DNA of 64,000 nucleotides from Minisyncoccota bacterium. Lineage in GTDB: Bacteria; Patescibacteriota; Minisyncoccia; Phycocordibacterales; UBA9973. This document shows positions 1 to 64,000 of this stretch, one piece after another (positions within the stretch are counted from its first letter, which is position 1; each line of letters opens with the position of its first letter). Made by a program: the position numbers and the translations under genes. The notes beneath the pieces were generated by a model. It saw nothing but the letters and a program-made list of their open reading frames with translations, searched no databases and was not told where the DNA came from. The stretch is from assembly GCA_041658325.1 (NCBI GenBank), contig JBBAAI010000001.1, positions 27,427 through 91,426 on the forward strand, in the 5' to 3' direction.

Positions 1-266
1 CCCATTTGATCCATTAAACTTTCCAACATAGAATCTGCTTCAATAATCGCAAGTTTCCAATCACTAGAATGTTGAGAAAAAAGATAATTGAGAGTCTTTC
101 CCCAGCGTTCGTTTTTTGAACCACCAACTTCTTCGTGTAGTCTTTTTTCATATTCAACTTTGTTGTGAGCATATTCGGCTATTTCGTGATGTAAATGTTG
201 ATGTTCTTTTTTTCTAATTTCAAACATACGAACGATCGCATAACAAATTATTGTCATGAAAAACAT
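1..266 (-). CDS. partial hypothetical protein (runs off window start); TM helix then HQHLHHEIAEY... soluble part
   Basis: Hand translation of minus strand shows open frame from internal ATG at 266 to window edge; not in ORF track because no stop in window. Confidence 0.3.
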   Translation of the reverse strand, partial: MFFMTIICYAIVRMFEIRKKEHQHLHHEIAEYAHNKVEYEKRLHEEVGGSKNERWGKTLNYLFSQHSSDWKLAIIEADSMLESLMDQM

Positions 267-466
267 TGATAAAAAGAAAAGTGTTGTTTTCCCAAAATTT
301 ATTACTTGGTCACTAGTAATAAATGTAAAAAAATTATGTGCGAACGTAAAACCTTGATTAAATAAGTATTCCGGATTGAAATAATTAGAATCAAGAAATG
401 AACCGTTAAAAAAATTATTTTGGGTTACTGTTTCCATTTGTAAATAAATTATATCATAACTCTTTT

Positions 467-1897
467 TTATTTTACTTTTTCAAATTTTTCACCAATTTCA
501 AAAAGTAAATCTTCTTTCCCATGTGACGTCATAAATTGAATTCCCAACGGCATTTTTTTACCTTCCACCAAAGAGTCACCAGAAGGTATAGAAATAGCTG
601 GAATACCAACGATATTTGCGGTAACTGTGAAGATATCCGCTAAATATACAGAAATCGGATCACTTTTTTCTCCTATTTTCCATGCAACAAATGGCACAGT
701 CGGAGTAGCAATAATATCCACTTCTTGAAATGCTTTTGTAAATTCTTTTCTTAATCCTTCTCGAGCAATCTGCGCCTTGCCATAATAAGCATCATAATAA
801 CCAGCAGAAAGAACATAAGTTCCAAGAAGAATTCTCCTTCTTACTTCTTTTCCGAAACCTTGCCCTTTGGTTAATAAATAATCTTCTAACAAATTTTTGC
901 CATCTTTATGCAGGCCGTATCTAACTCCATCAAAACGAGAAAGATTGGTCGATGCCTCAGCGGGCATAATAATATAATAAATAGCCAAAGCAATATCAAG
1001 ATTTTTTAAAGAAATATCTTTAATTTTAAATCCAAGAATTTTAAATTTTTCAATAGCTTGTTCAAAATTTTCTTTTACTTTTTGATCAACACCATCTCCA
1101 TTGACTAAATCCCAAGGCACACCGATAGTTAAAGTATTTTTATTTTCTGAAGAAACCTCTTTGAATGAATTGAAATCAATCGAAGTGCTATCTAAAACAT
1201 CGTATCCAGAAATCGCATTAAAAATTATCGACGCATCTTCTACATTTTTAGCAATAACTCCAATACAATCAAGTGATGACCCCATGGCAATAAGACCATA
1301 TCTAGACACCCTACCATAAGTGGGCTTCATACCCACTATTCCACAAAAAGATGCTGGTTCTCGCACTGACCCACCTGTGTCAGAACCCAGTGCCCCTAAG
1401 GCAAGATTAGCGGCTACTGCAGCGACCGATCCACCGGAAGACCCCCCTGCTACTCGTGATAAATCATTTGGATTTTTTGTTACCCCAAAAGCTGAATTTT
1501 CTGTGGAACCACCCATAGCAAATTCGTCTGTATTTGTTCTCCCTAAAAATACTGCGCCTTGTTTTTTTAATTTAGCTATCGCCGTCGCGTCATAAGAAGC
1601 TGTATAATTTTCTAAAATTTTTGATGCTACGCCAGCTTTTCTGCCTTCAATCAAAATCACATCTTTGATAGCAAGTGGAATTCCTAATAATGGAAATGTT
1701 TCTCCTTTTGCAATTCTTTCATCCGCCTTTTTTGCTTGCTCTAAAACATCATCGTAAATTTCAAGATAAGCATTTAACTCACTGTTCTTCTTTTCAATTT
1801 CAGCCAAATAAGCCAAGGCTAAATCAACCGCAGAAAATTCTTTCGCATCAAGTTTTTTTCTTGCTTCTGTGATGGTTAGAGTATTTAAATCAATCAT
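467..1897 (-). CDS. gatA: Glu-tRNA(Gln)/Asp-tRNA(Asn) amidotransferase subunit A
   Basis: 476 aa; amidase signature GGSSGGS, full-length similarity pattern to GatA; followed by gatC. Confidence 0.9.
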   Translation of the reverse strand: MIDLNTLTITEARKKLDAKEFSAVDLALAYLAEIEKKNSELNAYLEIYDDVLEQAKKADERIAKGETFPLLGIPLAIKDVILIEGRKAGVASKILENYTASYDATAIAKLKKQGAVFLGRTNTDEFAMGGSTENSAFGVTKNPNDLSRVAGGSSGGSVAAVAANLALGALGSDTGGSVREPASFCGIVGMKPTYGRVSRYGLIAMGSSLDCIGVIAKNVEDASIIFNAISGYDVLDSTSIDFNSFKEVSSENKNTLTIGVPWDLVNGDGVDQKVKENFEQAIEKFKILGFKIKDISLKNLDIALAIYYIIMPAEASTNLSRFDGVRYGLHKDGKNLLEDYLLTKGQGFGKEVRRRILLGTYVLSAGYYDAYYGKAQIAREGLRKEFTKAFQEVDIIATPTVPFVAWKIGEKSDPISVYLADIFTVTANIVGIPAISIPSGDSLVEGKKMPLGIQFMTSHGKEDLLFEIGEKFEKVK

Positions 1898-2166
1898 AAA
1901 ATCTTTTTTACTTTTAGAAAATCATCTTTCGCGTCTGGAAATTGTTTTGTAATTAGTTCTTTTGAAAACTCTCTTGAACCCGTTTCATCTTCTCGCCAAA
2001 CATTATAAAAATCCTGAACTGATTTTGTATCTTCCATTTCTACTTTTTCAATTACATTCACATAAGCTAAAATACCTTTCATATCTGAAAGTATTTCTTT
2101 TTTTTCATTTTCTGAAAGTTCGATCTTTGCAAGCTCTGCTAGATTTTCAACATCTTTTATGTCCAT
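1894..2166 (-). CDS. gatC: Asp/Glu-tRNA amidotransferase subunit C
   Basis: ~90 aa, MDIKDVENLAELAKIELSENEKK... typical GatC; overlaps gatA start by 4 nt (operon). Confidence 0.7.
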   Translation of the reverse strand: MDIKDVENLAELAKIELSENEKKEILSDMKGILAYVNVIEKVEMEDTKSVQDFYNVWREDETGSREFSKELITKQFPDAKDDFLKVKKIL

Positions 2167-2188
2167 ATAATAACAGTATACTCTAACC

Positions 2189-3073
2189 TTATTTCCCAAT
2201 CAAAGCCTTAATTCTCTCTTCTACCGGCGGGTGGGTCACAAAGAAACCACTAATTTTTTTACTTACACTTGTGCCTTTTGGATCAGCGATATATAAATGC
2301 GCAATGGCGCCAGACTGACGAACCATGGGTTGACTATGCTCCGAAATTTTGCGAAGCGCATTGGCAAGTCCATCTGGATAACGAGTGAGCAATGCCCCAG
2401 ATGCATCCGCTAAAAATTCACGTTTTCTAGAAATAGCGAGCTGAATCAAAACAGCAGCGAGAGGCGCCAAGATTGATAGGATAATCCCAACAATCATAAA
2501 AATTCCACCATTATTTTTGCTATCTCTTCCCCCACCGAAAAATAAATTTCTCCTAAAAACATCGGCAACAATAGTAACAAAACCTACTAGCACGACCACA
2601 ACTGTTGAAAGCAACATATCTTTATTACCAATATGCGAAAGTTCGTGCGCTATCACACCCTCTAATTCGTTCTTTTCTAAAATCGCAAGAAGTCCTGTAG
2701 TCGCGCAGACGACAGCATGGTTTTTATCTCTGCCAGTTGCAAAAGCATTCGGCGATAGATCCTGTACTACATACACTTTCGGCATCGGCAATCCAGCGGT
2801 TATAGCCAGATTCTCCACGCTATTATATAGATCAAAATATTCTTCCCTTTTTGCTTCCTTCGCGCCTGCTAAAGTAAGAACAATTTTGTCTGAAAACCAA
2901 TAGGAAAAAAAATTCATCAAAACACTAAAGACCACAAAAAAGTAAAGAATGTTTGGATTGCCGTAATAATAACTAAAAAACCAACCGAAACCGATGACCA
3001 CCACAAAAAACACTGCCATTAATGCCCAGGTTTTCGTAACATTTTTTGATTGCTCGGTATAAAGTGTTGCCAT
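2189..3073 (-). CDS. htpX: HtpX-like M48 zinc metalloprotease
   Basis: HELSH zinc motif, 4 TM segments, adjacent lemA as in common lemA-htpX pair. Confidence 0.85.
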   Translation of the reverse strand: MATLYTEQSKNVTKTWALMAVFFVVVIGFGWFFSYYYGNPNILYFFVVFSVLMNFFSYWFSDKIVLTLAGAKEAKREEYFDLYNSVENLAITAGLPMPKVYVVQDLSPNAFATGRDKNHAVVCATTGLLAILEKNELEGVIAHELSHIGNKDMLLSTVVVVLVGFVTIVADVFRRNLFFGGGRDSKNNGGIFMIVGIILSILAPLAAVLIQLAISRKREFLADASGALLTRYPDGLANALRKISEHSQPMVRQSGAIAHLYIADPKGTSVSKKISGFFVTHPPVEERIKALIGK

Positions 3074-3637
3074 TTAAAACTTTACTTCCACGGGATTCTG
3101 CGCAACGTCATTGTCAGCAAGATCGAAGAACTCCATTTTGGAAAAATTAAACATTTTTGCAATTATGTTACCAGGAAAAATTTCAATTGAAATGTTTAAA
3201 TCACGAACATTTGTATTGTAAAATCTGCGAGCGGCTTGAATTTTATTTTCTGTATCGGAAAGTTCATTTTGCAGTGCTAAGAAATTTTGATTGGCTTTTA
3301 ATTCTGGATAAGCTTCCGCGATAGCGAAAACTGATTTCAAGGCACCGGTCAACATATTTTCTGCTCCGGCCTTGTCTGCTAAATTACCTCCTGCACCCAT
3401 CGCAGCGGAACGAGCTTTGGTAACATTTTCAAAAGCAGAACTTTCGTGAGTAGCATAACCTTTTACTGTGTTTACCAAGTTCGGAATCAGATCGTATCTT
3501 CTTTTTAACTGTACTTCAATATCCGCCCAAGCTTCTTTGGAACGATTTACCAAAGTAACAAATTTATTATAAGCAAAAACAAGCCAAACAATAACGATAA
3601 AACAAATACCTATTAAAATCCAAAAAAAATTATTCAT
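3074..3637 (-). CDS. lemA: LemA family protein
   Basis: N-terminal TM, conserved LemA core (KEAWADIEVQLKRRYDLIPNLV). Confidence 0.85.
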   Translation of the reverse strand: MNNFFWILIGICFIVIVWLVFAYNKFVTLVNRSKEAWADIEVQLKRRYDLIPNLVNTVKGYATHESSAFENVTKARSAAMGAGGNLADKAGAENMLTGALKSVFAIAEAYPELKANQNFLALQNELSDTENKIQAARRFYNTNVRDLNISIEIFPGNIIAKMFNFSKMEFFDLADNDVAQNPVEVKF

Positions 3638-3706
3638 AAAAAGAAATTCAAAAAAATTATACTAATAATAAACACACATTTATTGTATCACACAGGGCAA
3701 AAAGGT

Positions 3707-4609
3707 CTATTTTTTCTTTTGCCATTCTTCTACCAAAACTAACAATGGCGAAGCTAGAAAAATTGAAGAATATGTCCCAAAGAACATTCCAGCAGTAAGC
3801 ATAAGGGCAAAATACTTCGTAGAGACAGGACCAAAGAAGAACAAGGCTAGAAGAACAAGTATAACTGTAAGGGACGTACAAATAGAACGAACAAATGATT
3901 GATCAAGGCTCTTACCCACAGTTTCACTAAAGTTTATTTTATTTACATTAGCTTGATTTCTTAAGTTTTCCCTAATTCTATCAAAAATAACTATTGTGTC
4001 AGAAACAGAAAGACCTAGAATAGTAAGAACTGCTACCACAAAAAGAGTATCTACTTCTGCCCCATAATAATGAGAAAGTAAAACAAATAATCCTACTGGG
4101 ATAATTACATCATGTAAAAGTGAAACGATAGCAATAATTCCATATTTCCAAGAAGAAACTGGTTTAGAAACTTTTCTAAAAGCAAAAGCAATAAAACAAA
4201 TAATCGCCAAAGAAATTAAAATAATCGCCAAAACTGCTTTTCTGGTAAGCTCTCTACCCACCGTCGGTCCGATGGAATTAAAACTCATTTCAGTCAAAGG
4301 ATTTTGGTCTTCTTGGGAAAGTGTTTTCAAAAGCAGCGTATGTTCAGAATCATTTAGATCGCGAGTTTTTACAATATAACCAAGATCCCCTGTCGGCTGG
4401 AGGAGAATAGAACCAAAGCTAAGGGAAGCGAGAGATTTATCTAAAACATCTTGCGCTGGGCGTTCTATTTTATAAACAACCTCAACCAATGCACCCCCTT
4501 TAAAATCAATACCAATATTCAATCCAAATATAAATAATGACAAAATAGAAAGAACAACCAAAACCATTGATATACCGATAAATATTTTTTTGTATTTTAT
4601 TATAAACAT
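3707..4609 (-). CDS. secF: protein translocase subunit SecF
   Basis: 300 aa, 6 TM, follows secD. Confidence 0.85.
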   Translation of the reverse strand: MFIIKYKKIFIGISMVLVVLSILSLFIFGLNIGIDFKGGALVEVVYKIERPAQDVLDKSLASLSFGSILLQPTGDLGYIVKTRDLNDSEHTLLLKTLSQEDQNPLTEMSFNSIGPTVGRELTRKAVLAIILISLAIICFIAFAFRKVSKPVSSWKYGIIAIVSLLHDVIIPVGLFVLLSHYYGAEVDTLFVVAVLTILGLSVSDTIVIFDRIRENLRNQANVNKINFSETVGKSLDQSFVRSICTSLTVILVLLALFFFGPVSTKYFALMLTAGMFFGTYSSIFLASPLLVLVEEWQKKK

Positions 4610-4615
4610 AATTTT

Positions 4616-5998
4616 TTATTCTTTTTGTTTGGCTACACCACTTGAAAGTCCACTCGAAAATAAAAATCTGGCAACTTTTCCTTCCCCCATAAAACTAAGC
4701 ATAGAAAGAAAAATTCTGCTAATTGTAATGGCACTAAACATCGACACCATCACCCCCATACCCAGTGTCAAAGCAAAACCCTTAATCAAAGAAGTACCAA
4801 ACCAAAACAAAATAATTGCTGTGATGAGACTTGAAATATTTGAATCTCGGATAGAAAACCAAGCTCTAGAAAAACCAACTGAAGTTGCATCTGCAATACT
4901 TCTTCCAGAGCGCAATTCTTCCTTAACACGCTCAAAGATAAGCACATTAGCATCCACTGCTATACCAATAGAAATAATAAATCCAGCAATACCAGCAGCA
5001 GTCAAAGTAACAGGCAAAAGTTTAAAAAGAGCTAATATTATTATGATAAAAATGCAAAGAGAAAAAGTGGCGATTAAACCTGGCAAGCGATATAAAAGAA
5101 TTAAAAATAAAGCCACTAATAAAAATCCTACAATAGTAGCTTTAACTCCAGCATTTACTGCACTGTCTCCCAAAATAGCACCGATCGTTTGGGTAGAAAG
5201 AAGAGTGATGGGCACGGGTAGAGCTCCAGAATTAAGTCGGCCGACTAATTGTTTTGCTTCAGTGGGAGAAAAGTTTCCAGAAATTACCGCCTGACCATTG
5301 GGGATTTCCTCTCGAACAACAGGAGTAGAAATAGGAGCACCGTCTAGATAAATTGCTACCATTTTACCAATATTGTCTTTGGTAATTTGAGCAAAAAGTT
5401 TCGTTCCGATATCGTTAAACTGCAAACTTACTTTTGGTTCGCGAGTATTGGTATCAAATTCTAAAGTTGCTTTCTGCAAATATCGTCCAGTAAGTTCTGT
5501 AGAGACAAACTGAGAACTTAAATCTAAATTTACCTTTCCGTCTTTATCTACGGTCGCATTTTGAGGAGTATCCTTGGGAGCTTCAATTTTAAATTCAAGA
5601 AGTGGGGTCTGCCCGATCATTTCTACTGCCTGTTTAACGTCGGTTACTCCTGGAAGATCAACGATTAATTGTTCTTCTCCACCAGAAACAAAACCACCGT
5701 GTTGTACTTGTACTACTGGTTCAGAAACTCCAAAAAGATTTATACGTCGCTCGATCACATCACGAAGAGCGTTCATTGAATCTCCAACCTGATCAGCTGG
5801 AACTACAGAAGTATCAGCTTTATATATCAAATGACTACCTCCAGAAAGATCAAGGCCGAGACGAAAAGGATGATTCTTAAAAAACGAGCTGGCTGTAGCA
5901 AAATTCTTATTTAATCTAGGTTCAGATTTAAAAATAAAAAAGGCTACTCCCCCTCCTAAAATAAGTATTATTATAGTTAAAACAATCTTTTTCCACAT
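4616..5998 (-). CDS. secD: protein translocase subunit SecD
   Basis: 460 aa, GLDLSGGSHLIY motif, large periplasmic loop then 5 C-terminal TM. Confidence 0.85.
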   Translation of the reverse strand: MWKKIVLTIIILILGGGVAFFIFKSEPRLNKNFATASSFFKNHPFRLGLDLSGGSHLIYKADTSVVPADQVGDSMNALRDVIERRINLFGVSEPVVQVQHGGFVSGGEEQLIVDLPGVTDVKQAVEMIGQTPLLEFKIEAPKDTPQNATVDKDGKVNLDLSSQFVSTELTGRYLQKATLEFDTNTREPKVSLQFNDIGTKLFAQITKDNIGKMVAIYLDGAPISTPVVREEIPNGQAVISGNFSPTEAKQLVGRLNSGALPVPITLLSTQTIGAILGDSAVNAGVKATIVGFLLVALFLILLYRLPGLIATFSLCIFIIIILALFKLLPVTLTAAGIAGFIISIGIAVDANVLIFERVKEELRSGRSIADATSVGFSRAWFSIRDSNISSLITAIILFWFGTSLIKGFALTLGMGVMVSMFSAITISRIFLSMLSFMGEGKVARFLFSSGLSSGVAKQKE

Positions 5999-6013
5999 AA
6001 ATATAAAGCTATT

Positions 6014-6550
6014 CTATACACTTTTCACAAAATATGCAACCAAATAAGAAATTGTGCCACCTAGAATAAAACCACCAAGAATATCAATCGGGAAATGTAC
6101 TCCAGCGACAATACGTGCCACCCCAATCAATAAAGCAAAAAATATAAAAACGTAGCCAGCTTTTTTATGCAGAAAAAATATTGAAAAAGCTAAAGCAGAG
6201 AAAAATGCAGCATGCCCAGACGGAAAAGCATAACTGGATTCACTGAAAAGAGCGTTTATGTTTGGAAATGCTAAGAATGGTCGTGTTGTATGAAATAAAA
6301 TTTTTAATATTGAAGCTAAAAAATATGCCAAGAAACTAGAAAAGAATACAACTAGTATTTCCTTCTTTTTTTCCAAAAAAACACGAAACGGATTCTCTGC
6401 TCGCAAAATCTCATGATGAAACAGCAAAAAAAGTCCTGCTAATATAACTGCTACAAAAGGAAAATAAACAGCCAAAAAAATAATTAAGTTATCAAATAAG
6501 TTTGACTGATGCGCTAAATTATAAAAAAAGAAAAAAATTGCGTTGTTCAT
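6014..6550 (-). CDS. PAP2 family phosphatase (undecaprenyl-diphosphatase/PgpB-like)
   Basis: PAP2 motifs KILFHTTRP, PSGH, ARIVAGVHFPIDILGG; polytopic membrane. Confidence 0.7.
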   Translation of the reverse strand: MNNAIFFFFYNLAHQSNLFDNLIIFLAVYFPFVAVILAGLFLLFHHEILRAENPFRVFLEKKKEILVVFFSSFLAYFLASILKILFHTTRPFLAFPNINALFSESSYAFPSGHAAFFSALAFSIFFLHKKAGYVFIFFALLIGVARIVAGVHFPIDILGGFILGGTISYLVAYFVKSV

Positions 6551-6551
6551 A

Positions 6552-7382
6552 TTATTTTAAATTTTTTGCTACGATTAATACATTATTAAGGAGCATTGCG
6601 ACAGTGACGGGACCGACGCCTCCGGGAACAGGAGAAACGTATCCGGCTACGTCTTTAACAGATTCCAAATCAACATCGCCCACGATTCCCCCATTGGATT
6701 CTGAAGTTCCAGCGTCTATTAATACAGTTCCTTCTTTAATCATATCACCCGTAAGATATTTCCCTTTTCCCATCCCCGAAATTATAACCTCGGATTGTTT
6801 GATTATTTCTTCTTTGTTGGGAGTTTCGTTAGTAATTATTTCAGGTGATAAATTTCTCGCGCGAAGGAGTGCAGTAACTGGTTTACCTACCAACATCCCC
6901 TGCCCTAAAACAACTATTTTTTTAGTAGTTAAATCTAAATTCAAAGAATCTAACAGAGCCATGCAAGAAAGTGCCGCTGGAAAACTTATCGTACTTTCTC
7001 CATTATAAAATTTTTCACTAGCAATAGTTCCCAAACAATCAACATCTAGTTTCGGATCAATAGCGTTTAAAATCATCTCTTGATTTAAATGAGAAGGCAA
7101 AGGAAGTTGAATAATAATACCGCACATATTTTTCATATTATTTAAAACATTTATTTCTCTAACCAAATTATCAGTGGTTATAGATTCAGAAAAATTTGCT
7201 TTATAGAAAGAAATGCCGACGGCTTCTGCGGTACGTTCTTTGATTTGTACGTATTGAATCGAGGCTGGATCTTCTCCCACTAAGACATCACAAAAAACTG
7301 GTTTAAAAGGAAGAGCAACTACTTCACTTTTTATTTTAGACAAAATTTCATCTCGTATTTTTCTTCCATCAATAATTTGCAT
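6552..7382 (-). CDS. folD: bifunctional methylenetetrahydrofolate dehydrogenase/cyclohydrolase
   Basis: 276 aa, FolD hallmark pattern (QIIDGRKIRDEILSKIK..., C-terminal PGGVGPVTVAMLL). Confidence 0.9.
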   Translation of the reverse strand: MQIIDGRKIRDEILSKIKSEVVALPFKPVFCDVLVGEDPASIQYVQIKERTAEAVGISFYKANFSESITTDNLVREINVLNNMKNMCGIIIQLPLPSHLNQEMILNAIDPKLDVDCLGTIASEKFYNGESTISFPAALSCMALLDSLNLDLTTKKIVVLGQGMLVGKPVTALLRARNLSPEIITNETPNKEEIIKQSEVIISGMGKGKYLTGDMIKEGTVLIDAGTSESNGGIVGDVDLESVKDVAGYVSPVPGGVGPVTVAMLLNNVLIVAKNLK

Positions 7383-7387
7383 ATTTT

Positions 7388-8518
7388 TTATACTCCCAAA
7401 AATTCATTTTTCATATCATCTTGATGCGCAGACCTGCCATATTTACGCATACTCATTAAAATTCCTAAGCCGACAAATTCAGTCAACAAATGAGAACCTC
7501 CATAACTCATAAAAGGAAGAGGAATACCAGTCACCGGCAAAAGCCCTAGGTTCATTCCAATATTTATGATTATATGTCCCATAAACCAAATAGCAATGCC
7601 CATACCAAAAAGTATTTCAAAATTAGACGCACCCAAAGAAGCAGTGTAAAGAATTCGCCAAATTACAAGACTGTAAAATAATAAAATTAAAGCCGAACCG
7701 ATGAAACCCCATTCTTCCGCATAAGCAGCAAAAATAAAATCAGATTGAGGAACGGGCAAAAATTTCAATCTTGATTGAGTTCCAAAACCCAACCCCTTGC
7801 CCATTATTTGACCAGAGCCTACAGCAATAGTTGATTGAAAAACATTATACCCTGTTTTTTGGACATCAGCTAAAGGATTTATAAAATTATAAATACGAGC
7901 TTTTTGATATGGAGCAAAAACAAAAAACCAAAGTGAAATAAAAATCAACACTCCAGAAGTAATAACTAAAAATAAGTGAACTTTAGAAATTCCAGAAACA
8001 AGTACCATTCCAAACCAAATAGCCAGAATAATCATCGCTGAACCAAAATCTGGTTGAAGTAAAACCAAGACCAAAGGGACAAGTGCGTAAAATCCAGAAA
8101 TAAAAATGTGTTTAATATCTCTGATTTCTACATGTCGACGGGAAAAATATTTAGCCAAAACTAAAACCAAAACTAACTTCATAACATCAACTGGTTGAAA
8201 AGATAAAAAACCAAAATTAAACCAACTTTTAGGCCCATTAGAAACATTTACTAAAACGACAAGTATCAACAATATAAAAGACGTGAATAAAAATAAAAAT
8301 ACGAGTACATTCGTACGTTTTAAAAAACGAAAATCAATAAAAGAGAAGAGAAAAAAGACAGAAAAAGATATCAGAACCCAAATAATTTGTTTACTAAAAA
8401 AATCACTTGGATTTTCCAGTGATGAAAAAGACTTCATAGTAACAAGGCCTCCTGCAATTATCGGAACGATAAAAACAACTAGGAGCCAATCTATTCTTTT
8501 TAGAGCTTTTTCAGCCAT
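7388..8518 (-). CDS. SEDS family peptidoglycan glycosyltransferase (FtsW/RodA)
   Basis: 376 aa, ~10 TM, conserved SEDS C-terminal region (PVTGIPLPFMSYGGS). Confidence 0.8.
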   Translation of the reverse strand: MAEKALKRIDWLLVVFIVPIIAGGLVTMKSFSSLENPSDFFSKQIIWVLISFSVFFLFSFIDFRFLKRTNVLVFLFLFTSFILLILVVLVNVSNGPKSWFNFGFLSFQPVDVMKLVLVLVLAKYFSRRHVEIRDIKHIFISGFYALVPLVLVLLQPDFGSAMIILAIWFGMVLVSGISKVHLFLVITSGVLIFISLWFFVFAPYQKARIYNFINPLADVQKTGYNVFQSTIAVGSGQIMGKGLGFGTQSRLKFLPVPQSDFIFAAYAEEWGFIGSALILLFYSLVIWRILYTASLGASNFEILFGMGIAIWFMGHIIINIGMNLGLLPVTGIPLPFMSYGGSHLLTEFVGLGILMSMRKYGRSAHQDDMKNEFLGV

Positions 8519-8597
8519 CCCAATACTAAAATTTTAAGTTTTTATTAATAGTGGTCATTTGTTGTAATCAAAAATTTAGTACGGGACAAGTAATCCA

Positions 8598-9389
8598 TTA
8601 CTGTAATTTAGCGGTAAAAATGTCGTACATTGGAATTATTTCTTTAGCGACCACGGTACCAGAAAATGGTTCTGGCCAAGTAAAATTGATATCAGCGTTT
8701 TGAAGTGGAGTAAGTTCATTTAAATAAGTGCGACTAGTAGAAATGGCATTACCTAGAGCATCATATAAAACTGCCACCACCCCTACATTAGGAATAGTAA
8801 AAAGTGAATTATTCTTTATAGTGGCGGAAAGTCGTGGAAGAGTTTTATCATCTGAAAGTTGGATATTTGAAATCAAAACTTTTAATTGATCCATCTTTTC
8901 TTGTGGTACTTGTAGCCAAACAGGTGTTTCCGTAAATTCAAAAGTTACATAAACAGGAATAGAATTACCGATGTCTATGCCTGGTTCAAAAACCACGAAA
9001 TTACCTCCTGGGGGAATAAAGGTGCTACCTTCTCGCTTTCCAATATATATATTTCTTGCATCAGCAAAACGAAATCTGTAATTTATTTTTTGAACTGCGG
9101 TGTTTTTATTATGATTTACTAGATAAGCAACAGCATTGTAACGCCCAGGTATCACCCGAAAAGCGCGAGACCAGAGAACAGAAACTTGATCTACTTGAGC
9201 AAAACAAGCTTTAGCACACGACCCACCACAATCTACTCCTGTTTCATTTCCATTTTGTTTCCCATCAATACAAGTCGGTGCTTTATTGAGGCGAGGATAA
9301 ATTATTAAAAATCCAAATATTGAAAAAAATAAAACAAGAATAGTTATATAAAAAATTTGTCGTTTTAATGCCCAAGTCATTATCACCAT
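8598..9389 (-). CDS. hypothetical membrane-anchored extracytoplasmic protein, Cys-rich N-terminal region
   Basis: 263 aa ORF, N-terminal TM, CIDGKQNGNETGVDCGGSCAKAC cluster; no family recognised. Confidence 0.45.
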   Translation of the reverse strand: MVIMTWALKRQIFYITILVLFFSIFGFLIIYPRLNKAPTCIDGKQNGNETGVDCGGSCAKACFAQVDQVSVLWSRAFRVIPGRYNAVAYLVNHNKNTAVQKINYRFRFADARNIYIGKREGSTFIPPGGNFVVFEPGIDIGNSIPVYVTFEFTETPVWLQVPQEKMDQLKVLISNIQLSDDKTLPRLSATIKNNSLFTIPNVGVVAVLYDALGNAISTSRTYLNELTPLQNADINFTWPEPFSGTVVAKEIIPMYDIFTAKLQ

Positions 9390-9456
9390 AAAGATATAAT
9401 AACACTAAAAAAATCCCTCGGCCATAGCCTACGGACGAGGCAAAAATAAACGCCTA

Positions 9457-9497
9457 AAAATGGTAAAAGCTCGGCGCGTCATAGACGGCCGAGCTCG
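9457..9497 (-). terminator. rho-independent terminator (gagctcggcc...ggccgagc + U-run) closing the GC-rich two-ORF module
   Basis: 7-bp GC stem gctcggc/gccgagc followed by TTTTACCATTTTT on minus strand. Confidence 0.5.
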
Positions 9498-9499
9498 AT

Positions 9500-9700
9500 T
9501 TATTCTTTCCTTTCTTTTTTCCACCACTCAGGGTACAGTCTGTCCATGATACGGGCACCCTTCTCCTTCAAAAGATAATGAACAAAAAAAGTTGGGAGCG
9601 GGAGTTTTAGAATCTTCTCGGAAGGCAGTGCTATCAAGCACTCCATCCCAACAAGAAGCAACCCCGCTGCTGCGAACAAGAGACACAAAGGTAAATTCAT
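9500..9700 (-). CDS. small hydrophobic protein (66 aa) with AAGGAGG Shine-Dalgarno
   Basis: ORF preceded 8 nt upstream by gaaaaggaggagggg; sits in ~55% GC island in 33% GC genome. Confidence 0.3.
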   Translation of the reverse strand: MNLPLCLLFAAAGLLLVGMECLIALPSEKILKLPLPTFFVHYLLKEKGARIMDRLYPEWWKKERKE

Positions 9701-9735
9701 TTCCCCTCCTCCTTTTCAGCCGGGAAAGCTGAGAG

Positions 9736-9888
9736 CTAAAAAGTGAATCTCCTCCCCGTTCCGATGACGCCCATCTCCTGCCCGCGACGATGGCGAAGGC
9801 GACGAAACTCGCGACGAGTTTTCCACCCTAGCCACACAATACGAAACTCCTTCCGGAGCCTGATCAGCGTCACCTTGATAGCCGTCAT
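9736..9888 (-). CDS. small Arg-rich basic protein (~50 aa) with GGAGGTGA Shine-Dalgarno
   Basis: ATG (MTAIKVTLIRLRKEFR...) 5 nt after perfect SD GGAGGTGA; GC-rich island. Confidence 0.3.
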   Translation of the reverse strand: MTAIKVTLIRLRKEFRIVWLGWKTRREFRRLRHRRGQEMGVIGTGRRFTF

Positions 9889-9969
9889 GGTCACCTCCCT
9901 ATCCTTACATATTGTATCACACACAATATCAAAAAGTCAAGCTATATTTAAGCTTATTAAATATAGCTA

Positions 9970-10632
9970 TTATTGATATTTTACCCGATAAGCCTTATTT
10001 GAACCAGCCGGAACATCTTTTATTTCTTCAAATTGAATATCCACTTCTCCCACCTTATTTCTAAAATCTTCGGTAAGCAATATCTCTCCTTTCTTAGAAA
10101 TATCTTCCCCAAGCTTCGAGGCAGCATTTACTTCCTCTCCGAAAACATCCTGATCCCCAATACGAAGCATATGTCCGTACCCTAGACCAACACATAACAA
10201 AACTTTTTCTTCTTCTGGCTTATCGACATTATATCCCGCAACTGTCTTTTGCATGGCGATAGCAGCTTCAAGCGCTCTTTTTGCATTTCTAAAAATTACC
10301 AAAAAACTATCACCTTCCGTCTTGAGTAGAATTCCTTCATGGTCTTCTAATACTGGTATCAAAATTCTTTGAGATTCAGAAATAGTTTGGAGAAAATGAA
10401 TAATACCGAACTTCGCTACGTGTCTTGAAAATCCAGAAAGATCTGTGAACATTACCACCCAATCCTCTCCGAAAAGATCCCAAATTCTCTGATCAATTTT
10501 TTCTTTGTTGGCTCCAGGAGCAAGACGTTCTAAAATAAGACCCTCTAAACGATCTTCGGACGCACTTACAATAATTTGTTTTTTATATGACATAAAGTTT
10601 ATTTTACTCCCTATAATTAGGGCACGCAACAA
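9970..10632 (-). CDS. class III adenylate/guanylate cyclase catalytic domain protein
   Basis: 220 aa; FTDLSGFS metal-binding start and EGDSFLVIF motif typical of CHD cyclases. Confidence 0.6.
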   Translation of the reverse strand: MLRALIIGSKINFMSYKKQIIVSASEDRLEGLILERLAPGANKEKIDQRIWDLFGEDWVVMFTDLSGFSRHVAKFGIIHFLQTISESQRILIPVLEDHEGILLKTEGDSFLVIFRNAKRALEAAIAMQKTVAGYNVDKPEEEKVLLCVGLGYGHMLRIGDQDVFGEEVNAASKLGEDISKKGEILLTEDFRNKVGEVDIQFEEIKDVPAGSNKAYRVKYQ

Positions 10633-10671
10633 AACCCGATCTTTCTAATCAGGCATTTTAGAATCAAGTGC

Positions 10672-10780
<109 letters not shown>

Positions 10781-10869
10781 ACACTGAAAACTCGATTTTC
10801 AATGTTTGTTTTTTAATTTACCCCGTAGTGAGCTTTGCTCTACTACTGGGGTTGTGATTTACAAATTTC

Positions 10870-14150
<3,281 letters not shown>

Positions 14151-14328
14151 AATCACAAATCCAAACTTTACGTTTGGAACAAACAAAGCCAGAATTAAAT
14201 TTTTTTCACGACCGCTCGCTACTAAAATATTTCTCTTGGCTTTTTCCTGTTTCCAATAAAAAAGACCCTTCTAACATTAGAACAGGAATTTAGTTTTCAA
14301 TATTCAAGCCTTGCTGTCAAACAAAAAA

Positions 14329-14343
14329 CCGCCTTTTGGGCGG
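14329..14343 (-). terminator. short GC hairpin + U-run upstream of rRNA unit
   Basis: ccgcc/ggcgg stem, followed on minus strand by TTTTTTGTTTG. Confidence 0.35.
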
Positions 14344-14445
14344 CCTGCACAGACAAAAGAAAAGTCTGTTATGGCCTGCCTTTTAAACTGTTTGTTGTGA
14401 TTATCATACTGATTAGAAGAGTATATTCTAAAACAAAAAAGATGT

Positions 14446-14472
14446 CAAGGAATGACATCTTTTTTGTAAAAA
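14446..14472 (-). terminator. rho-independent terminator after membrane protein gene
   Basis: gatgtca-aggaa-tgacatc hairpin flanked by A-run/T-run (bidirectional shape). Confidence 0.5.
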
Positions 14473-14497
14473 AACTTATTGTTTTTAGATTCAGTTT

Positions 14498-15184
14498 TTA
14501 ACCGTGAGTCTCTTCGCTGATCTTAGAAATGAATCTAGAAGCGTGATCTTTTGCACCCAAGCCAAAAGCCAGAGCTCCAGCCAATGCGAGCATAGCAACA
14601 ATGCCGGTAAAAAGAATACTCATGTAATCTCCTAGACCAAGCTTGCCGAGAGCAATGATGATAGCAAAAATCCAAACAGCGTATTTAGCAACAGCGCCGA
14701 GCATGTGGGCTGCTTTTAAATTCATAGCTTTTGCAGTAGCTAAAACCATCTTGGAAAGACCTTCAGAAACAACCGCAGCAATAATCAAAACAAAAGCAGC
14801 TATTACCACCTGAGGCAAGAAGGCAAGAACGCTTTCACTTAAGAAAGCAGAAACTTCATTTAATCCGACTAGATTAAGAGAAGGGAGAAGGAAGACGATT
14901 ATTATAAACCATCTTACTACTTGTCCAACAAAATATCCGGAATTAAGATTCATTCCAGCTTTTTTAAAGAAACCTTCTACTCCGATAGAGGCAAAAAGAC
15001 TATCTATCTTTAAGCTTCCAAATACTTGCTCAATAGCCTTTGCAATCAAAGAACCCAAAAACCAACCGATTACGAAGAAAACAACTGCTACGATAAGTAA
15101 CGGAGCAAACTGAACCAACCCAAACCACATATTTTGAAGTGATGCATTAAAAACATCTCCCCATGAAAGCCAAATGTTTGTCAT
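14498..15184 (-). CDS. polytopic membrane protein, conserved-TM-helix repeat type (possibly mechanosensitive-channel related)
   Basis: 228 aa, ~6 TM, internally repeated hydrophobic segments; no catalytic motif. Confidence 0.5.
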   Translation of the reverse strand: MTNIWLSWGDVFNASLQNMWFGLVQFAPLLIVAVVFFVIGWFLGSLIAKAIEQVFGSLKIDSLFASIGVEGFFKKAGMNLNSGYFVGQVVRWFIIIVFLLPSLNLVGLNEVSAFLSESVLAFLPQVVIAAFVLIIAAVVSEGLSKMVLATAKAMNLKAAHMLGAVAKYAVWIFAIIIALGKLGLGDYMSILFTGIVAMLALAGALAFGLGAKDHASRFISKISEETHG

Positions 15185-15261
15185 AATTAATTATTAACTA
15201 ATAAAAATACTTTTTTAAGTTTCGACCTTATTAAAGTTCTATCGCTATATTATATCAGTTT

Positions 15262-15843
15262 TTAAACTTTTTTTAAGACTTGTGTGGATAACTCTTTTGT
15301 CTGTAAAACAGTCTCGTGAGGGTAGTCTAATATGTCTCGAACCAATTTATCATACATATTTAAACGATAAATAAACTCTTTTGTGTCAAAAACAGCATAA
15401 GATAATTCCGTTCCAAGTTCAGCTTCAATTTTGCGAATTCCCTCTTCTATCTTATTTTTTTTCATTTTGTCTCCGACGATCAACAAATCTACCCGACTAT
15501 CATGTTTCTTTATAAAAATACCAGAAATTATAATGAGTTTAACTCGTCCAACTTTTTTGAAATTATCCAAAATGGCTTCTTTGCTTAAGGTATCTGAACC
15601 AAGTAACAAACCTTCAAATTCTTCTCCATATTTAAACAAGGAATTGAAAGACCAGTCTGTAGTGCGTTTTTTAATAAAATTAACAGCAGAAAGAAGTTTG
15701 AGTTCTCGACGAACAACATCGAGGCTTACTCGACTTCTTTTTACGATATCTTTGCTGGTAAAACCTTTACCCCTATTAAGCAAAAAAAGACGCATAATCT
15801 TCACTCGCGCCGAACTACCTAAAATTTTACCCAAAACTTCCAT
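15262..15843 (-). CDS. hypothetical protein with N-terminal winged-helix-like region
   Basis: ORF 15262..15921 trimmed to MEVLGKIL start because upstream part overlaps a perfect 34-nt terminator hairpin; SARVKIMRLFLLNRGKGFTSKDIV resembles wHTH. Confidence 0.45.
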   Translation of the reverse strand: MEVLGKILGSSARVKIMRLFLLNRGKGFTSKDIVKRSRVSLDVVRRELKLLSAVNFIKKRTTDWSFNSLFKYGEEFEGLLLGSDTLSKEAILDNFKKVGRVKLIIISGIFIKKHDSRVDLLIVGDKMKKNKIEEGIRKIEAELGTELSYAVFDTKEFIYRLNMYDKLVRDILDYPHETVLQTKELSTQVLKKV

Positions 15844-15877
15844 CGTTTTATTGTAAAGCTTTTTTGATAAAAAACAA

Positions 15878-15911
15878 GCAAGCCCCGTCGCTCGCGAGCG
15901 ACGGGGCTTGC
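15878..15911 (-). terminator. rho-independent terminator (perfect 34-nt palindrome) after secreted protein gene
   Basis: gcaagccccgtcgctcgcgagcgacggggcttgc followed on minus strand by TTGTTTTTTATC. Confidence 0.7.
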
Positions 15912-15937
15912 TAACACACATTCAGAATGTTTAATCG

Positions 15938-17002
15938 CTAGTTTACTGTGAAATTCATAACATTACTTGTACCATTTGCATTTATCACTGAAACTGGATA
16001 AACACCAGGTTGAATCATTCTAGTAGCAATCATACAAGCAGGAGTTGAGTGCAAACAAGCTACATAATAACTAGAAGGGACGGTAAATGTAATACTCTTG
16101 TTGTAGGGACATGGGTATTTAAAACAAACAATACTATTTGCGTTGAGATTGTAAGCTGGATCATTTTCAGTATTAGTATCCCCAAATTTAATTTTATTAC
16201 CCGTTGCCGTAAAATTATCACCGAAGATTGTAACTTGGCTACCGGTAACACCAGAAACTGCAGACAAAGAAGACAATACAGGAGCTGCAGTGATCACTTC
16301 TCCTACTTTCACACTCAAACTAGTACTTGCACTGCTATTGGGACACGGATATGCAACACATACGATATTATTCGTAACCGTAAATTTAGGTGTATATTTC
16401 CCTGCTACTTTATAAGTGTGAGTAAAGGTAGCAGTCTGCCCAAGTTCTGGATATTTGAATAAACCAGCTGAAGATGATGTTGCAGAAGCTTCATCTCCCC
16501 ATACGACAGAGTATGAAAGCGTTCCTCCATTTTTATCATAAGCTGTTACTGTCCAGGTCCCTTCTTGGTTTACATTTAATGTTTGTGGTCCACTTACTCC
16601 GCTAATAATCACAGAAGATTGGACACTGGGTATCGCATAACATTTCAAACCCGTAGTTCTACTATATCCAGAAGCTGACTCACAACCTTCTGGGAAATTT
16701 CCTGAGTTTCCACCACGAGCAACCCAATTAGCGCGTGACTTAGCGCCAAACATACCATCAGCCATTAATCCCCATTTTAATTGCCAAGCCTTAACAGCAT
16801 TTTTGGTTTTCGGACCAAATTTACCATCGGCGAAAAGTCCTAAACTTTTCTGCAAACAAGTAACTTCACTTCCTGTTGAACCCACACGAAGAGTACGGAA
16901 AATAGAACAATCAGGAACAGAAACTTCTGTTGCGCTAGACACCCTACCAAAGAACGTAAAAACAAAAACCAACACAGCTAAAAACAATATATATTTTTTC
17001 AT
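15938..17002 (-). CDS. secreted protein: signal peptide, peptidoglycan-binding-like domain, Ig/PKD-like beta domains
   Basis: 354 aa; N-terminal hydrophobic signal; LRVGSTGSEVTCLQKSLG...DGKFGPKTKNAVKAWQ matches PG_binding_1-type pattern and is paralogous to N-terminus of the 1120-aa protein. Confidence 0.6.
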   Translation of the reverse strand: MKKYILFLAVLVFVFTFFGRVSSATEVSVPDCSIFRTLRVGSTGSEVTCLQKSLGLFADGKFGPKTKNAVKAWQLKWGLMADGMFGAKSRANWVARGGNSGNFPEGCESASGYSRTTGLKCYAIPSVQSSVIISGVSGPQTLNVNQEGTWTVTAYDKNGGTLSYSVVWGDEASATSSSAGLFKYPELGQTATFTHTYKVAGKYTPKFTVTNNIVCVAYPCPNSSASTSLSVKVGEVITAAPVLSSLSAVSGVTGSQVTIFGDNFTATGNKIKFGDTNTENDPAYNLNANSIVCFKYPCPYNKSITFTVPSSYYVACLHSTPACMIATRMIQPGVYPVSVINANGTSNVMNFTVN

Positions 17003-17112
17003 AATTTTTATTCACCCCGCGAAAACGGGGCAAGTTAATTAATAATTATAATGAACTAATACCACATTATACTACTATATAAGACGTTATAATAAGTACT
17101 TTATTACAAATT

Positions 17113-17146
17113 AAAATACCCAAGTTTTAGCTTGGGTATTTTACCA
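17113..17146 (-). terminator. terminator downstream of rplL
   Basis: aaaatacccaag-ctaaaa-cttgggtatttt hairpin immediately 3-prime of rplL. Confidence 0.5.
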
Positions 17147-17163
17147 ATAAACTTTTTGGTTTA

Positions 17164-17535
17164 TTATTTAAGTTCAACTTTGCCCCCTGCTTCTTCCACT
17201 TTTTTCTTTAAGTCCTCTGCTTCCGCTTTCTTCATCCCATCTTTCAAGGTAGAAGGCGCAGCATCTACTAAATCTTTAGCATCTTTCAAGCCAAGACCGA
17301 GAGCTTCTTTAACAACTTTCATCACCGCGATTTTCTGTTCACCGGCAGAAGTAAGGACAACAGTAAATGCGTCTTTTTCTTCTACGGCTTCTGCTCCAGC
17401 AGCTGCACCCGCTCCTGCCACTGCTACTGCAGCAGCAGATACTCCGAACTTTTCCTCAATAGCCTTCACCAAGTCATTGAGTTCCAAGACTGATGCGCTC
17501 TCGAGATCTTTCATAAATGAATCAAATTTTGACAT
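17164..17535 (-). CDS. rplL: 50S ribosomal protein L7/L12
   Basis: 123 aa, Ala-rich hinge ([17 protein letters not shown]), C-terminal [16 protein letters not shown]...EAGGKVELK. Confidence 0.9.
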
Positions 17536-17666
17536 AATAATTTTTTGTTTAATTGTTAATGAGGATTATATTGTTTTTGAGACTTGCGCAGGCTGACTGA
17601 GCCGAGCATAGAAAATTTTTAACAAAAAATTATTCGTGTCTTAAAAATAATAAATCCGAATGACTA

Positions 17667-18146
17667 TTATTTTTTCTTCGCTACTTCGTTCACTGCTAAG
17701 GCCAATCGCTGCATTGGAGACTTAAGCAAGAATGCAATCTTAGAAAGTAAGACTTCCCTGCTTGGTATCGTTGCAAGCTCCATCATATAAGAACCATCAA
17801 CAAATTTCCCATCAAAAATTCCACCAAGAATATTCAACATACCTTTGTGGGTTTTTTGGAAATTATATACTTCGCGTGGTGAAGAAATGGCATCTTTAGA
17901 ATATGCAATTGCCACCTCGCCAGAAAGTTCAGGGATTTCCCCCGTAGCTTTACCCAAAAGAGCACGCTTGAGAAGTGTTTTCCTTGAGACTTTATAATTT
18001 ACCCCCTCTGCTCGAAGACTACTCCTTAGCTTCGTTTCATCGCTCACTTTTAAACCATGGAAATTAACAAAAACTAAAGATTCAGAGCTTTTTATTGCCC
18101 CCTCTAGGTCTTTGACCATTTCCTCTTTTTTTGATTTTTGCAACAT
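17667..18146 (-). CDS. rplJ: 50S ribosomal protein L10
   Basis: 159 aa, upstream of rplL in canonical order, L10 N-terminal pattern. Confidence 0.85.
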   Translation of the reverse strand: MLQKSKKEEMVKDLEGAIKSSESLVFVNFHGLKVSDETKLRSSLRAEGVNYKVSRKTLLKRALLGKATGEIPELSGEVAIAYSKDAISSPREVYNFQKTHKGMLNILGGIFDGKFVDGSYMMELATIPSREVLLSKIAFLLKSPMQRLALAVNEVAKKK

Positions 18147-18405
18147 AATGTTTTTTAAATTAAAAAAACGGCTCTAGCCGTCAGAATATCGACCCACTAA
18201 ACAGGACTTATTGTTTGCCTATTTTCTCTGCGGTAAATATAATATAGCACAATTCTGCTATTCTGCAACCTCTGTATTATCGTTTGCGTCTATCGTAATA
18301 GTTTCACCTTTGTCAAAATAATTTACAACAAAAACACCAACTAACCCTAGAATTATCATAAAAGCAAAAAGGGTTAGGGTCTTAAAAAAATGTTTAGTCA
18401 TTAAA

Positions 18406-18597
18406 CTAATTATACCCGTACTGAAACAAAATTACAAGAATAAGAAGAAGGACTAATATACCCAATAGGGTATATGTCCAATCAAGCAAAAAACCATGTT
18501 TCTCTAAAAAATTTTTAAACATCTTATATCCCTCTGTTATTATTAAAAACGGGAAAATAATAACAAAATAAAAGATTTTAAAAAATACTTGAAACAT
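18406..18597 (-). CDS. small membrane protein (63 aa)
   Basis: two hydrophobic helices; ORF only. Confidence 0.3.
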   Translation of the reverse strand: MFQVFFKIFYFVIIFPFLIITEGYKMFKNFLEKHGFLLDWTYTLLGILVLLLILVILFQYGYN

Positions 18598-18600
18598 TTT

Positions 18601-19068
18601 TTATTTCTGAATCAAAATCGTAGCGACATTTTGAGATTTACCACAATCCACATACCACGTAGCTGGCAAAGTAGCACTTGAAAGTTTTATAATTTTAAAA
18701 CCATAAGCCCCGACACTATACACCGAACCTATTTTGATAGAACGACTAACTGAAGCACGATTGTCGATCATCATATAAGAATTATTTTTGAATGTCATTT
18801 TGTCTGGGCTTGCCTGACATGCATTATCAAATTGAAGACGAGCATCTTTATATTTTACTAATGCATTTGTATAACTAATCGAGACTGCGGGAGAATTTGT
18901 GTTGGTATCACCAGAAGGAGTATCTGTTTTCGTCGTACTATCCTCGTCAATGGTAGCTGGAGCAGAAGCTGGTGTTGATTTCAACATAGACCAAAGTATC
19001 AAGCCAACGACAATTACTAAAATTACCGCTAAACTAATCCATAAATTTTTATTTTTTTTATCATCCAT
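18601..19068 (-). CDS. hypothetical membrane-anchored secreted protein
   Basis: 155 aa, N-terminal TM, Thr/Ser-rich linker. Confidence 0.45.
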   Translation of the reverse strand: MDDKKNKNLWISLAVILVIVVGLILWSMLKSTPASAPATIDEDSTTKTDTPSGDTNTNSPAVSISYTNALVKYKDARLQFDNACQASPDKMTFKNNSYMMIDNRASVSRSIKIGSVYSVGAYGFKIIKLSSATLPATWYVDCGKSQNVATILIQK

Positions 19069-19154
19069 AAAATTTTTTAATAACCAACTATAATCTCGAC
19101 CAAAAGACTATGACCCTTATTATATCATTTTATTAGGAGTAAAGATGCATCTGA

Positions 19155-20234
19155 CTAATTTTTGGTTCTAAAAGAGACAATGTCGCCCGCGACTGTGCCG
19201 TATTGATTTCTCCCCATTAGACGATAATAGTATCTCGTTCCCCTATTTAAACCAGTTATATTTGTTGATACACTCATATTACTATTCCCACCCGCAAGAA
19301 GCTGAGAGGAACTACTTCCTATCAATGAGCTAAGGGAAGAATTTTCACTATACTCAAACCAATACGTAGTTTCTGCATTATTTGGATTGATACTACCATT
19401 GAAAGTCACACTGGTAGTGGTAACACTTGAAGCTGAATTAGTATTTACGGAAGGAGCAGAAGGCACTACAGGACCAGCGGTGGTAAAGTTCAAAATTGTT
19501 CCATTCACTGTGCCATATTGATTTTGGGCATTCAAACGAAAATAGTATTTTGTAGATGGACTTAATCCAGAAATAGACGAGGATACAGAAACGGTTGTAT
19601 TTCCGCCTGCCAGTCTTTGCAAAACAGTAGATCGGCCGAAGTTGATATCTTTTCCATACTCAAACCAGTAATTTGTTTCTGCTTGATTTGGATTTATTTG
19701 ACCTCTTAGATTAGCGCTAGTGTTAAATATATCTGTAGCAGAAAGAGTATGAGATGTTGGCATCGAACCAGACGGAACGGGAGTATAGTTGGTAGTTAGA
19801 GTATAGGTAGCGCCATTTACAGTAGCAAAACGATTTTTTGCACTTAATCTAAAATAATAAGTAGTATTGGCTTTCAACCCCATGATATATGCTGGAGTAG
19901 AAACCAAAGAAAATCCAGAACCAATGTCTTGTAAAATTGTTTTATTTCCTAAAGATGCCGTCTCTCCATACTCAAACCAGTACGTAGTAGCTGCCCCATT
20001 GGGTCTCACTTTTCCATTTACCATTGCGGTAGAAATAGAAGCAGAATAATCTACACTTGTCTTTACAGTAGGAGCTTGTGGAGTAGTTCCCACCAGAGGA
20101 TCTGTCGTCGAAGAATCATCTGCCGGCAAAGCATTGTCTCCTTGGTCTTTTATGTTACCACCAAATATAAAAAACAAAACACCTAAGATAACGATTATTC
20201 CACCCAACAAACCAATAATTATGTTTTTATTCAT
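19155..20234 (-). CDS. surface protein with three tandem ~70-aa Fn3-like repeats (T[TN]YWFEYG...YYFRL)
   Basis: 359 aa, N-terminal TM; repeats ATTYWFEYGETASLGNKT..., AETNYWFEYGKDINFGRST..., AETTYWFEYSENSSLSS... each ending YY[FY]RL. Confidence 0.6.
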   Translation of the reverse strand: MNKNIIIGLLGGIIVILGVLFFIFGGNIKDQGDNALPADDSSTTDPLVGTTPQAPTVKTSVDYSASISTAMVNGKVRPNGAATTYWFEYGETASLGNKTILQDIGSGFSLVSTPAYIMGLKANTTYYFRLSAKNRFATVNGATYTLTTNYTPVPSGSMPTSHTLSATDIFNTSANLRGQINPNQAETNYWFEYGKDINFGRSTVLQRLAGGNTTVSVSSSISGLSPSTKYYFRLNAQNQYGTVNGTILNFTTAGPVVPSAPSVNTNSASSVTTTSVTFNGSINPNNAETTYWFEYSENSSLSSLIGSSSSQLLAGGNSNMSVSTNITGLNRGTRYYYRLMGRNQYGTVAGDIVSFRTKN

Positions 20235-20358
20235 AAAATGTTCCTAGTTAGCACCCTTTTATAGGGTTTTTAATAATAAGACACAAAAAACAAAAACCAC
20301 CTTTACCTTATGGAGACGAGTGGCTCTTGTTTATATTACATAAATTTAATATTTCTTC

Positions 20359-20715
20359 TTATTTATTTTGGGCGGCTAAAGTTTCAGCAATTTTACTGCT
20401 TGCTAAAAGTGGACCATAAAAGACAACGTTGTCTCTCTCTAAACGTAAACTTTCTGGCGCCCATAGCGCTTCACTTATCGGTTGAAGTTGGAAATTGTTT
20501 TTAGTCGGGTCAGTCGCATCTTTAGTAACTTGTAGAATATAACTATCTTTCAATTGAAAAATAGGAAAGGTAGTTAATTTACCGACATACACTTCACCAG
20601 TTGTTAAATAAACTACAGAATAAAAATCTGCGCGTTTTGCTTTAAATTGTAAAACACCTAAAATTACAATTATCAAAACTAGAACACCCACTATCACAAT
20701 ATTTTTTTTAGACAT
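20359..20715 (-). CDS. hypothetical N-terminally anchored protein
   Basis: 118 aa, single N-terminal TM. Confidence 0.4.
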   Translation of the reverse strand: MSKKNIVIVGVLVLIIVILGVLQFKAKRADFYSVVYLTTGEVYVGKLTTFPIFQLKDSYILQVTKDATDPTKNNFQLQPISEALWAPESLRLERDNVVFYGPLLASSKIAETLAAQNK

Positions 20716-20806
20716 CTTTTTTTCAGCCCAAGGCTAATCCGACTAAAGCGGAAACTATGTTTATAATAATACTATTATATACTATTCATTTATAAATACA
20801 AAAAAC

Positions 20807-20822
20807 TACTCCTTGGAGTAGT
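20807..20822 (-). terminator. rho-independent terminator after PG-binding surface protein gene
   Basis: ctactcc-tt-ggagtag hairpin flanked by A6 and T6. Confidence 0.5.
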
Positions 20823-20854
20823 TTTTTGCTAGTTTAAACTTTAAAGTTTAAATA

Positions 20855-21970
20855 TTATTGCACCGAAGCATTCATTTTTGCTTTGGTAGCAGGACCTACT
20901 AGACCATCTACTACTAGACCATGGTTCTTCTGCCATACTTTTATAACAGCAATAGTTTTGGAACCCAAAATACCATCTACTACTAGACCGAGATGAAGGG
21001 TATCATTCAAGAATCTTTGTAATTCTTTGACTGCTTCACCCCTACTCCCGTATTTTAAAGTAGTAGAACCAAAATTGTAAATTCTAGCTGTCGTACTAAC
21101 AGCATTTCCTACGCAAGATTGACCAGTCGTAGTACTGTAACCTGAAGTTCGAGTACCGCAACCTGCAATAACAGAAGATGTTGTTGTCGTGCTGACACAC
21201 AATGCTCCCGTGGTAGTGCTATACATGTTGCCGGCAGAACAACCTTCCACAGAGGTAGTACTCGTGGTTTGAGTCGTTCCTGTTCCAGAAACAGTAATAG
21301 TATCTGAAATAGCAGCAGATATGTTACCAGCAGCATCTTTGAATTTAGCATAGACTGTCTTTACTCCGTCTCCAGAGGTAAGTGTCCAAGCTCTACTTGT
21401 CGCATATGTTTCCCAAGATGCTCCAGCAAATCCTGCATCATTTGAGATGATCATGTTAGTAGCACCTGTGGCTCCGAGAGTTAGGGCAACGGCTAGTGTA
21501 GCTGTGGAAGTTGCTCCTGCGCTGATAGAGATAGAAGTATCTGTGGGAGGAGTGGTGTCTCCAGAGGATCCGCCACCGCCGCTACCTGCACTATACGCAC
21601 AAGCAGTAGCTGAAGGAGTAATGGTATAAGCCTGACTTCCAGTAGCAGTGATAACAACCCTAGAAGTAGTGTTACTGTTACATGTGATAATCACTCCAGT
21701 AGTAGGAGAAACTGCGAAATCACCGACAGCTACAGTAGAAAGAGTAAAGACGTCTCCTGAAGCAAGAGTCGGAACGATTGTTCCCGCATTTATTACTATA
21801 CTTGAAGCTGTTGAGCCAGAAGCGATAGTAACATTTATATCAGGAGAAGATAAATCAATAGTTTGATCCACACTCCATGTCAAATCTCCGGCTGCGGCAA
21901 AAGCAGATCCTGCTACAACAGCGAGAGACAATACAGCGATAAGTAAACCAATTTTTAATTTTTTAATCAT
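20855..21970 (-). CDS. secreted Thr/Ser-rich protein with C-terminal peptidoglycan-binding-like domain
   Basis: 371 aa, signal peptide, C-terminal YGSRGEAVKELQRFLN...DGILGSKTIAVIKVWQKNHGLVVDGLVGPATKAKM. Confidence 0.6.
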   Translation of the reverse strand: MIKKLKIGLLIAVLSLAVVAGSAFAAAGDLTWSVDQTIDLSSPDINVTIASGSTASSIVINAGTIVPTLASGDVFTLSTVAVGDFAVSPTTGVIITCNSNTTSRVVITATGSQAYTITPSATACAYSAGSGGGGSSGDTTPPTDTSISISAGATSTATLAVALTLGATGATNMIISNDAGFAGASWETYATSRAWTLTSGDGVKTVYAKFKDAAGNISAAISDTITVSGTGTTQTTSTTSVEGCSAGNMYSTTTGALCVSTTTTSSVIAGCGTRTSGYSTTTGQSCVGNAVSTTARIYNFGSTTLKYGSRGEAVKELQRFLNDTLHLGLVVDGILGSKTIAVIKVWQKNHGLVVDGLVGPATKAKMNASVQ

Positions 21971-22062
21971 TTTGTTTTTAATTTGTTAATACAGAATTCG
22001 ACCTAAAAGAAATCAGTCCAAAAATTCTGCATATTTTGATAATAGATTAATAAACAAAATAA

Positions 22063-23040
22063 TTATTCACCACCTACGCAAATATAATTCCAAGCAGCGG
22101 CAGTTGTGTCTGAAGCGTGTGTGATGGTCAATGCTGTTGTTGAGGTTGTACCCCAAACTCCACCAGCAGATCCTACCAATGCAGCAGCGGCTGAGTTATC
22201 AGCAGAAAATGTACAATAAGGAGCATTTGCATAAGCTTGTGCAAATGTTACGACAACTGTTGTGTGAGCAGTAGTATCACTTATAACATATCCAGCATGA
22301 TCAGTAGCATAAGCTGAAGCTGTTGGAGTACCTGCACTTTGTGTAAATGTTGGTTGAGCACCCAAGGTAACTACATGGCCAGTAAGATCAATACCACCAG
22401 TTCCAGAAGTTATAGCAACTGTGGTTGCACCAGTAGCATTACCAACGGTAATAGTCTTTGCGGCTGCGTCTGCACCGATGTTGATAGCACCAGTTCCTGT
22501 GATCAAACCAAGAGTTCCGTTAGTTGTAGTGATAGCTGATCCTCCAGTTCCTGTATTTATATTTACAGCAGTTGCGCCAGTAACGTTACCAACGGTAATA
22601 GTTCTTGCGGCTGCACCAGTACCAACATTGATATTTTGAGCAACAGCATCATTACCAATTCCGATAACTCCTGCTGAAGAATTCAATTCAAGAACTCCAG
22701 CTGCATCTACTAAAACAGTATCGGCAGAAGCAACAACGAAATCACCAGCGCCTGTTGTTGTAACAGTGCTTCCTCCAGTTCCTGTATTTATATTTACAGC
22801 AGTTGCGCCAGTGATATTACCAACGGTAATAGTTTTTGCGGCTGCGTCTGCACCCAAGTTGATAGCGTTTGCTCCTGAAACAAAACCCATAGCACCAGCA
22901 GAAGTAACAGTAAGGGCACCGTCACTTGTCACTGCCAAGGCAGCCATAGTAAGAGCTGCGTTCGCACTACCTGCTCCTACTCCTACGACGAGAAGAAGAG
23001 CCATCAAAACTAAACCTAAACCTTTAAATATATTTTTCAT
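22063..23040 (-). CDS. secreted Gly/Thr/Ala-rich repeat protein (3 copies of AAKTITVGN[IVA]TGAT[AT]V[NA]I[NT][TS]GTGG)
   Basis: 325 aa, signal peptide, DNA-level tandem repeats 22420-22900. Confidence 0.55.
   Translation of the reverse strand: MKNIFKGLGLVLMALLLVVGVGAGSANAALTMAALAVTSDGALTVTSAGAMGFVSGANAINLGADAAAKTITVGNITGATAVNINTGTGGSTVTTTGAGDFVVASADTVLVDAAGVLELNSSAGVIGIGNDAVAQNINVGTGAAARTITVGNVTGATAVNINTGTGGSAITTTNGTLGLITGTGAINIGADAAAKTITVGNATGATTVAITSGTGGIDLTGHVVTLGAQPTFTQSAGTPTASAYATDHAGYVISDTTAHTTVVVTFAQAYANAPYCTFSADNSAAAALVGSAGGVWGTTSTTALTITHASDTTAAAWNYICVGGE
22420..22900. repeat. intragenic imperfect tandem repeats (~140-230 bp units) inside Gly/Thr-rich protein gene
   Basis: near-identical blocks e.g. 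cggctgcgtctgcaccgatgttgatagc (22458) / cggctgcgtctgcacccaagttgatagc (22836); antisense ORFs translate same PPVPVFIFTAVAPV peptide twice. Confidence 0.6.
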
Positions 23041-23289
23041 ATTTTTTTCTAATAATTTTATCCACCTTATATGGCAGAAAAGTTAATAATAATAATAATT
23101 AATAAACATTGATAATATTTTTTTAATTACCCAATAATGCATTTAAGGATAATCAAAAACATTCAAAAGCGCATTCGACTCGCTAATGTATTTGTAATTA
23201 TACAACATAAAAAAAATATTAAAGCACAACGAGCATGTGGATAACTAAAAAACGAAGATTATATCTTCGTTTTTTGTAATTTTATTAAT

Positions 23290-23970
23290 TTATTTGTTTA
23301 ATCTATCAATCTCAGCTTGGTAAATAGAACTATTTTGTGGATAAAGCTGTTTTGCATATTCCCATAAAGCGATAGCTTCAGCTTTTTGCCAGTTTCTTTC
23401 AGCTATCCCTGCAAAATGAGTTACTAAGTTTATTTTTGTCTGTGGATCTACCTTTGGAAGCCCTTCTTCGTAGATTCTCTTTAAATCAATAAAAGAAACA
23501 CTGGTTTTTTCATCTAGAAAAATCAACTTAGAATTCCAATACTCTGCGACAAAAGGGTTGAGTTTTATGGCGTTATCAATAGCAATTCTAGCCTTATCTA
23601 TGTTGTTTTGAGCACTATAGACAACAAAAAGCCCAGAATAAACTGTGTCTGTCTTATAATAAGACAAGGCTTCGTTGTAATATCCTATTGATTTATCATA
23701 TTCCCCCTTACCGAAAGCAGTGCGAGCATTCGTCATCGCCGTATTCCATTTAGCCTTTTTTATAGCTTCTTGGGCTTTAAATTCTTCAGAATTTGCCAAA
23801 TCTGCTTTATTTTGAGCATTTTCCTCGGCCGGAAGCAGAGAAGTATCTGTTTCCTCGGGAATTATATCTTCTGGCACTTCAGCCTTGTTTTTGTAATAGA
23901 AAATCCCTAAAATAATTAATAATAATCCAACAGTCACCATAATAATGCTAGTTTTTTGTTGTTTTTTCAT
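23290..23970 (-). CDS. membrane-anchored tetratricopeptide-repeat protein
   Basis: TPR-like helices (AIKLNPFVAEYWNSKL..., YYNEALSYYKTD...); start moved to MKKQQKT because upstream part overlaps terminator hairpin. Confidence 0.55.
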   Translation of the reverse strand: MKKQQKTSIIMVTVGLLLIILGIFYYKNKAEVPEDIIPEETDTSLLPAEENAQNKADLANSEEFKAQEAIKKAKWNTAMTNARTAFGKGEYDKSIGYYNEALSYYKTDTVYSGLFVVYSAQNNIDKARIAIDNAIKLNPFVAEYWNSKLIFLDEKTSVSFIDLKRIYEEGLPKVDPQTKINLVTHFAGIAERNWQKAEAIALWEYAKQLYPQNSSIYQAEIDRLNK

Positions 23971-24005
23971 ATTATTTCTATTATACAAAAAACTAAAACA
24001 AAAAA

Positions 24006-24021
24006 CCACCCCGAAGGGTGG
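24006..24021 (-). terminator. rho-independent terminator after 1120-aa surface protein gene
   Basis: aaaaaccacccc-gaa-gggtggttttttg. Confidence 0.65.
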
Positions 24022-24077
24022 TTTTTTGTTTGTGGAAAGATATTCGACCATCTATACCACAGTTTAGTTAATTAATA

Positions 24078-27000
24078 TTAACTAGGGAAGTTCAAGCTAC
24101 CTGAGATTGGAAGATTTCGAACACCGAAATCTGTTGTCCAGTCAACAGTATCCACTGTGTGACTAGCCGCAGACATATCTGACCAAACGATAGGAGCATC
24201 AGTATCGCCAGAAGCAATAATAGTAGTTGCGTCATCAAGAGCAACAACTGCTGAAGTATTGTCATTAGCAAGAGTTACTGTTACGTAATCACCAGCTGCG
24301 TTAGCAGCAGTAATTGTACCACGCAACTCATATGTCTTTGAACCTGAAATAACTTGTTCGGCGGTAGGAACAAACTTAATTGAACCTGTTGTAGCCACAT
24401 CTCCAGTTACTATACCAGTGTTGGTGAAAGTACCTGCAACAGGAACTCCTGTTGATGTATCCACTAGACTAATACCTGTTGTGGCATTAGTACCAGCAGC
24501 GGTGGTTCCATCGGCAGCTGTATCAAAGTACAACATAGCCCATGCTAGATCCCCACCAGTAGCTGTCATTGTGAATTTCAATAGAGTTTTTGAACCATTG
24601 ACAAGCACTGTATCAGTAAGAGGAACATTAGTAATTACTGGAATAGCAGCAAATGCGCTAGTTACAGCAGAAGTTGGATCGTTTTCTTGTGATTGACCAG
24701 CATCGTTAGCAGAAGCATCTGATACTCCACCAGTTACAGAAGTAAATACAGTTAACGCTGTAGCAAGGCTAGCTTCAGAAGTACCCGCAGCTACTCCGAT
24801 TGATCCAAGCTGTAGTTTTACAGTAAGAACCTTATAAGTATTAGCTGGTACTGGGAAGTTAAGACCAGAGAACGTTACTGAAGTAGTTCCGCCTGGAGCT
24901 GTGGCCAATAATGTTGCACCATCGTAAAGCATTACATTCTGAGCCACTGTTGCGCCTGAAGCAGTAAGAGTCAAAGTAACATCAGTGACAGTAAAGGCAC
25001 TGGTTACTGAAGAGAACTTGAATGCGCCAGAAGTTACAGTTTGGTTATCATAAGTAATACCTTTAGCTGGAGAAGAAGCATCTACTGTAGCAGTCAATGT
25101 AGCTGCAGCGTATGCAATATTTTGACCAGCTGTATCAGCACTGGTTGCGGTAATAGCTGTTCCGCTTGCAGAAGTACCGGTTACAGTAAGATCTGTAACG
25201 AATGCATCTGTTGCATCAATAGCATCTGTACCACCAGAAACACCAGCAACTTTATCAAGAGTGTCGTCTGCAAGATCTGCAAACAATTCAATTGTCAAAT
25301 TAGCATTCTTAAGAATGGTGTAATTGATTGAATAGTTAAGATCTGCTCCCGTACCACCAGTTGAAATAGGTGTAGGTTGAGCTACGACAGCACCAGAAGC
25401 ATCTTTCACAACTACGTAGATATTTGTCATATCACCTTCGTCAAATTCTGTTCCTACTGCCTCATCCACATCAAAGGAAAGAGTAGACAATAGAACATCT
25501 TCTACTGAAGAACCAGCAAGATTGTAAGAACCAATCTTGAAGTTATTTATTGGAAGGGTTGTAGTTTGATTAGTATATGTTCCGTTTTTTGTCAAAACTA
25601 CAGCTGTTGAAGCGATAGTCAACGTGTTTGAACCGACAGCAGAAGCTGGAGCACTAAATGAACCTAGAGAATCAACTCTTTGTGCATTTGAAGAACCAGG
25701 AGCTATCGTAGCATTGATCGTATCTGTGCCTGCTGAAATGCTATCTGTGCCATCATTATCAACGATGTCAGCACGCAATTCAAGCAAGATTGGAGTTCCA
25801 GGAACAACAGTATAATTCAAGGTGTATGAAGTATACGCTAGTGTTCCATGACTGTCTTCGTTCAAAGTAGCTGTTGAACCATATTGAGAACCATTAATTA
25901 AGATTCTTCCGTTTCTTAATTGAGTGATGTTAGCATCACTTGCAGTAAAGGTAGCTCTGATGGTTTCTAATTTAATAGATTCACCATAAGCTGTTACTTT
26001 GAATACTCCGATAACAGCATCGTTAGCAGCGTTTACAAGATTTGTTGAAGGTGATGAAACATCCTTAGCAATAGTCAAAGTACCACCCGCGGTTCCGCTG
26101 ATTGTGTTGGCGGTTACTGCTGTCCAAGGCAAAGCATTGCCTGTAAGAGCAGGGGTAATATTTACGCCAAAGCTTGAGTCAACAAAGTCAACATCAGCTG
26201 CGTTTCGAAGAGAGAATTGTATTGTACGTGATGCACCTGATACAACATCAGCATCCATGCGAAGCACGCGTGAGCCTGCTGCAAGTAATACTGGAGATGC
26301 GTTAAGGTCAAATGTTACATAACCGTTTGCGTCAACTCCGATAGCTGTACCAACTTGTACTCCATTTACATAAAGTTTGAAGTTTGCAAATGAAGCAGCT
26401 GGAGCAGAACCTACATTACGCAATGAAAGTCTTTTCATCCAAACATCTCTGTTTGAGATAGTAAGAGTTGATTGCCATAGTGTAATGTTTGCAGCAGGAT
26501 CGATTGTTGCTGCAGTAGGGGTAACTGTACCACCGGTAACTGTTGCAAGTGTTGCAGAAGCGACAGTGTGAATGTTTCCTGAAATATTTGCATTCGCAAC
26601 TGTACCACCTGTTACTGTAAACGTAGCGAGCATAAATCCTACAGTTTGACCTGAGGTAGAAGCCGCAATATCAGACTTTACAGCAATGGTCCTTGAACCA
26701 GCAACTGTAAATAATCCTGAAGCGTTGTTGAAAGTAACAGTACCGTTGCTTGCTACTGAAGCCGCATCTGTCAAACGAGTAGCCCCATCAAAGAGGTAAA
26801 CATTTGAAGGTGTTGTGTCAGCAGAAACACCGATTCTTTTTAGAGTTACGTTTGTGACTGTTCCAGTTCCAGTGAAAGCAAAGTGTGCGAGATCAGCGGT
26901 AGCTTGACCAGCAACCAATGTGCTAGAAGCAGGATTGTTTGCAGCAAGCGCTACTGATACAGGGCCACTGGATGTTACGGTTCCAGAACATGGTAAGCCA

Positions 27001-27440
27001 GTCGTAGCACTATATCCTACGGTTGATGTACAACCTGCAGGAAGTGTATTACTTACAGCATAACATGCTCCACCAGTTACAGGACTGTAGCCGGTAGCTG
27101 AAGTACAACCTTCAGGAGCAAAGCTTCCTGAAACAGTACCACTAGCTAACCAAACAGCTCGTGACTTGGGACCGAATATTCCATCGGCAACTAAGCCCTT
27201 AGCAGCTTGCCAAGATTTAACAGCAGCTTGGGTCTTTGGACCAAATTTGCCATCTGCGACAAGACCACCAAGTGATGTCTGAAGACATGAAACTTGAGTG
27301 CCTACTGAACCTACTCTTAATGTAACTGTGATTGAACAAGTTTCTGCTGCAGCTGGGGTTGCTTTAATAGCAACAACTCCAACGAACATAACTGCGACAA
27401 TCATAATTCCAAGAAGAAATTTTGATTTAAATTTACTCAT
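24078..27440 (-). CDS. giant (1120 aa) secreted/cell-surface protein: signal peptide, N-terminal PG-binding-like domain, long Thr/Ala/Val/Gly-rich beta-rich region
   Basis: N-terminus paralogous to 15938..17002 product (LRVGSVGTQVSCLQTSLGGLVADGKFGPKTQAAVKSWQ); low-complexity Ig-like composition. Confidence 0.65.
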   Translation of the reverse strand: MSKFKSKFLLGIMIVAVMFVGVVAIKATPAAAETCSITVTLRVGSVGTQVSCLQTSLGGLVADGKFGPKTQAAVKSWQAAKGLVADGIFGPKSRAVWLASGTVSGSFAPEGCTSATGYSPVTGGACYAVSNTLPAGCTSTVGYSATTGLPCSGTVTSSGPVSVALAANNPASSTLVAGQATADLAHFAFTGTGTVTNVTLKRIGVSADTTPSNVYLFDGATRLTDAASVASNGTVTFNNASGLFTVAGSRTIAVKSDIAASTSGQTVGFMLATFTVTGGTVANANISGNIHTVASATLATVTGGTVTPTAATIDPAANITLWQSTLTISNRDVWMKRLSLRNVGSAPAASFANFKLYVNGVQVGTAIGVDANGYVTFDLNASPVLLAAGSRVLRMDADVVSGASRTIQFSLRNAADVDFVDSSFGVNITPALTGNALPWTAVTANTISGTAGGTLTIAKDVSSPSTNLVNAANDAVIGVFKVTAYGESIKLETIRATFTASDANITQLRNGRILINGSQYGSTATLNEDSHGTLAYTSYTLNYTVVPGTPILLELRADIVDNDGTDSISAGTDTINATIAPGSSNAQRVDSLGSFSAPASAVGSNTLTIASTAVVLTKNGTYTNQTTTLPINNFKIGSYNLAGSSVEDVLLSTLSFDVDEAVGTEFDEGDMTNIYVVVKDASGAVVAQPTPISTGGTGADLNYSINYTILKNANLTIELFADLADDTLDKVAGVSGGTDAIDATDAFVTDLTVTGTSASGTAITATSADTAGQNIAYAAATLTATVDASSPAKGITYDNQTVTSGAFKFSSVTSAFTVTDVTLTLTASGATVAQNVMLYDGATLLATAPGGTTSVTFSGLNFPVPANTYKVLTVKLQLGSIGVAAGTSEASLATALTVFTSVTGGVSDASANDAGQSQENDPTSAVTSAFAAIPVITNVPLTDTVLVNGSKTLLKFTMTATGGDLAWAMLYFDTAADGTTAAGTNATTGISLVDTSTGVPVAGTFTNTGIVTGDVATTGSIKFVPTAEQVISGSKTYELRGTITAANAAGDYVTVTLANDNTSAVVALDDATTIIASGDTDAPIVWSDMSAASHTVDTVDWTTDFGVRNLPISGSLNFPS

Positions 27441-27977
27441 AATTTTTTTCTAATTTCTACGCCATTAATTAGTTTCGACAAAACTAAAAGCGTATTTTTT
27501 CTTATCATTATTTCCATCCACCAATAACTAATAAAATATAATAATGGAGCGGATAAAAAATAATGAACAGAGATAAACTAACATTGAAAATAAAACAACT
27601 TATTTAATTTTCAATGGGCATTTATTTCCACCCGGGTCTTCCTTGAAATTTTTTCGACGAAATCGCAAGCAAGAATCGAAGTGAAAACAAATATAATTTG
27701 CGAATATAGAATACACAGACGTGTACTCTGTAAACACAATAACATTATAATATAGTCGTATAGACTACGACAATACATTATGTGGATAACTCTGATATTT
27801 GCTGAGCAAAATCAGAGTCCGAACTTGTGTCGTACCACCTAATTATTAAGACGTAAGAATGCCTCAAAAATTTCATGCTACGCACGAAGAACGAGATAAA
27901 CTCCACATACCCATATTCTCACACTTTTTATCAAAATGCAACCCACGCAAATACAACATTTTAGATGAATAGATAAT

Positions 27978-28883
27978 TTATTTGATGAAATATCTGCTCC
28001 AACGTTTCTCCCCCGTTTTATTAAGGACACCGTCTTTTACCATAGAAACCAATTCTCTTTGAAGAGTCTTTTCCCCACAAGAAGACAATGACCCATATGC
28101 CCCATTTTTTATGTCCGTTATGGTAGCGTTCCCTCCATTCTTTTGTATAAGATTGGTTATTTCATTTCGTCTTTGTTTCTTTAATATATCAAAACTCTCC
28201 GTAGCAATATGTTTTATTTTTCTATCGTACCCGTCTATCGGACGTGAAGACACCTTGATTCCACTTAGCGCTTTCATGAGAGTATTCCCCTTTTGGACAC
28301 CAATGCTAGTAGACTGATGATGTCCGATAGAATTAAATTTTTTATCAGACTTATTAAAAGAAACATCATTCGTTAATGGTAATTCTTCTCTTAAAAAATC
28401 CACTAGGTTTATTTGTCTATTTATCCCCTTAACTCTGCCCGTAGATTCTTCGATTGATCGATTTAATTCTAAAAACTCTTTTCTAAGAATATTACAGTTC
28501 ATCTCAGAAATAACATAAACAGCAGAAGCAATATCTAAAAAGGACATTATCTCTGCTATTCTCCTACAAGCATCAGATGGAGAAAAATTCATGTCCGAGA
28601 TAATTTCCGTCCCTAGTGTCCTTAATTTATTTCTGAGCGGTTCATCTTTGTCTATTATGTCCGTAACCATATAAAGAGCCGTAATGAGTTTATTTGTTTT
28701 TGTATAAGAAATAGAAATAGGGGTGTCCTTTATGGTTATGTCCGAGTTGGATGATAGGTCCTTGAGGTTTTTTTCTTCCCTAAACATCTGTCCATTATAT
28801 ATAGGACAGGGAAAAAAGCAACTACTTTTATTAAGAACGAAAACAAAGTTTTTAAGGGGTTTTGAGCGCGACGGCCCGAGCAT
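27978..28883 (-). CDS. hypothetical protein with C-terminal winged-helix-like DNA-binding region (true start probably MFREEK... near 28787)
   Basis: 301 aa ORF; C-terminal KTLQRELVSMVKDGVLNKTGEKRWSRYF resembles wHTH tails of Fic-type or AAA-regulator proteins; N-terminal part unrecognised. Confidence 0.4.
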   Translation of the reverse strand: MLGPSRSKPLKNFVFVLNKSSCFFPCPIYNGQMFREEKNLKDLSSNSDITIKDTPISISYTKTNKLITALYMVTDIIDKDEPLRNKLRTLGTEIISDMNFSPSDACRRIAEIMSFLDIASAVYVISEMNCNILRKEFLELNRSIEESTGRVKGINRQINLVDFLREELPLTNDVSFNKSDKKFNSIGHHQSTSIGVQKGNTLMKALSGIKVSSRPIDGYDRKIKHIATESFDILKKQRRNEITNLIQKNGGNATITDIKNGAYGSLSSCGEKTLQRELVSMVKDGVLNKTGEKRWSRYFIK

Positions 28884-28975
28884 AGCAAATTTCCAACAGG
28901 AAATTATGTGCGCATTTTAAAAATTCATTCTTAATTTTCGGCAGGTTAAATAAAATTATGTTAAAATAACTTTAT

Positions 28976-31168
28976 ATGGCAAAAAATGAAGGTAGTAAAA
29001 AAAATAATATAAATTATAAGAGAGTTCCTTCAGGATTAAAAACCGAAACTAAACATGGAATCATCGCAGTAGCATTTTTTGTTTTTGCAATATTTTTCCT
29101 AATGTCTTATTTTGATTTAGCGGGAAAAGCAGGAACGTTCGTTTATGAAAAACTTTATCTTCTGCTCGGTATCGGGTATGGCCTCCTTCCAGCTCTTTTT
29201 ATTTTACTGGGGACCTCTTTTATAAAATCAGAAGTGCCAGACATCGGCTGGACACGCACCGTAAGTGGAATAATGTTTCTACTATCAGGATTGGGAATCA
29301 TAGATATCGCTTCAGGCACTCATGCTGGTGGATTTTTTGGAGAAATTTTATCAATACCATTTGTCTCTCTCTTTGATGTATATGTGAGTCTTGTCTTTCT
29401 AGGCGCAATTTTAATAATTTCGATATTGATAATGTTTGATGCAAAATTAAACCTCGCCCCATTTTTTCTAAAAATTTGGTCATTTTTAAAGAAAAAAGAA
29501 AAACCTACTTCTTTAAACGAAGCTGAAATAACTGAAGTAGAAAAATCAATACCAGAAGAAGAGGAAGAAACTACTGGAGAGAAAATCAAAAATGCTTTAG
29601 GCGTCGGAAAAAAGAAAAAAGTGGAAGAGGAGGAAGAGGAAGAAATGCCAATCAAAAAGAGAAAGGGTGGTCTAGTTTCTACTTATGTCCCTCCCCCGCT
29701 ATCATTACTAGAAGAAGATAAAGGTAAACCAAATACTGGCGACATCAAGGCCAATGCAAATATTATCAAACGCACTCTCGCAAACTTTGGCATCGAAGTG
29801 GAGATGGATGAAATAACTATCGGTCCGACTGTTACTCGTTATGCCCTAAAACCAGCCGAGGGAGTGAAACTTTCTCGCATCGTAGGTCTCCAAAACGACT
29901 TGGCTCTTTCTCTAGCCGCGCACCCTATCCGCATAGAAGCACCGATTCCGGGCAAATCTTTGGTAGGTATTGAAATTCCAAATAAATCCAAATCTATCGT
30001 CGGCCTCGCTACTCTTCTTTCAGATGAAAAATTTACAAATTCTCCAAAACCGCTAACGACAGCCCTCGGTCGTTCTATTTCTGGCAAAGCCGTGTTCGGC
30101 AATTTAGCCAAGATGCCTCATATGCTCGTCGCTGGAACAACTGGCTCCGGAAAATCAGTAACGATACACTCTATGATTACTTCCCTCTTATATAGAAATG
30201 GACCAGATGATTTGAAATTTATATTGATAGATCCAAAACGAGTAGAACTTACTCTTTACAATAACATCCCGCACTTGCTTACTCCTGTGATAACAGAAGC
30301 GAAAAAGACAATCCTAGCCTTAAAATGGGCCGCTAAAGAAATGGACCGTCGTTATGATATTTTAGAAGCAGAATCTGTACGAGACATAGAGTCTTATCAC
30401 AACAACGTCTTTAATAAAAACCCAAAGAAAATGAAGACAAATAGCGACGGAGTTGAAGAAGAAATAAATGCTGATCGCCTACCTTATATCATCATTATCA
30501 TAGATGAATTAGCAGATATCATGAGCACTTACCCAAGAGAGCTAGAGTCTGCCATCGTGCGTCTAGCCCAAATGTCTAGAGCAGTGGGTATTCATTTAAT
30601 ACTTTCTACTCAACGACCAGAAGTAAATGTCATTACTGGATTAATCAAAGCTAACATCCCCGCTCGAGTAGCCCTAAAAGTATCTTCGCAAGTAGATTCA
30701 CGCACAATATTGGATGCGGGTGGAGCAGAAAAGCTTTTAGGTGCTGGTGATATGCTTTACTCTTCGGGCGAAGCTCAACCAGAACGTCTTCAAAGCGCAT
30801 TTATTTCAGAGGGAGAAGTAAAAAAAGTTGTAAAATATCTTGCCGATACTTATAGAGATGAAGTATCTGAAGAGATAACCTTAACCTCGGGTTCTATCGG
30901 AGCAGATAAAAGTATTTTTGAAAGTACTTTAGACGATGAAGAGGAAGATGATGACGAAATGTATGAGGAAGCTCGAATTTGTGTGACAGAGGCTGGTAAA
31001 GCATCAACTTCTTATCTTCAAAGAAAATTAAAACTTGGTTATGCAAGGGCAGCCCGACTAATGGATAAATTAGAAGAACGTGGAGTAATCGGCCCGGGAG
31101 ATGGCGCCAAACCTAGAGAAGTACTAGAGAAGATAGAACGTACAGAGACTGGAGAAAATATAATATAA
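28976..31168 (+). CDS. ftsK: DNA translocase FtsK/SpoIIIE
   Basis: 730 aa, N-terminal TM domain, acidic linker, Walker A GTTGSGKSV, gamma domain at C-terminus. Confidence 0.9.
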   Translation: MAKNEGSKKNNINYKRVPSGLKTETKHGIIAVAFFVFAIFFLMSYFDLAGKAGTFVYEKLYLLLGIGYGLLPALFILLGTSFIKSEVPDIGWTRTVSGIMFLLSGLGIIDIASGTHAGGFFGEILSIPFVSLFDVYVSLVFLGAILIISILIMFDAKLNLAPFFLKIWSFLKKKEKPTSLNEAEITEVEKSIPEEEEETTGEKIKNALGVGKKKKVEEEEEEEMPIKKRKGGLVSTYVPPPLSLLEEDKGKPNTGDIKANANIIKRTLANFGIEVEMDEITIGPTVTRYALKPAEGVKLSRIVGLQNDLALSLAAHPIRIEAPIPGKSLVGIEIPNKSKSIVGLATLLSDEKFTNSPKPLTTALGRSISGKAVFGNLAKMPHMLVAGTTGSGKSVTIHSMITSLLYRNGPDDLKFILIDPKRVELTLYNNIPHLLTPVITEAKKTILALKWAAKEMDRRYDILEAESVRDIESYHNNVFNKNPKKMKTNSDGVEEEINADRLPYIIIIIDELADIMSTYPRELESAIVRLAQMSRAVGIHLILSTQRPEVNVITGLIKANIPARVALKVSSQVDSRTILDAGGAEKLLGAGDMLYSSGEAQPERLQSAFISEGEVKKVVKYLADTYRDEVSEEITLTSGSIGADKSIFESTLDDEEEDDDEMYEEARICVTEAGKASTSYLQRKLKLGYARAARLMDKLEERGVIGPGDGAKPREVLEKIERTETGENII

Positions 31169-31172
31169 CGGG

Positions 31173-31526
31173 ATGAACAACAACGCAAAAAAGATAGTAA
31201 AGATAACTGGACTTTCTCTTTTTTTTATTTTAATTATTATTTATGCTTTTTTTGTTTCTAAAGATTTAATCTTTGGAGTAAAAATTAAAAATGTAAATCT
31301 TATAGATGGTTCTACGGTTACAGAAAATGTAGTAAAAATAACTGGAAATGCGAAAAATGCGATTAATTTAACCCTAAATGGACGAGAGATTTCTGTAGAT
31401 CAACAAGGCAATTTTAATGAAACAATTGCGCTTCTTTTGGGATATAATATAATCAACATCAAAGCCAAAGATGAATTTGGATATGTGGATGAAAAAAATT
31501 ATAAATTAATGTACAAAGAGCAATAA
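31173..31526 (+). CDS. small membrane-anchored hypothetical protein
   Basis: 117 aa, one TM then beta-rich domain. Confidence 0.4.
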   Translation: MNNNAKKIVKITGLSLFFILIIIYAFFVSKDLIFGVKIKNVNLIDGSTVTENVVKITGNAKNAINLTLNGREISVDQQGNFNETIALLLGYNIINIKAKDEFGYVDEKNYKLMYKEQ

Positions 31527-31536
31527 TTACTTTTAT

Positions 31537-31581
31537 TCAGGTCCTCGGTTCTCTGGGTCCCCTACCCCAGCCAGACCATTC
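31537..31581. repeat. GC-rich 45-nt dispersed repeat copy (recA upstream region)
   Basis: tcaggtcctcggttctctgggtcccctaccccagccagaccattc = reverse complement of 47174..47218 with one mismatch. Confidence 0.8.
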
Positions 31582-31612
31582 ATAAAAGCAATTATTCCTC
31601 TTTTAAAAAACA

Positions 31613-32671
31613 ATGCAAAAAAAGAAAGAAAAAAAAGAAGACAAAGCAGTAGGCGGAGCAGTATTGAATGACACACTAAAAGCTATTCAGACAAAATTCG
31701 GAGAAGGTTCAATAATGAAATTTGGAGATTCACCAAAAGTAAACATAAGTGTCATCCCGACTGGCTCCATCGGGCTTGATATGGCGCTCGGTATCGGCGG
31801 AATTCCTCGAGGCAGAATTATTGAAATATTTGGGCCAGAATCTTCTGGTAAAACAACTCTCTCCCTACACATCGTAGCTGAAGCACAAAAACTCGGCGGA
31901 GTTTGTGCATACATAGATGCCGAACACGCGATGGATCCTGATTATACGAAGAAACTCGGAGTAAATATAAACGACTTACTCATTTCTCAACCAGACAACG
32001 GAGAACAAGCTTTAGAAATAGTAGAATCTTTGGTGCGAACTGGAAAAATTGATGTTATTGTGGTGGATTCTGTGGCCGCCCTTACTCCGAAAGATGAAAT
32101 CGAGGGTGATATGGGAGCCTACCATGTCGGAAAACAGGCGCGTCTGATGTCCCAAGCGCTCCGCAAGCTCACGGCCATCGTAGCTCGATCTAAAACTGTT
32201 GTTATTTTTATAAATCAAATCCGTATGCAAATCGGAGTAATGTTCGGCAATCCAGAAACTACTCCGGGAGGAAAGGCTTTAAAATTTTATACTTCCGTAC
32301 GACTTGATATACGTAAAATCGCCCAAATCAAAAAGGGAGAAGAAATCGTTGGTAGTCGTACTCGCGTGAAAGTAGTAAAAAATAAAGTGGCCGCTCCATT
32401 TAAACAAACAGAATTTGACATTATTTACAATGAAGGTATTTCCAAAGAGGGAGAGATCATGGCCTTGGGTGAGAAGTTTAAGATTATTGAAAAAACTGGA
32501 AATTCATATTTCTACCTGCCTGCGCAGACAGGTACACCAGGCGGAGAAGCAAAGGAAAAAATAAAATTGGGAGTAGGTTATGATTCTACTCGAACCTTCT
32601 TAAAAGAAAATGAAAAAATTTCTAAGGAAATTCTAAAAGAAATTCGTAAAAAATTCGCCGAAGAAGCGTAA
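31613..32671 (+). CDS. recA: recombinase RecA
   Basis: 352 aa, Walker [11 protein letters not shown], full RecA pattern. Confidence 0.95.
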
Positions 32672-32673
32672 AA

Positions 32674-33216
32674 ATGAAAACTGAGGAAAAAATTACAACT
32701 GATCATATTATCGATACACCATATATTGGTTATAGTAGTGTTTCTGGTTTGGATTATTTTAAAACAGCTACTTCTTGCGGAATTTGCGCAGTCGGAATGA
32801 TTTTGTCTTTACAAAAAATTCCAGTGAATATAAATAGTTTAATTGAAAATGGACATAATAATGGTGGGTTCACGCCCCTTGGCTGGCTACACAGTTATTT
32901 AGTTGGATTGTTGCAAGAAAATGGCTTGAATTATGCAAGATTAGAGAATTGTCCGATAGAACAGTCTCTTCAGCAAATCAAGGAAGGCATTTTGGATGGA
33001 GGTCCTGTTATCGTTTCGGTAAACAAACTATGCCTTGAGCAAATTAGTTTTCATATTGTGCTTATCGTTGGAATCAAAATTAATCCCGATAAGTCCATCG
33101 CGGGATTTTTCTATCATGACCCGGCAGCTTCAACTAAAGAAAACGGATCATTACACTTCGTCTCAGTTGAAAACTTTATTAAATTCTGGAGAAAAATGAT
33201 GATCACAAAAATATAA
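32674..33216 (+). CDS. C39-like (papain-fold) cysteine peptidase domain protein, paralog 1
   Basis: Cys in SCGICAVGMIL, His in FHIVLIVG, YHDPA: arrangement of Peptidase_C39_2-like domains. Confidence 0.45.
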   Translation: MKTEEKITTDHIIDTPYIGYSSVSGLDYFKTATSCGICAVGMILSLQKIPVNINSLIENGHNNGGFTPLGWLHSYLVGLLQENGLNYARLENCPIEQSLQQIKEGILDGGPVIVSVNKLCLEQISFHIVLIVGIKINPDKSIAGFFYHDPAASTKENGSLHFVSVENFIKFWRKMMITKI

Positions 33217-33220
33217 ACTT

Positions 33221-33790
33221 ATGCAAGAAAATATTGGAGTACGTAGAGATAAAAAAGAAGTGGGTCCCTATTACACAAACGTAGAATATCAGTCGCAATA
33301 TTTAGATATTGGAGACAAGATGGATGCCCTAACGGCTTGTGGCATTACTTGCCTTTATATAACAATAAAAACATTCAAAACAGATACTGAAATACCTGGG
33401 CTAGAAGAAATAGTCACAAAAGGAAAAGAAGATCCGAAGGGATACATTCCCAAAATAGGCTGGGTTCATCAATATTTCGTCGATACAGCAAAAAAATACG
33501 GTCTCGATGCTTACAGAAAATCCCCTTTTAGTGTAGAGGAAATTAAAAATGAATTAGACAATGGAAAATTGATTATTTCTTCTTGCGATAGAAAATTTCT
33601 TGGCAGAACAGTATCTACTCACATGATTGTCGTTACCGGATATAGTCCTGCTGGATTTTATTATGTAGATCCAGCTTCTATTACCAAAGAACAACAAAAA
33701 GACCACTATCTCGCCACCTACGAGGATTTTGAAAAAGACTACAATAACCGCTCCATAATAATCGGCCTACCAAAAGATAATATTAAATAA
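33221..33790 (+). CDS. C39-like cysteine peptidase domain protein, paralog 2
   Basis: ACGITCLYI, THMIVVTGYS, YYVDPAS; tandem paralog of preceding gene. Confidence 0.45.
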   Translation: MQENIGVRRDKKEVGPYYTNVEYQSQYLDIGDKMDALTACGITCLYITIKTFKTDTEIPGLEEIVTKGKEDPKGYIPKIGWVHQYFVDTAKKYGLDAYRKSPFSVEEIKNELDNGKLIISSCDRKFLGRTVSTHMIVVTGYSPAGFYYVDPASITKEQQKDHYLATYEDFEKDYNNRSIIIGLPKDNIK

Positions 33791-33802
33791 TACTAGTTTA
33801 TT

Positions 33803-34381
33803 TTATGCCCTCTCAACATATTCTCCCGTTTCAGTATTTACTCGAATAGTATCCCCTTCGCTTATAAACATCGGAGCGTTTAAGGTTGCGCCATTTTCAA
33901 GAGTAATGATTTTATTGCCCCCTTTTGAAGTATCTCCCCTCACCGCTGGTGGAGCTTCTTTTACTTTAAATTCCATTTTAATCGGCAAAGATAATTTAAT
34001 AGTTACTTCTTCTCCATCATTGTCCCAAACCAAAGCAGTAACATTCCCGTTTTGTTTTAAAAATTTTCCTGCATTTCCAATAAGTGCTTCATTCAATTTG
34101 AATCTGTTACTTTTATCTTCTGGATCACAGAACCAATATTCTCCCTTGTTTTCATATAAAAAAGTAATATCACGCTTTATGATATCTGCCTCATCTGCGG
34201 AATCAGAAACATGAAAAGTAGCGGGGAAAACTTTCCCTGATATCAAACTTCGTAATTTAACCTGATTCTGTGGTTTTCGTTGTTGGGTGCGAGCAACATG
34301 TGACTCTACCACTTCACATGGTTCATCATTATGAATTATTATTTTCTTTTCGCGAATTTCGTTGTATTGAAGTTGTGACAT
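33803..34381 (-). CDS. efp: elongation factor P
   Basis: 192 aa, three OB/KOW domain pattern; EF-P-like but none of the quoted segments cleanly fits the conserved KPGKG loop. Confidence 0.8.
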   Translation of the reverse strand: MSQLQYNEIREKKIIIHNDEPCEVVESHVARTQQRKPQNQVKLRSLISGKVFPATFHVSDSADEADIIKRDITFLYENKGEYWFCDPEDKSNRFKLNEALIGNAGKFLKQNGNVTALVWDNDGEEVTIKLSLPIKMEFKVKEAPPAVRGDTSKGGNKIITLENGATLNAPMFISEGDTIRVNTETGEYVERA

Positions 34382-34494
34382 AATTTTATAAAAAAGAATA
34401 TTATTTTTAGGGGGTTTCGAGGCTGTCGAGCCGAGAACTTCAGGATTTTTTAAGCTTAAAAAATCCGTACCCTAGAAACAATATTCTTTGTAAG

Positions 34495-34695
34495 TTATTT
34501 AACTACAAATGGAAGTAAACCCAAAAATCGCGCATGCTTGATGGCTGAAGCTAAAACGCGTTGATTCTTAGAAGTCACTCCTGTGCGCTTGTGACTCACG
34601 ATCTTACCGTTCGGATTCAAAAATTTCTTTAGAATTTCAATATCCTTATAGTCTATATACTTTATATTGTTGGCTGAAAAATAATCTTGTTTCAT
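34495..34695 (-). CDS. rpsR: 30S ribosomal protein S18
   Basis: 66 aa, NQRVLASAIKHARFLGLLPF; rpsF-ssb-rpsR order. Confidence 0.85.
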   Translation of the reverse strand: MKQDYFSANNIKYIDYKDIEILKKFLNPNGKIVSHKRTGVTSKNQRVLASAIKHARFLGLLPFVVK

Positions 34696-34722
34696 GATTT
34701 TGTAATTAATAATTTCTAATTT

Positions 34723-35175
34723 TTAGAAAGGTATGTCTTCGGGATTAATGTCTTCTTCTGGATATTCTATCGCATCAACTTCTTGGCTTTCTGCTGCTGG
34801 AGCTTTTGAACCTGCATTCGTCGTTCCTCCTCCAGTTCCCGCTCCACCCTTCGGTCCAAATTGAGTGCGATCAGCTACTATTTCTGTACGATATTTCTTT
34901 TCTCCACTAGTCTTGTCATCCCAACTTCTTGTCTGCATTCTTCCTTCCACTAAAATAGAACTTCCTTTTTTCATATATTGCGCAACGGTTTCTGCTTGGC
35001 GTCCGAAAACTACAACATTATGATAATCAGTTGATTCCTGTCGTGCGCCGTTCTTGTCTTTCCAAACACGATTAGTAGCAAGAGAAAATGTACAAACTTT
35101 TATACCAGAAGGAAGCGAGCGAAGTTCTGGGTCGCGAGTAAGGTTTCCTATTACGATTGCTTTATTTAAATACAT
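34723..35175 (-). CDS. ssb: single-stranded DNA-binding protein
   Basis: 150 aa, OB fold N-terminus, Gly-rich tail ending acidic DIPF. Confidence 0.85.
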   Translation of the reverse strand: MYLNKAIVIGNLTRDPELRSLPSGIKVCTFSLATNRVWKDKNGARQESTDYHNVVVFGRQAETVAQYMKKGSSILVEGRMQTRSWDDKTSGEKKYRTEIVADRTQFGPKGGAGTGGGTTNAGSKAPAAESQEVDAIEYPEEDINPEDIPF

Positions 35176-35190
35176 GATTATTTTTTAAAT

Positions 35191-35703
35191 TTAGGCTTCA
35201 ACTAATGCATCTATTTCTTTATCAATCTCTTCTTTGTTTATCGGAGTAGCTGTTTCATTGCTTTCATTTTTCTTTACCATCGGTCTTCGACGTGTTTCTC
35301 TGCTTACAAATCTTTTTGTCGCAATTGTATTTTCTTTAACTGTTTTTAATATCAAAAATCGAATAAAATCCGGATCAAGATCAAGCTTCTTTTTCAATTC
35401 TAAAACCTTATCGCTATCCATTGTGAATTTAACCCAACCAAAATAGGCTGTGTTAAATTTATTGCGTACGTTTGATACAACTTTCGTCATTGAGTAAGCA
35501 AGATTTATCATCTTAGGCATTTCGTCTGAAATAGCGACACCTCCGAAAGAGGATATTAAATCCTTTAAATTGCCATAAACAATCGGCAAATTTTCCTCTA
35601 TTATAGTAGGCGCTAAAAGATATCCAACTTCGTAAACTCTCGAATTTGTATCTTCTCCTATTTCATTTTCACTTTTATTTTCCACTTCCGACATGTGTTT
35701 CAT
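35191..35703 (-). CDS. rpsF: 30S ribosomal protein S6 (with N- and C-terminal extensions)
   Basis: position before ssb-rpsR, YEVGYLLAP core resembles S6 N-terminal strand. Confidence 0.65.
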   Translation of the reverse strand: MKHMSEVENKSENEIGEDTNSRVYEVGYLLAPTIIEENLPIVYGNLKDLISSFGGVAISDEMPKMINLAYSMTKVVSNVRNKFNTAYFGWVKFTMDSDKVLELKKKLDLDPDFIRFLILKTVKENTIATKRFVSRETRRRPMVKKNESNETATPINKEEIDKEIDALVEA

Positions 35704-35730
35704 AGTAGCAAAAAGCCCTTAAAAAGTAAA

Positions 35731-35774
35731 CCCCCACACTTATTTTGTATTACCTTTTAAAATAAGTGTGGGGG
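35731..35774 (-). terminator. strong rho-independent terminator after metG-tatD
   Basis: perfect 16-bp stem cccccacacttatttt / aaaataagtgtggggg, 12-nt loop, followed on minus strand by T-rich tract. Confidence 0.7.
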
Positions 35775-35784
35775 TAAAGCCCTT

Positions 35785-36576
35785 CTAAATTCCAAAAACT
35801 CGTTTGGCATTTAGAACAATAGCTTGTGCGACCTCTTCTTCTGGTAGATTTTTAATCTCAGCAATTTTTTTGATAATTTCTATAACCATGAATGGTTCAC
35901 AAGTTCCGCCACGATACGGAACAGGGGCTGCAAAGGGAGCATCGGTTTCTGCCATGATTAATTCTAGGGGTAAAAATTTAATAACTTCATCATAATCTCT
36001 GGCGAAGGTTATCGGACCATCGAAAGACATCGTAAAACCCAAGCTTAGTGCTTTTTTGGCTATGGACAAATCACCGGCAAAAAAATGAAAATTACCTTCC
36101 AGTTTTTCTCCTACTTTATTTTTATATTCCTCCAAAATAGAAAGCGCATCTTGATAAGCATCCATGCTCCCCTTCGTGGGGCGCACGTGCATCATAAGTG
36201 GCTTGTTTGAAACAACAGCAATTTCAATATGTTTTTTAAAAATTTCTTTTTGCTTGTTTTTTTTCTCTTCGTCCTCCTCTCGAAAATAATCTAAGCCACA
36301 TTCACCAATACAAACTACTTTTGAGTTTTTTGCCAATTCTAAATATTTATCAAAATCAAAAACTTCGTTAACGTTGTCCGCCGGGTGTAACCCAACCCCA
36401 GCCCAAATGAAATCATATTTTCCTGCCATCGCAATTGCTTCCTTGGAAGTCTCATAATCCACGCCAATAGTGATGGCGCCAATCTCTTTTTCAACCATTC
36501 TATCAATAACTTCTTTCAAGTTTTCCTTAAAAAATCTAGAATCTAAATGCGCATGTATGTCTATGTATTTAGGCAT
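35785..36576 (-). CDS. tatD: TatD family deoxyribonuclease/hydrolase
   Basis: 263 aa, DIHAHLD metal-binding start, follows metG as usual. Confidence 0.85.
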   Translation of the reverse strand: MPKYIDIHAHLDSRFFKENLKEVIDRMVEKEIGAITIGVDYETSKEAIAMAGKYDFIWAGVGLHPADNVNEVFDFDKYLELAKNSKVVCIGECGLDYFREEDEEKKNKQKEIFKKHIEIAVVSNKPLMMHVRPTKGSMDAYQDALSILEEYKNKVGEKLEGNFHFFAGDLSIAKKALSLGFTMSFDGPITFARDYDEVIKFLPLELIMAETDAPFAAPVPYRGGTCEPFMVIEIIKKIAEIKNLPEEEVAQAIVLNAKRVFGI

Positions 36577-36577
36577 T

Positions 36578-38038
36578 TTATTCTTTCCTCAAAAATAGTG
36601 GTTTTTCTGGTTTTTTGTTCTCTTTGATTAAATGTCTAATTTTTTCAGAAGTCTCTGGTAAAAATGGTTCTAGCGAAACTGCTATGGTAAATAATTGTTG
36701 TACGTTGTTTTTAATAAGAACTTTCCCTTTCTCTAAATCAGTTTTAATTACTTTAAACGGTTCTGTGTCTTGAATGTGTTTATCGAGATCATTTACTAAA
36801 TCAAAAACACTTTTTATCGCAAACTGCACATCATATATATTCAAAAAATTGCCCACTTGCGGGACGGGAGCAGGAATTCCATCGGCAGGACTATCTAAAT
36901 ATTTTTCTGAAAGGGTCATTACTCGACTTACCAAATTCCCTAATCCATTTGCCAGCCCTGAATTATAAGCCTCTTTAAATCGCTCCATGGTAAATGGACT
37001 ATCTTCAAAAGAAGAAATCTCGCGCAAAAGGAAATAACGAAGAGCATCGGTCCCATATTCGGCGACTATTTCTTTCGGATCAGCTACGTTACCTAGAGTC
37101 TTAGACATTTTTAAGCCATGTTCAGCCGTAATAAAACCGTTTATAATAATTTGGTGTGAACAATGTTTATCGTCGCCAAAAGCGGCCATTAACATTGCTT
37201 GCCACATCGCCGATTGAAATCTTAAATTATCTTTACCACAATATTGTGTAGGGTTGCCGTTCATCCAAAATTTTTCAAAATTTTCTTTGTCTTCCGGCCA
37301 GCCGAGAGTGGAAATATAATTTACCAATGCATCAAACCACACGTACATCACATGCTCATCATCCCCCGGCACAGGTATTCCCCACGACATTTTAGATTTC
37401 AAGCGTGAAATAGAAAAATCTTGCAGACCTCTTTCTACAAAAGCTTTTATTTCATTGAAACGAAAATCCGGTATAACAAAATTTGGATTTTCTTCATAAA
37501 ATTTCAGCAATTTTTCTCCGAAGGCGCTGTATCTGAAAAAATAATTTTCTTCTTGAATTATTTCTAGCGGACGTCCAGGATGAATCGGACATTCATCGTT
37601 TACAAGCTCTGAATCACTTTTTGTTTCCTCACAACCGACGCAGTATTTCGCTTCGTAATTTTTTTTATAAATATACCCATTATCACTTACCCGTTTCCAA
37701 AATTCTTGCGCTGTTTTTGTGTGGTGTTCATCCGTAGTACGCACAAAATGTAAATTCTCTTCATCCATCCCAAAAATCTTTACCGACTCTTTAAACTTCA
37801 AAAAACTTTCATCTACAAACTCTTTAGGATTTTTTCCTAGAGATAACGCTTTCTCATATATTTTCATTCCGTGCTCGTCTGTACCGGTATTAAAAAACAC
37901 ATCAAAACCTTGAAGTTTTTTATAGCGCGCGATGACATCTGCCCGCACAAATTCAAGAGCATGCCCTAGATGAAGATCTGCATTTACATATGGAAGTGTC
38001 GTCGTAATGTAGAAACTATTTTTTTTCATTACTTGCAT
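36578..38038 (-). CDS. metG: methionyl-tRNA synthetase
   Basis: 486 aa, HIGH-type motif DLHLGHALEF, KMSKT, Cys knuckle CVGCEE...CPIH. Confidence 0.9.
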   Translation of the reverse strand: MQVMKKNSFYITTTLPYVNADLHLGHALEFVRADVIARYKKLQGFDVFFNTGTDEHGMKIYEKALSLGKNPKEFVDESFLKFKESVKIFGMDEENLHFVRTTDEHHTKTAQEFWKRVSDNGYIYKKNYEAKYCVGCEETKSDSELVNDECPIHPGRPLEIIQEENYFFRYSAFGEKLLKFYEENPNFVIPDFRFNEIKAFVERGLQDFSISRLKSKMSWGIPVPGDDEHVMYVWFDALVNYISTLGWPEDKENFEKFWMNGNPTQYCGKDNLRFQSAMWQAMLMAAFGDDKHCSHQIIINGFITAEHGLKMSKTLGNVADPKEIVAEYGTDALRYFLLREISSFEDSPFTMERFKEAYNSGLANGLGNLVSRVMTLSEKYLDSPADGIPAPVPQVGNFLNIYDVQFAIKSVFDLVNDLDKHIQDTEPFKVIKTDLEKGKVLIKNNVQQLFTIAVSLEPFLPETSEKIRHLIKENKKPEKPLFLRKE

Positions 38039-39113
38039 GAGCTAAAATTTTATCTTTTTCCATGTCATTCAAAAATTCCATCACAATAACAGCTAATGGA
38101 ATAGCCAATATTGCTCCCCAAAATCCGCTTAATTCAAAGCCGATAACTACTGAAAGAATGATAACAATCGGGGAAAGGCCAACAATTTTTTTTATTATCA
38201 GAGGAGCAAAAAGAAAAACTTCAAATTGATGAACTATGAGATACGCTCCTGTGACCATAAGAGCGCTCGAGACTCCACTGGAAAGATAAGAAAAAGCAAA
38301 AGCTGGAACTAGAGCAACCCAAATACCATAAGGAACCATTTCCATTATTCCTGCAATAATAGCTAAAAGAAATGCATACTCTACACCAAGAAGAGCAAGT
38401 ATTAGATAAATTAAAATACCAACGACAAGACCAATAAGTAATTGCCCCCTCACCCAAAGACCTATTTTATGACTCGAACGTGTCCACAAATCTGCCACAT
38501 AATCATCGTACTCCACAGGAACGATAATCTTGAGAAAATTTTCTATTCCTTTTTCTTGGATCGAAAGATAAAAAGCAACTATGACAATAAGTACAAAATT
38601 GAAAATACCTCCGAAAGCTACAGAAAGAACTTGGAAAAATCCGCCGGAAAGATTTAAGACAAAAGCTTTGGATACAGACAAAAGGCTAGCAAGTGAAAAA
38701 TGCCCTGAAAGAGAACCTACTATTCCTTTAGCCCCTGAGAAGGCTTCATTTTTGAAAAAATTAATTAAAGAAATATCTGGAAAATAAGAAGAAAGAAATG
38801 AAGAAAAATTATAAATTTCAGTTATCAATAATGGAGCGAAAAGATAAAACAATGCAAACATGGAAAAGAGTGACACGGCATAGATGATAACAATCCCCAA
38901 AATTCTATTAATTCCATATTTTTGCAAATGAGGAACGGAAGAATCGATAAAAGAAGCAATAACAATAGCTGTCAAAATTACTAAAATCAAATCTCGCAAA
39001 ACCCACGCCAAAAATATACAAATGACGACTAAGGTAGCACGAATCATCGTACCAGTAGATATGGAAATATGAGTAACGCTACTTTTTTCAAGCATAAAAA
39101 TATAATACCACAA
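38016..39113 (-). CDS. AI-2E family transporter (UPF0118/PerM-like)
   Basis: 365 aa, ~8 TM, typical AI-2E topology. Confidence 0.7.
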   Translation of the reverse strand: MWYYIFMLEKSSVTHISISTGTMIRATLVVICIFLAWVLRDLILVILTAIVIASFIDSSVPHLQKYGINRILGIVIIYAVSLFSMFALFYLFAPLLITEIYNFSSFLSSYFPDISLINFFKNEAFSGAKGIVGSLSGHFSLASLLSVSKAFVLNLSGGFFQVLSVAFGGIFNFVLIVIVAFYLSIQEKGIENFLKIIVPVEYDDYVADLWTRSSHKIGLWVRGQLLIGLVVGILIYLILALLGVEYAFLLAIIAGIMEMVPYGIWVALVPAFAFSYLSSGVSSALMVTGAYLIVHQFEVFLFAPLIIKKIVGLSPIVIILSVVIGFELSGFWGAILAIPLAVIVMEFLNDMEKDKILAHASNEKK

Positions 39114-39119
39114 AAAAGA

Positions 39120-40388
39120 CTAAAATCTTAATATTTTTAGGAATTTAGTTTTTTCTTTAAAGGGTCCAATAAGTGCTAAATTTAGTTTATTGTTTTTAAA
39201 AATATCTTTGGCTAGATTTTGCACTTCTCCTACAGTCACCTTGCGTATCTCTGTCGCCTTTTCTTGTGCACTCTTTGTTTCACGTTTCAAAAGTTCTTGC
39301 CCTCCATAAAAATTCGCAATGTCATCACTTGATTCTAGCGAAAGCTTCATGTTCCCTATTAAATATTCTTTTACTTTATTTAATTCTTCTTCACTCGCTT
39401 TTTCGTTTTTTAATTTGTTGCATTCTAAAATAACGGCTTTAATCACTTCTTCGATTCTTTTATTGTCCACCCCAGCTGAAATTTGAAAAAAACCATGATC
39501 TGTATAGGCGTCATTGTATGCGCGAACATAATATCCAACACCCATTTCCTCGCGAAGTTTCTGGAAAAGTCTTGAACTCATTCCTCCCCCGAGTACTCCA
39601 CCCAAAACGGAAAGCACAGCATTTTTTTTATTAGATAAACCGTAAGTACGCACGCCCAAAACAAAATGGGTTTGGTCTGTTTTTTTGAAATTTATAAGTA
39701 CTTCTGGCTTCTTTTGAATTTCTTTTACTTTTCTTTTATTTACTTTTTTACCTCGTGCAACTTTACCAAAAACCTTATTCACTTCGTCCATTACTTCTTT
39801 TTCTGTTACCGCTCCAGCCACTATAAGTACGGTGGCTTCTGGTAGATAATGTTGTTTTTTGTATTTTACAAAATCATCTCGTTTCATTTTTAAAATATTT
39901 TTCTTTTCTCCTGCGATGTTCCAACCCGCTGGTTGATCTCCGTAAAGGAGTTTCATTATGAGATCTTGTACATGTCTCTGGGGCATATCTTCATACATAT
40001 TTATCTCTTCAATAATCACACCTTTTTCTTTTTGCATTTCTGTGTCTGGAAAAGTGGAATTTAAATAAATATCCGAAACAATATCAAAAATTTTATGAAA
40101 GTGTCGTGCATCAGACTTCGCATAATATCCTGTATATTCTTGGGCGGTGAAAGCGTTGTATTGACTCCCAAGAGTATCTAATTCTTTTGAAATATCAATA
40201 GCCTTAGGTCTTTTCGCCGTCCCCTTGAAACACATATGTTCTAAAAAGTGTGAAATACCATTCACTTTTTTTTCTTCGTATTTAGATCCAGCCTCCACGA
40301 GCACCAAAACAGTAGCTGTGGGGTTATCCTTCATCGGCACGGTTATCACTCGCAGGCCATTGTGTAAAACTTTTTTTGAAAAATTCAT
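39120..40388 (-). CDS. M16 family zinc peptidase
   Basis: 422 aa, inverted zinc motif HFLEHMCFKGT. Confidence 0.8.
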   Translation of the reverse strand: MNFSKKVLHNGLRVITVPMKDNPTATVLVLVEAGSKYEEKKVNGISHFLEHMCFKGTAKRPKAIDISKELDTLGSQYNAFTAQEYTGYYAKSDARHFHKIFDIVSDIYLNSTFPDTEMQKEKGVIIEEINMYEDMPQRHVQDLIMKLLYGDQPAGWNIAGEKKNILKMKRDDFVKYKKQHYLPEATVLIVAGAVTEKEVMDEVNKVFGKVARGKKVNKRKVKEIQKKPEVLINFKKTDQTHFVLGVRTYGLSNKKNAVLSVLGGVLGGGMSSRLFQKLREEMGVGYYVRAYNDAYTDHGFFQISAGVDNKRIEEVIKAVILECNKLKNEKASEEELNKVKEYLIGNMKLSLESSDDIANFYGGQELLKRETKSAQEKATEIRKVTVGEVQNLAKDIFKNNKLNLALIGPFKEKTKFLKILRF

Positions 40389-40396
40389 TCTTTTGT

Positions 40397-41728
40397 TTAA
40401 TTTGTTTTTTCTTTTATGTAATTTTTTAAATCAGCAACTTTTATTCTTTCTTGTTCTCCTGTATCTCTATCGCGGACCGTCACAGTATCATCCGAAAGCG
40501 TATCAAAATCAACTACAATACAAAATGGCGTCCCGATTTCATCCTGACGACGATAACGCTTGCCGATGTTACCATTGTCATCCCATACCACCCAGCCAAA
40601 TTCATTTTTTAATTCTTTAAATACATTTTTTGCATAAGAAACAAGTTCCGATTTATTTTTCAACAACGGAGAAACACAGGCTTTATACGGAGCAATAAAG
40701 GGAGGCAGTTTTAGATAAACTCTCACGTCATCTCCAGCTCCATCTTCCCTATAGGCAGAACAAAGAAGCGCCAAGATAGCTCTATCTATACTGATAGTCG
40801 GCTCTATAACATGTGGAATAAATCTCTCTCCTGTTGTTTCGTCCAATACTTCCATTTTTTCACCGGAAAATTCTTGATGTCTTTTTAAGTCAAAATCTCC
40901 CCTGTGTGATAAACCAGTCAATTCTTTGGTTCCAAACGGGTACTCAAACTCTAAATCTATTGTTTTTATACTATAGTGGGCCCGTCCCTCCTTTGGGTGC
41001 TCAAAAGCATGAAGTTTTTTTACGTCAACACCAATTCTGGAAAGCCACTCTTTTTGTTCCAACAGAAAATTATCAAAATAAGACTCCCATGGTGCACTAG
41101 GGTGAATAAAATATTCAAACTCCATTATCTCAAACTCGCGTAGCCTGTAAGTAAAATCTCGAGGAGTTATCTCGTTTCTGAACGCTTTTCCGATTTGCGC
41201 TATGCCAAAAGGTATTTTAGGAGATAATGATTGTAAAACATTTTTAAAATTAACAAACATGCTTTGAGCTTCTTCCGGCCTTAGGTAAGTTTTGATTGCC
41301 GTTTCTTCTGATGCTCCCATTTTGGTTTCAAGCATTAAATTAAAATTATTCGGTACACTTAATTTTCCGCCGCAATTTGAACAAATTTCTTTATTTTCTA
41401 TCTGGTCAGTGCGAAAACTGTGCCCGCAAGACTTGCATTTTGAAACAGGATCTGCAAAATTCTCAACGTGTCCTGAAGCTTCCCACACTCTCGGGTGCAT
41501 CAAGATGGGGGTGTCTATCAAATAAATATTTTCCCTGCTACGCACAAAATAATTTACCCAAGAATCCTCTATATTCTTTTTCAACAGAGAACCAAGCGGA
41601 CCATAATCATAAGTCCCTGCTAGACCACCATATATTTCCGAACCTGGAAAAATAAATCCCCGTCTTTTACAAAGCGAAACTATCTTTTCCATTAAATCAT
41701 TATTTTCTTTTTTGTTTTTATCTTGCAT
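40397..41728 (-). CDS. glyQS: glycyl-tRNA synthetase (class II, dimeric type)
   Basis: 443 aa, motif 2/3 of alpha2 GlyRS, C-terminal anticodon-binding domain. Confidence 0.85.
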   Translation of the reverse strand: MQDKNKKENNDLMEKIVSLCKRRGFIFPGSEIYGGLAGTYDYGPLGSLLKKNIEDSWVNYFVRSRENIYLIDTPILMHPRVWEASGHVENFADPVSKCKSCGHSFRTDQIENKEICSNCGGKLSVPNNFNLMLETKMGASEETAIKTYLRPEEAQSMFVNFKNVLQSLSPKIPFGIAQIGKAFRNEITPRDFTYRLREFEIMEFEYFIHPSAPWESYFDNFLLEQKEWLSRIGVDVKKLHAFEHPKEGRAHYSIKTIDLEFEYPFGTKELTGLSHRGDFDLKRHQEFSGEKMEVLDETTGERFIPHVIEPTISIDRAILALLCSAYREDGAGDDVRVYLKLPPFIAPYKACVSPLLKNKSELVSYAKNVFKELKNEFGWVVWDDNGNIGKRYRRQDEIGTPFCIVVDFDTLSDDTVTVRDRDTGEQERIKVADLKNYIKEKTN

Positions 41729-41732
41729 TTTT

Positions 41733-43664
41733 TTAATTTACCACAACACCTCCATTGCCAGGGAAAGCCGCATCACTATCAAGTCTTGTGTTTAAGCCTA
41801 TTTTATTTACTTTCACATCTACATTAGCAAAATCATCATGCCCAGTCAAAATTGCATCATTTATAATAGTTGGAATTGTGCCTACTTGAGAAAGCGACGG
41901 AGTGAAAGATACTTGAAAAGAAACGGTTCGCGAAGGCCCTGTGATTCCTGCCCCCTTCGGAATTCTATCAACATTCCAAACAACTCCTTTTGTAGAAGAG
42001 TTGTAAGTTAAATTTTCACTAGCAGGTAAAAATGGTCCTACGAAAGTTACCCAAGGAGGAAGAGTGGAGTTGACTTGTACTCCCGAAATACTATTTGCAG
42101 TATTTGAAAGAGTCCAAACAATAGTGTAGGTCGTAGCTTTTTCAGCCTTAGGAGGGATCAGCCCAGTATTAGTAAAAGACCCAGAATAATAAAGCGCTTT
42201 TGCAGAAAATCCAACATCAGAAATAATTCTTATGGTTGCAGAGGAAGAATTATTCAACTCATTAACTGCAAAACCTTCGGTCGCTTGTTTGCCAGAAATA
42301 TTTACTTCTATATTTATAGTAGGATTGGAAAGAATTCCTCCCGAGGCAGAGAAAAGCGAGAGTGGAGAAACGGAAAAAGTAACAGATCCAGAATCACCCG
42401 GATTTACTTCTTTAAGTTGATTTTTAGAATTTTGATTCCAAGTTACTACATCACTAGATGAATCATAAAATCCTTGCGTCGCTCTTATCGTCTGACGATT
42501 GGCGGCATTCCCAGAAATCTTTGCTTGTATTTGTAAATCATCTACCTTGGTATCTAAATTATTAGCATAACGTATTTCAACATTAACTGGTGTCTTCCAA
42601 TCTGTGGCGTATTCTCTTTTGGATATACCATTTACAAAAATATTTGCTTCAACAAAAGGTTTTTTTATTGTAATAATGTTTTTTACTGAATTGAAAACAA
42701 TACCAATTACAGATTTGTCCGTACTGGATTGTAAACCACTCAAGGTATTAAAGGTTTTTTCTTCTCCATCAAAAACATCAATCATTTTACCAGTGATAGA
42801 AATACTGTGTTCCACTCCTGGAGCAAGGTCTCCTAAATTCCAAACATTATTACCAAAAGAAGGTGCTGGTACAGATTTTATAAAAGCAAATCCTACAGGA
42901 TAATCAAGCTTCACAAGTATTTTTTGAGATGGTTCAGTAGAGTTTAATGTTGCTTTCACATTCAAAGTAATTTCTTGATTAGGACTTATAGAAAGCGGAG
43001 CATCTACTGTTAAGTTTATTGGCGTGGAATTAATATTTACTTCGTAAAGTTTTTCTTTTACAAAAATAGCATTAGACCCCGCTACTCGATACTCAATAGA
43101 AATTTTTATAGGACGAGTACTTCCCTGTTCTCCAAAGAGTACTACTTTCAAATTTTCATTATGAACAGCCCCCCCTGAAATCGTGCCAAGTGATAGACGA
43201 AAACGTTCAGTGTCAGAAGACAAATCAGACGAAGAACCCTTTGGGTATTCCACGATAAGATCTACTAGATCTAATGAAGAGCTGTTTTTGTTTGTAATCC
43301 CCACGATTAATGAAAGTTCTTCCCCTCCAGCTGTAAAATTATTACCAAGAATGGAAATATCGATATTATCATTGGAAACAGTATTTCCTCCAGCAAAAAA
43401 AACATAAGCGGCATATCCTAAAGCCAAAACAAAAAAAATCAATGAAAAAACAAAAAAATTCTTAAATTTGGAAGTTTTCATAAAAAAATTTTCAACACTT
43501 TTGGAATCAATTTTTTCTTCAGTTCCCCAAGAATCCGACACATCCTCCCTGCGAGGGTGAGAAAAGATATCTCGATGTTCTATCTTAGTTTGATAATTTT
43601 TACTGAAGAGTTTGCTTTTTAAATCTTCAAGTTTGTTAAGTTTATTTTCGTCTCCTAGCGACAT
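41733..43664 (-). CDS. large hypothetical membrane-anchored extracytoplasmic protein
   Basis: 643 aa, N-terminal TM (FFVFSLIFFVLALGYAAYVFF), beta-rich ectodomain. Confidence 0.45.
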   Translation of the reverse strand: MSLGDENKLNKLEDLKSKLFSKNYQTKIEHRDIFSHPRREDVSDSWGTEEKIDSKSVENFFMKTSKFKNFFVFSLIFFVLALGYAAYVFFAGGNTVSNDNIDISILGNNFTAGGEELSLIVGITNKNSSSLDLVDLIVEYPKGSSSDLSSDTERFRLSLGTISGGAVHNENLKVVLFGEQGSTRPIKISIEYRVAGSNAIFVKEKLYEVNINSTPINLTVDAPLSISPNQEITLNVKATLNSTEPSQKILVKLDYPVGFAFIKSVPAPSFGNNVWNLGDLAPGVEHSISITGKMIDVFDGEEKTFNTLSGLQSSTDKSVIGIVFNSVKNIITIKKPFVEANIFVNGISKREYATDWKTPVNVEIRYANNLDTKVDDLQIQAKISGNAANRQTIRATQGFYDSSSDVVTWNQNSKNQLKEVNPGDSGSVTFSVSPLSLFSASGGILSNPTINIEVNISGKQATEGFAVNELNNSSSATIRIISDVGFSAKALYYSGSFTNTGLIPPKAEKATTYTIVWTLSNTANSISGVQVNSTLPPWVTFVGPFLPASENLTYNSSTKGVVWNVDRIPKGAGITGPSRTVSFQVSFTPSLSQVGTIPTIINDAILTGHDDFANVDVKVNKIGLNTRLDSDAAFPGNGGVVVN

Positions 43665-43721
43665 ACGTATAATTGTAGCATCCCGAACGAAATTTAGAAA
43701 ATTTCTTACGGGACAGATATT

Positions 43722-44303
43722 TTACAAATGCGTCTCCTTGAGAGCCTTGTTTATCTGATGTAACACCTGAGATCTTGATTTAGAAATTTCAAATATCAAA
43801 CTCTCTTCAAATGGAGATTTAACAAGGTTTTGTAGCATTTCATTTCCTCCTATATATCCTAAATTGTTTAGAATGCGTAAAACAATAATAGCTTCGATAT
43901 TCTGCAAATCAGCTTTTCCCTCTATTTTTTCTAAAATAGATAAACCATTTATCAAATCATTAAACAGAGCCTCGTTTTTTTCAACGCCAGCAAGTAATCT
44001 TTTTAGTAACCTAGCGATGTTAGAAACAACTTCAAAAGTCTCGGTTTTTTTTAAGAGCTGTTCTAGAGCATTAGTTTTTGAGGCGCTAGTTACTCGCCAA
44101 AAATTTTTACCTTGCACAAGATCAACTTTGATATAAGCAAAATCCTGTAAAACAAAACGTAATTTGGAAGACATTTTGCGCACACCCTGTGCCGAAGCAT
44201 AAATCATTCCTAGGTCGCGAGTAAAAATAGAATAATATTTTCCTGTTTCACCAAAATTTTTACTTCCTAATATTATTCCCTCTGTGTGATAAATGTGATG
44301 CAT
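43722..44303 (-). CDS. recO: DNA repair protein RecO (short form)
   Basis: 193 aa, N-terminal OB-fold start HTEGIILGSKNFGETGKYYSIFTRDLGMIYASAQGVRK typical of RecO. Confidence 0.6.
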   Translation of the reverse strand: MHHIYHTEGIILGSKNFGETGKYYSIFTRDLGMIYASAQGVRKMSSKLRFVLQDFAYIKVDLVQGKNFWRVTSASKTNALEQLLKKTETFEVVSNIARLLKRLLAGVEKNEALFNDLINGLSILEKIEGKADLQNIEAIIVLRILNNLGYIGGNEMLQNLVKSPFEESLIFEISKSRSQVLHQINKALKETHL

Positions 44304-44306
44304 ATT

Positions 44307-47300
44307 TTATTTTTCAATTTTTACTTTAAAAATTAAATCACCTATCTTCACCTCTTTCCCCTCGTTTCCTTTATATTCAATTTTAGACACGAGTACAACT
44401 TTTTTGATTTCCACTTCAAACTTTTCTATCAATTTTTTACCCATATCATTGGTTTCGACAACAAGGGTAACAACATCACTCGGAGTAAGCCCTATCTTCT
44501 TTCTTATCTCTTGTAGGGCTCGCGCCAATTCTCGATAATCTCCTTCTTGTTTTAATTCTCCGGTAATTTCTGTGTCTAGCAATACTTCTGTTTCTATATT
44601 TTTATTTTCTTTGATTTCTTTTATGTTTATTTCATCTTTTATGAGCTCCATATACTCTTCTTCTAGGTTGAAATTCTTTATTTGTAGTTTAGCAAGTGGT
44701 TGACGAACTTTTATCCCAGCTTTTTGTCTTGCCTCGAGGCCAAGAGTCACAATATTTCTAACTGCCTCCATTTTTTCTATAATTTTTGGTTCGCCAAATC
44801 CAAAAATACCAAAGACGGTCTTTAACACAGTCGGCCTGCCTGCGCAGGCAGGCCATTCTGCTAAATGCACACTTTCTTCATCTTTTTCATTTTTTAATTT
44901 TGACCAAATATCCTCTGCCGAAAATGGTGCGAATGGGGCAATCAATTTTGCCAGAGTTTTTAATATAAAATAGAGAGTTTGTTTTGCTTCGTTATCTCCT
45001 TCTTTTATTCTTTCACGCGAACGACGCAAATACCAAGTAGAGAGATCACCAACAAAATCTCGAAATGCCCTCGTTGGCTCAAGTAATTTGTAATTATCAA
45101 GATTCTTTGTTGTAAGTTCTATTAATTCATCCAGTCTCGTCAAAGTCCAAATGTCTAAAATATTTTTTGATTTAGGTTTGTTATTTTTTTCTAAATTTTT
45201 ATCTCTGTAAAGTTCATAAAACGCAAGCACGTTATAAAGCAACCCAAAAACTTGTTGATGCAACAAGGCCACAGTTTTTTCATCAAAATTCTTTGACTCA
45301 CCTGGCTGATTAACTGAATACATCCAGAGACGAAGTGTATCAACACCATATTTATCCATCGCTTCCCATGGATCAACAATATTACCGAGAGATTTAGACA
45401 TTTTTTTACCCTTAGCATCAAGTAAATGTCCTAAACAGATAACGTTTTTAAAAGCCTTCCCTCGCCCCACAAGCATTCCCACGGCGTGCAGAGTGTAAAA
45501 CCATCCGCGTGTTTGATCTATCGCCTCTGAAATGAAGTCAGCAGGATAACCTGGACCATCTACCCAATTTTTATTTTCAAATGGGTAGTGATCTTGCGCG
45601 AAAGGCATCGCACCGGAATCAAACCAAACATCCATCACTTCTTTTGTTCTTACCAAATTACCACTACAACTACAAACAAGCGGCACTTTGTCTATGTACG
45701 GTTTGTGCAAATCTAATTCATAATTTTCATTATGTGGGAGAATTGAAAAATCTATTTCTTTAATTTCGGCATTCTTTATATTATCCTTTTCGCCCCGAAA
45801 TTCTATAGTGTTTTTTTTATCAAGACCCAAAGCCACAGATATAAGCAAAAAGGCAGTCACTTCGTGTGTTACTAATAAAATATTTTTATTAGTATATTTA
45901 GACTCAAGCTCATAAATTAATTTTCCAACTCTGTTTTTAACATCGGTATAGGATTCTCCACCTTCTGGTCTTTTTTCAAAACGTATCAAAGTATGAGGAA
46001 ACTCTTTTAGTAAGTCATCAATTTTTTTACCATTATATTTGCCGACGTTCCACTCTAGCAAAGAATCCTCTTCGATTGTCTGCTCCTTCTTTATTCCGAG
46101 AGACGAAATAATAATTTCTGCAGTTTCTTTCGTTCTCGTTAAGGGAGAATATATGACTAGATCAATTTTTGCATTTTTCAATTCTTGCGCACTTTTTCTT
46201 ACTTGTTCTTTCCCCTTTTCAGTAAGGTGGTAGTTGTCGTTTAGAGAATTAGATAAAATATTTTGAACATTGTTTTCTGATTCTCCATGTCGCATCACAA
46301 AATATTTATTCCCAGATTTTTTTGTCTTTTCTTTTATTTCTTCCAAACTCCCCAGAACATCAATTTTTTTACATTTTTCACATTGCCAAACCGGAAGCGG
46401 GGTTCCCCAATATCGCTCGCGAGAAACTGCCCAGTCTTTTATCTCCCTTAGCCACTCACCGAAACGTCCATCACGAATATGTGCTGGTTCCCAATTTATT
46501 TCTTTGTTTTCCGCAATCATCTTTTCTTTGATTTTTGGATCAGTTACTCTGATATACCAAGAATCCCGCGCATAATAAATGAGCGCAGTATGACAACGCC
46601 AACAATGCGGATATGAGTGTTCATATTTTTCTTTTTTCAATAACAATCCGCGGTGCGCCAAATCCTTAATAACATCAACTGCCACTTCTTCGTCTCTTAC
46701 AAATCTGCCTTCAAAAATATCTGTGCCAGGCAAGAATTTACCATCTAGGCCCACGAGATGCTGTTTCGGTAAACTAATTTGCGTTCCGAGAGCAAAGTCA
46801 TCTTGCCCATACATCACCGCCGTGTGCACAACACCAGTTCCATCTTCAGTCGTCACGAAATCTGCCCCGTAAACTTTGTATGCTTTTTCTAATTTCGGTT
46901 TTTCGCTTTCAGAAATAATATTGGCAAGATACGGATAAAGTGGTTCGTATTCTAAGCCGATTAAATCTTTGCCTTTCATTTCTTCTGTAATTTCATATTC
47001 ACCATCAATTATGGAAAGTCGGGCCTTAGCTAAGATAAAAATCTCGTTGCCAAATTTAATTTTCACATAATCAATATCTTTACCAACTGCCAAAGCAACG
47101 TTCCCCGGCAATGTCCAAGGAGTCGTCGTCCAAGCTAGAATATATGTATTAGCCGAAGCCGTATGCTTGTGCGAATGGTCTGGCTGGGGTTGGGGACCCA
47201 GAGAACCGAGGACCTGAGCAGAAGCATCGGCGAAGGCCTTTATTTTAAATTTCACATAAACAGACAAATCTTTTACATCTTCATACCCTTGGGCTAGTTC

Positions 47301-47888
47301 GTGCGAAGAAAGAGCTGTGCCACAACGCGGACACCAAGGTACGACTTTATAATCTTTATAAAGTAAATTCTGTTCGTTTATTTTTTTTACGATATTCCAA
47401 ACAGATTCAATAAATTTATTGTGATAAGTAACATATGGATTTTCTTGATCCACCCAATATCCGATACGCTTGGTAAATTTATTCCAAATTTCCAAATATT
47501 CCCAAACGCTTTCTTTACATTCCTGATTAAATTTCGCAATTCCATATTCTTCAATCGCCTTTTTGGAATTAAGTCCCAATTTTTTTTCTACTTGTAATTC
47601 CACAGGAAGACCATGCGTATCCCATCCGCCTTTTCGGCGCACGTGATATCCCTGCATCGTTTTATATCTCGGGATTACGTCCTTGAACGCTCGCGCCTCC
47701 AAATGGTGAATCCCCGGCTTGCCGTTTGCCGTCGGTGGACCTTCGTAAAAAATAAATTCCTTCTTCCCTTCAGTTTGTTCTAGAGATTTCTCAAAAATTT
47801 TCTTTTCTTTCCAAAATTCTAAAATTCTTTCCTCGCGCAACGCCGTTTCACTTTTTTTGTTTGTCTTGTTTGTTTCTTCTTCTTTCAT
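44307..47888 (-). CDS. ileS: isoleucyl-tRNA synthetase with in-frame inserted histidine-phosphatase (PGAM-like) domain
   Basis: 1193 aa single ORF; IleRS motifs (PPTANGKPGIHH, WTTTPWTLP, CP1 editing region, KMSKS, DVWFDSG); residues ~527-690 contain RHGE, SPLTRTKETA, EGGES, LVTHE = histidine phosphatase signature. Confidence 0.9.
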   Translation of the reverse strand: MKEEETNKTNKKSETALREERILEFWKEKKIFEKSLEQTEGKKEFIFYEGPPTANGKPGIHHLEARAFKDVIPRYKTMQGYHVRRKGGWDTHGLPVELQVEKKLGLNSKKAIEEYGIAKFNQECKESVWEYLEIWNKFTKRIGYWVDQENPYVTYHNKFIESVWNIVKKINEQNLLYKDYKVVPWCPRCGTALSSHELAQGYEDVKDLSVYVKFKIKAFADASAQVLGSLGPQPQPDHSHKHTASANTYILAWTTTPWTLPGNVALAVGKDIDYVKIKFGNEIFILAKARLSIIDGEYEITEEMKGKDLIGLEYEPLYPYLANIISESEKPKLEKAYKVYGADFVTTEDGTGVVHTAVMYGQDDFALGTQISLPKQHLVGLDGKFLPGTDIFEGRFVRDEEVAVDVIKDLAHRGLLLKKEKYEHSYPHCWRCHTALIYYARDSWYIRVTDPKIKEKMIAENKEINWEPAHIRDGRFGEWLREIKDWAVSRERYWGTPLPVWQCEKCKKIDVLGSLEEIKEKTKKSGNKYFVMRHGESENNVQNILSNSLNDNYHLTEKGKEQVRKSAQELKNAKIDLVIYSPLTRTKETAEIIISSLGIKKEQTIEEDSLLEWNVGKYNGKKIDDLLKEFPHTLIRFEKRPEGGESYTDVKNRVGKLIYELESKYTNKNILLVTHEVTAFLLISVALGLDKKNTIEFRGEKDNIKNAEIKEIDFSILPHNENYELDLHKPYIDKVPLVCSCSGNLVRTKEVMDVWFDSGAMPFAQDHYPFENKNWVDGPGYPADFISEAIDQTRGWFYTLHAVGMLVGRGKAFKNVICLGHLLDAKGKKMSKSLGNIVDPWEAMDKYGVDTLRLWMYSVNQPGESKNFDEKTVALLHQQVFGLLYNVLAFYELYRDKNLEKNNKPKSKNILDIWTLTRLDELIELTTKNLDNYKLLEPTRAFRDFVGDLSTWYLRRSRERIKEGDNEAKQTLYFILKTLAKLIAPFAPFSAEDIWSKLKNEKDEESVHLAEWPACAGRPTVLKTVFGIFGFGEPKIIEKMEAVRNIVTLGLEARQKAGIKVRQPLAKLQIKNFNLEEEYMELIKDEINIKEIKENKNIETEVLLDTEITGELKQEGDYRELARALQEIRKKIGLTPSDVVTLVVETNDMGKKLIEKFEVEIKKVVLVSKIEYKGNEGKEVKIGDLIFKVKIEK
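44833..44854. repeat. perfect 22-nt GC palindrome ggcctgcctgcgcaggcaggcc inside ileS (codes PACAGRP)
   Basis: 18-nt core cctgcctgcgcaggcagg also present at 56167..56184 inside comEC. Confidence 0.8.
47174..47218. repeat. GC-rich 45-nt dispersed repeat copy inside ileS (codes ASAQVLGSLGPQPQPD, an insertion before WTTTPWTLP)
   Basis: reverse complement of 31537..31581, 44/45 identical. Confidence 0.8.
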
Positions 47889-47924
47889 AATTTATATCCC
47901 TACAAACTCCAGTTTGTTGGTATG

Positions 47925-48180
47925 TTATATTTTGATAAATAAAAAACTCGTCCACGTACAACAATAAAAATTGTTATACAAGGACGAGTTTCTCGTGGTA
48001 CCACCTTGTTTACTTCTCATTTAATGGGTTCTACTCCCCTCGCGGGTTTCTTCCCAAAGCTCTAGGGTGATTTCCCCTTCAACGCTTGTAAAGAAATAAT
48101 AACATAAATATCAAAACAGCTCAATTCGGCTAGAGCACAGAGCTTGTACCTATAAAATCGATACTTGAAACCCGATAGAA
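47925..48180 (-). promoter_or_regulatory. putative T-box riboswitch leader of ileS (T-box sequence + intrinsic terminator)
   Basis: minus strand carries AAGGUGGUACCACGAG (T-box consensus AGGGUGGUACCGCG) partly overlapping terminator stem AAACUCGUCC...GGACGAGUUU + U-run; 310-nt leader upstream of an aaRS gene. Confidence 0.45.
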
Positions 48181-48197
48181 CAGACAATTTTAAAAAA

Positions 48198-48491
48198 TTA
48201 TCTACATCCAAAGTTATCACAAATATTTTCACACACAGGAGAGTTACTTAAGTCATCTTTACTGCCAACAAAACTACATTTGTACCCACAATCAAACCTT
48301 TTATATTGAGTTGTTCCATCTCCGTAATAAGCGTTACCGGCTGATAAGCAAGTTTCTTTTGATTTATAATCTATCCGCATAAGAGTTACACCTTCTCCGT
48401 AAAGATTTAATTGCCAGGGCTTACTAAAATAAGTATAAGCTCCATACATTAACACAACCAATATTAAAACAACTATTATTTTATTTTTCAT
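48198..48491 (-). CDS. small secreted Cys-rich protein
   Basis: 97 aa, N-terminal signal/TM, 8 Cys. Confidence 0.4.
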   Translation of the reverse strand: MKNKIIVVLILVVLMYGAYTYFSKPWQLNLYGEGVTLMRIDYKSKETCLSAGNAYYGDGTTQYKRFDCGYKCSFVGSKDDLSNSPVCENICDNFGCR

Positions 48492-48503
48492 AATACATTT
48501 TTT

Positions 48504-48698
48504 CTAATTCTGCGACTTGCATATATCTACATTTGTTTTAAATGACTCCAAGTTTAAAAGATTCTCTTGTGGAACAACATCCAGGCATTTTTTGAAAACA
48601 ATATTTTTACGATTCAAATAATACATAAGGAAGGAATTGATCACTATTAAAATAAACACAAACAACACAACACGAATTAAAATATTTTTATGCTCCAT
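48504..48698 (-). CDS. small membrane protein
   Basis: 64 aa, one TM; ORF only. Confidence 0.25.
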   Translation of the reverse strand: MEHKNILIRVVLFVFILIVINSFLMYYLNRKNIVFKKCLDVVPQENLLNLESFKTNVDICKSQN

Positions 48699-48755
48699 TT
48701 AATTTAAAGTTAGTATTAATACTTAAATAATACAACTAATACCACAAAAAACAAT

Positions 48756-50420
48756 CTACATCTTCCTCGGTGCTTCGATACCGAGCAAGTGCAGTCCAGT
48801 TTTCGTTACAAATGAAAATGCGTAGGTTAGGGCTATTTTGTATGAAGAATATTGATCATCTTTGCTAACAATAACAGTATTTCCATAAAAACTATTAAAT
48901 GAGCGGGCGATTTCTATCAAATAATTCGCAATGTGGTGTGGCTCATATAATGAAGCGGAACGAGAGACGATTTCTGGAAATTTATATAACAATTTTTCCA
49001 ATTCAAAAATTTCTTCCGGCACCTTTTCAAAATCCGGCAAAATATTTTCTTTTTGCGCTTTTTCTAATACGGAATTCGCGCGAGTATAAGAATATTGCAA
49101 ATATGGTCCGGAATCCCCTTCAAAAGAAATAGACTTTTCAAAATCGTAGATAATATCTCCGCCGATGGATTGTTTCAGAATGGAATATTTTATCGCCGCC
49201 ACTCCGACTTCGTTAGCAATTTTTTCTTGTTCTTCAGGCGAAAAATTTCGATCGGTCATTTTTTCTAAAACCATATCGTGAACATCGCCCATAAGTGACT
49301 CACCAGTAATCACATTCCCTTTTCTAGAACTCATTTTCCCACCCACAAAGCGCATCATGCCGTGGGTAATGTGTTTCATTCTATTTTCAAAATCTGGATG
49401 AATTATTGAAAGAGCTTTTGCCACGACCCGCATATAATCCATTTGTTCATTCGCAGTGATGGTTATGGATAAATCCATATTGGGTTCTGTTTTAAATTTT
49501 TCCTTAGTTAAACCCAGCTCTTTCGTCTCGTAAGTCGGCAAACCTTGAGAAGTGATGAAAACTCTTGTATGTAATTTTGGGTCAAATTTTTCTGCTTTAA
49601 AGATCACAGCTCCGTCTGATTTTTCAAAAATTTTACCGATATTTGCTTGAACAATTTCTTTCCCTATATCTGTCATTGCACTTTCCAAAAAGTAAAAATC
49701 AAATTTCGTGCCGAGAATTTTATACAAATCCTCAAAAGCTTCCATCGTCACATCAAAACCCCATTTGTATATTTCGTTTATTTTCTCGTCGCTCTTGTCA
49801 TAAAGTTTTTTATTTATTTCATCTATTTCTTTTTTCGCTTTTTCGTCTGTTTCATAAAGCTCCGCGCCTCGAGAATATGCATGTCCGATATTTCCAGCCT
49901 GGAGAGCGATAGAACCAGCCTTGTTTTGGAGTTTCTCATTATCCAATAGTCCATAAATAGCTTTCGCTACATGCAAACCCACGTCACCTTGATAATTCGC
50001 CCTAGCGACCAGTGCGCCAGAGTGTTCTAAAATTCTCGCGATGGATTCACCGATGGCATTCGTCATTAGGTGCCCGATGTGAAAAGGCTTGAAAGGATTA
50101 GGATCGGTATATTCCACCATTATTTTTTTGCCCGAGAGCAATTCATTTTTTCCATAGCCGTTTCCTTCGTTTAAAATTTCCTCAATGCTTTGACTAAAAA
50201 ACTCTCGGGATAAAAAAAAATTAATAAACTTGCCGGCTATCTCTATTTTTTCTATTTCTGCTAATTTATTTTTTTCTAATTTCTCCAAGGCTTCTTTCTC
50301 ATTTTCTAAAGACGAAAAAAAAGCATAGTCACCATTTTTAATATCCTTGGGATGCGCTAATACAAAATCTCCCTCAATCTTTAAAATTTCTTTTATCCAA
50401 TTTTTTATTTTTTGTTCCAT
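48756..50420 (-). CDS. argS: arginyl-tRNA synthetase
   Basis: HIGH motif PFHIGHLMTN, class I ArgRS architecture; start trimmed to MEQKIK to avoid 58-nt overlap with dut. Confidence 0.9.
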   Translation of the reverse strand: MEQKIKNWIKEILKIEGDFVLAHPKDIKNGDYAFFSSLENEKEALEKLEKNKLAEIEKIEIAGKFINFFLSREFFSQSIEEILNEGNGYGKNELLSGKKIMVEYTDPNPFKPFHIGHLMTNAIGESIARILEHSGALVARANYQGDVGLHVAKAIYGLLDNEKLQNKAGSIALQAGNIGHAYSRGAELYETDEKAKKEIDEINKKLYDKSDEKINEIYKWGFDVTMEAFEDLYKILGTKFDFYFLESAMTDIGKEIVQANIGKIFEKSDGAVIFKAEKFDPKLHTRVFITSQGLPTYETKELGLTKEKFKTEPNMDLSITITANEQMDYMRVVAKALSIIHPDFENRMKHITHGMMRFVGGKMSSRKGNVITGESLMGDVHDMVLEKMTDRNFSPEEQEKIANEVGVAAIKYSILKQSIGGDIIYDFEKSISFEGDSGPYLQYSYTRANSVLEKAQKENILPDFEKVPEEIFELEKLLYKFPEIVSRSASLYEPHHIANYLIEIARSFNSFYGNTVIVSKDDQYSSYKIALTYAFSFVTKTGLHLLGIEAPRKM

Positions 50421-50427
50421 ATTTATA

Positions 50428-50853
50428 TTATTTATGCCCCGTACTACCAAATTTACCATCACCCCGAACTGTTCCCGAAACTTCATCCACTTCTAGTATC
50501 TCACAATCTTCAAATTTTTGGATAACCATTTGGGCTATTTTATGTCCCTTCTCTATTATAACTTCTTTGTCCGAAACATTTAATAGATTCATAATGATTT
50601 CTCCTCGATAACCAGCGTCAATAACCCCGCCCATCACCTTAAGTCCAAGATTAAAAGAAATCCTAGATTTATCCCAAATAAGCCCCACACATCCGTCTGG
50701 TATTTCAATCGCTACACCCGTGGGAACATGCATTTGTTTGCCTGGCGGAAAAACGACATCTTCAATCGTGTAAAAATCTATCCCTGCATCACCCGGATGC
50801 CCATGTGTGGGCAACTTCGCATCTTTATGTAATTTTTTAACTTTTATTTTCAT
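50428..50853 (-). CDS. dut: dUTP diphosphatase
   Basis: 141 aa, dUTPase motifs (GDAGIDF, GLIWDKSR, RGDGKFGSTG). Confidence 0.85.
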   Translation of the reverse strand: MKIKVKKLHKDAKLPTHGHPGDAGIDFYTIEDVVFPPGKQMHVPTGVAIEIPDGCVGLIWDKSRISFNLGLKVMGGVIDAGYRGEIIMNLLNVSDKEVIIEKGHKIAQMVIQKFEDCEILEVDEVSGTVRGDGKFGSTGHK

Positions 50854-51542
50854 TTCAAAACTTTTTTAATTTTTTTATAAACTTCTTCGTGAATATCCTC
50901 GCGAGTTCTCATTTGTCCTTTTTCTTCACAATTTATTCGAAGCCATCCTTTTTGTGTCCCTGCGAGCCAAAGTGCGCTCTTGATAGAATTCTTCATAAAC
51001 TTTCTATCTTTCTCATGAGCATCTTTCTTTCCTTTCAAATACGCTCTGCTCTTTTTTTTATTTCTCTCTTTTATCAATTTCAAAACCATTTCAATCGGCA
51101 AAGATAAATATATAGTGAGATCCGGCACAGGAATTTTGAAAACTTTATATTCCATTTCGGCGAGCCACTCCATAAAGGCTTCGCGTTTTTTCACATTCGC
51201 GATTTTTCCGCCCTGATGTATTTGGTTGGAAGAAATGTATCTGTCTAAAATCACGAGATAGCCTTCGCGGAGCCATTTCTCAATTTGCTCTTTGGATTCC
51301 CATCGATCTGCTGCGTAAACTATTGAGGCGATTTTCGGATGAATGTGTGTCCAATTATAATATTGCTCGGAAAGACAGTGCCCAATAAATTTACCAAAAA
51401 AATTATCCTGATAGCGCGGGAAATCCATAATTTTAACCTTTTTTCCATCTCGACGAAGATGCTTGATAAGCAAATCTGCTTGCGTATTTTTCCCGCTTCC
51501 ATCCACTCCGTCTATTACGATAAGTTTTCCGTGTTTCGCCAT
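50850..51542 (-). CDS. tmk: thymidylate kinase
   Basis: 230 aa, P-loop IVIDGVDGSGKNTQ. Confidence 0.9.
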   Translation of the reverse strand: MAKHGKLIVIDGVDGSGKNTQADLLIKHLRRDGKKVKIMDFPRYQDNFFGKFIGHCLSEQYYNWTHIHPKIASIVYAADRWESKEQIEKWLREGYLVILDRYISSNQIHQGGKIANVKKREAFMEWLAEMEYKVFKIPVPDLTIYLSLPIEMVLKLIKERNKKKSRAYLKGKKDAHEKDRKFMKNSIKSALWLAGTQKGWLRINCEEKGQMRTREDIHEEVYKKIKKVLK

Positions 51543-51543
51543 A

Positions 51544-52218
51544 TTATTTTTTTATTATTATTTCTTCTTCTGGTTTTTCGAGTTTCAAATTATCAATTAT
51601 TTTTTCAGCCACAAAATTAGGATCCATAAATTCATCGTAGTTTTGGGGTTTGTTTTCGTCAAATAAATTTGTTTGCATAGCTCCCGGATAAACTCCAAAA
51701 ACTTTAATTTTCTCGCCGTCCACTTCTTTCATGAGAGACTTAGTAAATCCAGACGCGGCGAATTTGCTTGCACAATAGGCTGTCTCGTTTACTTTTCCGT
51801 CTAAACCACTGGTAGAAATAATATTTACAATAGAACCAAAACCCTGCTTGCGCATATGCGCCAAAGAAATTTTGGAACCATAAACTGTGCCAAATAAATT
51901 AACCTCCATTAAATCGTGGGCTCTTTTCCAATCCGTTTCTTCGATCGGTTTATGTGGCAACCAGATGCCCGCATTATTTACCCAGATATCAATTCTACCA
52001 AAATCACTAACGACTTTTTCGGCTAATGCTTGAATTTCATTTTCCTTCGTAACGTCTACTTTGACGCCCACAATTTCGCTTTCCAAATTTTTCAACTCCT
52101 CTTCATTTCTAGAACAAACTACAACCCTAGAACCATCTTTCAAAAAACAAAGAGCTAGGGCTTTGCCTAAACCCTTACTTCCTCCCGTTATAACTATAAC
52201 TTTATCTTTTAAATCCAT
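51544..52218 (-). CDS. SDR family oxidoreductase
   Basis: 224 aa, TGGSKGLGKALA Rossmann motif, YxxxK (YCASK). Confidence 0.8.
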   Translation of the reverse strand: MDLKDKVIVITGGSKGLGKALALCFLKDGSRVVVCSRNEEELKNLESEIVGVKVDVTKENEIQALAEKVVSDFGRIDIWVNNAGIWLPHKPIEETDWKRAHDLMEVNLFGTVYGSKISLAHMRKQGFGSIVNIISTSGLDGKVNETAYCASKFAASGFTKSLMKEVDGEKIKVFGVYPGAMQTNLFDENKPQNYDEFMDPNFVAEKIIDNLKLEKPEEEIIIKK

Positions 52219-52224
52219 AAATTT

Positions 52225-53469
52225 TTATACAAACTTTTTAGGTATTGGAAACTTTTTGGCTAATTTTTTAATTTCTTTATGCACAGATTCTTTTATTTTT
52301 TTATCATCTTTGTTTTTTAGGACTTCAATCATTAATTCCGCGATTTTTTTGCACTCTTTTTCTTTAAACCCACGCGTAGTGATGGCTGGAGTACCAAATC
52401 TTATGCCTGACGGATCAAGAGGTTTTCTCGTATCTCCTGCGATAGCATTCATATTGAGGGTAATCCCTACTTCATCTAAGACTGTCTGCGCTTCTTTGCC
52501 AGTCACTCCAAGAGAACCGAAAACATCAGCTAAAATAAGATGATTGTCTGTGCCTCCGCCGATCATCCTAATTTTATTTTTATGAAAAACTTCTTCCATC
52601 GCTTTTGCGTTTTTCAAAATTTGTTTGGCATATTTTTTAAAAGCCGGTTTCATTGCTTCTCCGAAAGCCACGGCTTTCGCGGCAACAGTATGCATATGTG
52701 GACCACCTTGAATTCCAGGAAAAATAGATTTATCAATTTTTTTGGCAATTTCTTCATTCTCCCGAGTGAGAATTATCCCTCCGCGTGGACCGCGAAGTGT
52801 TTTATGCGTAGTGGAAGTAATAATATCAAAACCATCATCAAATGGATTACGTAAAACTCCCGCAGCAATGAGCCCGGCGATATGCGCCATGTCTGCCATG
52901 GTGACAGCGCCGACTTCGCGCGCAATTTCTACAAATTTTTTATAATCTAGCGTGCGTGAGTACGCAGAAAATCCAGCTAGAATTATTTTAGGCTTTTTTT
53001 CTAGGGCAACTTTGCGTAAATCTTCGTAATCAATCTCTCCTGTTTCCGGATCTTTCATTTTATAGGTAACAAAATTATAAATTTTTGCCGGTAAGGTCAT
53101 CGGATGCCCGTGAGTCAAATGTCCTCCGTGTGATAAATCCATACCAAGCACAGTGTCTCTAGGATTTAATAATGCTGCATATACAGCCAAGTTCGCCGGA
53201 GCGCCAGAGTGTGGTTGCACATTGGCAAACTTGCATTTAAATAATTTACAAACACGTTCAATCGCCAAACGCTCCACAGCATCAGTAAAATCCTGTCCGC
53301 CATAATACCGTCTGCCTGGATATCCTTCAGAATATTTGTTGGTAAAAACTGAGCCGTTGGCCTTTAGCACATCTTCCGAAACATAGTTCTCGGAGGGTAT
53401 CAATTCCAGCCCTTCTTTTTGTCTTTTCTCTTCGCCTTTTATCAGTTTTTCAACTAGTTTATCTCGCAT
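52225..53469 (-). CDS. glyA: serine hydroxymethyltransferase
   Basis: 414 aa, SHGGHLTHG and PLP-Lys region TTHKTLRGPRGG. Confidence 0.9.
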   Translation of the reverse strand: MRDKLVEKLIKGEEKRQKEGLELIPSENYVSEDVLKANGSVFTNKYSEGYPGRRYYGGQDFTDAVERLAIERVCKLFKCKFANVQPHSGAPANLAVYAALLNPRDTVLGMDLSHGGHLTHGHPMTLPAKIYNFVTYKMKDPETGEIDYEDLRKVALEKKPKIILAGFSAYSRTLDYKKFVEIAREVGAVTMADMAHIAGLIAAGVLRNPFDDGFDIITSTTHKTLRGPRGGIILTRENEEIAKKIDKSIFPGIQGGPHMHTVAAKAVAFGEAMKPAFKKYAKQILKNAKAMEEVFHKNKIRMIGGGTDNHLILADVFGSLGVTGKEAQTVLDEVGITLNMNAIAGDTRKPLDPSGIRFGTPAITTRGFKEKECKKIAELMIEVLKNKDDKKIKESVHKEIKKLAKKFPIPKKFV

Positions 53470-54329
53470 ACGCCCATTCTAGCACATTTTATAATTATTG
53501 TGCCGAGTAAATCGGTGCGGAAAATTTGGACGCCAAATTTATTTAGTGTATTTAAAGTTTCCTGATGTGGATGACCATATTTATTATTTTTGCCATCTGA
53601 AATAAGCGCGTAGGTAGGTAAAATAGTTTCTACAAACTGGGTAGAGGTAGAAGTGCGCGAACCATGATGCCCGACTTTTAAAATAGTGCTCGCTAATTGC
53701 GTTTTTGAATTTTCTGCCAGAATAATTTTTTCTGTTTTACTCGGCGCATCCCCCATCAACATTATGGATTCCTCGCCATAAGTTAAACGCGCCACTACGG
53801 AACCATCATTCGTCGCCCAAGCAGAAACATCACGGTTCGGAAATAAAATATCAATAAATACTCCACCGCCCAAATCCAACCTCATTCCCCTTTTAGCTAA
53901 AATGTCTGGAATATTTTTCTTTTTTATTTCTTCTTTCAAATTTTGATAAGTTTTAGAGTCAGTTAAAGTTCCTGGCTCAAGAACAACTCCAACTTTATAA
54001 TTTTTTAAAATATCCAAAAACCCACCGATATGATCCGCGTCTGGATTGGTTATGACAATAGCATCAATGCTTTTATCAAAAGGCGACATAATTTTTTGTA
54101 GTGGTCCCAAAACTTTCCGCGCCGGCCCTGTATCAAACATAATTTGCGTACCTGTCGGTGATTCTATAAAAAGTGCGTCACCCTGACCGACGTCCAGCAT
54201 GGCAAAAGTAAATTGCCGGTGCGAATTTTGCCAATCCAAATAAACCAGAAAAACAACGATAAATAAAAGAAAAAATACGAATATTGATAACCAATATTTT
54301 TTAACAGAAAATTCGTTTTTTCCTTCCAT
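53454..54329 (-). CDS. membrane-anchored MBL-fold metallo-hydrolase (ComEC C-terminal beta-lactamase-like domain as separate protein)
   Basis: 291 aa, MLDVGQGDALFI and HxHxDH-like ADHIGG motifs. Confidence 0.7.
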   Translation of the reverse strand: MEGKNEFSVKKYWLSIFVFFLLFIVVFLVYLDWQNSHRQFTFAMLDVGQGDALFIESPTGTQIMFDTGPARKVLGPLQKIMSPFDKSIDAIVITNPDADHIGGFLDILKNYKVGVVLEPGTLTDSKTYQNLKEEIKKKNIPDILAKRGMRLDLGGGVFIDILFPNRDVSAWATNDGSVVARLTYGEESIMLMGDAPSKTEKIILAENSKTQLASTILKVGHHGSRTSTSTQFVETILPTYALISDGKNNKYGHPHQETLNTLNKFGVQIFRTDLLGTIIIKCARMGVCEIN

Positions 54330-54373
54330 GCTATAATGTTAGCATATTAGTAATTAACTAATTAATAAAAATT

Positions 54374-54964
54374 ATGCAAAAATTTGAAGAAATAAAATTT
54401 AATATTCTGGAACTAAAAGGCATCTCCAAGAAAAATATTGAGGAACATTTGAAACTCTATGCTGGATATGTAAAATCCACTAATTTGATTTGGGAGAAAA
54501 TCGGCGAACTCATGGCGGACTCCGAAAAAAATGTTTACGTCATCGGAGAAATGCAAAGAAGATTGGGTTTTGAATTTAATGGTATGCGAAATCATGAATA
54601 TTTTTTCAAATCATTGGAAGGTGGAGTGAAATCGCTTCCAGAAAATTCTGAATTTAAAAAAGAAATAGAAAAAGATCTACCATTTGAAAAATGGCTAGCT
54701 AATTTCAAAATGCTTGCGATGACACGTGGTCCCGGCTGGGCAGTACTTTATTGGGATAAACAGACAAAACAATTCGTGGCTACGTGGGTAGACGAGCATC
54801 ATATGGGTCAACTAAATAGCCTTTCCTGGATTCTCGGCATTGATATGTGGGAACATGCTTTCGTTTATGATTACCCAACGTCGGAAAAGAAAAAATACAT
54901 AGAAGCATTTTTCGAAAATCTAAACTGGGAAGTAATTGAAGAAAATTTCAAAAACGCTCAGTAA
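54374..54964 (+). CDS. Fe/Mn superoxide dismutase family protein
   Basis: 196 aa; NHEYFF (cf. NHSLFW), D-x-WEHAF-x-YDY (cf. DVWEHAYY) metal-ligand positions conserved. Confidence 0.55.
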   Translation: MQKFEEIKFNILELKGISKKNIEEHLKLYAGYVKSTNLIWEKIGELMADSEKNVYVIGEMQRRLGFEFNGMRNHEYFFKSLEGGVKSLPENSEFKKEIEKDLPFEKWLANFKMLAMTRGPGWAVLYWDKQTKQFVATWVDEHHMGQLNSLSWILGIDMWEHAFVYDYPTSEKKKYIEAFFENLNWEVIEENFKNAQ

Positions 54965-56441
54965 AAAATTCTTTTATATTCTTCCCAAAAAGTCTATAAA
55001 TAAAATAGATGTAAATTATCAGTGTAAGCCAAAGCGGAAAATTCGGGAAGGAAAATGAAGCAAAGGGTAAATTAGAGAAAAAACTGATAACACCAAGTTC
55101 ATAATGCAAGAATAAATACGAGATAAAACCAAATGGCACAGCCAGAACATACCAAATTAAACCAACAAAACCTGTGATAAAGCCGAGCAACATCGTAAAC
55201 GGAATAAACGGCAAAATTAAAATATTCGCCGGCAAGGCAACGAGTGAAAAGTTCCCCATTTTATAAAGAATAAAAGGAAAGACAAAAATATACGCAGCAC
55301 AGGTGACAGAAACAATATCCCGCAAACCGAAACTTTTCGTAACCCAGGTAAAATATTTTTCAATTCTAGGCGCCAGAAATATTACGGCAACGGTGGCGAT
55401 AAAAGAAAGTTGAAAAGAAACATCAAAAGCAAGAAGAAAGGGATTTAAAATTATCATAAATACTCCTGCGAGAATTAATGCTCTCGCTACATCATAATTT
55501 CTCCCCGTAGCCCGCGCAATGAGCGCCAAGGTCGCCATTATCCCCGCGCGGATAGCCGTCGAGCTCGCGCCTGTCATTAAAACAAATAACATAATCGCCA
55601 AAATTCCAGTCCAAATAGCAAAATTTATCGGCAAGAAAGCAAATAATTTCATAATCCACTCTGCGACGATGGTCACATTATAACCAGAGAGCGCAACGAT
55701 GTGTATCGTGCCAGTATTCACAAAACTTTGTCGCATAGGTTCATCAAAAGCAGATTTTTCCCCTAAAATAAGCCCGCCCATTAATAAATTCTCCGGAGTA
55801 TTTATGGCAAAGTTCATTTTTTCTAAAAACTTTTCTTTCACAAAGAAAAGTGCACTCTGTATAAAATTGCCATTACCACGTGAGATGATTTCAATTTTTG
55901 GATAACCCATTACATATAAAATTCCATCTTTGCGAAGATAATTTACATAATCAAATTCTTTGCCCGTGTCGGTAATAAAGTCCTCTGGCTTTTCCAGTTT
56001 TCCGGAAAAGTTTATTTCATCTCCATATTTGTATTCAGTATCTAAACCAGTAGTTATTAAAATTTCAGTTTCAACATTCCCTTCCTCTGTTTCCACTGTT
56101 AGTTGCTGACTGTTTTCTTTAATATTCGGCTCGTCCACAAGTTCTCCGAAAAAAGAAACTTTCTGCCCTGCCTGCGCAGGCAGGCTCACCTGCGACTCAA
56201 ATACGGGTGGATTAGGTACATCAACCATCTGAAACCTAAAAATTCCAAAAGAGAAAGCTAAAATAAAAATTGAAACTAAAATTCCCCACTTGTTCTTGCT
56301 AATTAAACTAAAAAATAAACATAAAGCTACGGCAATAACTGAACACAAAATAGCAAAATATAAATTTACAAAAACAACGGAACGCAAAAGGACTCCGAAC
56401 AAAAATCCGAAGCATGTTATGTAAAAAATTTTATCCCGCAT
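54948..56441 (-). CDS. comEC: ComEC/Rec2 competence channel protein (DUF4131 OB + competence domain, no MBL domain)
   Basis: 497 aa, polytopic membrane with ComEC competence-domain pattern; carries in-frame GC palindrome. Confidence 0.7.
   Translation of the reverse strand: MRDKIFYITCFGFLFGVLLRSVVFVNLYFAILCSVIAVALCLFFSLISKNKWGILVSIFILAFSFGIFRFQMVDVPNPPVFESQVSLPAQAGQKVSFFGELVDEPNIKENSQQLTVETEEGNVETEILITTGLDTEYKYGDEINFSGKLEKPEDFITDTGKEFDYVNYLRKDGILYVMGYPKIEIISRGNGNFIQSALFFVKEKFLEKMNFAINTPENLLMGGLILGEKSAFDEPMRQSFVNTGTIHIVALSGYNVTIVAEWIMKLFAFLPINFAIWTGILAIMLFVLMTGASSTAIRAGIMATLALIARATGRNYDVARALILAGVFMIILNPFLLAFDVSFQLSFIATVAVIFLAPRIEKYFTWVTKSFGLRDIVSVTCAAYIFVFPFILYKMGNFSLVALPANILILPFIPFTMLLGFITGFVGLIWYVLAVPFGFISYLFLHYELGVISFFSNLPFASFSFPNFPLWLTLIIYIYFIYRLFGKNIKEFFTERF
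56167..56184. repeat. GC palindrome cctgcctgcgcaggcagg inside comEC (codes LPAQAG)
   Basis: identical 18-mer to ileS 44835..44852. Confidence 0.8.
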
Positions 56442-56446
56442 ATTTT

Positions 56447-56911
56447 TTATTTTTTAAGTTTTACGGGTGCGTCATCGGCGAAACTGGTAGCAATCTCATC
56501 TACTCTGTCATTATGTTTGTGTCCACTGTGACCTTCTACATAAGTCCATTTTGGTTTTAATTCTTCGGTAAGTTTATATAACTCTTCCCAGAGTTCTCGA
56601 TTTAGGACTGGTTTTTTCGCGGCGTTCCGCCAGTTATTTTTCTGCCAATTATAAATCCATTCAGTAATTCCTAAAATTACATATTTTGAATCAGAGAAAA
56701 TTTCTATTGCACCACTTATTTTGTGTTTTTTCGCATACTTAAGCGCTTCTGTCGGAGCGGTTAATTCCATTTGATTGTTCGTCGCGTGATCTTTCCTGCC
56801 ACCAAGCTCAATAGTCTTACCATCAAAAAACAAGATGACCCCCCACCCCGCGGGCCCCGGATTCCCCCTCGCTGCTCCATCAGTATAAATAATTATTTTA
56901 TCTTTTATCAT
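56447..56911 (-). CDS. rnhA: ribonuclease HI
   Basis: 154 aa, DGAARGNPGPAGWG start, DEDD-type RNase H residues. Confidence 0.85.
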   Translation of the reverse strand: MIKDKIIIYTDGAARGNPGPAGWGVILFFDGKTIELGGRKDHATNNQMELTAPTEALKYAKKHKISGAIEIFSDSKYVILGITEWIYNWQKNNWRNAAKKPVLNRELWEELYKLTEELKPKWTYVEGHSGHKHNDRVDEIATSFADDAPVKLKK

Positions 56912-56915
56912 AAAT

Positions 56916-58565
56916 TTATATTATATCAACAATTCTTAATCTTAACTCCTCTCTGCCCCTAAACCTAGATAAATCAAAAGTCGCAAGTAGATTTACATTA
57001 ATGCTTTCAGCCAGAGTTTTTTCAAAGGAATCATGATTAGAAAAAAAAGAAATACCTTTAACTTTATTAGATGAATCAGAGAAGACAATTTCTAAATGCT
57101 CCCCGGATCCATTTTTGCCAAATTTTTTTATTTTTTCTATTTTTACATTTTCAAAAAGAAAAACTAGCTTTGGATTTCCAAATCCAAAAGGTGACATTTT
57201 TTCTATCTCCTTCCAATTTTTCATATTTACTATGCTCAAATCAGATTTGATATCATAATTTACTACTTCTTCTTTCTTGCCTCGTTTTACTTTATGAAAT
57301 GAAAGAGAAAGTGCTTCTTCTAAAAAATGAATTTTCTCATTATGCACCGTAAAACCTCCTGCGAGTTCGTGCCCACCGAAATCAATAAATGATTCACTGG
57401 TTTCTGTCATAAGTTCCACAATGGACACTGAGCCGTCGCTCCGACAAGAGCCTTTAATACAATCATTCTCATCTTTACCCCAAACAAAAACAGGTTTCTT
57501 GTATTCATCTGATATTTTCCCCGCCACCAATCCCAACACACCCACTTTCCATTTCGGATTACCTATCACCATTACTTCTTTATGCTCATAATCTTCTAAC
57601 TTCTTGTGCACCTCACGCATAATAGAGGTCACAGTAGTTTTTCTGTCATCGTTTATCTTGGATAAGTGGTTTGCAAGAGTGCCTGCTTCAGCTTCATCGT
57701 CGGTAGCCAGAAGTTCGTAAGCGCGCATCGGGTCATCCATGCGCGAGGCAGCGTTGAGTCGTGGAGTTACCATAAAACCAATGTCGTCCTCGGATAAATA
57801 TCTCTGGTCAATGTTCATTTTCGCTAGAAGTTTTTGCAAACCCGGACGCGGAGATTTTTTCAGGACCTTCATCCCAAAATATGAGATAACTCTATTTTCA
57901 TCCACAAGCGGAACCATGTCGGAAAGCGTCGCGAGCCCCGCCATATCCAGCATCCATTTTTCTTTTCCTTCTTTGATATTAAAATACTCGCCATATTTTT
58001 TTATAAATCCTTGCGCCAGTTTAAAAACCACACCCGCCCCACATAACATTTTCTCTGGATAGGCATCTACTTTTGGATTCAAAATTGCATACGCTCGAGG
58101 TAAATTTTCTTGTGATAAATGATGGTCCGTAATTATCACATTAATACCATCCACTTCCGCCTGTGCTACTTCTGCTACAGCCGTAATGCCAAGGTCAACA
58201 GTAATTAAAAGTTTCACTTCAGATTTCGCAAATTGTTTTATCGCTTCTAGATTAAGCCCGTACCCTTCAGAGTTTCTTTGTGGTATATAAACTTCATAAT
58301 TTTTATACCCGACTAATTTAAATAAATCATTCAAAATCACCGCACCTGGGATACCGTCACAATCATAATCTGCATAAACTACTATTTTTTCTTTCGCCTC
58401 TATTGCTTCAAATATCCGCACACAAGCCCTCTCCATATCTTTCATCAAAAAAGGGTCGTGAAAATCACGTTCATAATCAGGGTTCAAAAAAATCTCGGCC
58501 TGTGCTTGATTGTTTATTCCTCTCTTCTGTAAGAGCTCTCTCAGTAATTCGCCATATTTTTGCAT
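56916..58565 (-). CDS. recJ: single-stranded-DNA-specific exonuclease RecJ
   Basis: 549 aa, DHH motifs (VYADYDCDG, ITDHH), DHHA1 domain. Confidence 0.85.
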   Translation of the reverse strand: MQKYGELLRELLQKRGINNQAQAEIFLNPDYERDFHDPFLMKDMERACVRIFEAIEAKEKIVVYADYDCDGIPGAVILNDLFKLVGYKNYEVYIPQRNSEGYGLNLEAIKQFAKSEVKLLITVDLGITAVAEVAQAEVDGINVIITDHHLSQENLPRAYAILNPKVDAYPEKMLCGAGVVFKLAQGFIKKYGEYFNIKEGKEKWMLDMAGLATLSDMVPLVDENRVISYFGMKVLKKSPRPGLQKLLAKMNIDQRYLSEDDIGFMVTPRLNAASRMDDPMRAYELLATDDEAEAGTLANHLSKINDDRKTTVTSIMREVHKKLEDYEHKEVMVIGNPKWKVGVLGLVAGKISDEYKKPVFVWGKDENDCIKGSCRSDGSVSIVELMTETSESFIDFGGHELAGGFTVHNEKIHFLEEALSLSFHKVKRGKKEEVVNYDIKSDLSIVNMKNWKEIEKMSPFGFGNPKLVFLFENVKIEKIKKFGKNGSGEHLEIVFSDSSNKVKGISFFSNHDSFEKTLAESINVNLLATFDLSRFRGREELRLRIVDII

Positions 58566-58601
58566 AGGTGAAATTCTAACATAATTTGATATAATAATCT
58601 T

Positions 58602-59006
58602 ATGGAAAAAAATGATTGTATTTTTTGTAAAATTGCCAAAGAGGAAATCCCTAGCGAAAAAGTCTATGAGGACGAAGATTTTTTTGCTTTTATGGACAAT
58701 AAACCATTAAATCCAGGACATGTACTTTTAATTCCTAAAAAACACGTTAAATGGGTAAATGATTACGAGCCGTTTGCTAAATATTGGGAAACTGCAAGAA
58801 AATTATCCCGAACAATACAAAAAGCCCTTAACCCGATTATTGTCTCCTATATTGTTTATGGATTAGGCGTGTCTCATGCGCACATACATTTAATTCCTAA
58901 ATTTGATGGTGATCAACAAATTCACGGTCCAGACCCAGAAAAAATAATAGAATATAAAGAAGGCGAGATGCACGAGGTTGCTCAAAAAATTATCCGAGCG
59001 CTTTGA
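58602..59006 (+). CDS. HIT family hydrolase
   Basis: 134 aa, histidine triad HAHIHLIP. Confidence 0.85.
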   Translation: MEKNDCIFCKIAKEEIPSEKVYEDEDFFAFMDNKPLNPGHVLLIPKKHVKWVNDYEPFAKYWETARKLSRTIQKALNPIIVSYIVYGLGVSHAHIHLIPKFDGDQQIHGPDPEKIIEYKEGEMHEVAQKIIRAL

Positions 59007-60054
59007 TGCCTGGCAGAGTTCCATTCGCAAGAAAATCCAACGTGGCTCCACCACCAGTAGAAACAAAAGAAAATTTCTTTTCCATTTTCATTTTGGAAAT
59101 TATAGTAACTGTATCACCCCCACCAATGATACTTTCCGCTTTCGATGTAGCAACTAATTTTAATATTTTTTTAGTAGATCCCGCTCCCCCATCTTCATAC
59201 TTGCCAAGTGGTCCATTCCAAAGAATAAGTTTTGATTCTTTAATTAGAGAGGTCAGTTTTTTTACCGACTCTTTTCCAATATCTAAAATAATTTCATCTC
59301 TCCCAATTTGATTTATTTTTTTAGTAATTAATTTATCCCCCGATTTTACAATCACATCACTCGGCAAAGTTAGTTTTTTATTCTTAATAATTTTTTTAAT
59401 ATCATAATCTGCACCGTCAACGAGAGACTTTCCGATTTCATATCCTTTTACCTTTAGAAAATCATCTGCGAGCGCTCCACCCACAAAAACATAATCTGCT
59501 AACTTTAAATATTTTTTAATTAACGGCATTTTAGTAGAAAATTTAGCTCCTCCTAAAATAAACAAAAACGGATGCTTAATTTTATTAAAAGCATGAGATA
59601 AATTTTCCACTTCTTCTTCAAGCTGAAAACCAGCAAAACTTGGAAGATATTTCGGCAGTGAAATTATCGAGGCATGCTCTCTGTGAGAAACTGAGAAGGC
59701 ATCATTCACATAGATGTCTCCCACGGCTGCCAGCTCTTTAACAAAAATCTGATCGTTTTTCTTTTCACCAGGAAATTTTCTGATATTATCTAAAAATGTA
59801 ACTTTGTTTTTAGCTATTTTGGAAACTGCAAAAAATTTTCTTATTACTGGAGCAAGACTAGCGGTGCCATCTTCCCCAAGATGAGTAATTAGAATCACTT
59901 TTGCGCCTCCTTTAAGCAAAAAATTAATAGAAGGTAAAGAAGCTCGAATACGAAAATCATCTTCTACTTTGCCATTTCTGATGGGCACATTAAAATCCAC
60001 TCGCAAAAGCACAGTTTTTCCTTTTAGGTTTTTTATTTGTTTAAGGTTTCGCAT
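58990..60054 (-). CDS. pgk: phosphoglycerate kinase (short form)
   Basis: 354 aa, LLRVDFNVP N-domain motif, C-terminal GGGDT.. nucleotide motif; overlaps tpiA by 22 nt. Confidence 0.85.
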   Translation of the reverse strand: MRNLKQIKNLKGKTVLLRVDFNVPIRNGKVEDDFRIRASLPSINFLLKGGAKVILITHLGEDGTASLAPVIRKFFAVSKIAKNKVTFLDNIRKFPGEKKNDQIFVKELAAVGDIYVNDAFSVSHREHASIISLPKYLPSFAGFQLEEEVENLSHAFNKIKHPFLFILGGAKFSTKMPLIKKYLKLADYVFVGGALADDFLKVKGYEIGKSLVDGADYDIKKIIKNKKLTLPSDVIVKSGDKLITKKINQIGRDEIILDIGKESVKKLTSLIKESKLILWNGPLGKYEDGGAGSTKKILKLVATSKAESIIGGGDTVTIISKMKMEKKFSFVSTGGGATLDFLANGTLPGIKALG

Positions 60055-60797
60055 GTTTTAATTATTTCTACAAACTTTTTTACATCTAAAGAAGCACGGC
60101 CGGAAAGTAACCCATCTACTCCGCCGTTTTGCAAAAAGTCTCCCGCGTCCTTTTCGTTAACGGAACCTCCATAAAGAATTCTAGTACGAGATGCGTCCTT
60201 GCCGAATTTGTCAGAAAGAACTTTACGAATAAAAATGCTCATCTCTCTTGAATCATCTGCGGTAGCATCTTTGCGGTTTGGGGTGCTAGAAATCGCCCAA
60301 ATCGGTTCATAAGCAATTATTATTTTAGAAATTGAACTCTTTTGGACCCCAGCTAAACATTCTTCCAACTCTATCTTAACTAAATTAAAATAGCCATGGT
60401 TTTCATCTCTTACTTTTTCTCCTACACACAATATCGGCCGTAGTCCGGCCACAAGTGATGCTTTTATTTTTTTATTTATATCATTGTTGTTTTCTCCCAT
60501 TGCTCGTCTTTCTGAATGACCCAAAATTACATATCTAACCCCAATTTCATAAAGCATTTCAGGGGATATTTCGCCAGTAAAAGCACCGGTATCTCCTAAA
60601 AAGGTATTTTGAGCACCTAAAATTATCTTCCGAGAAAGTTTTTTTAATTTTTCTACATATAAAAAAGGCGGACAAATTATAATTTCTGTTTTTTTAATGT
60701 TAGAAATTTCTTTGGCCACACCAGAAAACAATTTTTCCGCTTCTTTTAAAGAAAGAGGGTTCATTTTCCAGTTTCCTGTAATAATTTTTTTAGACAT
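60033..60797 (-). CDS. tpiA: triosephosphate isomerase
   Basis: 254 aa, GNWKMN, GHSERR, AYEPIWAI. Confidence 0.9.
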   Translation of the reverse strand: MSKKIITGNWKMNPLSLKEAEKLFSGVAKEISNIKKTEIIICPPFLYVEKLKKLSRKIILGAQNTFLGDTGAFTGEISPEMLYEIGVRYVILGHSERRAMGENNNDINKKIKASLVAGLRPILCVGEKVRDENHGYFNLVKIELEECLAGVQKSSISKIIIAYEPIWAISSTPNRKDATADDSREMSIFIRKVLSDKFGKDASRTRILYGGSVNEKDAGDFLQNGGVDGLLSGRASLDVKKFVEIIKTCETLNK

Positions 60798-60830
60798 GAG
60801 AGAATTGTATCATATTTTAAAAAATATATT

Positions 60831-62099
60831 TTATTGGCTTTCCATCCAACTATCCACCACCCATGAACCAGAAGGACCACTTGTAAAAATAGGGCCAATC
60901 AAACCACTACCATAGTCAAAATGAGTATTATTACTTAGCTCTATTTTTTTGCCTACTGCTTCTTTAACCGAAGCATTATTTTTAAAATAAACTGTACCCT
61001 TTTGGGCGTTTACGATAGCTATGCTCGAGTTGTTCATAACTTCTATGGCACTATGCCCATTGCAGGGATCTTCTAAAGAACTGGCATCGCACGTGCTATC
61101 TGATAAAAGCAAAATATAACTACCAACAGTACCAGAATCTTCAAAAATTACATTATTATTAATAATGATGTAGCCATCAGACATGATAATCCCTGATGTC
61201 TCTCCAAAAGAAGAATCCAATTTAAGCGTACTATTAATAATGACATCCCCTGTTACATATATAGTATTTGCGATAGTAAGTGTACTGTTAATAAACAAAT
61301 CGCCAATTATTTTTCTTGGACCAAGGATCGTCGGAGAGGAAATTGTTACATTGCCGTTTGTTATTCCACCATTTTCTGCATCAATTTTCCACTCAGCTAT
61401 TTGCTCATCAGACAAAGGAAGATCTTGAACGACAGGATCTATTTGCGATGTATCACAAGCTTTATTGTTGCCAAAACCTATCTGACAATAAAGAGCACCA
61501 GTAACAGTAGAGTTCATAACGCTATGAGCGTGTGCCTCACCAATATTATCATAACCAATACGCATATTTGTAATTGATCCAGTTGCGCCAGCAACATAAG
61601 CATCGCCAGTAACATATGCACCATTTGAGCCAACAATATTTCCGTTAGAATATAAACTACCATTTATATATGAATTGTTTTGAAAAACAAAACCACCTTC
61701 CCCGGCCTGTGTGCCATATTTAAAAACAACTCCCTCTCCTGTTTTGAGTATTATGTTAGTTTTTCTTTCTAACCCCATCACGTCGCCAGTCGAAATAATT
61801 TCTTTGGTATTACCTAAAAGAGTAATTATGGTCGTATTCACTGAGTTAGAATCAAGTGTGATTGTTTCACTTTCTCCGATCGTCATGTTCTTCATAATGC
61901 GATATGTTGCATCCTCACATCCAGACTCTGCTAAAAAATACGATTTTTTTGAATTTAAGTTCACGTTGGCATTTCTAAATTCTCGAATTGTAGGAGAAAC
62001 AAGTCCAGAAATTATTGCTAAGGAGATAAAAAGAAAGAAAATCACAGATATAAGCATGGCTGCACCCGACTGATTGTTTATTTTTCTTGAATTTTTCAT
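60831..62099 (-). CDS. large pilus-associated hypothetical protein (possible PilX-like minor pilin)
   Basis: 422 aa, N-terminal hydrophobic segment after short basic leader, beta-rich body; sits in pilin cluster. Confidence 0.4.
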   Translation of the reverse strand: MKNSRKINNQSGAAMLISVIFFLFISLAIISGLVSPTIREFRNANVNLNSKKSYFLAESGCEDATYRIMKNMTIGESETITLDSNSVNTTIITLLGNTKEIISTGDVMGLERKTNIILKTGEGVVFKYGTQAGEGGFVFQNNSYINGSLYSNGNIVGSNGAYVTGDAYVAGATGSITNMRIGYDNIGEAHAHSVMNSTVTGALYCQIGFGNNKACDTSQIDPVVQDLPLSDEQIAEWKIDAENGGITNGNVTISSPTILGPRKIIGDLFINSTLTIANTIYVTGDVIINSTLKLDSSFGETSGIIMSDGYIIINNNVIFEDSGTVGSYILLLSDSTCDASSLEDPCNGHSAIEVMNNSSIAIVNAQKGTVYFKNNASVKEAVGKKIELSNNTHFDYGSGLIGPIFTSGPSGSWVVDSWMESQ

Positions 62100-62140
62100 T
62101 TTTTCTTTATAACTTTCTACTTTATAAACTTTTTAACTAA

Positions 62141-62650
62141 TCAATAACTACCTCTTAAAACAACTGTGTCATAAAAATCTTGCGTGCGACTCAATATATC
62201 ATTGGCAGACTTAATTGTTAAAAATACCCTTATCGCTTTTCCTTTAGCTGTGGTTATTTGAGTAAAAGTCAGAGCTGAGACAATTATATTCGGTGTGTTC
62301 AAATTTCCAATATTAATTCCAGCATCCCAAAGCTGGATATCTGAACCAACTAATTTAAATTCTATTATTTTTTCTACCCCATCATCATCTTTGGTGTTGA
62401 GTTTTAAATCAGCCTCTGTGCTTGTCACATCTATATCATAAGATGTCCTTATTTCTCGCGACATTCTTTCCATCATAGTTCCGCTTTGTACAAACTCTGC
62501 TTGGATAGAAGTTTCTCTAAAAGATCTAGCCATCGTAATCATGGCATCGATAACTACCAAAGAAAGAACGACAAAAAGAGAAATATAGAAAATAAGTTCT
62601 AAAACAGCATAACCATTCCCCTTTTTTTGTTTTTCAAAAATTTTAATCAT
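62141..62650 (-). CDS. prepilin-type (pseudopilin-like) protein
   Basis: KGNG|YAVLELIFYISL N-terminus resembles class III signal (G then E at +5); start trimmed to MIKIFEK. Confidence 0.5.
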   Translation of the reverse strand: MIKIFEKQKKGNGYAVLELIFYISLFVVLSLVVIDAMITMARSFRETSIQAEFVQSGTMMERMSREIRTSYDIDVTSTEADLKLNTKDDDGVEKIIEFKLVGSDIQLWDAGINIGNLNTPNIIVSALTFTQITTAKGKAIRVFLTIKSANDILSRTQDFYDTVVLRGSY

Positions 62651-63069
62651 GAAAAAATATTCATTATATAAAATTGCAAGGTCTTTGTTATCGTGACTCC
62701 TCCTTCTGGCCAAGATACAGTAACGACAATTAATTTTGTTCCAGGATCATCTGTTCCTATAACAGAAATATCTTTAGTGGTATTGTCACGATTTACACTC
62801 GAAGCAACAATTGCCCTAGTGAAAATACCTATTTGCTCTGAAGAATTCAGCGTAGCCGCATTATTCCAAGCATTATCTCGCGCAATTCGCGCATTCTCTG
62901 CCCCTTCTTCAAGCAAAAATGCCGCCTGAGTTGCATGAAACGCCTGGCGAGAAACATAAACAGATTTTTGGGCGACCGCCATCGCAACTAAAATAGAAAC
63001 GGTCATAATCGAAACAGCCATCAACACTTCGACTATCATGAATCCGTTATTTTTAATTATTTTTTTCAT
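62647..63069 (-). CDS. type IV pilin/pseudopilin
   Basis: MKKIIKNNG|FMIVEVLMAVSIM prepilin cleavage/methylation N-terminus. Confidence 0.65.
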   Translation of the reverse strand: MKKIIKNNGFMIVEVLMAVSIMTVSILVAMAVAQKSVYVSRQAFHATQAAFLLEEGAENARIARDNAWNNAATLNSSEQIGIFTRAIVASSVNRDNTTKDISVIGTDDPGTKLIVVTVSWPEGGVTITKTLQFYIMNIFS

Positions 63070-63096
63070 TTTATTTAATTCAAATTTTTCTAAACA

Positions 63097-63567
63097 TTAA
63101 TTTTCACTGACAGCTCCCGTAGTAAAAATTGTAATAATTTTAGAAAAAGAAGAAGTGGAAATAGTAACAGTGCCAGTTTGATTTGATGACCCAGAAAGAC
63201 GATTGAAATATACATCTCCAGAATTTCCACTTATTCCAGATAAAGTAACATTTGAAATAGTGGCAGGAGCTATGATGTTTATCGTTTCATTGTTCAAATC
63301 ATCAACAGAAAAAACTATACCTTTAAAAATTATAACTTTATCAGACTGAAAATGCACACCATAAGAAGAAGAATCCATAGATGCCAGTGTTTGCACTCGT
63401 GCTTTATTCAAACTCGACAAAACATCATTTGTTGCACTTTTAAGTACCTGATTTTCTCTTATCTTAGAAAATTGTGGAATTACAATTGCAAAGATAATAC
63501 CCAAAACGGCGAGTACAACCAATAATTCTAAAGCTGTTATTCCCCTCTTGAAATGATTTATTATCAT
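63097..63567 (-). CDS. type IV pilin/pseudopilin
   Basis: MIINHFKRG|ITALELLVVLAVLGII prepilin N-terminus. Confidence 0.7.
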   Translation of the reverse strand: MIINHFKRGITALELLVVLAVLGIIFAIVIPQFSKIRENQVLKSATNDVLSSLNKARVQTLASMDSSSYGVHFQSDKVIIFKGIVFSVDDLNNETINIIAPATISNVTLSGISGNSGDVYFNRLSGSSNQTGTVTISTSSFSKIITIFTTGAVSEN

Positions 63568-63571
63568 ACTA

Positions 63572-64000
63572 TTAATTTATACTACCTAAAATTGAATATA
63601 ATGGTGAAATCATGGAAATAGCAAAGAATCCTACTCCTGCTCCGATAACAATCATTAATAGTGGTTCAATAATTGTGGAAAGATTTTTCGTTTTATTTTC
63701 TACTTCCTCTTCGTAAAACAAAGCAATCTGGAGCAACATATCTGATAATTTCCCAGTTTCCTCTCCGACTTGTATCATTTCTGACATCATTATTGGGTAA
63801 AGTTTTGTGTTTGCTTCAAAGGCCTGAGAGAATGGAGCTCCTTTTTCTATCGCTACCTTGGCATCGTTTAAAACTTTTTTATAATAAATATTCTGTACCA
63901 CATCTTCGGTTATTTCTAATGATCGTGTCAAAGAAACCCCGGAAAGTAAAAGTGAAGAGATAGTACGCGCAGTGCGAGCAGTATTCAACTCTTTTGCTAA
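63572..64000 (-). CDS. type II secretion/type IV pilus platform protein (GspF/PilC family), C-terminal part; gene continues beyond window
   Basis: GspF-type repeat end ...[11 protein letters not shown]...[25 protein letters not shown]; open to window edge. Confidence 0.65.

Follow-up and report, generated by a model that had tools for sequence, protein, structure and literature searches.

A candidate small membrane-peptide cassette in a variable slot beside the rRNA genes of a Patescibacteria bacterium

Described systems and the slot beside the rRNA genes

Small membrane proteins of the E. coli AcrZ, MgtS and YohP type, discovered through ribosome profiling and genomics, are about 50 aa long, single-pass, alpha-helical and biased in charge; they are often unannotated and many are lineage-restricted. 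The peptides predicted from the cassette described here resemble them in their short open reading frames (ORFs), single-pass character and biased charge. Their genes differ, however, in that they occupy a conserved expression frame made up of promoter, Shine-Dalgarno (SD) motif and terminator, with cargo that is exchanged, or has diverged past recognition, between close relatives, and in that they depart sharply from the host genes in GC content at the third codon position (GC3) and in the use of SD motifs. The type I toxins (Hok, Ldr, Ibs, TisB, Fst and AapA-type) have been described as proteins of under 70 aa with one N-terminal transmembrane (TM) helix and a charged, aromatic tail (Fozo et al., 2010, PMC2887945; PMC8309996). 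The cassette shares with them a tiny one-TM ORF with a charged tail, and the form of a stand-alone intergenic unit with a strong ribosome-binding site and a terminator, poorly conserved, patchily distributed and sometimes in tandem. Unlike them, it is bicistronic, has an apparently constitutive and very strong promoter, matches no known toxin family in sequence or profile and lacks a detectable antisense promoter or small RNA.

A third parallel is rpsU (encoding bS21) of the Flavobacteriia/Bacteroidia, where, as in the cassette, a strong SD is confined to one or a few genes while ordinary genes have A-rich or leaderless starts (PMC7797042, PMC9976891, PMC13000453). There, the SD-led gene encodes a conserved ribosomal protein, and autoregulation via ribosomes that lack bS21 has been demonstrated (PMC7797042, PMC9976891, PMC13000453). 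The SD-led ORFs of the cassette are instead predicted to encode non-conserved membrane peptides, and the likeness is a lead. Variable regions and hotspots flanking rRNA genes are comparable in that the slot has two conserved anchors (the 5S rRNA and a 263-aa gene) and content that ranges from nothing to more than 2 kb; unlike in mobile-element hotspots, its recurring part is a promoter-terminator frame and not a mobile-element backbone.

Cultures exist for almost none of the CPR/Patescibacteria, and little is known of the small proteins and translation signals of this group. We analysed a 64,000-nt stretch of one such genome (the window), where the minus strand from 9940 to 9456 holds an extended -10 promoter, two GGAGG-led ORFs (ORF1 of 50 aa and ORF2 of 66 aa) and an intrinsic terminator. 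We propose, with moderate confidence, that this island is an autonomous, strongly transcribed, fast-turnover small membrane-peptide cassette in a lineage-wide expression frame of Nomurabacteria/Paceibacterota-type (CPR) bacteria.

The slot lies between the 5S rRNA and the conserved 263-aa gene, which encodes a membrane protein, and the 23S and 5S rRNA genes are upstream of it in relatives. In the window it additionally holds an accessory gene with a class III cyclase domain. Searches with the 263-aa protein as query provided 52 loci from genomes and 80 from metagenomes, which belong to Nomurabacteria, Paceibacterota and Patescibacteria. The spacer from 5S rRNA to the 263-aa gene ranges from 43 nt to more than 2 kb in 56 relatives. 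A sequence-only reading of this DNA had proposed checking whether the island is absent from relatives. In the comparison the slot is accessory, essentially empty in 12 of the 56 and filled differently in others, including an 85%-identical relative (L055). The interior of the cassette is unalignable even to the closest relative, as judged by local-score shuffles, and the cassette is sometimes tandemly multiplied. A 30-nt promoter motif was identified in about 20 distinct relatives, once per locus and invariably in the slot, and many relatives share promoter, first SD and terminator region with the window at this site. Thus, the expression frame is old and lineage-wide, whatever the origin of the cargo.

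The suggestion that the module was acquired horizontally agrees with its atypical composition and patchy distribution, but recent acquisition by this genome is unsupported. No phage or plasmid match to the island was obtained (blastn against phage and plasmid collections). Lacking at the locus are an integrase or transposase ORF, a tRNA, and flanking direct repeats or attachment-site repeats, and the rest of the window holds no second copy of the island and no rRNA-derived fragment. The eight viral matches to the promoter in IMG/VR come from three distinct, unrelated phage promoters with no cassette downstream.

Anatomy, composition and translation signals

The upstream edge is formed by an A/T-rich inverted repeat (9940..9968, minus strand) with a perfect 12-bp stem, AGCTATATTTAA / TTAAATATAGCT, and a 5-nt loop, which lies directly past the cyclase stop codon and touches the -35 box. 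It probably terminates the preceding unit and bounds the cassette on its upstream side. In relatives, a comparable AT hairpin with other stems (AAAAAGCCATAT...ATATGGCTTTTT; AAAACCTTATAT...ATATAAGGTTTT) stands 5-10 nt ahead of the common promoter. The promoter (9911..9940, minus strand) is of the sigma-70 type with an extended -10, TTGACT-18-TGtgaTACAAT, and matches the consensus at 10 of 12 positions plus the TG. It occurs once in the window, even allowing three mismatches (0 expected), and we place the start of transcription near 9904-9906. This near-consensus promoter is absent from the sequence-only reading.

The first SD motif, GGGAGGTGA (9891..9899, minus strand), has its GGAGG core 5 nt ahead of the ORF1 ATG; the stretch from promoter to this motif (island positions 19-67) is the sole 5' part that can be aligned to relatives. 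The second, AAGGAGGAGGGG (9703..9714, minus strand), ends 2 nt ahead of the ORF2 ATG, with 7 or 4 nt between GGAGG core and ATG, and is predicted to pair with ORF2 codons 4-12 in the minimum-free-energy fold. The two SD-led mini-ORFs reported earlier are therefore present, with spacings slightly different from the 5 and 8 nt given for them, as the end of either quoted SD string is 2 nt from the ATG. Among 5000 dinucleotide-preserving shuffles of the island sequence, at least one GGAGG-N3-9-ATG start followed by at least 50 codons occurred in 26 and at least two in none. The ribosome-binding signals, at functional spacing ahead of both start codons, thus exceed chance expectation.

The intrinsic terminator (9456..9497, minus strand) is a GC-rich hairpin followed by UUUUACCAUUUUU. 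Its arms (9495-9488 / 9475-9468) form a perfect, GC-rich 8-bp stem lengthened by inner pairs, in agreement with the GC hairpin terminator read at 9457..9497 before. A simple hairpin scan overlooks it because of a loop limit of 8. An equivalent GC hairpin occurs downstream of the small ORFs in relatives. With its own promoter, ribosome-binding sites and terminator, the unit is the self-contained small module that had been supposed.

Downstream of the hairpin is a conserved motif, TTTAGGCGTTTATTTTT (9442..9458, minus strand), within island positions 481-519 that align to the relatives L005, L036 and L067; it forms the downstream limit of the cassette and probably supplies the -35 region for the promoter of the next gene. 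A second hairpin, GCCTCGTCC...GGCCGAGGG plus a U-run (9407..9441, minus strand), is a genome-specific insertion into this motif and may be a back-up terminator or a small palindromic insertion. The same insertion point holds unrelated palindromes in L054, L078, L002/L063, L012, L013 and L062; in L067 the palindrome is located upstream of the promoter.

The composition of the island is atypical of the genome. GC is 47.4% over 9440-9960, 53.8% over 9600-9900, 56% in ORF1 and 44% in ORF2, compared to 35-37% in the adjoining genes and 36.9% in the window overall. Thus, the value of about 55% first given for the island describes the ORF1 half, and not the full interval from 9440 to 9960. A 200-nt window at about 9700-9900 (57%) is the GC peak of the whole 64 kb, exceeding the 23S rRNA and lying about 3.8 sd over the non-rRNA mean (36.4%, sd 5.4). 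GC3 is 0.67 in ORF1 and 0.52 in ORF2, against 0.20-0.35 in 19 host genes, so the island stands out in codon usage as well as in windowed GC, the two comparisons proposed at the outset. Apart from three AT-rich exceptions, cassettes of relatives have 49-59% GC, whereas their loci as a whole have 34-42%. Atypical composition and presence or absence among relatives are features expected of a recently acquired genomic island, but the promoter-terminator frame is shared lineage-wide. Such locally high GC and GC3 against the AT bias of the genome demands an explanation, which could be mRNA stability, amino-acid composition or import.

Translation signals set the cassette apart in a further way. Of 47 long ORFs with ATG starts in the window, only three (4-mer) or two (5-mer) have an SD core in the -20..-4 region; the upstream 20 nt are 81% A+T, and in nine of the 47 a -10 box is located 4-11 nt ahead of the ATG. 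Ordinary genes of the window almost never carry an SD motif, and their starts are A/T-rich or leaderless; within the 64 kb, genes headed by classic ribosome-binding sites are confined to the cassette. Thus, the cassette is atypical in translation as well as in composition, and we infer that it uses a mode of initiation that hardly any other gene of this genome employs. The anti-SD motif was undetected at the 16S rRNA 3' end in about half of the Parcubacteria (PMC9297842); no 16S rRNA was identified in the window or in the 140 fetched loci. If the organism is without an anti-SD, the GGAGG motifs would be unable to act as classical ribosome-binding sites. An SD-led accessory unit amid SD-less genes makes a natural probe of whether SD-anti-SD pairing still operates in Parcubacteria.

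The two small open reading frames

ORF2 (9500..9700, minus strand) encodes 66 aa and includes LPLCLLFAAAGLLLVG. Residues 3-25 are hydrophobic and TM-like; they are followed by a linker rich in Pro, an amphipathic helix and, at the C-terminus, a charged tail that contains YPEWW. Hydropathy over 17 residues peaks at 2.41, so ORF2 ranks as a small hydrophobic peptide with a predicted TM helix. ORF2 is the sole frame that is open throughout, and T at codon position 2 is about 0.5 over the N-terminal two thirds. AlphaFold2, run without an alignment, gave helices at residues 3-23, 35-55 and 57-64 with low confidence (pLDDT 64). Based on hydropathy, charge distribution and analogy with relatives, we infer a single-pass membrane peptide with the N-terminus out and the C-terminus in.

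The N-terminus of ORF2 had been described as signal-like, and we do not find this to be the case. It reads MNLPLC..., Lys and Arg are absent ahead of the hydrophobic stretch, and the basic residues are C-terminal, which makes a membrane anchor likelier than a signal peptide. By inspection, no lipobox ([LVI][ASTVI][GAS]C) is present in ORF2, and LPLC (residues 3-6) is not one and is too near the N-terminus. The segment is therefore more likely a membrane anchor than part of a Sec signal or lipoprotein precursor.

ORF2 is essentially an orphan. Searches with both peptides (proteins, Pfam, NCBIfam, PHROGs, PADLOC), proposed at the outset as a check, returned no significant homologue besides ORF2 itself. 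Only ORF2 itself was recovered by a word-indexed search of 5.8 billion clustered proteins and by a full HMMER scan of 1.84 billion representatives, and a metagenome scan found no relatives of it. An exact match is present only on a 1.7-kb Logan contig (L001), an independent assembly that is identical to the window. The similarity to ORF2 of L036 is full-length but weak (34% over 59 aa; pairwise E 0.001, local-database E 0.07). Near the C-terminus, a [HY]P[DE]WW motif is positioned alike in ORF2, in the L019 family and in the L008 peptides; the L019 peptide itself, in the word-indexed search of the 5.8 billion proteins, found only itself or nothing. Lacking significant homologues, the coding status of both window ORFs depends on their signals and on analogy and not on conservation. 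Open frames of 50-66 codons in sequence of about 55% GC are not rare by themselves.

The analogy is with relatives whose small ORFs have a protein-like pattern. Sense ORFs of at least 30 aa number 40 in 18 distinct cassettes, and 26 of these are SD-led; among the 22 antisense ORFs, two are. A TM-like segment is present in 18 of the 26 SD-led ORFs, compared to 3 of 14 sense ORFs without SD and 1 of 22 antisense ORFs. GGAGG occurs 3.83 times per kb in sense, 0.14 in antisense and 0.88 in the downstream genes. Over 101 loci, GGAGG-led ORFs are 14-fold enriched upstream of the 263-aa gene (0.37/kb vs 0.026/kb elsewhere). Five or six small ORF families recur among relatives, with amino-acid identity well over that predicted from the nucleotides. 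Where estimable, dS of these families exceeds dN, with examples of dN and dS being 0.40 and 1.64, 0.56 and 1.32, and 0.61 and 2.94, from short, saturated, protein-guided alignments. Several ORF families of relatives are, on these values, evolving as proteins (dN<dS).

ORF1 (9736..9888, minus strand) encodes 50 aa with 12 Arg, a pI of 12 and no hydrophobic segment. Its hydropathy maximum of 0.57 (17-residue) is too low for a small hydrophobic peptide with a TM helix, as in type I toxins. The idea of a membrane-peptide pair therefore applies to ORF2 and the analogous ORFs of relatives but not to ORF1. An Arg-rich basic peptide of 50 aa, as originally noted, is indeed encoded by the frame as it stands, but that reading may be out-of-frame, as a coding-like signature (T at codon position 2, G/C at 3) moves between frames. 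It is in the ORF1 frame at 9888-9861 only, and shifts to the +1 frame across 9834-9800 (VASFVAFAIVAG, GC3 0.92); the third frame in the region terminates FLALSFPG* at 9716. The ends TTTCCCGGCTGA, TTTCCTGGGTGA and TTTCCTGGGTAG align among this window, L054 and L067, and in L054 and L067 the first ORF is the gene for a peptide with a basic N-terminus, a TM segment and an end ...FPG*. Also present is an imperfect tandem repeat with 26-nt spacing (9747-9769 / 9773-9795). We consider it close to an even chance that ORF1 is a frameshifted or remodelled hydrophobic peptide gene, rather than a designed basic protein. No homologue of ORF1 was found in any frame (word-indexed search of the 5.8 billion proteins; local database), and it was never a called protein in the exact-sequence contig look-up.

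Two side observations concern the repeat. When one 26-nt copy is deleted by hand, the ORF1 N-terminus rejoins ...IHFLALSFPG*, which is a lead only. By a rough estimate, the repeat (18/23 matches) is only marginally beyond chance.

Proposed function and competing explanations

We predict that the near-consensus extended -10 promoter (9940..9911) drives an mRNA of about 450 nt starting near 9905, that translation starts at both SD motifs, and that the transcript ends at the hairpin at 9497..9456. The ORF2 product would span the membrane once and keep its charged C-terminal helix on the cytoplasmic side. Comparison with relatives shows that the cargo turns over fast, with the promoter, SD motifs, high GC and GC3, membrane-peptide character and terminator maintained. 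Selection would target expression and the overall physico-chemical character of the peptides or mRNA, and not a specific fold. The putative roles of the peptides include membrane modulation and a toxin-like or exclusion function; alternatively, they may be young, dispensable genes. ORF1 counts against this explanation, as membrane-peptide character is missing and its frame shows signs of disruption. The implication is that a conserved promoter-terminator frame beside rRNA genes may carry quickly replaced membrane-peptide genes, which homology searches and gene callers class as orphans. Should the peptides prove to be toxin-like or to act in host interaction, the site would offer a compact marker of how strains of these episymbionts diversify; otherwise, it would be a useful annotation lesson and a modest curiosity.

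An alternative that we regard as unlikely is a type I toxin-antitoxin-like or holin-like module, with ORF2 and its analogues as membrane-damaging toxins whose synthesis an antisense or overlapping RNA, or the structure of the mRNA, would restrain. Persistence as an addiction, exclusion or defence element would explain the fast turnover and the accessory distribution. ORF2 has the generic architecture of such toxins, with fewer than 70 aa, a single TM helix at the N-terminus and a charged, aromatic tail at the C-terminus; the locus is intergenic, poorly conserved, present or absent in relatives and sometimes tandemly multiplied, and in the predicted fold a local hairpin sequesters the second SD and the start of ORF2. 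However, no toxin, phage or defence family matched in Pfam, NCBIfam, PHROGs or PADLOC (E up to 1), and the Rfam fstAT model is far below threshold (16.3 bits vs 72, E 6). There is no promoter-like site on the plus strand over 9400-9960, by a consensus scan that may miss non-canonical promoters, and a conserved antisense element was not seen in relatives. A near-consensus, apparently constitutive promoter with a strong SD would also be risky for an unrepressed toxin. The toxin/antitoxin pair offered as a candidate by the sequence-only reading thus finds no backing, either in homology to known toxins and defence proteins or in an antisense promoter.

Quite improbable, in our view, is a transcript that functions mainly as RNA, i.e., an abundant GC-rich structured sRNA or a decoy whose two or three strong SD motifs engage the anti-SD, with ORFs that are incidental to the few stops in GC-rich sequence. 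The GC richness reaches codon position 3 and is kept across relatives though the peptides differ, which would indicate selection at the nucleotide level, and conservation extends to the promoter and terminator but is missing from the interior. The slot of some relatives holds an unclassified, 80-100-nt, long-hairpin RNA-like element with GGAGG and CCTCC arms. Folding of the whole transcript is mildly stabler than that of shuffles (z = -2.6), so there may be some constraint at the RNA level, but the ORF1 and ORF2 parts are not stabler than shuffles (z = -0.1 and -1.6). A novel structured RNA is not indicated: the halves fold near the shuffled level, and the interior is unalignable, so there is no covariation. 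Rfam 15 at gathering scores identified only the 23S and 5S rRNAs in the whole window, and a permissive scan of 9300-10100 gave five sub-threshold matches (E 0.65-9.8; 12-16 bits vs gathering scores of 33-100). Both strands of the island are therefore without a known ncRNA family at either threshold. In relatives, TM-like segments are concentrated in SD-led frames (18/26 vs 4/36) and substitutions are protein-like, neither of which is predicted by a pure RNA function. The earlier notion of a structured RNA misread as ORFs is disfavoured by the absence of an Rfam match, the weak folding scores and the coding-like behaviour of the ORFs of relatives.

Two identities were tried and rejected for the long-hairpin element. 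It matches neither SRP nor another known RNA in Rfam, and ORF1 is not a version of it, as nhmmer finds none in the window and the fold of ORF1 is no more stable than that of shuffles.

Comparably speculative is an extension of the small membrane-peptide cassette by analogy with rpsU. A strong SD confined to one or a few genes implies a special translational channel, and the cassette could conceivably be a dedicated SD-dependent channel, gated by the anti-SD as for rpsU/bS21, that hosts interchangeable GC-rich membrane-peptide effectors (toxin-like, exclusion or host-interaction) under diversifying turnover. We hold this to be a long shot.

We give still less weight to a non-functional remnant, i.e., decaying foreign or duplicated DNA at a recombination-prone spot by the rRNA genes, with ORFs that have no meaningful expression. 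Both ORFs are orphans, the frame of ORF1 appears disrupted and contains an imperfect duplication, a hairpin insertion splits the conserved downstream motif, and the empty slots of 12/56 relatives imply that the content is dispensable. Nonetheless, the promoter is near-consensus, and promoter, both SD-ATG pairs and terminator are all intact. An AT-biased genome (GC3 about 0.25) should erode unselected sequence of 50-57% GC, yet most cassettes of relatives keep it, and the sequence is identical in the independently assembled contig.

Least credible is a leader-peptide or attenuator function, in which small ORFs and terminator control read-through into the 263-aa, RodA/FtsW, FolD, PAP2 and SecDF genes: the unit is directly upstream on the same strand as that gene string with a terminator between, but two terminator hairpins follow one another, the fold offers no evident alternative antiterminator pairing, read-through would give the 263-aa gene a leadered mRNA without SD, and this gene has its own conserved extended -10 and is leaderless, also in relatives with an empty slot. 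This -10 (TGtTATTAT at 9404-9396, in a feature spanning 9387..9404 on the minus strand, outside the cassette) is placed 6 nt ahead of the ATG (9389); it points to a leaderless mRNA and marks the downstream boundary. The sequence TAGTGTTATTATATnnnTATG in the start region of the 263-aa gene is conserved in relatives.

Layout and composition of the cassette

Between an ORF with a class III adenylate/guanylate cyclase domain and the gene for a conserved 263-aa membrane protein (start 9389), the minus strand carries a promoter, two short ORFs and a terminator (the cassette, 9940..9456). Directly 3' of the cyclase-domain ORF, which ends at 9970, lies a perfect 12-bp A/T palindrome (9968-9940). The promoter (9940..9911, TTGACT-18 nt-TGtgaTACAAT) has 10 of 12 consensus positions plus a TG extension; a degenerate version of these 30 nt has no second match in the 64 kb, even at three mismatches. 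Downstream are a first Shine-Dalgarno (SD) motif (GGGAGGTGA, 9899-9891), ORF1 (9888..9736; 50 aa, 12 Arg, pI 12), a second SD (AAGGAGGAGGGG, 9714-9703), ORF2 (9700..9500; 66 aa) and, after its stop, a GC hairpin terminator with a U-tract (arms 9495-9488 / 9475-9468). A second hairpin (9441-9415, within 9407-9441) lies beyond the terminator. The mRNA of the 263-aa gene is leaderless, as its start codon is only 6 nt past an extended -10 box. The promoter, both SD-ATG pairs, both ORFs and the terminator thus exist as laid out, in agreement with the two SD-led mini-ORFs and dedicated terminator claimed by a sequence-only reading of the region, which had the SD motifs right and the spacer counts slightly wrong.

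That reading gave ~55% GC for 9440-9960. The interval has 47.4%, and the higher value holds for the ORF1 half only (ORF1 56%, ORF2 44%, 9600-9900 53.8%). Flanking genes have 35-37%, and the peak 200-nt window of the island (57%) is the maximum of the whole window, exceeding rRNA. Codon usage is atypical, with GC3 of 0.67 and 0.52 in the two ORFs versus 0.20-0.35 in host genes. Among 5000 dinucleotide-preserving shuffles of the island, 26 contained one GGAGG-led ORF of 50 or more codons and none contained two. Since layout, GC values and shuffle test agree, the island is a real, non-random feature.

The cyclase-domain ORF (9970-10632) that separates the 5S rRNA gene from the cassette is accessory too: in many relatives 5S is directly followed by the cassette or by the 263-aa gene, whereas others carry unrelated genes at this position (e.g., one with a product ending ...EGEYLVFNK). 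The TTG listed as its start codon is doubtful, and an internal ATG (MSYKKQ...) is more plausible. The 23S match (10869-14139) spans 3271 nt versus 2925 nt in the model, ~350 nt extra; no group I intron was called in the window, although relatives L010 and L014 carry 23S group I introns (L numbers denote related loci with the 263-aa gene). Lacking are a 16S gene beside the 23S-5S pair (5S 10676-10782) and tRNA genes anywhere in the 64 kb.

A conserved expression frame with variable cargo

Searches with the 263-aa protein retrieved 52 genome and 80 metagenome loci (identity 89% and below), nearly all labelled Nomurabacteria, Paceibacterota or Patescibacteria (CPR), in which 23S and 5S precede the slot (5S to 263-aa gene) as in the window. 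Just two parts of the island can be aligned to relatives by blastn and nhmmer: positions 19-67 (promoter and first SD) and 481-519 (the terminator-distal motif TTTAGGCGTTTATTTTT). The 30-nt promoter motif occurs in single copy per locus in ~20 distinct relatives, invariably in the slot, and in most of them drives DNA of 49-59% GC, versus 34-42% for the loci as a whole; in L010, L013 and L086 the driven DNA is AT-rich. The recurrent order is AT hairpin, promoter, GGAGG, one to three short ORFs, GC hairpin terminator, conserved T-rich motif and leaderless 263-aa gene. Thus, the frame is conserved across relatives and the cargo is variable.

A census of ORFs of at least 30 aa in 18 distinct cassettes, scoring SD motifs at the first start, found 26 of 40 sense ORFs to be SD-led, 18 of these with a TM-like segment; such segments were present in 3 of the 14 non-SD-led sense ORFs and in 1 of 22 antisense ORFs (two SD-led). 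GGAGG density in these cassettes is 3.83 per kb in sense, versus 0.14 antisense and 0.88 in downstream genes, and in a set of 101 distinct loci the stretch upstream of the 263-aa gene has 14 times the frequency of GGAGG-led ORFs seen elsewhere (0.37 vs 0.026 per kb). Small families recur (L012/L013/L086, L036/L010/L058, L019/L008/L101, L002/L011 with two ORFs, and L009/L078). In one family pair, 51% amino-acid identity at 61% nucleotide identity is above expectation from nucleotide divergence. Where dS could be estimated it was larger than dN (dN 0.40 vs dS 1.64, 0.56 vs 1.32 and 0.61 vs 2.94), which is supportive rather than conclusive, the protein-guided alignments being short and saturated. 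These patterns show the analogous ORFs to be, as predicted genes, coding and of membrane type, and we conclude that the cassette class encodes putative small membrane peptides.

In 56 distinct relatives the slot measures 43 nt to over 2 kb. It is essentially empty in 12 of the 56, includes a GC window of 50% or higher in 24 and holds the strict promoter motif in 12. In L055, the second-closest relative at 85% identity, an ordinary AT-rich gene occupies the slot in place of a cassette. Between the window and L054, the closest relative, the 263-aa gene has already reached a synonymous divergence of 0.78, so neutral DNA would be barely alignable and drift in situ is possible. Because cassette families persist over deeper splits (local-score z of 9.6 for L012/L013 and 5.8 for L019/L008), yet window and L054 reach only 2.4, the better explanation of the mosaic pattern is that several types of cassette have been gained, lost or replaced. 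Mobility genes, tRNA genes and repeats flanking the cassette are absent. The proposed horizontal module stands as a small accessory module, recent acquisition by this genome not being demonstrated.

Mutually unrelated GC-rich palindromes of 20-110 nt interrupt the conserved motif TTTAGG^CGTTTATTTTT, inserted at one identical point in different lineages: the window (9407-9441), L054, L078, L002/L063, L012, L013 and L062; that of L067 is instead upstream of its promoter. Those of L013 and L062 begin CCCGGTAGTAG..., finish ...CTACTACCGGG and look like a miniature inverted-repeat element. Several relatives also have an 80-100-nt long-hairpin element in the 5S-proximal slot, often directly after a promoter and ahead of a terminator (L003 ~3475-3555, L007 ~285-385, L014 ~3265-3350, L017 ~235-310, L021 ~3700-3785, L060 ~2315-2395, L062, and L101 ~300-395). 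A 5' GGGAAGGAGG-type arm pairs with a 3' CCTCCTTCCCC-type arm, folding at -35 to -43 kcal/mol. The element, without an Rfam match or a copy in the window, may be an unclassified small RNA with SD-like and anti-SD-like sequences.

The two predicted peptides and the possible role of the cassette

Both predicted peptides are orphans, without matches in Pfam, NCBIfam, PHROGs or PADLOC; the island DNA has no similarity to phage and plasmid collections. Among 5.8 billion clustered proteins, and likewise when 1.84 billion representatives were scanned in full with HMMER, ORF2 matched only itself; it is recorded solely on one 1.7-kb contig identical to the window. Protein searches with ORF1 gave zero matches.

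ORF2 is SD-led and is the sole open frame of its region, with T at codon position 2 at ~0.5 over the N-terminal two thirds. Its hydrophobic N-terminal segment (residues 3-25) has neither a basic n-region nor a lipobox, so we infer a membrane anchor rather than a cleaved signal. AlphaFold2 predicts low-confidence helices (3-23, 35-55, 57-64). ORF2 is most similar to the second ORF of L036 (34% over 59 aa; E 0.001 pairwise, 0.07 against 2352 segments in a local database). Compared with a profile of analogous peptides, it aligns solely in its C-terminal LYPEWWKKE, which matches an equally placed RHPDWWQRA (probability 38%). By these features ORF2 fits the small membrane-peptide class of the relatives. 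In L008/L072 (~1560-1625), an in-frame TGA ends the L008 cassette ORF and is directly followed in frame by THPEWWERVKARRA*, matching the conserved C-terminal HP[DE]WW of the L019 and ORF2 peptides; recent nonsense mutation, stop-codon read-through or recoding is possible.

ORF1 does not fit the class pattern, lacking a hydrophobic segment (maximum 0.57 vs 2.0 or more). Only at 9888-9861 does its frame show the signature typical of cassettes (T at the second codon position, G/C at the third); over 9834-9800 this signature shifts to the +1 frame, where RREFRRLRHRR reads VASFVAFAIVAG, with 11 of 12 codons ending in G/C. The third frame terminates FLALSFPG* at 9716; in L054 and L067, the closest relatives, the first ORF encodes a hydrophobic peptide, ending ...AFTFPG* and ...VFSFPG* respectively, and the 3' ends are alignable at the DNA level. 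Within ORF1 (9747-9795) is an imperfect 23-nt tandem repeat, 78% identical, with a 26-nt spacing that is not a multiple of 3; removing one copy by hand returns the N-terminus to frame with ...IHFLALSFPG*, like the L054 and L067 ends. As these signals combine, each weak alone, the odds are roughly even that the Arg-rich peptide results from reading, out of frame, a gene for a hydrophobic peptide that has been remodelled or is decaying.

We lean towards a cassette framed by promoter and terminator, with ORF2 encoding a membrane peptide and ORF1 a relic. Strong transcription would begin at ~9905 and end at ~9456, and ORF2 would yield a single-pass membrane peptide with its charged tail in the cytoplasm. 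ORF1, as a frame-damaged relic, would give a fortuitous basic peptide if translated at all, and selection on mRNA or amino-acid composition may maintain the GC richness. The earlier interpretation was right in part: a small module, accessory and bearing a membrane peptide, survives, and a structured RNA misread as ORFs does not. Across the window Rfam identified only the 23S (14139..10869) and 5S (10782..10676) rRNAs, a permissive scan of the island gave sub-threshold noise only, and folding energies compared with shuffles (z = -0.1 for the ORF1 part, -1.6 for the ORF2 part, -2.6 for the whole transcript and -1.7 for the opposite strand) give no sign of a structured RNA.

The first-ranked rival, a type I-toxin-like module, fits the architecture but is improbable, with neither an antisense signal nor homology to known families. 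A primarily RNA function of the transcript ranks just behind it, and a non-functional remnant is slightly less probable again. Attenuation of genes downstream of the cassette is very improbable.

The favoured cassette belongs to a known kind, orphan genes for small membrane proteins within a variable region, with two unusual twists: a conserved expression frame adjoining rRNA genes, and textbook SD motifs inside an otherwise SD-less genome.

Shine-Dalgarno use and other features of the window

GGAGG-N4-10-ATG heads an ORF in the window only in the island. Among 47 long ATG-start ORFs searched at -20..-4, a 4-mer SD core was found in three and a 5-mer core in two; the 20 nt upstream of these starts are 81% A+T. 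At least nine have a TATAAT-like -10 box only 4-11 nt 5' of the ATG, implying leaderless mRNAs (examples of SD-less starts are at 9387-9404, 56911-56930, 58585-58601 and 60797-60815). The ribosomal protein genes rplJ, rplL and rpsF are equally SD-less. In about half of Parcubacteria, no anti-SD motif was detected in a published analysis (Tsurumaki et al., 2022, PMC9297842). SD pairing is probably functional in these cells, since GGAGG enrichment is strand-specific, start-proximal and precedes TM-encoding ORFs in many relatives. By analogy only, the nearest precedent for an SD-blind genome in which SD motifs head a few genes is rpsU in Flavobacteriia (PMC7797042, PMC9976891, PMC13000453).

The stretch covering 17164-18146 and 18147-19100 has rplJ (uL10) and rplL (bL12). 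Their usual upstream partners, rplK and rplA, are absent there, with small membrane-protein ORFs in their place. This context is consistent with, but no proof of, membership of the Parcubacteria subgroup that lacks uL1, a group linked in the literature to anti-SD loss.

An unusual domain fusion occurs in a class I aminoacyl-tRNA synthetase of 1193 aa (44307-47888; tRNA-synt_1 and Anticodon_1 domains), whose catalytic region is interrupted by a complete histidine-phosphatase domain (His_Phos_1, residues 530-713). A run of large secreted or surface-type proteins (15938-17002, 19155-20234, 20855-21970, 24078-27440) includes PG_binding_1 domains and fibronectin-III/PhoD_N-like repeats. These proteins are Thr/Ser/Ala/Gly-rich, and their genes have higher GC at codon position 2 than at position 1, an odd composition compared with other genes.

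Follow-up and report, generated by a model that had tools for sequence, protein, structure and literature searches.

A complete histidine phosphatase nested in the second Cys-knuckle loop of isoleucyl-tRNA synthetase in CPR bacteria

The closest described counterpart of the isoleucyl-tRNA synthetase (IleRS) analysed here is IleRS2 8c8w, which we take to be the Priestia megaterium enzyme. The two proteins are homologous from end to end and share the GxHH/HIGH signature, the CP1 region, two Cys knuckles, KMSKS, and the anticodon-binding and type-2 C-terminal domains. They differ where 8c8w has a few residues and our protein has an enzyme of ~195 aa followed by a new conserved linker, PHNENYEL. 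The nested enzyme in turn resembles PspA (4ij5), PhoE (1h2e), CobC (6nru, 6e4b) and GpgP Rv2419c (4pz9) in fold, in length (~200 aa), in the full R-H-N-R-E-H set and in the G-x-W/F-x-G-K pattern that follows the catalytic Glu. These relatives are, however, only 19-28% identical to it and are free-standing, not nested in a synthetase. PspA is the closest solved structure, but at 26-28% identity, and its family model NF045917 scores 70-74.5 bits against a cut-off of 350; the alpha-ribazole phosphatase model of CobC (TIGR03162) scores 82-87 bits against 162.9. Since no curated family cut-off is reached, a substrate cannot be transferred from any of the four.

Three further systems combine comparable parts in other ways. 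The actinobacterial RNase H/acid phosphatase PRK07238, presumably the Rv2228c / RnhC type, joins a CobC-like histidine phosphatase to a nucleic-acid enzyme; among NCBIfam models it ranks second for the insert, with 89-93 bits against a cut-off of 326. It differs in being an end-to-end fusion rather than a nested one, with another partner enzyme and in another lineage; we know of no explanation for the role of its phosphatase domain. NF040702 (ileS_w_GNAT) is a precedent for an IleRS with an additional catalytic domain, but that domain is an N-acetyltransferase, and our protein matches the model through its IleRS part only (334 bits against 1999). The E. coli CCA-adding enzyme, which acts on the tRNA 3' end, carries an HD-domain phosphatase / 2',3'-cyclic phosphodiesterase, whose suggested role is the repair of tRNA ends blocked by phosphate. 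This phosphoesterase on a tRNA 3'-end enzyme is the analogy behind the substrate suggestion made below and serves as a lead; its HD fold, host enzyme and terminal fusion are all different.

The window, a stretch of 64,000 nucleotides from a Minisyncoccota bacterium, encodes ileS on the minus strand (44307..47888), as do all window features given below. The gene is a single frame of 1193 aa without interruption, as the initial annotation had read it, and the IleRS and phosphatase motifs quoted there are all present at their places. Its assignment of the host as IleRS is borne out by TIGR00392, which scores 868.5 bits against a cut-off of 621.4 (equivalog level), and by the best solved structure, IleRS2 8c8w (E=6e-236). 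Pfam finds tRNA-synt_1 in two pieces, Anticodon_1 and DUF5915. The class-I HIGH signature occurs as the GxHH variant GIHH (aa 59-62, 47703..47714), aligned to GVHH of 8c8w, and KMSKS (aa 829-833, 45390..45404) aligns to its namesake there. The CP1 editing-domain motif WTTTPWTLP (aa 253-261) aligns to the editing-domain structures 1wk8, 1wny and 1ue0, and DVWFDSG (aa 753-759) is read from the ORF translation. The second Cys knuckle is in two halves: CEKC (C503-x2-C506; aa 503-506, 46371..46382), aligned to CEGC of 8c8w, and CSCSG (C739-x-C741; aa 739-743, 45660..45674), placed by the 8c8w alignment and by comparison of orthologues. The type-2 C-terminal region (DUF5915/ARD3) is found as PF19302 at aa 1071-1193, and the top matches of the protein are MupA/MupB-like models together with 8c8w. 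HIGH/KMSKS signatures, CP1 motif, C-terminal region and TIGR00392 thus identify a class-Ia type-2 IleRS. With all its signatures intact, this part of the protein should still charge tRNA-Ile. All four knuckle cysteines are present in 42 of 69 orthologues; nearly all the others have none of them and still have the insert. The identical protein is deposited in NCBI, JGI and ENA (database protein P0121 / MFA5777943.1).

Residues 523-717 (45738..46322) almost certainly form an entire histidine phosphatase of branch 1 that is nested within the second-knuckle loop, a unit supported by the alignment to the stand-alone homologue P0334, by Pfam, and by AF2 and Foldseek. P0334 has 195 aa, of which residues 4-195 align to nt 46322..45750, so the unit has the full length of a stand-alone enzyme. 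The initial annotation had expected Pfam to split tRNA-synt_1 around His_Phos_1, and this is what is found. His_Phos_1 (PF00300) covers aa 530-713 (nt 45750..46301) with E=5.6e-36, far beyond chance, and with 124.5 bits against a gathering cut-off of 21.7 over profile positions 2-185 of 194. The interval first proposed, 45707..46364 (aa 509-727), brackets the domain correctly, and its placing inside the zinc-knuckle region is right, as one half of the second Cys knuckle lies on either side of the phosphatase. The insertion site directly follows the W-A-V-S-R-E-R-Y-W-G-T-P-L-P strand of the Rossmann fold. In the same loop of 8c8w the aligned flanks leave just a few unaligned residues, and in two insert-less IleRS (L084 and L085) a ~200-residue segment of the query falls opposite a gap of equal length.

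Structure prediction gives the discrete domain that had been anticipated. The AF2 model of the insert has a pLDDT of 94.3 and a pTM of 0.90, and within the full-length model the insert keeps a pLDDT of 87-96. For the protein as a whole AF2 does less well (mean pLDDT 68.8, pTM 0.45), the Rossmann fold being poorly predicted (pLDDT <50 at aa 30-95 and 751-848). Foldseek ranks PspA, GpgP, PhoE and CobC as the best matches of the insert model, with a probability of 1.00 and target-normalised TM of 0.71-0.78 to 4ij6, 4qih and 1h2e (PspA, GpgP, PhoE), which places it in the alpha/beta fold of the family; PspA 4ij5, PhoE and CobC are also the closest solved structures by sequence. The insert is slightly AT-richer than its flanks (GC 0.30-0.34 against 0.38-0.42). 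We reject composition as an argument for foreign origin; the small shift fits weaker constraint and is not diagnostic.

The complete phosphatase domain claimed at the outset is present, with every catalytic residue of branch 1. RHGESENN (aa 533-540, 46269..46292) supplies R533, the nucleophile H534 and N540 and aligns to RHAESEWN of PspA 4ij5; among 69 orthologues R533 and H534 are conserved in 100%, G535 and N540 in 99%. SPLTRTKETAEI (aa 581-592, 46113..46148) holds the phosphate-binding R585, with S581 and R585 both at 100%. LLEWNVGKYNG (46029..46061) contributes the general acid E612 (99%) and leads into a variable cap region, in which positions 613-643 are mostly 20-60% conserved. PEGGESYTD (aa 641-649), which had been counted into the phosphatase signature, is indeed a conserved family motif (E645 99%), but the catalytic acid is E612 in LLEWNVG and not the Glu of PEGGES. 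The second catalytic His, H675 (100%), sits in LLVTHEV (aa 671-677, 45858..45878), aligned to VVVSHTV of PspA. The set R533, H534, N540, R585, E612 and H675 is thus kept at 99-100% although mean pairwise identity of the insert is only 40% (~66-68% for the IleRS catalytic core), which argues for retained activity. The invariance of these residues makes it very probable that the nested phosphatase is catalytically competent. The majority residues of the orthologues after the catalytic Glu read G-x-[FW]-E-G-K, as in GDWEGK of PhoE. We read the domain, on sequence grounds, as a phosphomonoesterase of the PhoE/PspA/CobC type and not a mutase.

Both junctions are strongly conserved. On the N-side, KKSGNKY (46302..46322) has K524 at 93%, S525 at 94%, and N527 and Y529 at 100%; stand-alone homologues, too, begin with NKY[FY]. 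The C-side junction, PHNENYELDLHKPYID (45690..45737), is conserved at 97-100% over aa 718-726 and consists of PHNENYEL, a linker specific to nested forms, and DLHKPYID, which is native IleRS sequence. PHNENYEL is missing from stand-alone phosphatases and from insert-less IleRS.

Free-standing homologues of the insert, whose existence the initial annotation had left to be checked, do exist, and the closest of them lie beside the synthetase genes. In the window the gene order is argS-ileS-recO-DUF11, with argS upstream (48756..50486; Pfam tRNA-synt_1d, DALR_1 and Arg_tRNA_synt_N) and recO downstream (43722..44303; Pfam RecO_N and RecO_C, and synteny). The order argS-(phosphatase)-ileS-recO is shared by L091/L092 and most of the loci L094-L173. 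Among the closest stand-alone homologues, P0031, P0037 and P0334 are encoded directly upstream of an insert-less ileS, and P0035 and P0319 directly after argS. A metagenome scan with an alignment of 5 sequences as the query gave 80 loci in which an insert-less ileS immediately follows the stand-alone phosphatase in 51 of 56 informative copies. Nested loci with argS visible upstream have a separate phosphatase ORF in none of 10 cases. The nested and split forms are mutually exclusive. No vestige of a separate phosphatase gene is found between argS and ileS in the window, nor a second copy elsewhere in its 64 kb. The argS-ileS interval holds a 97-aa ORF that Pfam leaves unmatched and that looks like a small Cys-rich protein. 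A C-terminal HD domain that occurs in a subset gives no clue to function: it has weak matches to the generic HD, HDIG and HD_3 models only, and no solved structure matched it.

From synteny and a poorly resolved tree, it is probable that the nested domain originated from this operon partner. The ancestor would have been a small phosphatase gene, which in related Patescibacteria directly adjoins argS on one side and ileS on the other. In the line leading to the window it would have moved ~1.5 kb into ileS, with the result that phosphatase and synthetase would be made 1:1 as one polypeptide. Synteny alone is weak evidence of shared function, because recO, whose function is unrelated, has kept its place in the array just as well. 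Charge does not help either. The median pI of linked stand-alone phosphatases is 9.9, against 5.6 for nested domains, but ArgRS, IleRS and RecO of the same loci, at pI 8.6-9.3, are likewise basic, and acidic examples occur several times among the linked stand-alone phosphatases. We therefore reject basic charge as a sign of RNA binding and regard it as a proteome-wide bias.

Other class-Ia synthetases carry the same domain. Among the best 120 relatives of the valyl-tRNA synthetase (ValRS) P0361, 72 have one to four (1-4) phosphatase copies, and the sources name some of them Peregrinibacteria or Gracilibacteria. The copies fall between a WCISRQ-type motif and KMSKS in 74 of 89 cases, the interval that holds the IleRS site; further insertion sites also occur. 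In eight multi-copy proteins that were checked, the full catalytic set is present in 14 of 18 copies, and R-H, R585 and, wherever the position aligns, H675 are kept in all 18. No stand-alone phosphatase was found beside an insert-less valS, so capture of a neighbour fails to explain the ValRS case. At one locus (L123) ArgRS and the phosphatase share one ORF.

We propose that the phosphatase is no mere passenger of the class-Ia synthetase but cooperates with it, and that it would remove a phosphate from something that the synthetase binds. The occurrence of split, nested and fused forms in three synthetases tips the balance slightly towards such coupling. We lean, equally cautiously, towards the explanation as a whole, that of an active phosphomonoesterase tied to class-Ia synthetases and derived from a neighbouring gene. 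Our preferred guess at the substrate, a speculation with a rather low chance of being right, is a tRNA whose 3' end carries a pyrophosphate or a 2'/3'-phosphate, a group that would block aminoacylation; an adenine-nucleotide or pyrophosphate product would be our next guesses. Somewhat more doubtful still is the idea that, in the phosphatase, the editing-type class-Ia synthetases IleRS and ValRS have a third active site that acts on the tRNA 3' end. With the tRNA bound to the synthetase, its flexible CCA end, already shuttling between the synthetic and editing sites, would then reach the phosphatase as well. A pyrophosphate or 2'/3'-phosphate that nucleases or CCA-pyrophosphorylating toxins had left there would be removed. 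Chargeability would be restored, giving a self-healing synthetase. Against coupling, all close characterised relatives of the insert act on small molecules, the cap region, which usually shapes specificity, is poorly conserved, and a trans-acting enzyme would suffice for a general role in tRNA repair; we also know of no RNA-end phosphatase in the histidine phosphatase superfamily.

An alternative that we consider possible, though unlikely, is that a housekeeping small-molecule phosphatase (for phosphoserine, a sugar phosphate or a nucleotide, for example) moved from beside ileS into a permissive loop and is retained there for the phosphatase need of the cell and not for cooperation with IleRS. 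The closest characterised relatives are all small-molecule phosphatases; the donor gene lies directly upstream of ileS, which makes local rearrangement a simple route; and the case of recO shows that genes stay together in this array whatever their function. Outside its active site the insert evolves fast, as would be expected of a domain with no conserved contacts to its host, and the knuckle itself is dispensable: of the 27 orthologues without the full set of four cysteines, nearly all have lost the four at once. This account is harder to reconcile with the ValRS of another CPR class, which has the domain at the corresponding place between WCISRQ and KMSKS and beside which no donor gene turned up. 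Additional copies have been gained inside synthetases and not as free genes, an ArgRS fusion exists, and the junction linkers are ~100% conserved.

It is improbable that the domain is a regulatory or self-protecting module that tunes IleRS, either by sensing a phosphorylated metabolite or by dephosphorylating the synthetase, for example in reversal of a HipA-like toxin kinase. The superfamily includes protein phosphatases (SixA, Sts-1, PGAM5), covalent tethering would greatly favour an enzyme whose substrate is macromolecular or in cis, and the intact phosphate-binding pocket is compatible with this role. However, the domain is closest to small-molecule phosphatases and not to SixA, Sts or PGAM5, and a pure sensor would not need E612 at 99% conservation. 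To our knowledge no kinase targets IleRS or ValRS, and PADLOC models had no match in the window protein or in ValRS P0361, on which ground we reject a link to defence systems.

A hidden phosphoglycerate mutase inside IleRS is more improbable again. The idea draws on the top NCBIfam match of the insert, the archaeal dPGM model NF038349 (100-104 bits), and on the name 'probable phosphoglycerate mutase' that sources give to some stand-alone homologues. The PGM gap reported in Parcubacteria (Jaffe et al. 2020, PMC7304191) also counts for it. The match is nevertheless far below the NF038349 cut-off of 225; TIGR01258 (27.9, cut-off 81.7) does not reach its threshold, and the PRK dPGM models fall far short of theirs. 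The dPGM-specific motifs ERHYG and HGNSLR read EWNVG and HEVTAF here, at positions that vary among orthologues, and G-x-[FW]-E-G-K after the catalytic Glu matches GDWEGK of PhoE. We reject dPGM identity on the curated cut-offs and these motifs.

The survey of related CPR ileS genes that the initial annotation had called for shows the insertion to be shared. PF00300 lies inside IleRS in all of the best 120 database matches (120/120), and at least 187 GTDB species genomes, mostly Paceibacteria, match across both junctions plus the insert. The nested architecture is widespread in CPR bacteria, in hundreds of Patescibacteria species. An artefact (assembly chimera, frameshifted gene pair or intein) has a negligible probability. 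Truncated or frameshifted fragments do occur in a few database entries, and in two fetched loci (L002 and L073) the ORF is broken upstream of the insert, but chimerism is excluded by the one ORF that runs through both junctions in 78 of 80 independent assemblies. The same junctions recur in hundreds of independent assemblies (NCBI, JGI, ENA, Logan) with ~100% conserved sequence, the window frame is uninterrupted, and neither intein motifs nor a HINT fold are found. The judgement that the insert is not an intein was sound, as the N-junction KKSGNKY has no Cys/Ser, a Glu comes after the conserved H719-N720, and the domain folds as a histidine phosphatase.

The initial annotation had not recognised the architecture as a described one. 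Literature on IleRS/histidine phosphatase combinations, CPR synthetase insertions and phosphatase-synthetase fusions yielded no description of it, and a survey of ~96,000 IleRS domain architectures (2026) mentions no phosphatase (10.64898/2026.02.03.703510). The arrangement is common, however, and not unique to this genome, and its sequences are already public; it is apparently undescribed in the literature searched.

Aminoacyl-tRNA synthetases are much studied, and their extra domains have repeatedly exposed new biology, with resistance, editing and signalling as examples. In the present case the catalytic body of IleRS houses another entire enzyme, whose active site is intact. It has a counterpart in the ValRS of another CPR class and exists in split, nested and fused versions, which raises the question of which phosphate must be removed for a synthetase. 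The locus is also a natural experiment in how a neighbouring gene turns into a nested domain. Since whole-protein annotation says only 'IleRS' or 'class I tRNA ligase', metabolic reconstructions of CPR bacteria miss the hidden phosphatase. If the domain were only a passenger, it would still be an unusually clean case of domain nesting in an essential enzyme. If tRNA-end repair or protection from toxins proved true, it would add a new quality-control layer to translation.

The window ileS (44307..47888, minus strand) is a single unbroken frame of 1193 aa and encodes a complete IleRS that houses, as a nested domain, an entire histidine phosphatase whose catalytic residues are invariant. Pfam finds tRNA-synt_1 (E=2e-117) in two stretches divided by His_Phos_1 (aa 530-713, E=5.6e-36, profile positions 2-185 of 194), together with Anticodon_1 and DUF5915. 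This split of the class-I synthetase model confirms the nested phosphatase proposed in the initial annotation, whose motifs were all recovered at their positions in the ORF and whose overall interpretation is supported. NCBIfam identifies the host as an IleRS (TIGR00392, 868.5 bits; cut-off 621.4), with the MupA/MupB-like type-2 enzymes as its closest group. Among solved structures the best match is IleRS2 8c8w (E=6e-236); its alignment stops at query residue 519 and restarts at ~710-718, with only a few 8c8w residues skipped. The HIGH signature (47703..47714, minus strand) is the GxHH variant GIHH; 8c8w has GVHH and some relatives, such as that at locus L084, the canonical H-x-G-H. The GxHH variant has been linked to mupirocin hyper-resistance. 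Two hypervariable loops, both with pLDDT <50, lie at aa 218-246 (47151..47237, minus strand; AFADASAQVLGSLGPQPQPDHSHKHTASA) and aa 1013-1032 (44793..44852, minus strand). The DNA is locally GC-rich at the former, which only 27 of 69 orthologues have in extended form, differing widely in its length and sequence.

The insert separates C503-x2-C506 from C739-x-C741, the two halves of the second IleRS Cys knuckle, after the strand W-A-V-S-R-E-R-Y-W-G-T-P-L-P and before D-V-W-F-D-S-G. The knuckle loop of the insert-less relatives L084 and L085 has no counterpart of this ~200-residue segment. Residues 4-195 of the stand-alone phosphatase P0334 (195 aa) align to aa 523-713, thus the insert is a whole protein rather than part of one. 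Modelled by AF2, aa 489-747 reach pLDDT 94.3 and pTM 0.90; in the full-length model the insert has pLDDT 87-96 and the Rossmann fold is modelled poorly. The best PDB matches of the insert model are PspA phosphoserine phosphatase, GpgP, PhoE, CobC and a riboflavin-pathway histidine phosphatase, with probability 1.00 and a target-normalised TM of 0.71-0.78 among the best-ranked chains.

The nested phosphatase is real rather than an artefact, and widespread rather than singular. An identical protein (P0121 / MFA5777943.1) is present in NCBI, JGI and ENA, recorded as 'class I tRNA ligase family protein [Candidatus Paceibacterota bacterium]' on a 356,709-bp contig. The 120 top-ranking full-length relatives (65-79% identity) all carry PF00300 inside an IleRS of ~1150-1220 aa. 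At least 187 genomes, in a pattern scan covering one per GTDB species, encode a relative of aa 489-747, a stretch spanning the insert and its two junctions. This number is a minimum, as the scan requires exact peptide words; the record titles name Paceibacterota, Nomurabacteria, Zambryskibacteria, Berkelbacteria and Parcubacteria. A single ORF crosses both junctions in 78 of the 80 loci kept, the other two being broken upstream, in CP1. Among database fragments (P0006, P0008, P0023, P0027, P0042, P0046), several short 'IleRS + His_Phos_1' proteins on long contigs have out-of-frame-looking tails and are frameshifts or assembly errors within the gene in some MAGs; NCBI labels such fragments 'histidine phosphatase family protein, partial'. 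Four longer nested IleRS (P0166, P0190, P0203, P0210; 1317-1365 aa) have an extra divergent C-terminal HD domain (aa ~1160-1270) replacing the DUF5915 end, which the long ORFs of loci L009, L019, L051 and L079 probably also carry. Only the generic HD, HDIG and HD_3 models match this domain, and no solved structure does.

Across an alignment of 69 full-length orthologues, R533, H534, R585 and H675 are 100% conserved and G535, N540, E612, E645 and R653 99%; all align to PspA catalytic residues. The general acid is predicted to be E612 (LLEWNVG), not the Glu of PEGGES. Mean pairwise identity is 0.40 in the insert against 0.66-0.68 in the two halves of the catalytic core, and pairs with 85% identical backbones have inserts only ~40% identical, the cap region (aa 613-643) being especially variable. 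The junctions are 93-100% conserved (K524, S525, N527 and Y529 on the N-side, P-H-N-E-N-Y-E-L-D on the C-side), and the PHNENYEL linker is absent from the stand-alone phosphatases compared and from insert-less IleRS. This pattern indicates that the enzyme chemistry is under selection and the surface, junctions excepted, is not. All four knuckle Cys are kept in 42 of the 69 orthologues; nearly all the others lose the four together, yet retain the phosphatase. Insert and backbone histories disagree for loci L036, L053, L040 and L023 and for L067, L075 and L012, which suggests intragenic recombination or mosaic replacement. L036 and L053, with syntenic neighbours, have 74% identical inserts and 53% identical backbones; for L067 and L012 the figures are 38% and 85%.

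Against curated family models the insert reached no cut-off: archaeal dPGM gave 100 bits (cut-off 225), RNase H/acid phosphatase 89 (326), CobC 82 (163) and PspA 70 (350). The motifs ERHYG and HGNSLR are specific to dPGM. In the insert these positions read EWNVG and HEVTAF and vary among the 69 orthologues; it therefore belongs with the ~200-aa phosphatases rather than the mutases. Some Parcubacteria are 'missing' PGM (PMC7304191), and assigning the insert to this role would be attractive for annotation, but the motifs and scores lend it no support. Homology gives no substrate assignment.

The phosphatase occurs split, nested and fused, with ArgRS, IleRS and ValRS. Several of the closest free-standing homologues are encoded adjoining ileS and/or argS: phosphatase, insert-less ileS (968 aa) and recO at the P0031 locus; phosphatase, a small ORF and ileS (1046 aa) for P0037; argS, phosphatase and a HIT gene for P0035 (L086); argS and phosphatase with a 4-nt overlap for P0319; and argS, phosphatase, ileS (935 aa), recO and a DUF11/CLIPPER gene for P0334. 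The minus-strand order in the window matches the last (argS 48756..50486, ileS, recO 43722..44303, DUF11 41733..43664). The more distant homologues P0041 and P0063 lie away from synthetases. The HIT gene, seen in one case, is of the DcpS_C/HIT family, and enzymes of the HIT type act on nucleotide adducts.

Five stand-alone phosphatase sequences, used to scan metagenomes, gave 80 loci: 64 with a stand-alone gene, 15 with the phosphatase nested in IleRS and one (L123:2881-5067) with ArgRS and phosphatase in one 729-aa ORF, the argS stop missing (...SPQQM-KRIELNNKYY...). This fused ORF is a single example and may reflect a sequencing error. In six stand-alone loci whose junction was read, the phosphatase ATG lies 3 to 10 nt past the argS stop codon. 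Downstream sequence is long enough in 56 stand-alone loci, and in 51 of these an insert-less ileS ORF begins at, or overlaps, the end of the phosphatase gene. In ten nested loci argS can be seen upstream, and none of the ten also has a phosphatase ORF of its own. The nested and stand-alone forms thus exclude each other and are alternative states of one conserved locus. In a star-like neighbour-joining tree without support values, most linked stand-alone genes are basal to the nested clade and a few fall within it. We propose with moderate confidence that an operon phosphatase gene moved ~1.5 kb into ileS. Between argS and ileS the window has a 97-aa Cys-rich ORF (48198..48491, minus strand) with an N-terminal hydrophobic segment, in the place of the phosphatase gene of split-form genomes; it has no Pfam match and no phosphatase similarity. 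The stretch directly upstream of argS (50428..53469, minus strand) contains nucleotide and one-carbon genes, for dUTPase, thymidylate kinase, a short-chain dehydrogenase and SHMT; on the other side, the DUF11 gene is followed downstream by a class-II synthetase (aa 443, HGTP_anticodon).

Searched sensitively, the insert has 14,553 relatives at E<1e-3; of the 62 at E<1e-30, most form part of longer proteins, and synthetase fragments are among the few short ones. In multi-copy synthetases the domain occupies various sites: the knuckle loop, as a tandem; the region past the editing domain; a point between the positions matching aa 773 and 782; and a place immediately ahead of the anticodon-binding domain. 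P0361 (locus L081, 47.8-kb contig) is a ValRS with two copies, and 72 of its 120 best ValRS relatives have the domain (one copy in 58, two in 12, three in one, four in one), some labelled Peregrinibacteria or Gracilibacteria by their sources. Phosphatase-bearing ValRS include P0394 (L176), P0384-P0497 and the four-copy P0246, a ValRS fragment; at L081, valS is immediately preceded by a PemK toxin gene. The interval between the W-C-I-S-R-Q-type motif and KMSKS, which holds the IleRS site, contains 74 of 89 ValRS copies, the first typically beginning ~30 residues past the motif. Eight multi-copy proteins were checked, with 18 copies between them: 14 retain every catalytic residue, and R-H and R585 are present in all 18, as is H675 wherever the position aligns. 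An insert-less Peregrinibacteria valS has no phosphatase neighbour, so simple neighbour capture fails to explain the ValRS case.

We infer that the nested phosphatase has activity and that its function is linked to class-Ia synthetases. Tethering would give a kinetic advantage mainly if the substrate is macromolecular or enzyme-bound. Because the tRNA 3' end of IleRS and ValRS already shuttles between two active sites, our preferred guess, a speculative one, is that the phosphatase would remove a phosphate or pyrophosphate blocking that end. A second option, also speculative, is that it hydrolyses a nucleotide or pyrophosphate product. We know of no member of the histidine phosphatase superfamily that acts on RNA ends. 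The main rival explanation is a hitch-hiker, an ordinary small-molecule phosphatase riding in a permissive IleRS loop; the dispensable Cys knuckle, the equal conservation of recO in the array and the small-molecule chemistry of the closest characterised relatives all favour it.

The full-text literature searched contains no description of an IleRS-nested histidine phosphatase, and a 2026 preprint on the domain architectures of ~96,000 IleRS sequences mentions neither phosphatase nor Patescibacteria (10.64898/2026.02.03.703510). Sequences and precomputed Pfam hits were already public; the novelty lies in recognising the architecture and in comparing its forms rather than in the data. The IleRS described here is a synthetase with an accessory domain, and the function of that domain, a predicted phosphatase, should be directly testable.

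Follow-up and report, generated by a model that had tools for sequence, protein, structure and literature searches.

Imperfect hairpin repeats upstream of recA and within ileS belong to a dispersed family in Nomurabacteria and Paceibacteria

A 45-nt GC-rich sequence that occurs both upstream of recA and within ileS in a Minisyncoccota bacterium is the inner part of an imperfect hairpin of ~90 nt, and hairpins of the same construction are dispersed in related genomes. With moderate confidence, we regard the two copies as members of a selfish hairpin family, similar to Rickettsia palindromic elements (RPEs) and REP sequences, that is probably recognised as a folded single strand by a putative factor.

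Results

Two copies of the element in the recA spacer and in ileS

The window, a stretch of 64,000 nucleotides of contig JBBAAI010000001.1 (positions 27,427 to 91,426), contains the 45-mer at 31537-31581 on the plus strand and its reverse complement at 47173-47217, with 44 of 45 positions identical. The repeat, reported in an earlier note on this DNA, is real: no such match was expected by chance (0 in 100 shuffles). The coordinates given for the ileS copy (47174-47218) were shifted by +1, and the GC contents given as ~65% and ~33% were 62% and, for the window, 36.9% when recomputed. Ungapped similarity of the two copies reaches 61 nt at 89% identity (31530-31590 / 47164-47224), but the true unit is the ~90-nt hairpin rather than the 45-mer. 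The features are as follows.

31515-31603, minus strand (the best-folding strand): complete hairpin upstream of recA, from folding and covariance model R1
31537-31548, plus strand: Box 1 (TCAGGTCCTCGG) of the recA-upstream copy
31549-31570, plus strand: variable tip (TTCTCTGGGTCCCCTACCCCAG) of the recA-upstream copy, made up of 5 stem pairs and a loop of 8 nt
31571-31581, plus strand: Box 2 (CCAGACCATTC) of the recA-upstream copy
31613-32671, plus strand: recA, the gene directly downstream of the intergenic copy
44307-47888, minus strand: ileS, host gene of 1193 aa, with its frame open through the element
47151-47238, plus strand (the best-folding strand, antisense to ileS): complete hairpin inside ileS, equal to IleRS codons 218-246
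47173-47183, minus strand: Box 2 of the ileS copy
47184-47205, minus strand: variable tip (TTCTCTGGGTCCCCAACCCCAG) of the ileS copy
47206-47217, minus strand: Box 1 of the ileS copy

The recA-upstream hairpin occupies most of the 86-nt spacer between an ORF (31173-31526) and recA in an apparent ftsK-orf-recA gene string, the 45-mer within it starting 10 nt past the stop of the upstream ORF and ending 31 nt ahead of the recA ATG. Its assignment to a recA promoter region is unproven; no credible promoter or terminator was found. Both window copies fold into stable hairpins. Folded as RNA, the recA-upstream copy reached -39.7 kcal/mol on the minus strand versus -27.7 on the plus strand (z -7.6 and -6.7), and the ileS copy -44.3 on the plus strand versus -37.1 on the ileS sense strand. 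Against covariance model R1, the two hairpins scored 84 bits (E 2.8e-18) and 65.8 bits (E 9.8e-14), respectively. The copies are inverted on the chromosome, as had been claimed, but not relative to the genes: recA is on the plus strand and ileS on the minus strand, so both have the same gene-relative orientation.

Within ileS the copy keeps the reading frame and encodes ..ASAQVLGSLGPQPQPDHS..; the whole element corresponds to AFADASAQVLGSLGPQPQPDHSHKHTASA (IleRS aa 218-246), and QVLGSLGPQPQPDHSHK is an example of a peptide spanning the insert. Alignment of IleRS orthologues confirmed that the segment is an insertion: the 29-aa stretch (47151-47237) is absent from most of them, and its distribution is patchy. 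Copies within genes imply ~26-30 extra residues in the protein. A candidate hairpin-only remnant at the IleRS site of another genome (L126, P0068) was examined and discarded, being not palindromic.

Mismatch searches and a filter-free covariance-model search detected no further copies in the window; the other matches were plain hairpins. Plain terminator-like hairpins with similar AT-rich stems are also present in the window.

Anatomy of the hairpin

The unit consists of an AT-rich outer stem of 15-24 bp, which differs between loci, and an inner core in which the boxes TCAGGTCCTCGG and CCAGACCATTC pair as a 7-bp GC helix with two single-base bulges; there is also an asymmetric internal loop, and the tip is replaceable and variable. 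Only the bipartite 23-nt core is invariant. Box 1 was unchanged in the 125 copies aligned, as the search itself required, and collecting copies by exact boxes over-estimates box conservation; among the only 13 copies found without this constraint, nine retained GGTCCTCGG.

Pairing of the variable parts is maintained. The outer 24-bp stem gave a covariation score of 0.433 versus 0.132 for shuffled alignments (0 of 500 shuffles reached the observed value, and slid controls gave at most 0.186), and compensatory changes were seen in the tip stem (CUGGG/CCCAG versus CCGGG/CCCGG). Outer stems fell into 72 clusters among ~125 copies, with arms common only within subfamilies. Folding of the repeat gave z-scores of -4.3 to -7.6.

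Distribution and host genes

Searching for the exact box-gap-box pattern, we found at least 119 stretches in ~80 Nomurabacteria/Paceibacteria genomes, all of them Patescibacteria assemblies. The earlier note had proposed such a search and held that absence of the element elsewhere would suggest a one-off duplication or an assembly artefact; the opposite was found. None of the viral contigs searched carried the pattern, and a phage origin was therefore rejected. Copy density is ~1 per 30 kb (two in the 64-kb window and 13 extra in 729 kb of fetched loci).

Long ORFs run in frame through 84 of the 127 copies, in all three phases and both orientations, and these ORFs represent 28 host protein families. 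Ten of them, scanned with Pfam, proved to be enzymes that act in translation, in tRNA/rRNA modification or in DNA repair, with PheT, Tgt and UvrA/B/C/D among them. Short gene spacers are filled by 26 further copies, and convergent genes flank a single copy. The boxes are identical where the frame differs (GQTIRKP versus QPDHSHK), so conservation acts on the nucleotide sequence; conservation of the insert at the protein level was rejected.

Copying of whole hairpins and homogenisation of tips

One stem type, GCCTCGCCTGATGCTTTTGC..GCAAAAGCATACAGGCTCGG, is present in at least nine unrelated host genes. Whole hairpins were therefore copied into unrelated genes, and also into neighbouring spacers: in one genome (L031) near-identical whole hairpins flank a small ORF on both sides, and in another (L069) similar-stemmed ones do so. 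These results, together with the in-frame position of two thirds of the copies in 28 families, support the Rickettsia-like interpretation made in the earlier note. The conserved nucleic-acid target site that it offered as an alternative may belong to the same story, the invariant boxes having the appearance of a recognition site.

The recA-upstream copy has orthologues in the same spacer of at least three other genomes (L118, L031 and L069), and that of L069 is inverted. These orthologous loci bear other tips, and stems at orthologous loci are kept by compensatory change. The normalised edit distance between tips was 0.34 within genomes versus 0.49 between genomes, a difference not reached in any of 2000 permutations (0/2000 as low). 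Rare tip types are genome-specific; among them is that of an ileS copy matching a non-ileS copy of the same genome. The tips of the recA-upstream and ileS copies of the window differ by 1 nt, and the greater likeness of tips within a genome accounts for the 44/45 identity of the two copies. No target-site duplication was detected: direct repeats did not recur consistently where 15 subfamily members border on their hosts, and comparison with an empty ileS site revealed none.

The strand that folds

At stem positions 1-10, 86 pairs were wobble pairs solely on the complementary strand, versus 11 solely on the TCAGG strand. The bias had the same direction in copies co-oriented with their ORF (50:8), in intergenic copies (29:2) and in copies opposite to their ORF (7:1). 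Likewise, the complementary strand gave the better fold of the arms in 97 copies and the poorer one in 23 (p 1.5e-13). The wobble pairs identify the complement of TCAGG..., 5'-GAAUGGUCUGG..CCGAGGACCUGA-3' (GAAUGG...CCUGA), as the strand under selection to fold, whatever the orientation of the host gene. This strand is usually antisense to the host gene. Selection against hairpins in mRNA was rejected as the cause of the inner-stem asymmetry, as ORF-opposite copies showed the same core-relative direction.

Intergenic copies are co-oriented with genes in a ratio of 21:2. Orientations of host gene and neighbouring genes almost always agree, and the discordant cases, which bear on transcription versus replication as the cause of the bias, were split 4:4. 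The orientation of genes in the window appears to be followed by the GC skew.

Associated genes, RNA families and signals

Pfam scanning of 30 of the 56 window ORFs, which were ordinary housekeeping genes, revealed no transposase, recombinase, reverse transcriptase or HUH protein, and no integrase or recombinase was found among these 30 or among the called genes near recA, where precomputed Pfam hits cover about a dozen more ORFs. No Rfam 15 family matched at the gathering threshold in the whole window; with the three element regions searched at E <= 10, the sub-threshold matches were to generic hairpin families only (miRNA precursors and plastid 3' UTR hairpins). A tRNA-like element was dismissed, as the window contains no tRNA or tmRNA. 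A likeness to Y RNA (GGUC plus a bulged C versus the Ro-binding helix) was dropped because it lies on the non-selected strand and gave no Y_RNA match.

The terminator scan returned 0 sites, with no U-tract on either strand; the 10-nt tails contain on average 3.8 and 4.5 T of 10 on the two strands. Promoter-like matches were not above those in shuffles, and the sole one near the element would have its start within the stem. Literature searches, which also used the boxes as text strings, turned up no account of the hairpin family, and a genome-wide survey of hairpins makes no mention of Patescibacteria. The family is apparently undescribed.

Discussion

A selfish hairpin and its possible recognition

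We propose that these elements are non-autonomous selfish hairpin repeats of Nomurabacteria/Paceibacteria, of which the two window copies would be members. A conserved trans-acting factor may recognise the bulged GC helix and its flanking loop, binding the element as a folded single strand. By analogy with REP/RAYT, IS200/IS605 ends or integron attC, that strand is most likely single-stranded DNA. The factor, or template switching at a stalled hairpin, could copy elements and overwrite core and tip between copies. The recA and ileS elements are most likely tolerated passengers, not regulators.

In-frame palindromic repeats have until now been essentially a curiosity of Rickettsia and organelles; here they occur in a very large and little-studied bacterial radiation, where ~80 species carry them in essential enzymes that serve translation, tRNA/rRNA modification or DNA repair. 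The combination of an invariant core, a covarying locus-specific stem, a genome-specific tip and folding of one strand provides a handle for finding the recognition factor. The hairpins explain many lineage-specific P/G/S/Q-rich inserts in Patescibacteria proteins. Gene calling, alignment and structure prediction can go astray on such inserts, and the element also maps, in a natural way, which loops of essential proteins tolerate insertion.

Comparison with known systems

The review PMC10969869 describes RPEs as elements of ~150 bp, found in Rickettsia alone, with a conserved peptide encoded in them; like RPEs, the present elements are short dispersed hairpin repeats of a small AT-rich genome, a large share of them in frame in unrelated housekeeping ORFs, with no transposase encoded. 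They share with RPEs a stable hairpin, whose 24-bp stem covaries, and in-frame insertion; they differ in their ~90-nt length, bipartite 23-nt core and Patescibacteria host, and no conserved peptide was found with all three phases and both orientations in use. RPEs are conserved along their whole length.

[quoted passage not shown] The present copies lack terminal inverted repeats common to all (72 stem clusters in ~125 copies), and no target-site duplication was detected.

REP/REPIN-RAYT elements and IS200/IS605 ends are imperfect, bulged hairpins with a short conserved flanking motif, recognised as folded single-stranded DNA on one strand only and present in many copies per genome. The 86:11 asymmetry of wobble pairs would fit such one-strand recognition. 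REPs differ in being extragenic, with a palindrome conserved within a species, whereas here two thirds of the copies lie within genes and each locus has its own long outer stem; no RAYT/Y1 HUH gene was found in the 30 scanned window ORFs.

The folded attC site has two helices with unpaired bases between them, extrahelical bases on one strand and a variable end, and its recombinogenic strand is antisense to the adjacent ORFs. The anatomy found here, in which extrahelical bases on one strand could set the choice of strand, resembles it in its two helices, unpaired and extrahelical bases, variable-length tip and antisense strand. In contrast, attC is conserved at its outer ends (R boxes, with the R''/R' core sites RYYYAAC / GTTRRRY) and lies between gene cassettes next to an integrase, whereas our elements are conserved internally and scattered over core genes. 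On inspection of the aligned copies, the ends were variable with no shared motif, and no integrase was found among the called genes near recA or in the scanned window ORFs.

The GC clusters of yeast mitochondria are mobile GC-rich palindromic modules. We know of no mitochondrial hairpin element described as having a bipartite invariant core with a locus-specific stem. The repetitive hairpin-forming elements of sponge mitochondria and the coding palindromes of Nematomorpha, according to PMC2800124 and PMC6649704, are likewise GC-rich palindromic modules that spread in compact AT-rich genomes, sometimes within coding sequence that is still translated. All these elements differ in being organellar and unrelated in sequence.

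Alternative explanations

Identity of the boxes over ~80 species and compensatory change in the stems exceed what is expected of junk DNA and fit a host function equally well. It is conceivable, and we hold this only tentatively, that the invariant bulged helix, the flanking loop and the replaceable tip are the substrate of a strand-specific system confined to this Patescibacteria clade, either a new class of recombinase or transposase that acts on folded single-stranded DNA, copying and rewriting hairpins within essential genes, or a set of 20-30 antisense hairpin RNAs per genome sharing a protein-binding scaffold. If so, the element would mark a new molecular machine, not decaying junk. A structured RNA family proper seems rather unlikely to us. 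Here the GAAUGG strand would be transcribed into hairpin RNAs, mostly antisense small RNAs to host or neighbouring genes, in which the bulged helix and the GAAU/UGA loop would offer a scaffold for protein binding, with a variable stem complementary to the mRNA of the locus. Strong stem covariation and the core conserved across species are in keeping with it, as are G.U-type pairs on one strand only (including a recurrent U.G beside the loop), tandem G.A pairs that the loop could form on that strand, and the 21:2 bias of intergenic copies. G.T wobble, however, is the most stable mismatch in DNA hairpins too, and the folded strand has no associated promoter or terminator and no Rfam match. Two thirds of the copies are buried in ORFs in either orientation, and whole-unit copying with tip swaps within genomes is the behaviour of a repeat, not of a gene.

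Low density weighs against another doubtful reading, in which the boxes are a binding or recombination site of a chromosomal protein (folded-strand recombination as in attC/dif, replication or repair, or DNA uptake) and the hairpin is only required context, as uptake or Chi-type signals are far denser than ~1 per 30 kb. Such a site would agree with the invariance of the boxes across species, with orthologous loci that keep site and stem pairing over long divergence, and with the possible resemblance to folded attC in helices, unpaired spacer, extrahelical bases and variable end. The repair, translation and RNA-modification enzymes among the 10 scanned host families could be cited for it as well, but this bias may merely mirror the gene content of small genomes; a designed site would hardly be expected in the coding loops of essential genes, and no integrase or recombinase was found nearby. 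An ordinary cis element of the mRNA, that is, a terminator, an mRNA stabiliser or a recA regulator (SOS-type operator or leader), is very improbable and largely refuted. The strong hairpin between the upstream ORF and recA, and the terminator-like hairpins with similar stems in the window, are what it could account for; yet there is no U-tract and the scan gave no terminator site, convergent genes flank just one copy, the mRNA carries the complement of the better-folding strand, ORFs of 28 kinds contain the same element, and the recA-upstream copy of L069 is inverted. That only two copies occur in the window might have suggested a single duplication event or an artefact in which assembly joined unrelated reads. 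This is refuted, with next to no probability left: independent assemblies carry the same boxes in at least 119 stretches, including orthologous positions in ileS and upstream of recA.

The repeat unit: a ~90-nt hairpin around two conserved boxes

The 45-mer TCAGGTCCTCGGTTCTCTGGGTCCCC[T/A]ACCCCAGCCAGACCATTC occurs once upstream of recA and once within ileS, with a single base difference between the copies; zero 45-mer matches are expected in shuffled sequence.

31537-31581, +, 45-mer upstream of recA
31613-32671, +, recA
44307-47888, -, ileS
47173-47217, -, 45-mer within ileS

The 44/45 identity reported in the earlier note is correct, but its ileS coordinates were one base too high. The repeat is indeed GC-rich in AT-rich DNA, although at 62% versus 36.9% for the window rather than the ~65% and ~33% first estimated. 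Ungapped likeness of the copies reaches 61 nt at 89%. Chromosomally inverted, they have the same orientation relative to their own genes because recA lies on the plus and ileS on the minus strand. The source is a 141-kb metagenome contig, and IleRS homologues place the organism in the Nomurabacteria/Paceibacteria group of Patescibacteria.

In both contexts the two flanks of the 45-mer base-pair with one another, despite their differing sequence. Aligning the two window copies with the DNA of three IleRS orthologues carrying a related peptide, we found two exactly conserved boxes, TCAGGTCCTCGG and CCAGACCATTC. The boxes enclose a variable hairpin that shows compensatory changes (CTGGG/CCCAG versus CCGGG/CCCGG) and are themselves enclosed by pairing flanks. 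In one orthologue box 2 is read in another frame (GQTIRKP, not QPDHSHK) with its nucleotides unchanged; conservation therefore lies in the nucleic acid, not the protein. The true unit measures ~90 nt and folds as a hairpin around a bipartite invariant core; the 29-residue IleRS insert (aa 218-246, window 47151-47237) coincides with it.

The anatomy was derived from 125 aligned copies (alignment A2). The outer stem, P1, pairs out to ~24 positions, with double changes at 24/24 pairs. The stem covaries: the P1 covariation score was 0.433 versus 0.132 in shuffled alignments (0/500 shuffles reached 0.433) and at most 0.186 with slid partners. Inner P1 is semi-conserved (CTTTTTY/RAAAAAG). Inward from P1 follow an internal loop (UCA/AUUC on the TCAGG strand, which bears the boxes as searched), helix P2 (GGUC-C-U-C-GG with CC-A-GACC, two bases bulged) and the tip. 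Tips of the 127 exact copies measure 9 to 34 nt and fall into recurring types.

The family is dispersed among Patescibacteria

Searching a species-representative genome collection for the exact pattern box1-N(4-34)-box2, we matched at least 119 stretches, so the repeat is not the one-off duplication initially considered, and an artefact is essentially excluded. The matches listed all belong to Patescibacteria assemblies, some labelled Saccharibacteria, and come from ~80 genomes; in the sample, 32 of these genomes carry multiple copies. No exact box pattern was found in the viral contigs scanned. A covariance model of the element (R1), run without filters, recovered no copies in the window other than those at recA (84 bits) and ileS (65.8 bits); its remaining matches there are plain hairpins. 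In 729 kb of loci fetched from other genomes, R1 found 13 further copies with imperfect boxes. They differ mostly in loop bases, GGTCCTCGG being intact in 9/13 and CCAGACC in 10/13. Because the main set was gathered with exact boxes, it over-estimates box conservation, and these 13 copies are the sole unbiased sample. The repeats thus form a dispersed family of structured elements whose conservation is at the nucleotide level.

Copies in genes keep reading frames open

As the earlier note anticipated from Rickettsia palindromic elements (RPE), the element occupies both genes and spacers: 84/127 copies cross long ORFs, in all three phases, and at least 26 are intergenic. Within ORFs the TCAGG strand is sense in 64 copies and antisense in 20. 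A six-frame count of stop codons predicts a sense bias of ~2:1 from coding constraint alone, which mostly explains this orientation bias. The element keeps host reading frames open. The host ORFs represent 28 protein families. Pfam scans of 10 of these identified PheRS beta chain, queuine tRNA-ribosyltransferase (Tgt), class-V aminotransferase, UvrD-type helicase, UvrA, amidase, rRNA adenine dimethylase, UvrC, MnmA-type tRNA methyltransferase and UvrB; sequence homologues add IleRS. By motif inspection, LeuRS, PheS, TsaD, PolA, LigA, RecJ, SMC, TrmD, TruB and RF1 look like further hosts. A given site in a host protein can carry the element in either orientation, with different stems, depending on the genome, and the IleRS site holds an unrelated GC-core hairpin in another genome; such sites are insertion-tolerant hot spots.

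Intergenic copies fill short spacers of compact genomes. Between co-directional genes the TCAGG strand is sense in 21 copies and opposite in 2; 7 copies are flanked by divergent genes and 1 by convergent ones. This co-orientation with genes may stem from transcription or from replication. The hairpin has no U-tract after it on either strand, so the intergenic copies are not intrinsic terminators. A Shine-Dalgarno-like motif precedes just 6/51 long window ORFs, start codons being preceded by A/T-rich sequence; a hairpin just before a start codon therefore displaces none.

Whole hairpins are copied, and cores and tips are homogenised within genomes

The element is copied as a whole unit. Clustering of the arms gave 72 groups, the largest of which (15 members, including the ileS copy of the window) shares the stem GCCTCGCCTGATGCTTTTGC ... 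GCAAAAGCATACAGGCTCGG and sits in at least 9 different host genes. No target-site duplication was found at the borders of this group or by comparison with an empty ileS site. Among 120 IleRS homologues, core-bearing inserts occur in one subclade, mixed with insert-free sequences. This agrees with the earlier view of the peptide as an insertion and means either that the insertion is ancient and was later lost in places or that it was gained more than once.

The ftsK - small ORF - recA arrangement was also found in three other genomes. L118 has an element in the same recA-upstream spacer, in the same orientation and with a similar stem. L031 has one there and a second, with a nearly identical stem, across the small ORF. 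In L069 the spacer copy is inverted, its box 1 is degenerate, and two more copies lie close by.

L031, 6852-6967 and 7354-7446, elements flanking the small ORF; near-identical stems, different tips
L069, 6504-6583 and 6926-7005, elements flanking the same small ORF; similar stems, different tips

These pairs indicate local duplication of whole hairpins around the small ORF. The tips at the orthologous locus all differ (a 22-nt hairpin in the window, 21 nt in L118, 45 nt in L031, a 9-nt loop in L069), and in the window, L118 and L069 the tip matches that of another copy in the same genome. Normalised edit distance between tips was 0.34 within genomes versus 0.49 between them (0/2000 permutations as low), and rare tip types are confined to single genomes. 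Core and tip are therefore homogenised per genome, whereas each locus keeps its own stem. The copy upstream of recA is old; its identity with the ileS copy is recent, the 44/45 match being a product of this homogenisation.

One strand is selected to fold

At stem positions 1-10, 86 pairs are A.C or C.A on the TCAGG strand, that is, G.U on the complement, versus 11 that are G.U on the TCAGG strand; the pair adjoining the loop is C.A 20 times and T.G never. The bias has the same direction in ORF-sense (50:8), intergenic (29:2) and ORF-antisense (7:1) copies. Folding polarity follows the core, not the host gene. With the arms alone, the complement gives the better fold in 97 copies and the poorer one in 23 (p 1.5e-13). 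As RNA, the complement and TCAGG strands give -39.7 versus -27.7 kcal/mol for the recA copy and -44.3 versus -37.1 kcal/mol for the ileS copy, a ranking unchanged under DNA parameters. The hairpin under selection therefore reads 5'-stem-GAAU-GGUCUGG-tip-CCGAGGACC-UGA-stem-3', and its bulged bases are G.

Nature of the element

In most copies the selected strand is antisense to the gene, an arrangement that speaks against an mRNA element acting in cis and also against mere relief of mRNA structure. A terminator or a recA regulator is essentially excluded. We infer that a conserved factor, acting on the folded single strand, binds at the bulged helix. We favour, by a modest preference, selfish DNA of the RPE/REP kind. 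That the copies are a family of antisense structured RNAs is unlikely, and a host DNA site slightly more so; both stay in play because box conservation and compensatory stem upkeep at orthologous loci exceed what is expected of pure junk. No partner gene was seen among the 30 window ORFs scanned, no Rfam family resembled the element, and a literature search including the box sequences found no published description.

If the element is selfish DNA, copying and overwriting would proceed through single-stranded DNA, as with RAYT/REP, IS200/IS605 ends and integron attC sites. Like attC, it has a helix, an unpaired spacer, a helix with extrahelical bases and a variable terminal structure. Unlike attC sites, the aligned copies show on inspection no shared end motif, and no integrase appeared among the window ORFs scanned; unlike REP, two thirds of the copies are intragenic. 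The closest known behaviour is that of RPE, which measure ~150 bp, form ten families and number 44 copies in R. conorii; nearly half lie in frame in ORFs, and each has a conserved peptide (PMC10969869). The present element differs in its host phylum (Patescibacteria), its smaller unit (~90 nt), the lack of a conserved peptide, and its bipartite invariant core with locus-specific stem and genome-specific tip.

Other repeats and features

A second GC-rich dispersed repeat is the perfect 18-nt palindrome CCTGCCTGCGCAGGCAGG.

44835-44852, palindrome in ileS
56167-56184, palindrome in a ComEC-type competence gene (54951-56441)
32515-32532, degenerate palindrome in the recA C-terminal region

Also present in L010, L031, L044 and L122, it is read in frame as PACAGRP, LPAQAG or LPAQTGTP in regions varying among orthologues, and looks like another, smaller family of coding palindromes.

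Further features of the window are as follows.

10869-14139, -, 23S rRNA gene (3271 nt versus a 2925-position model, hence ~350 nt of insertions)
10676-10782, -, 5S rRNA, after the 23S
35722-35783, 47942-47993, 14425-14475, 20789-20838 and 15874-15915, long plain hairpins that lack the conserved core
21793-22892 and 19345-20018, diverged internal direct repeats in large ORFs (121-nt and 56-nt units)

The 64-kb window contains no 16S rRNA or tRNA genes. Several plain hairpins share the element's U-rich/A-rich inner stem; the one at 15874-15915, AGCCCCGTCGCTCGCGAGCGACGGGGCT, is GC-rich and almost perfectly palindromic. The plain hairpins may act as ordinary terminators or may be empty relatives of the element. 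Two of the large ORFs with direct repeats have peptidoglycan-binding or fibronectin-type domains, and the ORFs look like repeat-domain surface proteins.

IleRS contains an internal histidine-phosphatase domain (PF00300; window ~45740-46307, aa ~528-716) common to many homologues in the clade. A frameshift falls in the RHGE motif of this domain in L124, where the gene is called as two pieces, and annotations of many IleRS homologues are partial or split. Orthologues in L104, L110, L115 and L116 have further short lineage-specific inserts rich in P/A/S/G/R/Q (NPARPHDSSGAGGD in L104, PARTTDAVQSGG in L115, HSTGRGQV in L110), which may be decayed hairpin elements. In L125, from another genome, the IleRS gene (2501-4090) carries the unrelated hairpin at the codon position where the window has its insert. 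The stem of this hairpin is AT-rich (ATCTGATTTCTT/AAGAAATCAGA) and its GC-rich core (CCCGCTTTACCCCAAAGGGGCCCTACACGG) differs from that of the element; here too the antisense strand folds better (-38.9 versus -29.3 kcal/mol). This suggests that hairpins combining AT-rich stems with GC-rich cores form a wider superfamily.
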